Origin: an uncultured bacterium
GTDB lineage: Bacteria; Lernaellota; Lernaellaia; Lernaellales; Lernaellaceae
DNA: 30,896 nucleotides
NCBI GenBank assembly: GCA_964534375.1
Contig: CAZHPN010000062.1
Coordinates: 1 to 30,896 of the forward strand
Direction: 5' to 3'
The notes under the pieces: model-generated
Database searches by the model: none
What the model was told of the DNA's origin: nothing
What the model saw: only the letters and a program-made list of their open reading frames with translations
Shown here: positions 1 to 30,896 of the stretch, piece after piece
Layout: each line of letters begins with the position of its first letter
Position numbering within the stretch: the stretch's first letter is position 1
Program-made: the position numbers and the translations under genes

Positions 1-183
1 GTCGGGGAGGGGCAGGAAACTTCGGCGGGAGCCGAAATTTCCGGGGAGAGGTCTGTGCGACCGACAAAGAGCGCAAATCTGCGCCATTTGAAGCATCGCC
101 GCTCTTAATCCTAAAGCCTATGCCGCGTCGGGGAGGGGCGGAAAATTTCGGGAACCGAAATTTTCGGGGAGGAGTCGGCGCGA
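1..183. repeat. Two direct copies (1-60, 127-183) of a REP-like palindromic element
   Basis: Both read GTCGGGGAGGGGC-hairpin-GGGGAG. Copy 2 has a perfect stem GAAAATTTCGG-gaa-CCGAAATTTTC (141-165); copy 1 has an imperfect version. Confidence 0.75.
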
Positions 184-232
184 GGAGTCGCGCATTGCAT
201 CGGTGTTCATGCAAGAGGCTCAGAGGCCAAAG

Positions 233-262
233 TTGACAGACACGAACGGTTGAGGTTAGTTT
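233..262 (+). promoter_or_regulatory. Putative sigma70 promoter for 287..949
   Basis: TTGACA (233-238), 18-nt spacer, TAGTTT (257-262), upstream of a GGAGG SD and the GTG start. Confidence 0.4.
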
Positions 263-286
263 GCAGCTAGACAAGACGGAGGAAGC

Positions 287-949
287 GTGCGCAAATTTTT
301 GCTCTGTGCGATCATCTTGATGACCGCCGCGGCGTTGGCGTGTTCGCATGGCTGCGCCACGAAAAGACACGAAGCGAGCCCCATCGATTGCCGCGATCCG
401 ATCGAGACCTGGATGAATGTGTGCCACTTTCCAATCGTCATGGACGGCGTCAATCCGATGACGTTCCAGCAAGCCTACGATTCCTGCCACGACAATTGGG
501 GCAGCGTCTGGTGGCAGTTCGTCCGCTGCTACAACTCGACCTATTTGCCGCAGAACAAAAGCTGCGCGGCGTTCCTCGCCTGCGTGCCCGAACATGGTTT
601 TGTCACGCCGCCGGCCGACGACGATACCGCCGCCGACGACGATGACAACGACGACACGTCGCCGCCCGTGGACGACGACGCCTCGCCGCCGGCGGACGAC
701 GACGATACGACGCCGGCGGATGACGATCAGACGCCGCCCGACGACGACGACGACAACGACGACGACAATGACGACAACGACGACACCTCGCCGCCGGCCG
801 ATGACGATACCCGGCCGCCCGACGACGACGATCTGACGCCGCCAACGGATGACGATGCCACGCCGCCGACGGATGACGACGCCACGCCGCCGACGGACGA
901 CGACGCCTCGCCGGCCGCCGCGCCGGCCGAGGAAGCGCCGCGCTGGTGA
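287..949 (+). CDS. Predicted lipoprotein: small Cys-rich domain plus long Asp/Pro/Thr-rich tail
   Basis: GGAGG SD and GTG start; signal MRKFLLCAIILMTAAALAC with lipobox-like ALAC; several Cys; ~110-aa tail of DDD[AQT][ST]PP repeats. Confidence 0.85.
   Translation: MRKFLLCAIILMTAAALACSHGCATKRHEASPIDCRDPIETWMNVCHFPIVMDGVNPMTFQQAYDSCHDNWGSVWWQFVRCYNSTYLPQNKSCAAFLACVPEHGFVTPPADDDTAADDDDNDDTSPPVDDDASPPADDDDTTPADDDQTPPDDDDDNDDDNDDNDDTSPPADDDTRPPDDDDLTPPTDDDATPPTDDDATPPTDDDASPAAAPAEEAPRW
836..912 (+). repeat. Intragenic 24-bp tandem repeat (about 3 copies, encodes PPTDDDA[TS])
   Basis: Units of the form acgccgccgacggatgacgacgcc are visible in tandem. Confidence 0.75.
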
Positions 950-959
950 CGCGCCGCAC

Positions 960-2672
960 GTGATCGCCGACGGCGCCCGCGAGCGAACGACGCCCGGGTC
1001 CGCCTCTATTCCTTCCAGCGCGCCGCTGTTCACCCGCGCGGCCGTGCGGGCGGCGATGGTTGTGTTTGCCGTCGCGACGGCCGTCTATTTGCCCAAGACG
1101 GTCAACCGCTTCACCTTCGACGATCGCATCTTCATCTTGCTGGACGCGAATGTACGCGACGTGCACGCCGCGCTGGGCGAGTTCGGCCGCGATCAGGCGC
1201 GGCTGTATCGGCCGTTGCGTTCCGTCGCGCTCGCCTCGTTGACGTCGGCGTTCGGACGGCAGCGGCCTCTGCCGTTTCATGTCGCCGGCATCCTTCTTCA
1301 CGCCGCGTGCGCCGCGCTTCTCACACTGATCGTCTGGCTGCTCGTCGCCGATCCGCCGGCGGCCCTGTTCGCCGGGCTGATTTTCGCGCTGCACCCCGTG
1401 CACGCCGACCGCGTCGCCAACATCACCGGAAGTTTCGACCTGCTCGGCCTCGCGCTCGGCTGGGGCGCGTGGCTGCTCGCGCTCCTGTACGACCGCGGCG
1501 CGCGTGCATGGACCGCCGGCGCCGCGGCGCTCGCCCTCCTGCTCGGTTGCCTTGCGAGCGAAGAAGCGCTGATGGTCTGGCCGCTCGCCGCCGCCTGTTT
1601 TCTGCTGTGGCCGGGCGACCGCCGGCGGCGCCGGCGTGTCATGGCCCTTTTGACCGCGGTCGTCGCCGGCTATTTGCTGGCCCGTTCGCTCGTGCTGGGC
1701 GGCGCGGCGCGCACCGCCGCGTACGCCGCCGGCAGCCTGTCCAACACGATTTGGACGATGGCCGTGGTCGCTTGGCGCTACGTCGGCTTGCTCTTTTTCC
1801 CGGTCGGCTTGAGCGCCGCCTACGGGCCGACCGTCCGCACGCAGCTCGATCCGGCGGCGGCGGCGGGGCTGCTGGGCATCGCGGCGCTGCTCGGCGCGGC
1901 CGTGGCGCTGCGCCGGCGCCCGGCCATTTCGCTGGCGATTGTTTGGTTTTTCCTGGGGCTGGCCCCCTTCAGCAACTTGTTGCGGGGCGACACGTTGATG
2001 GCGGAGCGCTACCTGTATGCCGGCTCGGGCGGCTTCGCGCTCGCCGCGGGGTTGCTGGCGGCGGGCCTGCGCGTCCGGCGGCGCGCGGCGACCGCGGCCA
2101 TGGCCGTGGTGCTCGCGATTTATGCAGTCGGCGTCGTCTCGCGTTGCGCCGCGTGGGGCCGGCCGGTGCAGCTCTGGACTGAAGCGGCCGTCCGCGAGCC
2201 GAACAGTTTCTTGGCGAACCTCAACGCCGGCTACCATTCGCTCGTCGCCGGGAAAACGAACAACGCCGAGCGCTTTGCGGCGCAGGCGCGCCGGCTGGAG
2301 CCGCAACGCGCGGAGCCGTTGATGCAACTCGCGGAAGTCGCGTTCGGCCGGCACGCGGACGGCGAAGCCGTGCGCTGGCTGACGACGGCGACGGAGACCG
2401 ACCCGGCGTATTGCCCGGCCTTCAGCGCGCTGGCGAAGGCGTGCGTGCAAACGAAAGACTATCCGCGGGCGGCGCGCACGGCGGTCGCCGCATTGAACTG
2501 TGATCCGCAAGAATCCGGCGCGCACTACGTGCTGGCGTATTTGTTGGTTGCGGCCGGGCATTGCGACGAAGCCGCCGCGCATTGGAGCGCGATCATCCGC
2601 GCCCAGCCGGAGCCGCCGGATTATCAGGCCGCCATCGAATTGCGCGCGCATTGCGCGCGATCAAAAGACTGA
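960..2672 (+). CDS. TMTC-like membrane glycosyltransferase (GT-C fold) with C-terminal TPRs
   Basis: F-T-F-DD in the first loop, LYRPL, HPVHADRVANITG and AERYLY motifs, multiple TM helices, TPR-like C-terminus. Start uncertain: in-frame GTG at 960 or ATG at 1056. Confidence 0.8.
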   Translation: MIADGARERTTPGSASIPSSAPLFTRAAVRAAMVVFAVATAVYLPKTVNRFTFDDRIFILLDANVRDVHAALGEFGRDQARLYRPLRSVALASLTSAFGRQRPLPFHVAGILLHAACAALLTLIVWLLVADPPAALFAGLIFALHPVHADRVANITGSFDLLGLALGWGAWLLALLYDRGARAWTAGAAALALLLGCLASEEALMVWPLAAACFLLWPGDRRRRRRVMALLTAVVAGYLLARSLVLGGAARTAAYAAGSLSNTIWTMAVVAWRYVGLLFFPVGLSAAYGPTVRTQLDPAAAAGLLGIAALLGAAVALRRRPAISLAIVWFFLGLAPFSNLLRGDTLMAERYLYAGSGGFALAAGLLAAGLRVRRRAATAAMAVVLAIYAVGVVSRCAAWGRPVQLWTEAAVREPNSFLANLNAGYHSLVAGKTNNAERFAAQARRLEPQRAEPLMQLAEVAFGRHADGEAVRWLTTATETDPAYCPAFSALAKACVQTKDYPRAARTAVAALNCDPQESGAHYVLAYLLVAAGHCDEAAAHWSAIIRAQPEPPDYQAAIELRAHCARSKD

Positions 2673-2724
2673 GAGGCTGAGAGGCTGAGAGGCTGAGAGG
2701 CTGCGCAAGACTGAGAGACTGCGC
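2667..2724. repeat. 8-bp tandem repeat (G[AG]CTGAGA)n
   Basis: gactgaga ggctgaga ggctgaga ggctgaga ggctgcgc aa gactgaga gactgcgc; the first unit contains the upstream gene's TGA stop. Confidence 0.85.
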
Positions 2725-2902
2725 GCGCCGGTGACTGGGAGACCAAAAGTTTGGTAGGTCAGCATCCGACCTCCCAGCCCTGCGGCCATGCCGCGCAGTC
2801 CTGCCGCGCCCGGCGCGCGGCGCAGCCTCTTGGTCTTTTGAAATGGTTCTCGGGCGACTTGCCGACGCCCAACATCGTTCACAGCTTCCCGTGAAGAGCG
2901 TC

Positions 2903-2943
2903 AAAAAACAAAACCCCGCGGACCTTTCGGTCCACGGGGTCTT
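2903..2943 (-). terminator. Rho-independent terminator of 2974..3624
   Basis: Minus strand ACCCCGTGGACC-GAAA-GGTCCGCGGGGT followed by TTTGTTTTTT. Confidence 0.9.
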
Positions 2944-2973
2944 TCGGTCATTGCGTTGACAGTTAACGGAGCG

Positions 2974-3624
2974 TTAGCAACCGCAACCGCTGTTGTTGTT
3001 CGAGCCGGGATGCGGAACCGGCGACTCGTCGTCGTCGGTCGGGCTGATTTCGCCGCCCGAGAAATCCCACACGCCGGACACGAAGGTCGCTGCCGCATCG
3101 TCGCCGGTCAGCGTCCAGGCGAAGCCATCGGTCCCGGCCGCGTCGGTCGTCGCGACGAAACTGAAGGTCAACGTCTCGCCTTCCTTAATGTCGCCGACTT
3201 CCGCTGAGGAGACCATTCCCTGGAATTCCCACGTGATCGTCGCGGTCGCTTCGGCATAGTCGGCTTTCCACGTGCCCAGGGTCGGATGCAACGCCTTCGG
3301 GGCCGCTACGGTTCCGTCCACCTTGTACGTCTTGCTGGGCAACGAAATGTCGACTTTCTTGATAGCGATCGTGCCGCCATTTTTGTTGAACACGTCAAAC
3401 GCGAAATCGTACTGCGTGTTCGCTTTCAGCATCACGGGATACGCGCCGCCGGCCGTGCCGGTCAAGCCGAAGATGTCGGTTGAGTCGTCGTCGGCCGGTG
3501 GTGAAGCATCATCGTCTGCGGGCGTCGCATCGTCGTCCGTCGGCGAAGCATCATCGTCCGCCGCGTACGCAACCACCGCCATGGCGCAGACCATCAGAGC
3601 GATCAACAGAAATTTCTTGAACAC
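2974..3624 (-). CDS. Secreted protein: Asp-rich linker, probable beta-sandwich domain, C-terminal GCGC
   Basis: AAGGAGG SD before GTG at 3624; signal peptide ending AYA; DDDASPTDDDATPADDDASPP linker; alternating beta-strand pattern; ends SNNNSGCGC-TAA. Confidence 0.85.
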   Translation of the reverse strand: MFKKFLLIALMVCAMAVVAYAADDDASPTDDDATPADDDASPPADDDSTDIFGLTGTAGGAYPVMLKANTQYDFAFDVFNKNGGTIAIKKVDISLPSKTYKVDGTVAAPKALHPTLGTWKADYAEATATITWEFQGMVSSAEVGDIKEGETLTFSFVATTDAAGTDGFAWTLTGDDAAATFVSGVWDFSGGEISPTDDDESPVPHPGSNNNSGCGC

Positions 3625-3906
3625 CTTATTCCTCCTTTCGTCCGCCGTTCCGGGCCATTTCTTCTTTCGGGCCAAGAACAAGCGGCCCCTGCTAAGTAGT
3701 GCGCCATCACCTCCTTTTCGATAAACTTCTTAAAGCATACGCAAAAAATCGTACTCTCCGGTCATGCTTTCTGCCGGTGAGATACCGCTCGCAAATTTAT
3801 TACCACGGGTTGGCAAGGGAATGCAACAAAAAAATTAGTGCGCGATTCCGCGGGTCTTTCGCCTGTGCGGCGAAGGGCTTGAAGGATTACTTCATAACTC
3901 AAAATA

Positions 3907-6276
3907 TTATTCAGTTGCGACAGCCGGCAAGCCCGAGTCTTCGGCGAACGCCGCGCCCATTTCCTGCAAACCGGCGAGGGCGCCATGGTGTTTCGGGTTG
4001 ATATTCAAGGCTTTTTTGAACCAGCGCACCGCCTCGTCCACGTTGCCTTCCGTCTGGTAGCTCAGGCCCATGGCGTACATCGCTTCGATGTTTTCCGGCG
4101 AATCTTCCAATAATTCTTGCAGAATAATCCGCGCGTTGCGGGGGTGGGCGTCGATGTTCAACGTGGCGAGGGTCAGCCGCGCCTGTTCGTTCTTCGGATT
4201 GATTTCCAGCGCGCGGTGGATGTGCGGACCGGCCTCGGCAAGGTTGCCGGAGTCAGCGAGGATATACCCGAGCGTGGCATGGGCGTCGGCGTTTTCCTCG
4301 TCCTTCGCCAGCACGTCGCTGAGCAGGCGCTCGGCTTCGTCAACGCGCTTTTGCCGATAACGAAGCTGCGCGAGATTGATCGCCGCCTTCGCGTAGTCGG
4401 GTTTCTCGGCCAGCGCTTGCCGCAGGTACGCCTCCGCCTTCTCGAGATTGCCCAGGCGCATGTAGTCAAACCCGACCTCGTTGAAAAGGCTCGCGTTGTG
4501 CGGCGTCAACGTCAGCGCCGTGAGGAAGGCTTTGTTGGCCAGATCCCACACCTGCCGCTGCTGGAAGCAGAAACCCATCTTCTCGAACGCGGAGCGGTTG
4601 TCGCGGTAAATCACGAGGCTGCGCTGATAGTATTCGATCGCCGTGCGGCAGTCGCCCATGGCGCGGTAGATTTCGCCGTAGTTGTACAGCACGGCGCTGT
4701 TGTGCAGCCGCGTACGGCTGGCGAGCTTCATCAATTGCAGCGCCTCGTCGAAGCGGTGCTGCTCGGCGTAGATGCCCGCGAGGTCGTTGTAGATCCACGC
4801 CGGCTCTTCGCGGTCGCGGGGCGCGAGGTATTCCAGGGCGCGGTTGAGGATTTTTTCCGCCTCGTCGTACTTCTTGTCCAGACGATAGACGTTGCCCAGC
4901 ACGACGTAGAGCAGCGTCGCGTTCGGCGCATCGGCGATCATCTTGTTGAACAACTGCTCGTTCTTGTACCAATCGGTATTGCGGCGAATCGTCAGCGCGG
5001 TATAGGACACCAGCAGCGCGGCCGTGACGACGAGCGCCGCGGTCCGCCGCCCCGCCACGTTGGTCGCCCACTCGCGATCCGCCGCCCAGGCGCCGATCTG
5101 GCCGATCAGCCGCGCCAGCGCCGCCGCGAGCACAAAGCAGACCGCGACGCTGGGCAGATACAGGAACCGCTCGGCCGTCATGAAACCCATGTCTTTCGGG
5201 CCGCTGATGCGCACAAAGTTGGACAGCGGCCCCAACGTGAGCATGTAGAACATCAAGGCGAACGATATCGTCGGATCGCGCTTCACGGTCGCCGCGGTCG
5301 CCGCTAACATCAACGCGAGGAAAACGAAGCCGGCCAGAAAGCCCGGGTCGAACGGCGATTCCACCAGCGGGTTTTGGATATACGCCGACAAGTGCACGGG
5401 CACGAACGTCTTCAACGTGTAGTAGCCGAGCGTCTTGACGAAGGTCAGAATCGTGGCGAGCGCGTTGAACGGATCTTTCGCCTGCGGGCTGAAACCGATC
5501 CGCCACGACCGGAAGAGGAAGTACGCGCCGACGATCGCCAATAGCAGCGCCGCTGGCGACAACAGCCAGGCCGCGCCCCGCGGCTTGCGGGCGTCCTTCA
5601 CAAACACCAAGGCGTAGGCCGCCGCGACCAGCGGCAGGGACACCGCCATCTCCTTGGCCAGCAGGCTCAGAACAAACACCGCCGCCATGACGGCGAGCAA
5701 ATGCCAGAACGGCTTGTCCTTGGCGCGCGGGTCGGCGCCCGGGGGCGGCGCGAAACCGCGCCGAGCGGCGACGCGTTCGACGAAGAGCATGTACGCCAGG
5801 AACGCCGCCAGGAAAAAGAGCGCGCAGAGCGGGTCGGTGCGGCCGGCGATCCACGTCACCGATTCGGTGTGGATCGGGTGCACCGCGAAGATGCCCGCGG
5901 CAAGCAAGGGCGTCAGCAACTTGCGGTTCACCAGTCGATAGAAAATGAAGAAGACCAGCAGCGTCGAGACATAGTGAATCAACAGGTTCGTCAAATGGTA
6001 GCCGGCCGGTTCTCCGCCGTGGAGCTTCCAATCGAGCGCATAGGTGATGGTCACCAGCGGCCGGTAGTAGCCGTACTTGCGGTTGTCGTCGGAGAAACCG
6101 AAGAAGTCGCGGGTGAAGATTTCCTTGAGGAAATTCCAGCTTTTGATTTGATAATCGAAGACGATGAGGCTGACGTCGTCCCAGATGAATTCGCCCTTGG
6201 GCGCGTTCCAGTAAGCCACGGCGACGCACGCCGCCAGCAGCACCACCGCCAACGCCAACTTGACTCGCAGACTCAT
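3907..6276 (-). CDS. TMTC-like membrane glycosyltransferase (GT-C fold) with long TPR array
   Basis: F-I-W-DD, YYRPL, HPIHTESVTWIAGR, LLAKE and AERFLYLPS motifs; roughly 9 TPR-like repeats; ATG at 6276 with GGAAGGA SD. Confidence 0.88.
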   Translation of the reverse strand: MSLRVKLALAVVLLAACVAVAYWNAPKGEFIWDDVSLIVFDYQIKSWNFLKEIFTRDFFGFSDDNRKYGYYRPLVTITYALDWKLHGGEPAGYHLTNLLIHYVSTLLVFFIFYRLVNRKLLTPLLAAGIFAVHPIHTESVTWIAGRTDPLCALFFLAAFLAYMLFVERVAARRGFAPPPGADPRAKDKPFWHLLAVMAAVFVLSLLAKEMAVSLPLVAAAYALVFVKDARKPRGAAWLLSPAALLLAIVGAYFLFRSWRIGFSPQAKDPFNALATILTFVKTLGYYTLKTFVPVHLSAYIQNPLVESPFDPGFLAGFVFLALMLAATAATVKRDPTISFALMFYMLTLGPLSNFVRISGPKDMGFMTAERFLYLPSVAVCFVLAAALARLIGQIGAWAADREWATNVAGRRTAALVVTAALLVSYTALTIRRNTDWYKNEQLFNKMIADAPNATLLYVVLGNVYRLDKKYDEAEKILNRALEYLAPRDREEPAWIYNDLAGIYAEQHRFDEALQLMKLASRTRLHNSAVLYNYGEIYRAMGDCRTAIEYYQRSLVIYRDNRSAFEKMGFCFQQRQVWDLANKAFLTALTLTPHNASLFNEVGFDYMRLGNLEKAEAYLRQALAEKPDYAKAAINLAQLRYRQKRVDEAERLLSDVLAKDEENADAHATLGYILADSGNLAEAGPHIHRALEINPKNEQARLTLATLNIDAHPRNARIILQELLEDSPENIEAMYAMGLSYQTEGNVDEAVRWFKKALNINPKHHGALAGLQEMGAAFAEDSGLPAVATE

Positions 6277-6366
6277 TTTCCTTCCGTTTCGGCCCCCGCC
6301 GTGCAAACGAAACGCAGAAGTTACCCAAGCGGGGCGGCGGTGTCAAACGAATCGCCGGCCGAAAGC

Positions 6367-6401
6367 AAATGCGGAATGGCGAATGCGGAATGCGGAATTG
6401 C
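6367..6401. repeat. Heptamer array (GAATGCG)x5, degenerate
   Basis: aaatgcg gaatggc gaatgcg gaatgcg gaattgc. Confidence 0.8.
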
Positions 6402-6522
6402 CGGCCGAACGCATTCATTGTTAAGCTGCACTGGCGCTTGATTTGTTCAGCGGCTCCGAATGCGGCGCGGTTCGCCGGCTAAGAGGGGAATCGACATTTT
6501 GGAGGAGTCAAAACCGAAGGTC

Positions 6523-7119
6523 ATGACGCGGAAGAGCGTCCGGGAGGCCGAGCGCCATTTGGGCGAGCGCGACAAAGTCATGGCCGAATTGGTTGCGAAA
6601 ATCGGGCCGTGCGCGTTGCCGCTGCGGAAGACTCCGCCGTTTCACATCTTGACCGCCTCGATCGTCAGCCAACAGCTTTCGACCAAAGCCGCCGAGACCA
6701 TTGAGCGACGACTGGCGGCGATCGTGCCGGCGCCCTTCGAAGCCGCCGGCTTCGCCGGCGTGGCGGTCGAGAAGATGCGGGGCGTTGGTCTGTCGTCCGC
6801 CAAGGGCCGCTACATTCTCGAGTTGGCGGCGCGCGTCCGTGACGGCCGCCTCGATCTGACCGCGCTCGCCGCCGTGCCGGACGAGGCCGCGATAACGGCG
6901 CTCATCGAACTGCCCGGCGTCGGCCGTTGGACCGCGGAAATGTTCCTGATGTTCGGACTGCATCGCCCCGACGTCTTGTCGCTCGGCGACGGCGGCCTGC
7001 AACGCGCGGCCAAACTCCTCTACGGCGGCCGAGCGAAATTGGCGAACGTGGGAAAACGCTGGCGGCCTTACCGTTCCGTCGCGTCGTGGTATTTATGGCG
7101 GCATTTGGAAGCGCGGTGA
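6523..7119 (+). CDS. alkA: DNA-3-methyladenine glycosylase II (HhH-GPD family)
   Basis: SIVSQQLS, HhH motif LPGVGRWTAEM, D-GGLQ catalytic Asp region, WRPYRSVASWYLW. Start ATG 6523 or TTG 6499. Confidence 0.9.
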   Translation: MTRKSVREAERHLGERDKVMAELVAKIGPCALPLRKTPPFHILTASIVSQQLSTKAAETIERRLAAIVPAPFEAAGFAGVAVEKMRGVGLSSAKGRYILELAARVRDGRLDLTALAAVPDEAAITALIELPGVGRWTAEMFLMFGLHRPDVLSLGDGGLQRAAKLLYGGRAKLANVGKRWRPYRSVASWYLWRHLEAR

Positions 7120-7125
7120 GAGCGG

Positions 7126-7230
7126 GAAGTCAGAAGGCAGAAGGCAGAAGTCGGAACTCAGGAGCCAGAAGCCAGAAGCCAGGAGCCGGCATTCCGCATT
7201 CCGCATTCCGCATTCGGCATTCGCCATTCG
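7126..7230. repeat. Two abutting heptamer arrays: (GAAGCCA-like)x9 at 7126-7188 and (GCATTCC-like)x6 at 7189-7230
   Basis: 7-nt periodicity read directly; the second array is the reverse complement of the 6367-6401 array. Confidence 0.85.
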
Positions 7231-7299
7231 GCTGGCCCTTTGGCGACTGTTTCGCTACCATGACGCCCGCCGACGGCGCTTAACCGAAAGAAAGGCAAC

Positions 7300-9690
7300 A
7301 TGGCAGGCTACTCATTAGAACGTGCGGCGCGCATTCTCGAATTCCACCGGGTGGAAGAGCGCCTGGCCGAGTTCGCCGGCAGCGAGTTAGGCAAGCAACG
7401 GTGCCGCGCGCTGCCGCTGTGGGACGATCCGGAGCGCATCGCGCAGGCGCTCGCCGAGGTGTCCGAAGCGCTCGATTTGTCGGTGCGCGGGATCGACATG
7501 GAGTTCGCCGCTGCGACCGATCTGACGCCCTACGGCAAACGCGCGCGGGTCGGCGCCGCCTTGGCCGGCGCGGACCTGCTGGCGGTCGCGGGCGCGATGA
7601 ACCTCAGCCGGCGCGCCAAACGCCTGCTGGAAACCGAAGCCGAACGGGCGCCCGGGCTGGCCCGCCGCGGCGCGCAACTCGGCGAATGGCTGGCGCTGGA
7701 AAAGGAAATCTACGCGCGGATCGGCCGCGACGGCCGCGTCAACGACAACGCCAGCGCGGAACTCGCGCAACTGCGCGGGCGCTACCGCGCGGTCCACGAC
7801 CAGATTCACGCCACGCTGGAAAAAATCCTGGCCGCGCCGGAATACGCCGACCTCTTGCAAGACGAGATCTTCACGCTGCGCAACGGCCGCTTCGTGGTGC
7901 CGGTCCGCGTCGATCGCCGGCACGCGGTCGAGGGCATCGTCCACGACATCAGCCAGACGGGCCAATCGCTGTTCATCGAACCGCGGCAGATCACCGAGTT
8001 GAACAACCGCCTGCGCACGACGGAACTCGAAATCGAGCGCGAAATCCAGCGCATTCTGCTGGAGATGACCTACAAGGTCGCCGCGGTCATCGACGAACTC
8101 GAAGGCGCCGCCGACGCGCTCGTGGCCCTCGACGTGGTCTTCGCCAAGGCGCGCTACGCCGGCGCGCTCGACGCCCACCCGGTGGAGGTCGCGCGGACCG
8201 GCGGCGTCCGGCTGCCCCGCGCGCGCCACCCGCTGCTGGCCGAGCAGGTGACGGGCGTGGTCGCCAACGACGTGGCGATGGACGACGCCCGCACGCTGGT
8301 GCTCTCCGGCCCCAACGCCGGCGGCAAAACCGTGCTGCTCAAGACGATCGGCCTGTGCGCGCTCATGCTCCGCGCCGGGCTGCACCTGCCGTGCGGCCCC
8401 GACGGCCGGCTGCCCGTCTTCCGCCGCGTGTTCGCGGTGATCGGCGACGAGCAGTCGATCGAGCGCAACCTGTCGAGCTTTTCCAGCCACCTGCTCAACC
8501 TCAAGAACATCGTCGACGAACTCGTCCCGGATAGCCTGGCGCTGATCGACGAGATCGGCGAAGGCACCGACCCGACGCAGGGCGTCGCGCTGTCGAAGGC
8601 GATTCTGGAAAACCTGCACGAGCACGGCGCGCGAACGGTCGTCACCACGCACTTCACCGATCTGACCGCCGAGGCGCAAATCCGCGAGGGCTGGCGCAAC
8701 GCCGCCATGGCCTTCGACGAACGCACGATGACGCCCACCTACCGCCTCATGCCCGGCGCCCCGGGCTACAGCGGCGCCTTCGCCATGGCCGAGCGGCTCG
8801 GGCTGCCGGCGGCGATCGTCGAGCGGGCCCGCGCGCTCGCCAGCGGCTCGGACAGCCGCTTGCAGCAGGTGATCGTCAGCCTCGAACGCGAGCGCGAAAA
8901 GTGGGCGGATGCGGCGCGCCTGGCCGAAGAAGAGCGGGCGCAGGCCGAGGCGGAGAAGCGCCGGCAAGAGGAGATCCTCGCCGACTTGCGGTCGCGGAAA
9001 CAGAAGCTGATGGAGGAAGACCGCGAGGCGCTGCGGCGGCAGGTCGCCGAGGCGCAGGCGGCCGTGAAGAACGTCATTCGCGACTTGCAGGAAAAGCCGT
9101 CGTTTGCCGCCGCCGAACAGGCGCGGGAAGCGCTGCGGCAAGCCGAGCGCCAGGTCGACGAGCTGCTGCCGCCGGCCGAGCGCGCGCCGCTGCCGCCGTA
9201 TCTCGCCCCGATCGACGACTGGTCGAAGATCGCCGTCGGCGGCGAGGTCTATCTCCGCGACTTCCGCGAAACCGCCGTGGTGTTGGAAAAGCCCGACGAC
9301 CGCGGCCGCGTGCGCGTCGAGGCGCGCGGCAAGAAGCTGAACGTGCCGGCCGCGCAGTGCTTCCGCCGCCTCGCCGGCGAGGCCGCGGCGCCCGAGCGGC
9401 TCGCCGGCGGCGCGATCACGATTCCGGACGAGTCGGCCGCGGCCGATGCGTTGCGCCTCGATCTGCGCGGCCTGACGACCGACGACGCGCTGCTCGAAAC
9501 CGAGAGCTTCCTCGATCAAGCCTTGCGACTGCGGATACCCGCCGTCGCCGTCATTCACGGCCACGGCACCGGCGCGCTGAAACGGGCGATCCGCGATTAC
9601 GTCAAGCGCTGCCCCTACGCGAAGGCGTGGCGCCCCGGGAACCGCGGCGAAGGCGGCGACGGCGTGACGATTGTGGAATTGGATTTGTAA
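7300..9690 (+). CDS. mutS2: Endonuclease MutS2
   Basis: Walker A SGPNAGGKT, IGDEQSIERNLSSFSSH, LIDEIGEGTDP, VTTH, coiled coil, C-terminal Smr domain (LDLRG...IHGHGTG...GGDGVT). Confidence 0.97.
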   Translation: MAGYSLERAARILEFHRVEERLAEFAGSELGKQRCRALPLWDDPERIAQALAEVSEALDLSVRGIDMEFAAATDLTPYGKRARVGAALAGADLLAVAGAMNLSRRAKRLLETEAERAPGLARRGAQLGEWLALEKEIYARIGRDGRVNDNASAELAQLRGRYRAVHDQIHATLEKILAAPEYADLLQDEIFTLRNGRFVVPVRVDRRHAVEGIVHDISQTGQSLFIEPRQITELNNRLRTTELEIEREIQRILLEMTYKVAAVIDELEGAADALVALDVVFAKARYAGALDAHPVEVARTGGVRLPRARHPLLAEQVTGVVANDVAMDDARTLVLSGPNAGGKTVLLKTIGLCALMLRAGLHLPCGPDGRLPVFRRVFAVIGDEQSIERNLSSFSSHLLNLKNIVDELVPDSLALIDEIGEGTDPTQGVALSKAILENLHEHGARTVVTTHFTDLTAEAQIREGWRNAAMAFDERTMTPTYRLMPGAPGYSGAFAMAERLGLPAAIVERARALASGSDSRLQQVIVSLEREREKWADAARLAEEERAQAEAEKRRQEEILADLRSRKQKLMEEDREALRRQVAEAQAAVKNVIRDLQEKPSFAAAEQAREALRQAERQVDELLPPAERAPLPPYLAPIDDWSKIAVGGEVYLRDFRETAVVLEKPDDRGRVRVEARGKKLNVPAAQCFRRLAGEAAAPERLAGGAITIPDESAAADALRLDLRGLTTDDALLETESFLDQALRLRIPAVAVIHGHGTGALKRAIRDYVKRCPYAKAWRPGNRGEGGDGVTIVELDL

Positions 9691-9743
9691 ATCTCGAAAA
9701 ACAGAATTATGCCTTTGGCCACTGGTAGCCCCAGGAGATCAGC

Positions 9744-9993
9744 GATCCGGCACACGTTTCGACGAGTTACATCGAGCGCCAGAAATTGACGATCCGCATG
9801 AGCGATCGGCGGTTCACCCGTCTGACGAACGCCTTCTCGAAAAAAAGCGGAAAACCACGCGCATTCGGTCGCGCTGCATTTCATGTACTACAACTTTTGC
9901 CGCGTTCACCAACCGCTTCGCGTAACCCCCGCAATGGAAGCTGGCGTTGCGGATCACGTTTGGGATTTGGAAGAAGTGGTCGCGCTTCTCTAA
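9744..9993 (+). pseudogene. 3' remnant of an IS1-family DDE transposase, frameshifted
   Basis: Frame 0 reads DPAHVSTSYIERQKLTIRMSDRRFTRLTNAFSKK. After an extra A in the run at 9840-9846 it continues AENHAHSVALHFMYYNFCRVHQPLRVTPAMEAGVADHVWDLEEVVALL*. The N-terminal part is absent. Confidence 0.85.
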
Positions 9994-10229
9994 AAATATT
10001 GATTGACGGTTTGGTCTGCCTGTGGCATGTTCACGGCCCGTTTTCCCGCGTGGACTTAACTGCGTGGGGCAAAAGGAGGGGTGATGTGGTTTCCCGTCCG
10101 GGTTCAGTTGAACACGGGCCAGCCCAGCGTCGGGCGGAAAAACGACGCGGTAGCGGCGGAGGAATCGTTTCTCGGCCTTTTGTTTTCAGTGATCGGTTGG
10201 TCAGATTTAGAAACGAAAGGAGCGCTACA

Positions 10230-10556
10230 ATGGACGGACACGAAAAGAAGCAAAGCAAGATGTGGGAGAAGGTCAAAGCATTGTTCAATCGGTCAGGAAG
10301 CAATGTCCCCGGAAGCGCCAAAAGGCGAAACCACATGCGGGAATTCGGGAAAGCAATCCTTGAAATCGTACTAGTCTGCCTTGGTGTTGCCGCTATTAGC
10401 GTCGTTATCGGGCCCTTCGGTCTTGCCTTGTGCGGATTCGCGATTCGCGTAGGCGTCTTGACCATGATCGGCCTTGGCGTTGTTTTCTGGGCTCTTCAGA
10501 GGTCAATCGGGTTCATGCTCAACCGCATATGGCCCACTGAACTAGCGGCAATATAA
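10230..10556 (+). CDS. Small hypothetical membrane protein (108 aa, basic N-terminus, about 2 TM segments)
   Basis: AAAGGAG SD, ATG at 10230, hydrophobic C-terminal half, terminator immediately downstream. Confidence 0.6.
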   Translation: MDGHEKKQSKMWEKVKALFNRSGSNVPGSAKRRNHMREFGKAILEIVLVCLGVAAISVVIGPFGLALCGFAIRVGVLTMIGLGVVFWALQRSIGFMLNRIWPTELAAI

Positions 10557-10572
10557 ACGTAACATTAGTTGA

Positions 10573-10600
10573 GCCCCGCCGACCGTGGCGGGGTTTTTTT
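10573..10600 (+). terminator. Rho-independent terminator
   Basis: CCCCGCC-gaccgt-GGCGGGG followed by T7. Confidence 0.88.
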
Positions 10601-10719
10601 ATTTTCCCCTTTTTTAAACTGACCCACTACCCGCTGTCTGTTGCGATTGCTGCCATACAATTGACGAACGGCAACCGGCCCGTGTCTTTTCAGGTCCGCA
10701 GAACTGCCGCGCTTTACCA

Positions 10720-10748
10720 TTGACGTGGTGAGGGTGACAGAGTTTAAT
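10720..10748 (+). promoter_or_regulatory. Putative sigma70 promoter
   Basis: TTGACG-N17-TTTAAT. Confidence 0.45.
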
Positions 10749-10912
10749 GCGTTCGCATCAGTGCCAATGCATGAGCACGGGTGGCTGCCACTAGCCAGCA
10801 ATCATGCCCATACGTAGGCGCGATGTTGGAGAGGATGGAAGGGTTCCTAGTTGGGATCATGGTGACCGCCTCCTTGACCGTCAGCGTTACGCTGACCCTG
10901 GAGGTTAGTATC

Positions 10913-11020
10913 ATGAAAGCAATTATCGCTCTGATATGCGTAGTGGCGGGGACAGCGCTCCTGGGGCGGTCTGGCATGACATGTTTCCAAAACTACGAAG
11001 GAACTGACCGACTGATCTGA
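10913..11020 (+). CDS. Small hydrophobic peptide (35 aa; 61 aa if started at ATG 10835)
   Basis: GGAGG SD 8 nt before the ATG; sequence MKAIIALICVVAGTALLGRSGMTCFQNYEGTDRLI. The in-frame upstream ATG at 10835 also has a GGAGAGG. Confidence 0.4.
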   Translation: MKAIIALICVVAGTALLGRSGMTCFQNYEGTDRLI

Positions 11021-11030
11021 CTGAGCGTCG

Positions 11031-11085
11031 TTGAAATATGGGAGGGGCGCAGGGGGGTTCGATTCCCCCCCACCCCGCTATTCAA
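11031..11085 (+). other. Long hairpin capped by a tRNA-type T-loop
   Basis: TTGAA...GGGG-cgca-GGGGGG-TTCGATT-CCCCCC-ca-CCCC...TTCAA; no D or anticodon arms. Confidence 0.6.
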
Positions 11086-11370
11086 GAAATCCGCCGACCA
11101 GTCTTTTCAGAATTGCCCTTACACAATCACCCGAACTCTCATACCCCTCGGTTACAACCGTTTCTCCGAAGGTGAAGCTCAAAGGCATGATCGTTCGCAA
11201 GGGCAGCCGTGCGGAAAAAACTAATGATTTTTCCGCACTGAAAAACGCCTTCAAGAATCCTTTGTTTTCAAGGGCTTCTGCCGGCCGTTTTTGAGGGGGT
11301 CGCCGGGCGCTCCGGCCGGCGCTTCTTTCGCGAGTCTACTGACCAGGGCCGCTGACCGCTGGTTACTGTA

Positions 11371-12144
11371 TCAGAAGTGAAATCCGACCTTCGCGTAAAA
11401 ATACATCATCGTCGATGTCAGCAGCGGAATTGTCCACACCTCGTAAGGGCGCGGCGTGTATAGCAGGCAGCAGGTCGCGACCGCGGCGTTCAAGATCGCG
11501 GCGATCACGGCCCAGCCGACGAACCAGACGTCGGGGATTTCCGCGCAGAAAAACGCGGCGACGAAGATCGTCGCCGCCGAAACCAGCGCCATGGCCGCGA
11601 TGCTCTCGAAGGTCTGGCCGCGGCCGGTGCGGAAACGGAAGCGATTTCTGCCCCACAAGCGGCCGACCACGTCCGCCGCGCTGGCGCCGATCCACATCGC
11701 CACGACGCCCGCCATCACCATGAATTGATAGCCGGGCCACCAATATAGAAACGCCAGCGTCAGCAGCGCCCAGGCGTTGCCGAGCGGCAGGTCGTCGGGG
11801 TCGTCGGCGTTCATCAACGATTTTGTCCAGCGATGCTTCGCGGCACGCATGTTGAGGTAGACGAAAAATCCGGTGGCGACCCACGAGGCGGGCCAGAGAT
11901 CGATCCAGCGGAAGGCGATGACGAGCCAGAGAGCGAAGACGCTGCGCATTACGTCGCGCGTCGCCCACAACGGCAGGCGCAGTCCGCGCCGCAACAAAAC
12001 GCCGAACGCGAGCGTCGCGAGCGCAAACAGCGAGCACCAGACGATGCCCAAGGCGTTGACGCCGATCTTCGAGTGCAGCAGCGGGCCGGCGAGGGCGAGG
12101 CCGTGGCGAAACAACGCGAAACATCGGTCGGCGAGCGCGGTCAT
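11371..12144 (-). CDS. Multi-TM protein resembling CTP-dependent phytol/dolichol/diacylglycerol kinases, with degenerate motifs
   Basis: AAGGAG SD before ATG 12144; WIGASAADVVGRLWGRNRF...QTFES aligns by eye to the family motif GDxxAxxVGxxFG...KSxEG. Confidence 0.55.
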   Translation of the reverse strand: MTALADRCFALFRHGLALAGPLLHSKIGVNALGIVWCSLFALATLAFGVLLRRGLRLPLWATRDVMRSVFALWLVIAFRWIDLWPASWVATGFFVYLNMRAAKHRWTKSLMNADDPDDLPLGNAWALLTLAFLYWWPGYQFMVMAGVVAMWIGASAADVVGRLWGRNRFRFRTGRGQTFESIAAMALVSAATIFVAAFFCAEIPDVWFVGWAVIAAILNAAVATCCLLYTPRPYEVWTIPLLTSTMMYFYAKVGFHF

Positions 12145-12190
12145 GCTGCTCCTTGCGCGAGGCGACAAAGGGAACGGCCGCGCGCGCGGC

Positions 12191-12428
12191 CGTGGGAGGG
12201 CACATCACGCTGAATTACTATCCGCGAATTTCTTCGCGTGAGAAAAAGATTTCCACTTAAACCGCCGAGGACGCCGAGGACGCGGAGGTAGGGGTTTGTT
12301 TTGATTAACAAGACCTTTGCGTCCTTTGCGTGGAAAAAAACGAGAAACATTAATTCCTGCCGACCTCTGCGACCTCTGCGTCCTCGGCGGTTTAAGTGGG
12401 ACCCATTTCGTTGCGGTCAACGGCCGCG
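12191..12428 (+). repeat. Composite palindromic repeat, copy A
   Basis: Core 12253-12399 has perfect 22-bp terminal IRs (CCACTTAAACCGCCGAGGACGC). The whole unit matches the reverse complement of 13595-13865. Confidence 0.9.
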
Positions 12429-12495
12429 TCGCACCCCTTCGTCAAAACGCCCGGCGGCCGAACCGCGCCGGGCGTCGGCCGCGAGCGTGGCGTCG

Positions 12496-13485
12496 TCATT
12501 TCTTGGGTTTGAACGTGCAGTCGTTGTAGAACCCGGCCGGGAAGCCTTTCGCGTAGGGCGAGTCGACCGTGCCCAGCGGATGATCGCGGAGAAACTCGAT
12601 GAAATCTACGGGCGACATGTACAAGAAGCCCGCGTTGTGCGGGCCGGGATGCAGGCATTCCACCGCGTCGTGGCCGTTGTCGTTGAGGAAGATCACGTCG
12701 TTCGCGCCGTACTGCCCGAACGGCAGCACCATGACGTCGAGGACGCCGCCGTGCAGGCGCAGTTCCACATATTTGTTGGCGATCCCCGAAAGCGGCGGCC
12801 ACTTCGCAATCTCATACGGAATGACGTTCGCCGGGTCGCAACCGTAAACGCCCGAGCAGGTGGCGATCGAGGCGATCGTGTCGCCGCGGGTCACGCCCAG
12901 CAGGTCGGAGACGCCGCCGCCGAGCGAAAAGCCAATGGTGTGGATGTGGTTCGGGTCGACGCCCCAGCACTTGTCGATTTCCGCGACCAGCTCGTCGAAC
13001 AGCCGCACCTCGCGGTTCTTCGGGTTCGTGCCGTCGATGATATCCCAATCGAGCAGCATGCCCGAATCTTCCGGCGTGACGCCGATGAAATGGAAGCCGT
13101 CGAAATCGATCAGGTCGCTGATCAGCGTGCGCATGTTCGTCGCGGTGTCGCCGAAGCCGTGCCAATTGAACACCACCGGCCACGGCCAATGCTCTTTCAC
13201 GTCACTGGGCAGGTCGATATAGAACGACCGCGCAATGCCGTCAACCATGAACCCGGTGTTCCAGCCGTCGTGCAGGGTCGTGCAGCCCGGGGGCGGCGTG
13301 TCGTCGTCATCGTCGTCGGCCGGCGATTGATCGTCGTCGTCATCGGCCGCCGGCGATTGATCGTCGTCGTCGTCGATCGCGTTGTCGTCGTCGTCGCCGC
13401 TGCTGCTCGAGCCGCAGGCGACAAGCAGCGCCATCGCCGCCAGCAAGAGCAGGCCAAGCAACCAAAACCACGTTTTGTTTTTCAT
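12496..13485 (-). CDS. Lipoprotein alpha/beta hydrolase (PHB depolymerase/LpqC-like esterase)
   Basis: ATG at 13485 with GGAG SD; lipobox LVAC; Asp-rich linker; VFNWHGFG oxyanion region; nucleophile elbow GFSLGG; later Asp and His candidates. Confidence 0.85.
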   Translation of the reverse strand: MKNKTWFWLLGLLLLAAMALLVACGSSSSGDDDDNAIDDDDDQSPAADDDDDQSPADDDDDDTPPPGCTTLHDGWNTGFMVDGIARSFYIDLPSDVKEHWPWPVVFNWHGFGDTATNMRTLISDLIDFDGFHFIGVTPEDSGMLLDWDIIDGTNPKNREVRLFDELVAEIDKCWGVDPNHIHTIGFSLGGGVSDLLGVTRGDTIASIATCSGVYGCDPANVIPYEIAKWPPLSGIANKYVELRLHGGVLDVMVLPFGQYGANDVIFLNDNGHDAVECLHPGPHNAGFLYMSPVDFIEFLRDHPLGTVDSPYAKGFPAGFYNDCTFKPKK

Positions 13486-13594
13486 TTTTTTCTCCGTGCG
13501 GTCGAGAAGTGGTTCCACCGAAAACTGCACCGCTTAATTTATGCAATTTCGCAGACGTTTTTGCAATACTTGAATTTCAACCACAGAGGCTCAG

Positions 13595-13865
13595 CACGGC
13601 CGTTGGCCGCAGCCAAATGGGCCACACTTAAACCGCCGAGGACGCAGAGATCGCAGAGGTCGGCAGGATTAATGATTTCTTTGTTTTTTTCAACGCAAAG
13701 ACGCCCCTCGATTTCGCTCGGGCAGGCGCCGGCCGCAAAGGTTTTGTTAATCAAAACAAATCCAAACCTCCGCGCCCTCTGCGTCCTCGGCGGTTTAAAT
13801 GGAAATCTATTTTTAACGCGAAGAATTTCGCGAACAGTAACAAAGCACGCTGTGCCCCTTCTACG
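13595..13865 (-). repeat. Composite palindromic repeat, copy B (inverted; extra ~30-bp insert)
   Basis: Reverse complement aligns along its length to copy A; insert CCCCTCGATTTCGCTCGGGCAGGC at ~13704-13727. Confidence 0.9.
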
Positions 13866-15036
13866 TTGGGGACGGCGACGACCCCGCAGCGCGTTCCAAC
13901 GGCCGCGTGAGCAGGACGAGCGCGACGGCGGGCACGGCGGCAAGGCACATCGCCGCGCGGAAACCGAACGAATCGGCCGCCGGCCCGACCAGAAGCGGCA
14001 GCGCCATATTGCCGACGCACGCGGCGAGATAGCCGGTGGAATAGACCGAGCCGGACAGCCAACTTGGAAACCGCGCGGTGTAACTGGCGAGCAGCGGGAA
14101 AATCGGCCCGGCCGCGAAGCCGGTCAGCAGGCAGCCGGCCAGGGAAATTTTGTGATTGGGCGACAAGGCGGTGAGGAGCACGGCGGCGGCCATCGCCATG
14201 CCGAAGAATTCGACGATCTGCCGCGTCGTCAGCCGGCGCATGATCCGCAGCGCGCTGAAGCGGCCGGCCGTGATGCCGATCCAGAAGATGGTCACCGCCC
14301 ATCCGGCCGCGGTTTCGTCGACGCCGAAGCGATCGGTCTGGAACTTCGCCAGCCAGATGTTGAAGACGCCTTCCGCGCCGACATAGAGCATCATCAGCAG
14401 CAAGATCAGCCGCCACAGGCGCGGGTTCGTGCGGCGCACCTCGACCACCTCGCGCCACCGCAGATTGCGCCGGCCGGGCACATCCGGCGCCGGCGCCAGC
14501 GCGAACAACACGAACAAGGCGGCGGCCAGCACGGCCTCGCCGAGGACGATCGTTCGCCAACCGACATCGGCGGCGAGAAGGCGGCCGATCGTCGGCGGCG
14601 TGACCACGACGCCGAAGGCGAACAGGGCGTTGACGATCGTCAGGTTGCGCCCGGCGTTTTGTTTGTCCGCGGAACTGATGTACAAGCCGGGCACAATGTT
14701 GAGAAAGCCGTAACCGGCGCCGACGACGGCGAACGCGGCCGCCAGCGGCGCCAGGCGATGCGCGACCGCGCCGGCGAGAAAATCCCCGAGCATGACGCAG
14801 CCGGCGCCGGTCATCAGCGACGCGCGCGACGACAGTCCGCCGAGCGCGAAATTGATCGCGACGATCGCCAGGCACATGCCGAAAAAGTAGCCGAGCGACG
14901 GCAAGCCGCCCAGCGACCGCGGCGCGTGCACGTCGAGCAGCAATTGGTTGAGCAGCGGCCCGAGCGTGATCATCGTGACGCCGGCGAGAATGACCGACGG
15001 GAAAAACGGCCAGATGACGGGCCAGCGCTTCACCAT
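13861..15036 (-). CDS. MFS transporter (FucP/TsgA-like)
   Basis: About 12 hydrophobic segments; LYVGAE, FWIGITAGR and GPIFP motifs; probable start ATG 15036. Confidence 0.85.
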   Translation of the reverse strand: MVKRWPVIWPFFPSVILAGVTMITLGPLLNQLLLDVHAPRSLGGLPSLGYFFGMCLAIVAINFALGGLSSRASLMTGAGCVMLGDFLAGAVAHRLAPLAAAFAVVGAGYGFLNIVPGLYISSADKQNAGRNLTIVNALFAFGVVVTPPTIGRLLAADVGWRTIVLGEAVLAAALFVLFALAPAPDVPGRRNLRWREVVEVRRTNPRLWRLILLLMMLYVGAEGVFNIWLAKFQTDRFGVDETAAGWAVTIFWIGITAGRFSALRIMRRLTTRQIVEFFGMAMAAAVLLTALSPNHKISLAGCLLTGFAAGPIFPLLASYTARFPSWLSGSVYSTGYLAACVGNMALPLLVGPAADSFGFRAAMCLAAVPAVALVLLTRPLERAAGSSPSPT

Positions 15037-15112
15037 CCTGCCTTTCGCGAGAGCGACGATCGAGCGCGAAGCGGGCGCGCGCGGCAACCGGCGCGCCCGC
15101 TTCGATGCGGGC

Positions 15113-17002
15113 TTATTGCGGCTGGTCCGACAACACCAACCACGACGAGAGGTCGATCATCGGACCGTTGTTCGGATAATCCGCGCCGTCGTAATAGGCG
15201 TAGTACTGGAAGGTGTTTTCGGCGTCGGGGATGATCTGGCTGGTGACGTCCGTCATCGACATCGGCACCTGTTTGCCGGGGCACCAGCCGTCGCGGCCGT
15301 ACCACCACGTGCCGTATTGGTTGGGAACCGTGCCCTGATCGACGGCTTGCATGCAGCCGTAGGTGTTGCCGGCGTCGGGGAAGCTGATGACGTTGTCATG
15401 GCCGTTGACCACGAAATGGTGCTCGATATCGCAGAACTCGGCGCAGTTGCCGGGTTGATCGCCGCCATGGCCGGTGACCACCACGGCGAGGTCCGCCAAG
15501 CCGAAGCCGGACGGCACCGTCATCGTGATCGGCGAATGCTGCGTGTTGTAATCCGGACCCAACGTGCCGCCCGAGAACAGGAAGGTCGCGGCGTTCGGGC
15601 GGTCCGGCTTTTTGGCGTTGAACAGCCGCAGATTCAGCGTGACGTAGTACGCGTTTTGCGAATAGAAGGTGAACGTGCGGGTTCCGCCGTTGGCGATGAG
15701 GGGCAGGATGCCGCTGACATCGTGGACCCATTCGCCGATGCGATGATAGGTGGTGATCCAGCGGCCGAACTCGACGTCGCACACGGTGGGATCGTCGGGT
15801 TCGCAGAGCTGGAGGTTGACGATGTAATCCCACGCGGGGCAGAAGCCCATTTCGCCGGCGCCGATGCAATCCAGAGTAAGGTCGAGTTCGACCGAATCGA
15901 ACCCGGCCATGGTTGCGGCATCCGGCAAGTTCACCTCGGCCGTGAGCGTGCTCGGCGCGCCGTTCGCCGAAATCACGGTCTTGTTGAAGATGTTGACGAC
16001 GGTGGCGCCCTCGGCGTCCATGGCGGCTTTGCGGGTCGCCTCGTAGTTGTAGTAGATGGGTTCGTTCGCGGCCATCGACAGATTCGGATCGAACCACTGG
16101 GTGTTCGCGTCATAGCGCGTCGGGTCGGCGTAGCTGCCGATGTACCGGATGCGCTGGAAGCGGTCGATGCCGATGCCCCAGCCGGGCGACAACATCACCT
16201 GGCCGACCCAGCCCGGGATTTCCGCGGCGTTTTGCGTGGCGTAATGCAAGCGATGGAACCAACGATCCTGATCGGCCTGCGAAAGCGACGCCAAATACGG
16301 GGCGAATTGTTCTTGGAGCTTGTCGAGCAGGGCGGCGATCGCACTCGGGTCGGACACGGACTGGACGGCGAAAATGACCTGCACGTTGGGCGGCAGATCC
16401 TGCAAGAACTGGGCGCCGTCGCGTTCCCAAATGCCGATCGGCGAGCCGGCGTTTTGCGCCGGATCGTCCTGAATGATCAGGTAGGTTTCGCAGCCGGTCC
16501 AGTTTTCCTTCAGACTCCACGGGCCTTCGGTGGTGTTCACGGTGAAGTCCGCCGCGGTCGCGAAGAGGTCCGTGCTGTCCGGCACGTCGATAAACGGCAC
16601 GACGGGCATTTGCAAATCGCTGCACTGGAAATTGTTCGGCGGCGTCGCATCGTCGTCGGCCGGGCTGGCGTCGTCGTCGTCATCGGCGGGGCTGGCGTCG
16701 TCGTCGGCCCGCTCGGCGATGCATGCGGCGACGTCGGCGCAATTTGCCGCCGCGAGCACGCAGTTGCGGAATGACGCGGCGACGCTCGGGCAATCGCCGA
16801 GACATAGCGCGGTCGTCGGCACGTCGAGCGCGGGGCCCTGCTCGCATTCTTCAATCCGGGAACAGTACGTGGCGCATTCCGTCGCAACGGTTCCGCCCCC
16901 GCCGCTGCTGCTGCTGGATTTGGCGCAGCCGGCCAACAGAAAAAGCCCGGACCAGACGATCAGCAAGGCGACCGTCGTTCGCATCGCTAGATTTTTTTTC
17001 AT
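15113..17002 (-). CDS. Lipoprotein with Cys-rich domain and C-terminal PNGase F-like domains
   Basis: GAGGGAG SD and ATG 17002; lipobox LAGC; CPAWDY, EFGRWITTY, TGHG, CAEFC and GTWWYGRDGWCPG match PNGase F family motifs. Confidence 0.85.
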   Translation of the reverse strand: MKKNLAMRTTVALLIVWSGLFLLAGCAKSSSSSGGGGTVATECATYCSRIEECEQGPALDVPTTALCLGDCPSVAASFRNCVLAAANCADVAACIAERADDDASPADDDDDASPADDDATPPNNFQCSDLQMPVVPFIDVPDSTDLFATAADFTVNTTEGPWSLKENWTGCETYLIIQDDPAQNAGSPIGIWERDGAQFLQDLPPNVQVIFAVQSVSDPSAIAALLDKLQEQFAPYLASLSQADQDRWFHRLHYATQNAAEIPGWVGQVMLSPGWGIGIDRFQRIRYIGSYADPTRYDANTQWFDPNLSMAANEPIYYNYEATRKAAMDAEGATVVNIFNKTVISANGAPSTLTAEVNLPDAATMAGFDSVELDLTLDCIGAGEMGFCPAWDYIVNLQLCEPDDPTVCDVEFGRWITTYHRIGEWVHDVSGILPLIANGGTRTFTFYSQNAYYVTLNLRLFNAKKPDRPNAATFLFSGGTLGPDYNTQHSPITMTVPSGFGLADLAVVVTGHGGDQPGNCAEFCDIEHHFVVNGHDNVISFPDAGNTYGCMQAVDQGTVPNQYGTWWYGRDGWCPGKQVPMSMTDVTSQIIPDAENTFQYYAYYDGADYPNNGPMIDLSSWLVLSDQPQ

Positions 17003-17352
17003 GGCGCTCCCTCGCGGAGTGAGATGGCGATCAGCGGTTATCATCCGCGCAAGAGAGTAGTGTTTCTTGCGGAGCGAAGTCAAACCGCGTCACTTGTTTC
17101 GCGACGGGCGGCCTTTTTCGGCAAACGTGCGGAGTCGGCCGGCGAGCCGCCAGGCGCCGCCTTCGTCGGCGCGTGGACGGAAAGCGCCGGCGGCGGGTTG
17201 CGGACGCGCTAGCAACGCCGCGACGGCCGCGGCGGCGGCGGCTTTGCGCAATACTTCTCGTGGGCGTTGGCTCATGAAGGGAGTGTGCCGCCGGCGGGCG
17301 CCGGTTGTCCAGAGGGCGCCGGGCGCGCAAATCCCCGGCTAAGAGAGAGGTG

Positions 17353-17470
17353 TTGACAGGATCGAGAGGTTCGACCGGATGGGGCTGTTTTTCTTTGACA
17401 GGATCGACTGGATCAACAAACGATTGATTTTTTGACAGGATTTGCAGGATTTCGAGGATAGACAGGATAC
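17353..17470. repeat. Degenerate 9-nt repeat cluster (GACAGGATn)
   Basis: TTGACAGGAT at 17353, 17395 and 17432, each followed by 1-3 degenerate 9-mer units. Confidence 0.75.
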
Positions 17471-17686
17471 GGACGACTTGCTGCCGCGCCGGCCGCCGCA
17501 AACGCTGGCCGTTCTTGAACCCCGCTTCGCGGACCGTGTCGAAACGACAATGGAAAAGCGCTTTCCTCTCGCGCCGAGGAGGAAGGCGGATGGCCGATTC
17601 GGAGGGCTTTTTTCGCAGGCTGCCGGTTTTCCGGCGGGCAGGCTCCTGCCGCGCAAAGGAAGCGGTCGGGAAGGGGGGGGAACAGC

Positions 17687-18565
17687 GTGTTTTTTCTGGA
17701 GGACCTCAAGAAATACGTCTGGCTCGGGCGGATCATGGCGGTCGCCCTGTGCGCCTATTTGTCGGCGGGCGCCGTCTCGACCTATGTGCGCGGGTTGTTT
17801 ACGCAAACGCCGACGCTGAATCTGCCGGCGATTGCCTCGCCGAGCTACACATTCCGGCCCCTGACCGACTACGACATGATCCTGAAGCGCAGCCTGTTCA
17901 ACTCGGCGGGAGTCAACATGCAGGCCACCTTCTCGAAAAAGGACAGCGGGCCGGCGGCGACCGCCGAAGACCTGACGCTTCTCGGAACGGTCGCGGGGGA
18001 GCCCGAAGATTCCTACGCCGTGATCAGCACCAAGCACGACAACAAAACCGACGTATACCGTGTCCACGACAAAATCGGCGAGGAAACCGAGGTCGTGGCG
18101 ATCCGGTCGCGGGATGTCGAGTTGTTGCGCAACGGCGAGATGGAGACGATCAAACTGCCCGACCTCGACAACGTGAAACAACTGAGCGATCGGTGGGCCA
18201 AGGGGCCGGGAAAAGACATCGCCGAGGGCATCCGGAAGGTCGGCGAACACGAATACGTCGTGAGCAAGGAGTTGATCGACGCCGCCTTCAAGGACATGGG
18301 GAAGTTGATGACCGGCGCGCGGCTGATGCCGAATTTCGACGCCGGCAAGTTCGCCGGCTTCAAGATTTCGCACATTCAGAAGGACAGTTTATATAAAATC
18401 ATCGGGCTGGAAGACGGCGACACGCTCTACCGCGTGAATTCCAAGGAAATCAACAACCCGCTGGACGGCTTGCGCGTGATCCAGGATCTGCAAACGGCGA
18501 AGAACATTTCCATCGACTTCGCGCGCAACGGCCAGCGGCAGACGTCGTCGTTCACCGTGAGGTGA
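17687..18565 (+). CDS. gspC: Type II secretion protein C (TM-HR-PDZ), copy 1
   Basis: N-terminal TM, LLGTVAG...YAVI HR motif, PDZ-like GFKI...IGLEDGD..RVN; lies upstream of gspD and gspE; GTG start. Confidence 0.88.
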   Translation: MFFLEDLKKYVWLGRIMAVALCAYLSAGAVSTYVRGLFTQTPTLNLPAIASPSYTFRPLTDYDMILKRSLFNSAGVNMQATFSKKDSGPAATAEDLTLLGTVAGEPEDSYAVISTKHDNKTDVYRVHDKIGEETEVVAIRSRDVELLRNGEMETIKLPDLDNVKQLSDRWAKGPGKDIAEGIRKVGEHEYVVSKELIDAAFKDMGKLMTGARLMPNFDAGKFAGFKISHIQKDSLYKIIGLEDGDTLYRVNSKEINNPLDGLRVIQDLQTAKNISIDFARNGQRQTSSFTVR

Positions 18566-18726
18566 GCGGAGGCGCCGCCCGCGCTGGCCGCGGTTCCTCG
18601 TCATTCGCCACGATGGGAATTGCGGATTTGGGCCCCATCGCGCTGCGGATTTGAACCGGGAAGAATGGGCCGTGTCCAAATGGCGGCAGGATGGCGCTCC
18701 CCACTGATGTGCATGGGGCAAGCAGC

Positions 18727-18755
18727 TTGCCAACGCGGGCGTATCTTGTTATGGT
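18727..18755 (+). promoter_or_regulatory. Putative internal sigma70 promoter for gspC2-gspDE
   Basis: TTGCCA-N17-TATGGT with an extended TG. Confidence 0.45.
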
Positions 18756-18820
18756 CTGGCGATTTTCTTCCCCGGACGACAAACCGGGGGGTCGGGAAAC
18801 GATTGGGATGAAACGGCAAT

Positions 18821-19699
18821 ATGTTTTTTCTTGAGAGCCTGAAGAAATATTTCTGGGTCGGGCGGATCTTGCTCGTCGGCCTGTGCGCCTACCTGTCGGC
18901 GAACGCCGTCTCGATCTATGTGCGGGGATCGTTGTCGCAAACGCCGACGCTGAGTCTGCCGGCAGTGGCGGCGTCGAGCGTCGCGTACAAATCGTTGAAC
19001 GACTACGACATGATTCTGAAGCGCAGTCTGTTCAATTCGGCGGGCGTCAACATGCAGGCGAGCTTCACGAAAAAAGAAAGCGGGCCGGCGGTGACCGTCG
19101 AGGATATGGTGCTGCTGGGCACGATCGCCGGGGAACCCGAGATTTCGTACGCCGTGATCAACACCAAGCACGACAGCAAGACCGAGGTGTACCGCATGCA
19201 CGACAAAGTCGGCGGCGAAGCCGAGGTCGTGGCGATTCGCGCCCGGGAAGTCGAGTTGCTGCGCAACGGCGAAAAGGAAACGATCAAACTGCCCGAACTC
19301 GATGATTTGAAGAAGGCGGGCGATCGTTGGGCCAAGGGCGCGGGCAAAGACATCGCCGACGGCATCCGAAAACTCGGCGATCACGATTTTGTCGTGAGCA
19401 AGGAATTGATCGACGCCGCCTTCAAAGACATGGGAAAATTGATGAGCGGGGCGCGGCTAATGCCGAACTTCGACGGCGGCAAGATCAACGGCTTCAAGAT
19501 TTCGCACATTCAGAAGGACAGCTTGTATAAGCTGATCGGGCTGGACGACGGCGATGTGCTGCATCGCGTGAATTCGAAAGAAATCAACAACCCGCTGGAT
19601 GGGCTGCGCGTGATCCAGGAATTGCAAACGGCGAAGAACATTTCCATCGACTTCTCGCGCAACGGTCAGCGGCAAACGTCGTCGTACACGGTACGATAG
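18821..19699 (+). CDS. gspC: Type II secretion protein C, copy 2
   Basis: 292 aa, colinear with copy 1 (hand count 229/292 identical); directly precedes gspD. Confidence 0.9.
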   Translation: MFFLESLKKYFWVGRILLVGLCAYLSANAVSIYVRGSLSQTPTLSLPAVAASSVAYKSLNDYDMILKRSLFNSAGVNMQASFTKKESGPAVTVEDMVLLGTIAGEPEISYAVINTKHDSKTEVYRMHDKVGGEAEVVAIRAREVELLRNGEKETIKLPELDDLKKAGDRWAKGAGKDIADGIRKLGDHDFVVSKELIDAAFKDMGKLMSGARLMPNFDGGKINGFKISHIQKDSLYKLIGLDDGDVLHRVNSKEINNPLDGLRVIQELQTAKNISIDFSRNGQRQTSSYTVR

Positions 19700-19748
19700 C
19701 TGGGCGGTCGCGCCCGCGATGATCGATAAGGCGGATTTGGGAGCGAGC

Positions 19749-22418
19749 ATGAATTTTCCGTGTTACCGCAGGTGGTTGCTGATCCTTCTGCTGGCAGCGT
19801 GCCTGGGCGCCGCAGCCCATGTCGCCGGGCCGCGCCTCGGGCCCGAGCCCGCATACGCCCAGGAAAATCCGGCTCCCGCCCCCGCGCCCGCTCCGGCGCC
19901 CGCGCCCCCCGTTCCGCCGACCCCGCCGACCCCGCCAAAAGTAAAAGAACTTGAATCCGCGTCGCCGACGCCGCTGCCCGAAATCAGCGAATGCCCCGCC
20001 GGCAAGGTGCGCGTCAATTTCAACGAAACGGACCTTCGCGAAATCGTCAAGACGATGGCGACGATGACCAATCAGAACTTTCTGCTCGACAAGTCCATTA
20101 CCGGGCAGATCACCATCGTCTCGCCGACCTGCGTGACCACCGAAGAAGCGTACGACATCTTTCTGTCGGTGCTGTACGTCAACGGCATGACGACCGTGAA
20201 AGTCGGCAAGCTGACGAAAATCATCAAGCGCGCCGACGCGCAGACGCAGCCGATTCAAACCAATGTGGACGGTCTGGGCCGCGACAACGAACGGTACATC
20301 ACGCAACTGATCAAGTTGAAAAACCTCGATGCGGTGGATATCGCGGGCTCCTTTCGGCCGCTGATCAGCAACGACGGCAACGTCTTCGCCTACGGTCCCG
20401 CGAACATGCTGATCATTCTGGACAGCGCTGCGAACATCAACCGCCTCTACCGCATTCTCCAAAAACTCGACGTTGAAGGCACCGAGCAATTGATCGAAGT
20501 GATGCCGGTCGAGTACGCGGCGGCCGACGCGCTCGCCGACGTCATCCTGCAGCTCTTCGAACAAGAAGCGCGAATTTCCGGAATGTCCGGCGGCGGCGCC
20601 AACAACCCGCTCAGCCAACTGCGCCAGCGGCTGCAACAGCAGCAGGGCGCACGGCCCGGCGCCCCGGCGGCGCTCGGCCAACGGCCGGGGGCCACGGGGG
20701 GCGCGCTGTCGGTCGCCAATGGCGAAACGTTGCGCATCATCCCCGACGCCCGCACGAACAGCCTCGTGGTGAAAGCGAGCACGTATACCTTAAAGCGGGT
20801 GAAGGAAGTCATCGCCAAGCTCGACCAACCGCTGCCCGGCGGCGAAGGCAAGATCCACGTGGTGTATCTGGAAAACGCCAACGCCACCGATCTCGCCGGC
20901 ATCCTGGCCGACCTCGCCGGAACCGGCGGCGGCGGCGGTGCGGCGGGCCAGCGGCGGCCCGGGACTTCCGGCCAGGCCGGGCGGCCGGGCTCGCAGGCGG
21001 GCGGCGCGGCGGGCGCGTTCGCGTCGCGCTTTGGCGGCAGCTCGAGCGGCGGCTTGGGCAGTTCCGCCCTGAACCGCTCGGGCGCCGGCGGGCAGCTCGG
21101 GGCCGGCGGCATCAGCCGCGATCAAGGCAATCCGACGCGCGGCATCGCGACGACCTCGGGCCGGTTTCTGGCGGACTTCGAAGGCGCGGTCCGCATTACG
21201 GCCGACCCGGCGACGAACAGCCTGGTGATCATCGCCAGCAACCGCGACATGGAAATCCTGCGGGAAGTCATCACGAAACTCGATATCCCGCGGCCGCAGG
21301 TGTACGTCGAAGTGATGATCGCGGAAATCACGTCCTCGCGCGGCGTGACTCTCGATATGGAATTTCGCTCGACCAACAATCCCACGTCGAAGGGCGTGCA
21401 AGTGATCGGCGGCACCAACTACGGCGGCATTCAGAACGCCGCCGCCAACCCGCTGGGCATCTCGGGCTTTGCCATCGGCGCGTCCGACGGCACGATCACG
21501 TTCAACGGCCAGACGTTCCCCAACATCGGCGCGCTGTTCACGGCGATGCAAACCGACAGCGACGTCAACATCATGGCGACGCCGCACCTGCTGACAACGG
21601 ATAACGAGCAAGCCGAAGTCATCATCGCCGACAACATTCCGTTCATCACCGGCCAGATTTACTCGACCAATTTCGCGGCGCCGACAACCACGATCGAGCG
21701 GCAGGACGTCGGCATTACGCTGCGCATCACGCCGTCGATCAACGAATCCGACATGGTGCGCCTGACGATCTATACGGAAAATTCGACGGTCACCGACAGC
21801 CCGGCCGGCCTGTCGGCGGCGCAGGTGGGCATCACCACGGCCAAGCGCAGCGCCGACACCGTGGTTGTCGTGAAGAGCCGCCAGACGGTGGTCATCGGCG
21901 GCCTGATGCAGGACAACATTACGTACACGGAATCGAAAGTCCCGGTGTTCGGCGACATCCCGGTCATCGGGTACTTTTTCAAGAACAGCAGCCGCACGGT
22001 CAACAAGACGAATCTGCTGATTTTCATCACGCCGCACATCATTAAGGACACGGGCGACCTGGAAGAAGTCACCCGGATGAGCAACTACCGCTTGCAACAG
22101 TTCCGGCAGCAAAACAAGATGCCCGGCCGCCGCAACCTCGATGAAGAAACCATGCAGCCCGAGGAACGCGTTTTCCGGCCGCCGGAACCGCCCGCGATCG
22201 AAATCGACCCGACCAAACGCGGCACATCCGTGCGGAAACCGGCCGAAGTGACGCCGGAACCGGCCGCGGCCCCGCCGGCCAACAATCAGCCCGCCAGCGG
22301 GCAATCCGGCGGCGGGCAATCCGGCGGCAGCCAGTCGAGCGGCGGCCAATCGAGCGGCGGTCAATCTGGCGGCGGCCAGCCCTCCGATCCCGATTTTGGC
22401 GGCAGCGGCGGCAAGTAA
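19749..22418 (+). CDS. gspD: Type II secretion secretin
   Basis: N0 domain (VNFNETDLREIV), N-domain repeats (DARTNSLVV, DPATNSLVI), LDIPRPQVYVE, secretin motifs RQDVGITLRITP and KVPVFGDIPVIGYFF...NLLIFITPHII. Confidence 0.95.
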   Translation: MNFPCYRRWLLILLLAACLGAAAHVAGPRLGPEPAYAQENPAPAPAPAPAPAPPVPPTPPTPPKVKELESASPTPLPEISECPAGKVRVNFNETDLREIVKTMATMTNQNFLLDKSITGQITIVSPTCVTTEEAYDIFLSVLYVNGMTTVKVGKLTKIIKRADAQTQPIQTNVDGLGRDNERYITQLIKLKNLDAVDIAGSFRPLISNDGNVFAYGPANMLIILDSAANINRLYRILQKLDVEGTEQLIEVMPVEYAAADALADVILQLFEQEARISGMSGGGANNPLSQLRQRLQQQQGARPGAPAALGQRPGATGGALSVANGETLRIIPDARTNSLVVKASTYTLKRVKEVIAKLDQPLPGGEGKIHVVYLENANATDLAGILADLAGTGGGGGAAGQRRPGTSGQAGRPGSQAGGAAGAFASRFGGSSSGGLGSSALNRSGAGGQLGAGGISRDQGNPTRGIATTSGRFLADFEGAVRITADPATNSLVIIASNRDMEILREVITKLDIPRPQVYVEVMIAEITSSRGVTLDMEFRSTNNPTSKGVQVIGGTNYGGIQNAAANPLGISGFAIGASDGTITFNGQTFPNIGALFTAMQTDSDVNIMATPHLLTTDNEQAEVIIADNIPFITGQIYSTNFAAPTTTIERQDVGITLRITPSINESDMVRLTIYTENSTVTDSPAGLSAAQVGITTAKRSADTVVVVKSRQTVVIGGLMQDNITYTESKVPVFGDIPVIGYFFKNSSRTVNKTNLLIFITPHIIKDTGDLEEVTRMSNYRLQQFRQQNKMPGRRNLDEETMQPEERVFRPPEPPAIEIDPTKRGTSVRKPAEVTPEPAAAPPANNQPASGQSGGGQSGGSQSSGGQSSGGQSGGGQPSDPDFGGSGGK
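22297..22380 (+). repeat. Intragenic 15-bp repeat encoding (GQSGG)n in the GspD tail
   Basis: Translates as SGQSGGGQSGGSQSSGGQSSGGQSGGGQ. Confidence 0.7.
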
Positions 22419-22436
22419 CAAGAGGAATCCAGCGCC

Positions 22437-24143
22437 ATGCGCCAGCGACTCGGTGAAATACTCGTCGAGATGAACCTCGTCACGGCCGCGCAGGTCGGTG
22501 ACGGGCTCGCGGCCCAAGCCGAAAAAGGCGGCCGCATCGGCGAAAACCTGATCAAAATGCGAATCGTCACGGAATCGCAGGTGTTGCAAGCGCTCGCCAA
22601 GCAACTCGGTCTGCCCTTCCAAGAGATGATGCCGCCCGAGGCGATCGATTCCGCGTTAGTCTCGAAGATTCCGATCGCCTACGCCAAACGCAAACTGATT
22701 CTGCCGCTCCACGTCGTTGAGCAATCAGGCAAGATCCGCATCGCCTGCGCCGATCCGCTCGATTTCCAGACGATCGACGACATGAGCCTGTTCCTTGGCG
22801 GCGAACTCGAAATCATCATCTGTCCGAGCGGCGTGATTTTCGACACGATCAACCTCACCTACGACAAGATGAGCACCACGACCGCCGACATGATGAGCGA
22901 TCTGGAAGAAGAGCAAGGTTACGGGGAACTTTACGAAGAAGCCCCGGACCTGATCGATGTCGAAGACGAAGAAGCGCCGATCATCCGGCTGGTGAACCAC
23001 CTGATGTTCCGCGCGGTGAAGGAACGGGCCAGCGACATTCACGTCGAGCCGTTCGAGAACGAGATCGTCGTGCGGTTCCGCATCGACGGCGTGCTCTACG
23101 AAGTCATGAAGCCGCCGAAGCGGTTCCAATCGTCGATCGCCAGCCGCATCAAGATCATGGCCAGCCTGAACATCGCCGAAAAGCGGCTGCCGCAGGACGG
23201 CCGCATCCGCATCAAGATCGCCGGCAAAGACATCGACATCCGCACCAGCGTCATCCCCACCGCGCACGGCGAGCGCGTCGTCATGCGTTTGCTGGACAAA
23301 TCGTCCGTGCGCCTCGACCTTGAAAATCTTGGCTTGGCCGGCGCCAAGTTCCATACGCTGCTCGAGTTGATTCAACAGCCGCACGGAATTTTGCTAGTCA
23401 CCGGCCCGACCGGCTCCGGCAAAACGACGACACTGTACGCCGCGCTCGTGCGCCGCAACACGTCAGACGTCAACATCCTGACCATCGAAGACCCGGTCGA
23501 ATATCAGATCAAGGGCCTCGGCCAGATGCAGGTCAATCCGAAAATCAATCTGACCTTCGCCAGCGGGCTGCGGGCCTTTCTCCGGCACGACCCCGACATC
23601 ATTCTCGTCGGCGAAATCCGCGACCTGGAGACCGCCGAAATCGCGATCCAAGCGTCGCTTACCGGCCACTTGGTGTTTTCGACGCTGCACACCAACGATT
23701 CCGCCAGCGCGTTGACCCGGTTGGTCGACATGGGCGTCGAGCCGTTCCTCGTGTCCAGTTCGCTGACCGGCGTCATGGCGCAACGCCTCGTGCGCGTGTT
23801 GTGCAAGGAGTGCAAGAAACTGGTCACGCCGGACGCCAAGCAAATTGCGGCGTTGGGCCTGGAAGCGGCCGTGCTGGCCAACACGCCGATTTATACGTCG
23901 GTCGGTTGCCCGGCCTGTCTCAACACCGGGTTCGCGGGCCGCTCGGCGATCTACGAAATTCTGGTGGTGCACGACGACCTGCGCGCAATGGTGCTCAAGA
24001 ACGTCGACGCCTCGACGATCAAGCGCCACGCCATCGAAAAATACGGCATGGAAACCTTGCGCATGGACGGCGCCAACAAGGTCCGCGCCGGCCAGACGTC
24101 CATGGAAGAAGTGCTGCGCGTCACCCAGGCCGACATCGAGTAG
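22437..24143 (+). CDS. gspE: Type II secretion ATPase with MshEN-like N-terminus
   Basis: RLGEILV...RIGENL N-terminus, ASDIHVEP, Walker A GPTGSGKTT, EDPVEY, GEIRD, TGHLVFSTLH, CxxC...CxxC. Confidence 0.96.
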   Translation: MRQRLGEILVEMNLVTAAQVGDGLAAQAEKGGRIGENLIKMRIVTESQVLQALAKQLGLPFQEMMPPEAIDSALVSKIPIAYAKRKLILPLHVVEQSGKIRIACADPLDFQTIDDMSLFLGGELEIIICPSGVIFDTINLTYDKMSTTTADMMSDLEEEQGYGELYEEAPDLIDVEDEEAPIIRLVNHLMFRAVKERASDIHVEPFENEIVVRFRIDGVLYEVMKPPKRFQSSIASRIKIMASLNIAEKRLPQDGRIRIKIAGKDIDIRTSVIPTAHGERVVMRLLDKSSVRLDLENLGLAGAKFHTLLELIQQPHGILLVTGPTGSGKTTTLYAALVRRNTSDVNILTIEDPVEYQIKGLGQMQVNPKINLTFASGLRAFLRHDPDIILVGEIRDLETAEIAIQASLTGHLVFSTLHTNDSASALTRLVDMGVEPFLVSSSLTGVMAQRLVRVLCKECKKLVTPDAKQIAALGLEAAVLANTPIYTSVGCPACLNTGFAGRSAIYEILVVHDDLRAMVLKNVDASTIKRHAIEKYGMETLRMDGANKVRAGQTSMEEVLRVTQADIE

Positions 24144-24150
24144 CGCGGCG

Positions 24151-25203
24151 ATGCCGCTGCGAGTCGCGTGGCTCGATTCCCTCAAAGGCCTCGGCATTTT
24201 GCTCGTCGTGTGCGGCCACCAATACCTGCCGCCAGCGCTCCACCAATGGATCTATTCGTTTCACGTGCCGCTGTTCTTTTTCATCTCGGGCTGCTTGTTC
24301 GACGCCTCGCGCTACGCCGGGCAGGCCGCGTACGCCCGCCGGCGCAGCCGGACGATCCTCGTTCCGTACGTCGTGTTCGGCCTCGCGACGTGGCTGCTCT
24401 GGGCCGCGGTCCGCCGGCCATTCGGCGCGTCGCACAACGTCGCCATTCCGTTGTGGAAACCGCTCCTCGGCCTGCTCTACGGCAACGCGACCGGCGACTG
24501 GCTGATTTTCGATTCGCCGCTCTGGTTTCTGCCCTGTATTTTCGTCGCCGCGAATCTGTTCTTCTGGATTCATGCCCACGCGAAAGGCGGCGTCGCCGGC
24601 GCCCTGTGTTTGTTCGCCTCGGCGGCGGTCGGCGCCGTCGTCGTCGGTTATCAGCCGTTCCCGGCGCCGTGGGGCGCGGACCTCGCGCTGTCGGCCGCGG
24701 TCTTCTTCGGCGCCGGGTATTGCCTCCGACCGGCGCTCGACCGCGCCATGACGGCTGCGCCGTGGCTCATTTTCGCCGCCGCGGCCGTCGCGCTGGCGGC
24801 GGCGAACCTCGCCTTGTCGTGGCGCAACGGGCCGGTCGACATGAACTCCCGCAGCTTCGGAAATCCGGTCGTGTTCTACGCGGCGGCGTTCGCGGGCATC
24901 GGCTGCTGGCTGGCCATCTCCCGCCTGCTGCCGCCGACGCGGGCGCTCGCCTGGCTGGGCCGCAACACGCTCGTCATTCTGGCGTTTCATCGGCCCGCGG
25001 GTTCGCTTGTCGAACACGTGCTCGGCCGCCGGCTGTGGAGCCTGCCTTTTTTGTCGTATAGTGCTTTGTTGTCATGGTCGGCGTTTCACGCGGCGGCGGC
25101 GGTGGTTCTGTGCGCGCCGATTGCATTCGCCGTGAATCGGTATTTCCCGTTTGTTCTCGGCAGGCGCCATGTCGCCGACATTCGACGTGAAGCGAAGGAG
25201 TGA
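24151..25203 (+). CDS. Acyltransferase family 3 membrane protein
   Basis: RVAWLDSLKGLGILLVVCGH, FHVPLFFFISG, LWFLPC and LGRNTLVILAFH motifs. Confidence 0.9.
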   Translation: MPLRVAWLDSLKGLGILLVVCGHQYLPPALHQWIYSFHVPLFFFISGCLFDASRYAGQAAYARRRSRTILVPYVVFGLATWLLWAAVRRPFGASHNVAIPLWKPLLGLLYGNATGDWLIFDSPLWFLPCIFVAANLFFWIHAHAKGGVAGALCLFASAAVGAVVVGYQPFPAPWGADLALSAAVFFGAGYCLRPALDRAMTAAPWLIFAAAAVALAAANLALSWRNGPVDMNSRSFGNPVVFYAAAFAGIGCWLAISRLLPPTRALAWLGRNTLVILAFHRPAGSLVEHVLGRRLWSLPFLSYSALLSWSAFHAAAAVVLCAPIAFAVNRYFPFVLGRRHVADIRREAKE

Positions 25204-25207
25204 GCGC

Positions 25208-25984
25208 ATGCGCATTTCGGTCAAAGAAATCAACGAAAAGCTGACGAAAACCGGTCCGCTGCAGCGCCGGATCATCGGCGTTTACGCTTGCGACGTCCGG
25301 CCGGCCGCGGCCTCTCCGGTCGCTTCGGTAATCCGCAACGGCAATCCGTGCCTGGCCAAGGCGTTGTTCAAGATGTCGGGCGATCGCGATGTTCCCGCCG
25401 TCTGCGTCAGCGAAGATGTGGCGGGGGAATCGTGCTTCGGCTTGATGATGTGGTTTGGTTATCACGAATTCCCGCCGCGGATCGACCTGATGTTCACCAG
25501 CGATTCGCCCTCGCGCGATTCGTTTTGCATCAAGCGGAACTCCGAGATTTGCACGGCGACCTTCCGCGACATAGGCGAGTTCTCGCCGATCGGCAAGGTG
25601 GTCGTGCTGCAGCCGCTCGACGACTTCGACGGCAGCCTCGGCGACCCGAAGTCGATCGTGTGCTTCGGCGGCGCCGATCAACTGCGAAACCTCGGGGCGT
25701 TGATCCATTTCGGCGAATCGCGGGCGTTCACGCCGATCATGGCGCCGTGGGGTTCGGGCTGCTCGACCTTCGTCGCGTTTCCCGCGGGGATGGCGAGCGG
25801 TTGCCCGAAGGACACGGCGTTTCTCAGCCCGGTCATTCCCGAGGCGAACGGTTGGCTGCCGGCGGACGTGTTCGCGCTGGGCATTCCGATCGCCATGGCG
25901 GCGCGCATGGCCGGCGATTACGAATCGTCGTTTGCAGTCAAAAAACCCGAATTGACGTACCCCGCCGTCAAAGAGCCGATTTGA
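25208..25984 (+). CDS. DUF169-like Cys-containing protein
   Basis: AAGGAG SD; spaced Cys residues, SCFG, DQLRNL and PWGSGC motifs. Confidence 0.65.
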   Translation: MRISVKEINEKLTKTGPLQRRIIGVYACDVRPAAASPVASVIRNGNPCLAKALFKMSGDRDVPAVCVSEDVAGESCFGLMMWFGYHEFPPRIDLMFTSDSPSRDSFCIKRNSEICTATFRDIGEFSPIGKVVVLQPLDDFDGSLGDPKSIVCFGGADQLRNLGALIHFGESRAFTPIMAPWGSGCSTFVAFPAGMASGCPKDTAFLSPVIPEANGWLPADVFALGIPIAMAARMAGDYESSFAVKKPELTYPAVKEPI

Positions 25985-26072
25985 CGCGGACGCAAACGGG
26001 CGGCGTCGCGGGAAATTTGCCGCGCGGCGGTCGAAAGACCTGCTAAAAGCCCGCGCTGTTGTCATTCGCTGC

Positions 26073-26241
26073 GCACACCTTTGCCGCGGCGGCAAAAGTG
26101 CGCCACCCAGTAGCCGTCTACCGATAACGCGATCGAAAAAGGGCCACCTCAACCCGGGTTCGAATCTTGCGTCCAGGTCGCCGAGGCAGCCAGCGCGGGG
26201 GTGGCACACTTTCGGCCGAGCTTGCGAGGCTGAAGGTGTGC
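26073..26241. repeat. Inverted REP-like doublet between convergent genes
   Basis: GCACACCTTTGCCG-cgg-CGGCAAAAGTGCGC-CACCC (26073-26108) and GGGTG-GCACACTTTCGGC...GCTGAAGGTGTGC (26199-26241). Confidence 0.65.
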
Positions 26242-26280
26242 TTGCATTCTCTTTGAAACGGACGCCGCCGCAAATGCTGC

Positions 26281-28350
26281 CTAACTCGGCAGCAATCCCC
26301 GCACGAACACCAGGGCGCTGCGGACCTCCGCGAGGAAATCGAGCAAGGCGCCGGGCATCGGTTTGCCGCCGAAGAGCGTGGCCGGATCGATGCCGATCTG
26401 GCGCAGCAGTTCTTGCACCGGCGTCGGCATCAGCACGCCCGGAATGTCCCAATCGCCGGTCAAATAGATGAGGTTGCGCGGCAGCAATTCCAGGCTTTGA
26501 TCGCCGGTCTGCGCGTTGATGGCGTTGACTGTGGAAACCAACAAATCGTCGGCGGCGATGAACGCGTCGAGCCCCTGGCCGAGCGTCGTCAGATTCACCT
26601 TGCGCAGCCCGCGAATCCGCCGCAGCATGCCCGTGAACCAGTTTCGCTCCTGATAAAGCTTGGCGGTCTCGGTCATGCCGAACGCCTGGCCGACGTCGCC
26701 GGCGCCGATCAGCAACTGCGCGGCCGCCCCCAGCAAATACGCGACGCCGGGGTCGATGCGGACCGTCCCGACGGCCGTGCTCCCGCCCTGTTCGGTCATC
26801 ACGAGCCGCTGCATGGTGTAGCCGAATTTCGGGTCCGCCGTCATGATCTGCGTGCGCGGCAGCAGCGCCTGGCCCACCTCGGCGCCCTCGCTGAGCGTTT
26901 CCTCGAGGAACTGCAGGAACGACGCGTCGCCCGATTGCCAATGGTTGATGAAGTTCAACACGTCCATCGCAAAGCGGATGCCGCCGATCAGCCCGCAGCC
27001 GAGCTGCGCGGTCGAGTTATTCGCATCCGCCCCGAGCGCCTGGTCGAACGACGCGATCGCCGCGTCGAAATTGCCCCGCGCGACGTAGAACCAGCCCCAG
27101 GTCGTCGGGTCGGCGTCCGTCGCCGGCGGCGAAATGTACGTGTCGCTCGTCGGCTGCGGCGGCGGCAGGGCGGCGGTGCGGCCCAGTTTGACGCGCGAGG
27201 TGACGGCCAGCAGCACGGCGCCGACGCCGTAATCCACCTGCTCGCCCTTCAGCACGTAGTTGTACATCGCCCAGGTCGACGGCGCGGTGCCGTACGACGT
27301 GCCCAGCAAAATCGTCTCGCCCGCGGCGTCCTTGACGACCTGATCGAGCGCGCCGGCCAGCGCACGGTCGGCCAGCGTCAATTCGTCCGCGGTCGCGAGG
27401 TTCGCTTGCGCGGCCTCGTAGATGCCGTACGCGACCAGCGGCCCGACGCTCGTTTCGAGATAGGTGTCGGGCCGATTCATGACCGTCGTCCAGCGATCAT
27501 CCCAGCGCTGCAGCGGCGTCATCCCGGCGAGCTGCGCGGCGAACCGCGTCGATACGCCGTCCAGACCCGGCGTCGACGCCGGCAGCAAGTGCATGGCCGT
27601 CCCCGAGGCGGCGATCACCCAGGCGTTGCCGCGGCCCCAATAGTCTTTCACGGGCGGGGTCAGGGCGCCGGTCCGCTGGTCGAAGCGATGCCGGTACATG
27701 CCGGTGTCGGGGTCGCGCAGGTGCGCGGCGAAGGTTGTGAATTGCAGGATCGCTTCGGTCCATGGCGCCGCCTGCTGATCGGCGGCGCCGACCTCGACCA
27801 GGAACGGCGTAATCATGTAAAGCGAATCGACCCAGATTTGCTGGGGCGTCTGCCAGCCCATGTGCACAAGCGCGCCGTCGGGCAGGCGCTGGGCCTTGTT
27901 AAAGATGTAGTTCTTCGCGTCGTCGACCGGCGCGCGGTATTTGGGGTCGCCCGTCTCCTGCCACAGGCGCAGGGCCAGCCGCGCGGGCGGCACGTGATCG
28001 TTGTAGGCGATGAAGTAGCCGATGGAAAGTTGATAATCCATCCACTGCTGGACGTAATCGTGATACGCCGCGTTCTGCGTCAATTGCCAGAGATTCCACA
28101 TGCCGAGCATCACGACGCCGCTGTCCCAACTCCAGCCCATCGTCTGCGGCGGATACGAGGCGATCCATTGGTCGGCGAGCGCGCGGGCCGTGGCCAGTTC
28201 GTCGCCCGCCGGCGAGGCGTCGTCATCGGCCGCGTCGTCGTCGATCGGCGCCGGCGAAGACGTCGTGTTGTTCTTGTTGCAGGCGAAGACCGCCAGCGCC
28301 AGAAGCGCGGCGATCGCCAGCCGCCAGGCAAGCTGCCTGTTCATGTTCAT
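26281..28350 (-). CDS. Lipoprotein: GH105/GH88-type glycoside hydrolase plus TPR-like and unknown helical C-terminal region
   Basis: Lipobox VFAC; WSWDSG, QIWVDSLYM..PFL, WGRGNAW, YLETS and YGVGAVLLA motifs. Confidence 0.85.
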   Translation of the reverse strand: MNMNRQLAWRLAIAALLALAVFACNKNNTTSSPAPIDDDAADDDASPAGDELATARALADQWIASYPPQTMGWSWDSGVVMLGMWNLWQLTQNAAYHDYVQQWMDYQLSIGYFIAYNDHVPPARLALRLWQETGDPKYRAPVDDAKNYIFNKAQRLPDGALVHMGWQTPQQIWVDSLYMITPFLVEVGAADQQAAPWTEAILQFTTFAAHLRDPDTGMYRHRFDQRTGALTPPVKDYWGRGNAWVIAASGTAMHLLPASTPGLDGVSTRFAAQLAGMTPLQRWDDRWTTVMNRPDTYLETSVGPLVAYGIYEAAQANLATADELTLADRALAGALDQVVKDAAGETILLGTSYGTAPSTWAMYNYVLKGEQVDYGVGAVLLAVTSRVKLGRTAALPPPQPTSDTYISPPATDADPTTWGWFYVARGNFDAAIASFDQALGADANNSTAQLGCGLIGGIRFAMDVLNFINHWQSGDASFLQFLEETLSEGAEVGQALLPRTQIMTADPKFGYTMQRLVMTEQGGSTAVGTVRIDPGVAYLLGAAAQLLIGAGDVGQAFGMTETAKLYQERNWFTGMLRRIRGLRKVNLTTLGQGLDAFIAADDLLVSTVNAINAQTGDQSLELLPRNLIYLTGDWDIPGVLMPTPVQELLRQIGIDPATLFGGKPMPGALLDFLAEVRSALVFVRGLLPS

Positions 28351-28425
28351 CGCTCCGTTGATGCGCGGTCGACCGCCGGTCCGCGAGGCCCGATCGGATG
28401 AGATCGCGGGGTGTTCGAACGTGCG

Positions 28426-28833
28426 TTAGCCGTCGGCCAGCGCAATTTCCGCCGTGCCATTGATAATGACTTCTTCGCCCTTTTGGTTGACGGCCTTGAA
28501 TTCCGCGTACGCGACGCCGTTTTCGACCTTGACCACCTGCGATTGCACGGTGACCGTGTTCTCCGGGTAAACCGGCTTCGAGAAGCGCACGTGGATCCGC
28601 TTGAGCGCGTAGGGGTCGCCGGCCCAGAAAGTGTGGGCGCGGGCGGTGTAGGCCATCGTGCACAGGCCTTGCAGGATGTTGCCGCCGAGGCCGACCATCT
28701 TGCCGAATTCCGGGTCGATATGGATGAAATTGAAGTCGCCGGACGCGCCGGCGTAGAAGATCGGGTCGTACTTGCCGAGCGTGTGCTTCAATTCGATCGT
28801 CTCGCCCGGCCTCACTTCGCTGCACTTTTTCAT
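28426..28833 (-). CDS. MaoC-family hot-dog dehydratase (catalytic, HadB-like)
   Basis: Hydratase motif YAGASGDFNFIH and RFSKPVYP. Confidence 0.9.
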   Translation of the reverse strand: MKKCSEVRPGETIELKHTLGKYDPIFYAGASGDFNFIHIDPEFGKMVGLGGNILQGLCTMAYTARAHTFWAGDPYALKRIHVRFSKPVYPENTVTVQSQVVKVENGVAYAEFKAVNQKGEEVIINGTAEIALADG

Positions 28834-29270
28834 AACGCGCCTCCCCGCACCACGAAGGTGTACAGCCCGGTGGTGACCAATTCGCCGTTCACCCGGCTTT
28901 CGGTTTCCAAGCTCACGACGAGGTTCTGCTTGCGCGCCTCGGCCGATTTGAGCCGGCCGGTGGTGAAGACCTCGTCGCCGTGCTTAACGGGTTTGTGGAA
29001 GAGGAATTCCTGCTCGCCGTGCACGAGCATCGGCATGTTGAGTTGCAATTCGCGGTCGAACAGCATCGCGCCGACTGTCTCTTTCATGTACACCACCGCG
29101 AACATCGGCGGCGCGACGATCTGGCCGTAGGGCCCGGCCTTCGCGGCCGCCTCGTTGCAACACAGCGGGTTCTTTTCGCCGGTCGCGTTCACGTATTCCT
29201 TGATCTTCTCGATGCCGACGATATATTTCGTCGGCGGGTAGGTCTTGCCAATGAACTTCGGGTCAATCAT
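28830..29270 (-). CDS. MaoC N-terminal-type hot-dog protein (HadA-like)
   Basis: EKIKEY..ATGE.NP, VAPPMF and VHGEQEF..HKP motifs; 4-nt ATGA overlap with its partner. Confidence 0.9.
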   Translation of the reverse strand: MIDPKFIGKTYPPTKYIVGIEKIKEYVNATGEKNPLCCNEAAAKAGPYGQIVAPPMFAVVYMKETVGAMLFDRELQLNMPMLVHGEQEFLFHKPVKHGDEVFTTGRLKSAEARKQNLVVSLETESRVNGELVTTGLYTFVVRGGAL

Positions 29271-29413
29271 GTTCGACTCCCGGAAAGAGTAAAAAGCGAC
29301 GGCCGCGATTATCGGCGGGCGAGGGCCGGGTTGTCAAACCGCGCCGGCGGAAACGGCCGGGTCGGTTGGCGAGAAATTGGGAACCATCGGGCTCGCGCGC
29401 CTTGACTTGGTCG

Positions 29414-29459
29414 TTGACGAAAGGCGGTCGAAATATTAGTCTTACTGACAAGAGTAAGA
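29414..29459 (+). promoter_or_regulatory. vapBC promoter with overlapping palindromic operator
   Basis: TTGACG-N17-TAGTCT; inverted repeat TCTTACT-gacaag-AGTAAGA (29440-29459) overlaps the -10. Confidence 0.7.
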
Positions 29460-29471
29460 ACGGAGGGCGCC

Positions 29472-29705
29472 ATGCGCATTACATCGAAGGGCCAGGTGAC
29501 GATCCCCCAGGCGATCCGCGAACGGCTCGGACTGTTGCCGGAGACCGAGGTCGATTTTGTGGTCGAGGGCAACGCCGTGAAAATTGTACGGGCGAAGAAA
29601 AACAAAAAACTCAGCCGCGGCGAAATGATCGTTCGTCGTTTGACGGGCTCCGGCACGATTAAGATGACCACCGACGAAATCATGGCGTTGACGCGCGGCG
29701 AATGA
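29472..29705 (+). CDS. vapB: AbrB/MazE-type antitoxin
   Basis: MRITSKGQVTIPQAIRERLGL signature; GGAGG SD. Confidence 0.9.
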   Translation: MRITSKGQVTIPQAIRERLGLLPETEVDFVVEGNAVKIVRAKKNKKLSRGEMIVRRLTGSGTIKMTTDEIMALTRGE

Positions 29706-30106
29706 GGCCCGTACTCGTCGATAGCAACGTGATTTTGGACGTCGCTACGCAAAATCCGGTTTGGTATGCGTGGTCGAGCGAACGAATCTCCCGTATTGCG
29801 GACACCGGTCTCCTCGTGATCAATCCGATTATCTACGCGGAAGTCTCGGTTCGCTTTGCGTCTGTTGAGGAGCTCGAACCGGTTCTCCCGCCGCTCGTGT
29901 TTCGCCGCGAACCGATTCCCTACGAGGCGGCGTTCCTCGCCGGAAAGGCGTTTCGCACATATCGAAAGCGCGGCGGGCAGCGCTCGTCGCCGTTGCCCGA
30001 TTTTTTCATCGGCGCCCACGCGGCGGTCGCCCGATACCGCCTTTTAACTCGTGACGCCTCCCGTTATCGGACGTATTTCCCTACGGTCGAAATCATTGCG
30101 CCCTGA
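29702..30106 (+). CDS. vapC: PIN-domain toxin
   Basis: LVDSNVILD, YAE, PDFFIGAHA and LLTRD motifs; ATGA overlap with the antitoxin. Confidence 0.92.
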   Translation: MRPVLVDSNVILDVATQNPVWYAWSSERISRIADTGLLVINPIIYAEVSVRFASVEELEPVLPPLVFRREPIPYEAAFLAGKAFRTYRKRGGQRSSPLPDFFIGAHAAVARYRLLTRDASRYRTYFPTVEIIAP

Positions 30107-30132
30107 ACCCGGCGGTCCCGCCGTCCCATTGC

Positions 30133-30896
30133 TCACGCCTGTGGTTCGACAATTACTTTAATCGATTCGGCGCCGCGGGCGACCAAATCGAAGCCTTCTT
30201 GGATGCGGGCGAGGGGGAGGCGGTGGGTAATCATGTCGCGCGCGCGGAAACGGCCGGCGGCGATGAGGTCGAGCGCCACGAGGTGGTCTTCCTGCGTGCC
30301 GGCGTAAGTGGTCGTCAGCGTGCGGTCGTTGCGCCAGAAAAATTGGTTGACGTCGAGTTGGAATTTCGCGCCTTCGTCCATCGGCGCAAAGAGCAATACG
30401 GTCGCGCCGCGCTCGCATGCCGCGAGACCCTGCGCAATCGCCGACGCCGCGCCGGCCGTGACGATCACGCGGTCGGCGAGCCGGCCGTCGAAGGCTTCGC
30501 GAAGTTTATCCGAGTTGAAGTCGTTGGCGAGGAACGTCGCCGTTGCGCCGAATTTTTTCGCTTGTTCGAGCCGGAAAGGCGACAAATCGGTCGCCGCGAT
30601 GAAACCCGCGCCGAGCGTCCGCGCCAGTTCGACATGCAGCAAGCCCGACGCGCCGGCGCCGATCACCAGCGTCGCGACGCCCGGCCCAACGCCGATCTTG
30701 CGCTGGCCGCGCAGCACGCACGCCAGCGGCTCGGCGAACGACGCCTCTTCGTATGACAGGCCGGCCGGGATCGGATACACGCCGCGGTCGACGTTGATCG
30801 CCGGCACGCGCACGAATTCGGCGAAACCGCCGGGGTCGAACGTGGTGCGGCGCAGCGTTTCGCAGGCGGTGTGATGGCCGCGGCGGCACAGCAGGC
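30133..30896 (-). CDS. Zn-dependent alcohol/polyol dehydrogenase (MDR family), 5' end outside the window
   Basis: Frame open to the window edge: LLCRRGHHTAC, GGFAEFV, EPLAC, GAGASG Rossmann motif, MITHRLPL, KVIV. Confidence 0.9.
   Translation of the reverse strand, partial: LLCRRGHHTACETLRRTTFDPGGFAEFVRVPAINVDRGVYPIPAGLSYEEASFAEPLACVLRGQRKIGVGPGVATLVIGAGASGLLHVELARTLGAGFIAATDLSPFRLEQAKKFGATATFLANDFNSDKLREAFDGRLADRVIVTAGAASAIAQGLAACERGATVLLFAPMDEGAKFQLDVNQFFWRNDRTLTTTYAGTQEDHLVALDLIAAGRFRARDMITHRLPLARIQEGFDLVARGAESIKVIVEPQA

Follow-up and report, generated by a model that had tools for sequence, protein, structure and literature searches.

Animal TMTC1–4 (CAZy family GT105) are protein O-mannosyltransferases of cadherin EC domains, and their defining activity moves mannose from a lipid-phosphate donor onto Ser/Thr residues within folds of the cadherin type. 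According to PMC11292533, animal TMTCs modify Ig-like folds and prefer folded domains, whereas unstructured regions are targets of POMT. PMC7801869 describes DD, RP, Glu and ER-x-x-Y as TMTC motifs, already mentions prokaryotic homologues, and names ArnT, a lipid-modifying enzyme, as the closest solved structure to TMTCs. TMEM260 (GT117), likewise a GT-C protein with TPRs, acts on an Ig-like (IPT) domain, an extended strand of which is bound by the TPRs that recruit the acceptor, as reported in bioRxiv 10.64898/2026.03.17.711096. TfpW, the pilin D-arabinofuranosyl transferase of Pseudomonas aeruginosa group IV, is described in bioRxiv 10.1101/2020.04.19.049825 as a GT-C protein with 11 TM helices and periplasmic TPRs that is encoded directly after pilA and glycosylates Ser/Thr of its pilin. 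The original prediction for the locus described here held that bacterial TMTC homologues lack defined substrates; the literature search gave none for them either, but TfpW, a putative relative judged by its description, does have one.

The window, i.e. the whole stretch of DNA analysed, comprises 30,896 nt (contig CAZHPN010000062.1 of assembly GCA_964534375.1) from an uncultured bacterium of the Lernaellota (FEN-1099/Lernaellota). The relevant features are:

287..949, + strand: predicted lipoprotein gene; lipobox, small Cys-rich domain, Asp/Ser/Thr/Pro-rich tail
960..2672 (start 960 or 1056), + strand: TMTC-like A, ~570 aa; DD, YRP, HPxH, AERxLY, SEE replacing KE, short TPR arm
2910..2943, - strand: intrinsic terminator of the sandwich gene; 15-bp stem and T run
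2974..3624, - strand: sandwich (GCGC) gene, 216 aa; signal peptide, acidic linker, beta-sandwich, acidic linker, C-terminal GCGC
3049..3477, - strand: beta-sandwich domain, residues 50–192; predicted YcnI/DUF1775-like Ig fold
3706..3716, - strand: stand-alone Shine-Dalgarno-like element AAGGAGGTGAT in the 5' leader of the sandwich gene, ~80 nt upstream of the real ribosome-binding site
3797..3826, - strand: sigma70-type promoter predicted by eye for the sandwich gene; 18-nt spacer
3907..6276, - strand: TMTC-like B, 789 aa; GT-C membrane domain (~1–440) followed by a TPR arm

All four open reading frames and their orientations agree with the convergent layout originally predicted, but they do not form a four-gene system, A and B being convergent neighbours in just three of seven same-family relatives (G001, G004 and G005). 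Only the lipoprotein–A pair is arranged like an operon. The proposed pairing of the GCGC gene with B stands as far as adjacency goes, but the GCGC gene comes after B in the direction of transcription and constitutes its own transcription unit. No Rfam family matched the sandwich leader or the window as a whole, no tRNA or tmRNA was found by the RNA gene search, and no pilin gene is present among the neighbours of A or B in the window.

As predicted, A and B share the DD, YRP, HPxH and AERxLY motifs, and TPRs were detected in both. The motifs of B are D33-D34, YRP 71–73, HPIH 133–136, KE 208–209 and AERFLY 368–373, and those of A are DD 54–55, YRP 83–85, HPVH 145–148 and AERYLY 348–353. In TMTCs, DD belongs to the first external loop, KE to EL3 and ERxxY to the stretch ahead of TM10. 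KE is found in B only, whereas A has SEE with the Glu alone kept, and an Arg occupies the position in its HPxH loop where Glu is expected. All 26 aligned homologues keep DD, RP, E209 and ER-x-x-Y without change. Superposition of residues 1–450 of B (Atlas model) on the model of a chordate TMTC1 gave a TM score of 0.84 over 417 residues, one predicted structure being compared with another; for B, this agrees with the original prediction. A crude hydropathy scan counted eight TM helices in A and nine in B, against 11 in the TMTC reference; alignment of the full-length model implies TMTC topology for B. Of the SHKSYRP loop motif of TMTCs, A and B keep YRP, which is preceded by KYGY in B and ARL in A. 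There are also differences from animal TMTCs: the DW motif is absent from loop EL4 in both A and B, and Pfam DUF1736 (PF08409) matched only one of the 26 homologues at E 0.043, not above threshold. Sequence searches of the PDB with the membrane domains of A and B returned nothing significant, no TMTC structure being matched. TMEM260 belongs to a separate family, its PF11028 matching a separate gene here and another in the relative G015, but neither A nor B. The assignment of A and B as TMTC-type GT-C/TPR membrane glycosyltransferases is supported, for B by its modelled fold and for A, at the level of sequence, by 28% identity to B (E 4e-23), from which a common fold would follow. The best-conserved region of B is the proximal TPR part (441–590), which keeps seven basic, five Asn and nine acidic positions.

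What exceeds chance at this locus is the cross-genome conservation of B together with the sandwich gene. A B orthologue is present, once per genome, in 15 of 16 other genomes of the phylum, and all these orthologues fall into one clade with support 100 in trees built with FastTree. The gene after B is the sandwich gene in 12 of the 15, and in the remaining three the contig breaks off inside this promoter, the leader or the beginning of the signal peptide. The linkage spans three families, four additional metagenome loci (L169, L171, L172 and L177) agree with it, and the genes flanking the pair vary between genomes, both outer neighbours changing. Same-strand control pairs with gaps of at least 150 bp kept their adjacency in 3/12, 7/15 and 3/10 cases (13/37 in total) and tight gene pairs in 102/133, counts and controls alike being drawn from related genomes. 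The synteny comparison places the linkage of B and the sandwich gene beyond that of the wide-gap control pairs, and since the sandwich protein stays directly behind B in the relatives examined, it is the likely sugar acceptor of B. Sandwich copies are moreover piled up beside B, with five in G001, three in G005 and four in G006. The domain occurs in 1–11 copies per genome in the phylum, and most paralogues lie far from B; 39 of 40 other sandwich-domain loci are without a TMTC-like gene, three of them probably being B-adjacent copies cut by contig ends.

The sandwich protein ends in GCGC and has no membrane helix. Its beta-sandwich domain of 143 residues is predicted with high confidence (pLDDT 94.8) to adopt an Ig-like fold, the fold class that animal TMTCs modify, in line with the beta-sandwich originally proposed; a single-sequence fold of the protein was unusable (pLDDT 44.8). 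The best of the 50 fold matches listed is YcnI (7me6; Z 13.6, rmsd 1.8 Å, 112 aligned residues, 18% identity), followed by 3esm (Z 12.9) and, among the matches listed, by others at about 10. The leads of an Atlas search with the domain were all under 0.9. No cadherin is among these 50 matches, a result that by itself does not exclude one, and Pfam gave no cadherin match. The likeness to YcnI, with its Ig/cupredoxin-like fold, does not extend to the copper site. YcnI binds Cu via its N-terminal His27, Glu50 and Trp137; the predicted mature N-terminus of most sandwich homologues is Ala/Gln-Asp-Asp, and because no His is found there, the YcnI-type copper site is missing. Neither Pfam DUF1775 nor a PDB sequence search with the sandwich profile gave a significant match. 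Conserved Ser/Thr are found at positions 70, 139, 140, 159, 160 and 165 of the domain, but they do not stand out, since Asp/Glu, with the same background frequency, also has six conserved columns. The tail resembles that of MYXO-CTERM proteins (TIGR03901), exported proteins in which a GCGC-type Cys motif also follows a low-complexity linker; unlike these, the sandwich protein stops at GCGC with neither a membrane helix nor a basic tail, and TIGR03901 did not match it.

The acidic tails do not single out an acceptor. At least two copies of DDD-x-[ST]-P, the motif originally proposed as a dedicated acceptor, occur in 240 proteins encoded by the genome; 15 of 19 sandwich homologues lack it, and it was rejected as a conserved sequon. 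Asp-rich exported proteins account for 368 of the 4810 called genes, and 37 end in GCGC; since Asp-rich exported proteins are so common, an Asp-rich exported neighbour is no evidence of pairing. The genome has 19 GT-C matches; for the 17 GT-C genes other than A and B, an Asp-rich neighbour was found in 1/31 at ±1 gene, against a background of 5.6%, and in 2/81 at ±3 genes (permutation p 0.66–0.87), so that Asp-rich neighbours do not constitute a genome-wide rule for TMTC-like genes.

The lipoprotein, originally put forward as the partner of A, fared no better. Its adjacency to A is confined to one family, where it is kept in 6/6 cases, about the background rate for tight pairs (34/45), and among eight aligned homologues its Ser/Thr-Pro tail is found in this genome and in G004 only. 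A itself forms a clade separate from B, and an A-like gene in G015 sits between TMEM260-like and GT2 genes. A may be regarded as a second TMTC-type enzyme, for which the lipoprotein is a weak candidate and a doubtful acceptor. Taken together, the original interpretation is partly supported: the TMTC type, the link of B to the sandwich gene and the Ig fold stand, and the tail, the lipoprotein and the four-gene system do not.

The predicted promoter of the sandwich gene consists of TTGCAT (3826–3821) and a TG-n-TAATAA extended -10 element (3805–3797), located downstream of a T-tract; similar elements precede most homologues, although a strict promoter scan did not score this one. The AAGGAGGTGAT leader element is kept in same-family relatives, with a variant in G012. 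In eight runs, RNA contigs cover just the sandwich gene; they start at 3779, 3770 and 3761 and end at 2950–2987, near the intrinsic terminator. A and B are scarcely covered by such contigs, which can neither show absence nor rank expression. For this reason, and because this stretch itself served to find the runs, the contig depth in run X6 (178.5 on the sandwich gene vs 2.5–29 on other window pieces) was not used as evidence. Since the sandwich gene has its own promoter, it need not be co-expressed with B.

The reading preferred here, to which we give an even chance, is that B O-glycosylates a family of Ig-like sandwich surface proteins in the periplasm; the linkage is observed, and the folds are modelled. 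B would be an inner-membrane enzyme that likely moves a sugar from a polyprenyl-phosphate carrier to Ser/Thr of the sandwich protein, and probably also of its dispersed paralogues. The lipid-linked donor may be made by a DPM1/GtrB-like GT2 enzyme encoded elsewhere in the genome, which has 15 short GT2 homologues. The Sec-exported acceptor would be held, while emerging, by the conserved proximal TPRs, for which TMEM260 offers a model, the first-loop Asp pair would catalyse transfer, and the product would reach the surface via its GCGC tail. By analogy, TfpW beside its pilin substrate is the tested precedent for such a pairing of enzyme and partner, as its preprint describes it; the partner of B differs from a pilin in being Ig-like, Sec-exported and GCGC-ended, and it is encoded downstream of the enzyme under a separate promoter. 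That promoter, the 39 of 40 sandwich loci without a TMTC-like gene, and the many GT-C and Asp-rich proteins of the genome count against the acceptor reading.

The same abundance would suit a general O-glycosyltransferase, with B (and A and its paralogues) acting on many exported proteins, for instance on linker Thr/Ser, and the sandwich protein being just an abundant client. The acidic tracts of the 368 Asp-rich exported proteins contain ~12% Ser+Thr, the B orthologue is single in 15 of 16 relatives while sandwich paralogues are mostly distant from it, and the seven basic and five Asn positions of the proximal TPRs could hold extended peptides. However, the same TPRs also keep nine acidic positions, linker composition is not conserved among homologues, and animal TMTCs, according to PMC11292533, leave unstructured regions to POMT. 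In addition, the relative G008 has eight GCGC-stop sites, against one in the control, yet no B orthologue; since such tails exist there without B, a role of B as an enzyme required by all GCGC tails is disfavoured. A general enzyme is considered unlikely. These GCGC tails of G008 also weigh against a reading in which B adds its sugar to a glycolipid or glycan, the anchor of the GCGC tail being a possible example, with the sandwich protein as a partner or neighbouring surface component, and the characterised GT-C/TPR enzymes TMTC, TMEM260 and TfpW have, in the sources cited, protein acceptors. GT-C homology does not fix the acceptor class, however, as the closeness of ArnT to TMTCs in PMC7801869 illustrates, and no protein with GCxC plus a TM helix was found among the 4810 called genes. 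G008 itself is ambiguous: its single sandwich domain stands head-to-head to a TMTC-like gene in which DD, KE and ER are gone and which is a long branch without placement in the FastTree tree, an arrangement that would also fit a non-catalytic partnership. This arrangement and the neighbours of distant relatives described below speak for the glycan or glycolipid reading, which is rather improbable overall. Alternatively, the gene order may simply be inherited and carry no meaning for function, A and B being two among ~15 envelope glycosyltransferase paralogues whose acceptors are unrelated. This reading suits the lipoprotein–A pair well, and both the adjacency kept by control pairs (13/37 and 102/133) and the other GT-C genes without Asp-rich enrichment alongside are in keeping with it. 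For B it is quite improbable, because the B–sandwich pair persists in three families while its outer neighbours change, sandwich paralogues accumulate beside B, and a TMTC-like gene again adjoins a sandwich domain in G008.

Of 75 clusters of distant B relatives outside this group, 10 adjoin a pilin-type gene, in three groups on the tree, which recalls TfpW; two of the 75 have an acidic-linker MYXO-CTERM protein next to them and one an IPTL-CTERM protein. By raw count, the neighbours that occur most often are sulfatase-like proteins, in 16 clusters, along with further glycosyltransferases, GT2 and GT-C among them, and these also fit glycan or lipid modification. Tentatively, B may be a fold-specific prokaryotic counterpart of the TMTC–cadherin system, its TPRs reading a phylum-specific Ig-like domain displayed on a GCGC anchor that has no helix. 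On this view, the B subfamily would form a mobile module, paired repeatedly with surface proteins of the respective lineage (pilin, MYXO-CTERM, IPTL-CTERM, GCGC), often with a Thr-nucleophile sulfatase-like enzyme decorating the sugar.

B and its soluble Ig-like domain of 143 residues represent a small, directly testable candidate enzyme–acceptor system, with which one could find out if bacteria, too, O-glycosylate Ig-like domains in a fold-directed manner. As no TMTC structure was matched in the PDB by sequence, the bacterial pair could also serve as a structural model for substrate choice by TMTCs. For the little-studied phylum FEN-1099/Lernaellota itself, the sandwich protein is an expressed candidate surface protein.

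The genome (G000) comprises 6.3 Mb in 381 contigs, with the window as contig C62. The four-gene layout described in the original prediction was recovered by gene calling as follows:

287-949, plus strand: lipoprotein gene
960-2672 (alternative start 1056), plus strand: TMTC-like glycosyltransferase A
3624-2974, minus strand: exported GCGC-ended protein with a beta-sandwich domain (sandwich gene)
6276-3907, minus strand: TMTC-like glycosyltransferase B

Searches of Pfam and NCBIfam returned only TPR matches for A and B, and no family for the lipoprotein or the GCGC protein. The two enzymes share 28% identity, and a protein of Candidatus Lernaella stagnicola is homologous to B at 57% identity. 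Comparison with the TMTC motifs listed in the accessible text of PMC7801869 demonstrated that the first-loop DD, YRP and AERxLY are common to A and B, as is HPxH; KE is present in B and replaced by SEE in A, where an arginine furthermore follows HPxH at the position of the expected glutamate. The EL4 DW motif is absent from both. Among 26 aligned homologues, Pfam PMT_2 matched six (best 8.8e-6) and DUF1736 one (E 0.043). Superposition of the Atlas model for residues 1-450 of B with a model of chordate TMTC1 gave a TM of 0.84 over 417 aligned residues, and many bacterial clusters align to the same model of B at TM 0.82-0.88. Most of the motifs, together with the predicted fold, place B among the TMTC-type GT-C proteins, with one family marker failing, and A is assigned likewise because it is homologous to B; the TMTC-like nature claimed originally thus stands, for A through homology. 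Since the DW/DUF1736 marker is missing and B is known here from sequence and predicted fold, it is not filed under GT105, the family given for TMTC in the available part of PMC6801728. TMTC-like proteins are common (363 matches at 1e-10 among 7994 scored candidates), and at E<1e-40 G000 alone has 19 GT-C genes, of which about 15 show the motif series. In a tree built with FastTree from 117 membrane domains, from which two rows were excluded for shortness, A and B fall into separate clades.

B orthologues with 40-66% identity were found in 15 of the 16 relatives in the phylum sample of 17 genomes, and none in G008. In 12 relatives the next same-strand gene after B is a sandwich homologue, at a gap of about 210-310 bp, while in G002, G010 and G012 the contig ends less than 450 bp from B, at a point that still lies in the same leader, in the same promoter or in the start of a matching signal peptide. 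Metagenomes supplied four further cases (L169, L171, L172, L177); outside these, L168 is the window sequence, L170, L173 and L175 duplicate counted proteins, and L174, L176 and L178 lack the downstream flank. The synteny of B with the beta-sandwich gene was confirmed, and the genes outside the pair (5' of B, 3' of the sandwich gene) differ from genome to genome. Inherited gene order could also produce such adjacency, and the genomes are kin, for which reason a p-value is withheld. In control stretches of G015 (400 kb), G014 (400 kb) and G001 (300 kb), each compared with G000, same-strand pairs with a gap of at least 150 bp were still adjacent in 3/12, 7/15 and 3/10 cases, respectively, and tight pairs in 32/44, 36/44 and 34/45. 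We consider inheritance of order a quite improbable explanation. B and the Ig-like GCGC protein form a strong enzyme-partner pair. In the assemblies, B is split in G012 and G016 and the sandwich gene in G013 (L033, L034, L030); these splits may be assembly errors, since an intact copy of the G013 sandwich gene exists in metagenome locus L175.

The sandwich domain (residues 50-192) occurs in all 17 phylum genomes, with 1-11 matches per genome. Searching 1.84 billion representatives with a profile yielded 129 matches, 53 of them at 1e-30, the strong ones being mostly exported proteins of 200-260 aa with acidic linkers and GCGC-like ends. The alignment-based model (pLDDT 94.8, pTM 0.89) best matches the fold of YcnI (Z 13.6, rmsd 1.8 Å, 112 aligned), followed by a Nocardia DUF1775 protein (Z 12.9) and by pilin and adhesin Ig domains (Z about 10); however, the N-terminal copper histidine of YcnI, described in the accessible portion of bioRxiv 10.1101/2021.06.11.448128, is absent. 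That the sandwich protein is a non-acceptor partner, or that B acts on a glycan or lipid, seems unlikely. Ser/Thr reaches at least 75% in six columns (70, 139, 140, 159, 160, 165), and because six Asp/Glu columns are equally conserved, this indicates availability of acceptor residues rather than selection for them. B might instead be a general linker glycosyltransferase, which we find unlikely. Gene calls of G000 include 368 Asp-rich genes among 4810, and in 240 genes DD-x-[ST]-P occurs two or more times; this motif has four copies in the sandwich protein of the window, one in 4/19 homologues and none in 15/19. Of the immediate neighbours of 17 other GT-C genes of G000, 1/31 was Asp-rich against a background of 463/8241, and pairing of GT-C with Asp-rich genes within this genome is no more than chance.

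In G000, 37 genes (window 2974-2988 is an example) encode exported proteins that end in GCGC-stop after an acidic linker, without a membrane helix; across five genomes the pattern sites numbered 36, 33, 8, 10 and 29 versus 0-6 in the reversed control. This end resembles MYXO-CTERM but lacks its helix; in the accessible text on the latter, type II secretion takes myxobacterial GCGC-type proteins to the surface (bioRxiv 10.1101/2023.06.07.544157, PMC11980579). Type II secretion genes (two tandem gspC-like paralogues, gspD, gspE) lie at window 17687-24143. Three more exported lipoproteins are encoded at 12496-13485, 15113-17002 and 26281-28350: two have an Asp linker, accompanied in one of them by a GH88 domain, and the remaining one carries a peptide-N-glycosidase F C-terminal domain. 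A second sandwich domain of G000 (L304, C10:1972-2904), 70% identical, belongs to a lipoprotein that lacks a GCGC tail and has a Cys-rich module at its C-terminus. Among 40 further sandwich loci examined, one, in G008, has a TMTC-like gene beside it, head-to-head, with DD, KE and ER lost and no tree placement possible; in this arrangement (L312:3187-7128, contig C82), the only sandwich domain of G008 is N-terminal in a 586-aa exported protein ending QCCK.

Wherever same-family relatives retain the flank (6/6; contig ends truncate G007), the lipoprotein gene lies directly 5' of A, a frequency close to the background rate of tight pairs. In other families, lipoprotein homologues are on different contigs from the A-like gene, no TMTC-like gene was found within 1.5 kb of them at four loci inspected, and the A-like gene is surrounded by glycosyltransferase genes. 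A and B are convergent only in G001, G004 and G005. The proposed lipoprotein-A partnership is thus confined to one family and the proposed four-gene system is abandoned; A and the lipoprotein are a weak pair, and the lipoprotein is improbable as the acceptor of A. A recent A paralogue (L303, G000:C207:6794-8563; 54% identical) is accompanied by GT2, B12-radical-SAM and carbamoyltransferase genes and no lipoprotein. In two other families (L249:9289-18242 of G015; L046-L052), an A-like gene lies 3' of a TMEM260-like gene, called by PF11028 in G015 and by best match in the rest; the G015 run reads GT-C, TMEM260-like, TMTC-like, GT2, GT2, GT4.

The AT-rich leader of the sandwich gene contains a -35 box and an extended -10 box, both recognised by eye, and an additional Shine-Dalgarno-like element. 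The ribosome-binding site is strong, and a 15-bp terminator is also present. Mismatch-free RNA contigs span the gene (about 2950 to 3780) in all eight metatranscriptome runs examined, from seven studies and out of 15 runs listed, and none of the RNA pieces listed for these runs bridges it to B; the contigs, which carry no strand or level, weakly hint at a separate transcript. Elsewhere, a low-GC island 3' of mutS2 (10058-10556 and 10818-11040) gave no Rfam match and includes what we take to be an IS-like remnant (9786-9993). Its small membrane ORF (10229-10556) has a leader that, like that of the sandwich gene, contains a stand-alone AAGGAGGGGTGATG. A 220-nt stretch at about 10820-11040, with identical RNA contig ends in three runs and a 35-aa hydrophobic ORF (10913-11020), may encode a small RNA or be a gene of the type I toxin kind.

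The sample of distant relatives of B comprised 160 loci, namely the 80 best of 539 from genomes and the 80 best of 508 from metagenomes; these form 82 clusters at 60% identity, seven from the lineage of the window. Pfam was run on 78 of 124 neighbour ORFs, after removal of the sandwich genes, of ORFs containing N and of probable shadow frames; the counts are raw tallies from a sample biased by seed patterns. A pilin N-methylation neighbour was found in nine clusters and a pilin-like one by NCBIfam in a tenth, these ten forming three groups on the tree; 16 clusters have a sulfatase-like neighbour, and several have other GT-C or GT2 neighbours. Directly upstream of the B-subfamily gene, MYXO-CTERM proteins (two clusters) and an IPTL-CTERM protein (one) scored above curated cut-offs. 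These upstream genes, in other phyla, are at L214:771-1544, L224:4388-4783 and L149:3463-4872; the MYXO-CTERM proteins are small and their linkers consist of (DA)n or (DG)n. True sulfatases have Cys or Ser at the nucleophile position, versus Thr in the SWTxP found in 11 of 14 sulfatase-like neighbours inspected (neighbour loci L104, L112, L114, L115, L122, L156, L186, L206, L209, L214, L224). These are possibly phospho-form transferases, and in some cases (e.g. P0194) the domain is fused to the GT-C gene.

TMTC homologues in prokaryotes are already in print (PMC7801869, accessible text); no substrate of any bacterial TMTC was found in the literature searched, most subscription papers being outside its scope, and the main text of the Lernaellota paper PMC9324843 does not mention 'glycosyl', 'GCGC' or 'TPR'. 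According to the available parts of the sources, TMTC targets are Ig-like folds rather than unstructured regions (PMC11292533), and the TPRs of TMEM260 grip an extended strand of the Ig-like acceptor (bioRxiv 10.64898/2026.03.17.711096). Mean identity in B is higher in the proximal TPRs (64%) than in the membrane domain (54%), as expected of a substrate clamp, the role they would have. We infer all chemical steps: in the likeliest reading, B at the inner membrane may well take a sugar off a polyprenyl-phosphate carrier, a donor that fifteen short GT2 homologues of G000 could supply, and would attach this sugar in the periplasm to Ser/Thr residues of the sandwich domain. The B-sandwich pair would then work like TMTC with cadherin, and like TfpW with PilA as presented in the accessible text of bioRxiv 10.1101/2020.04.19.049825.
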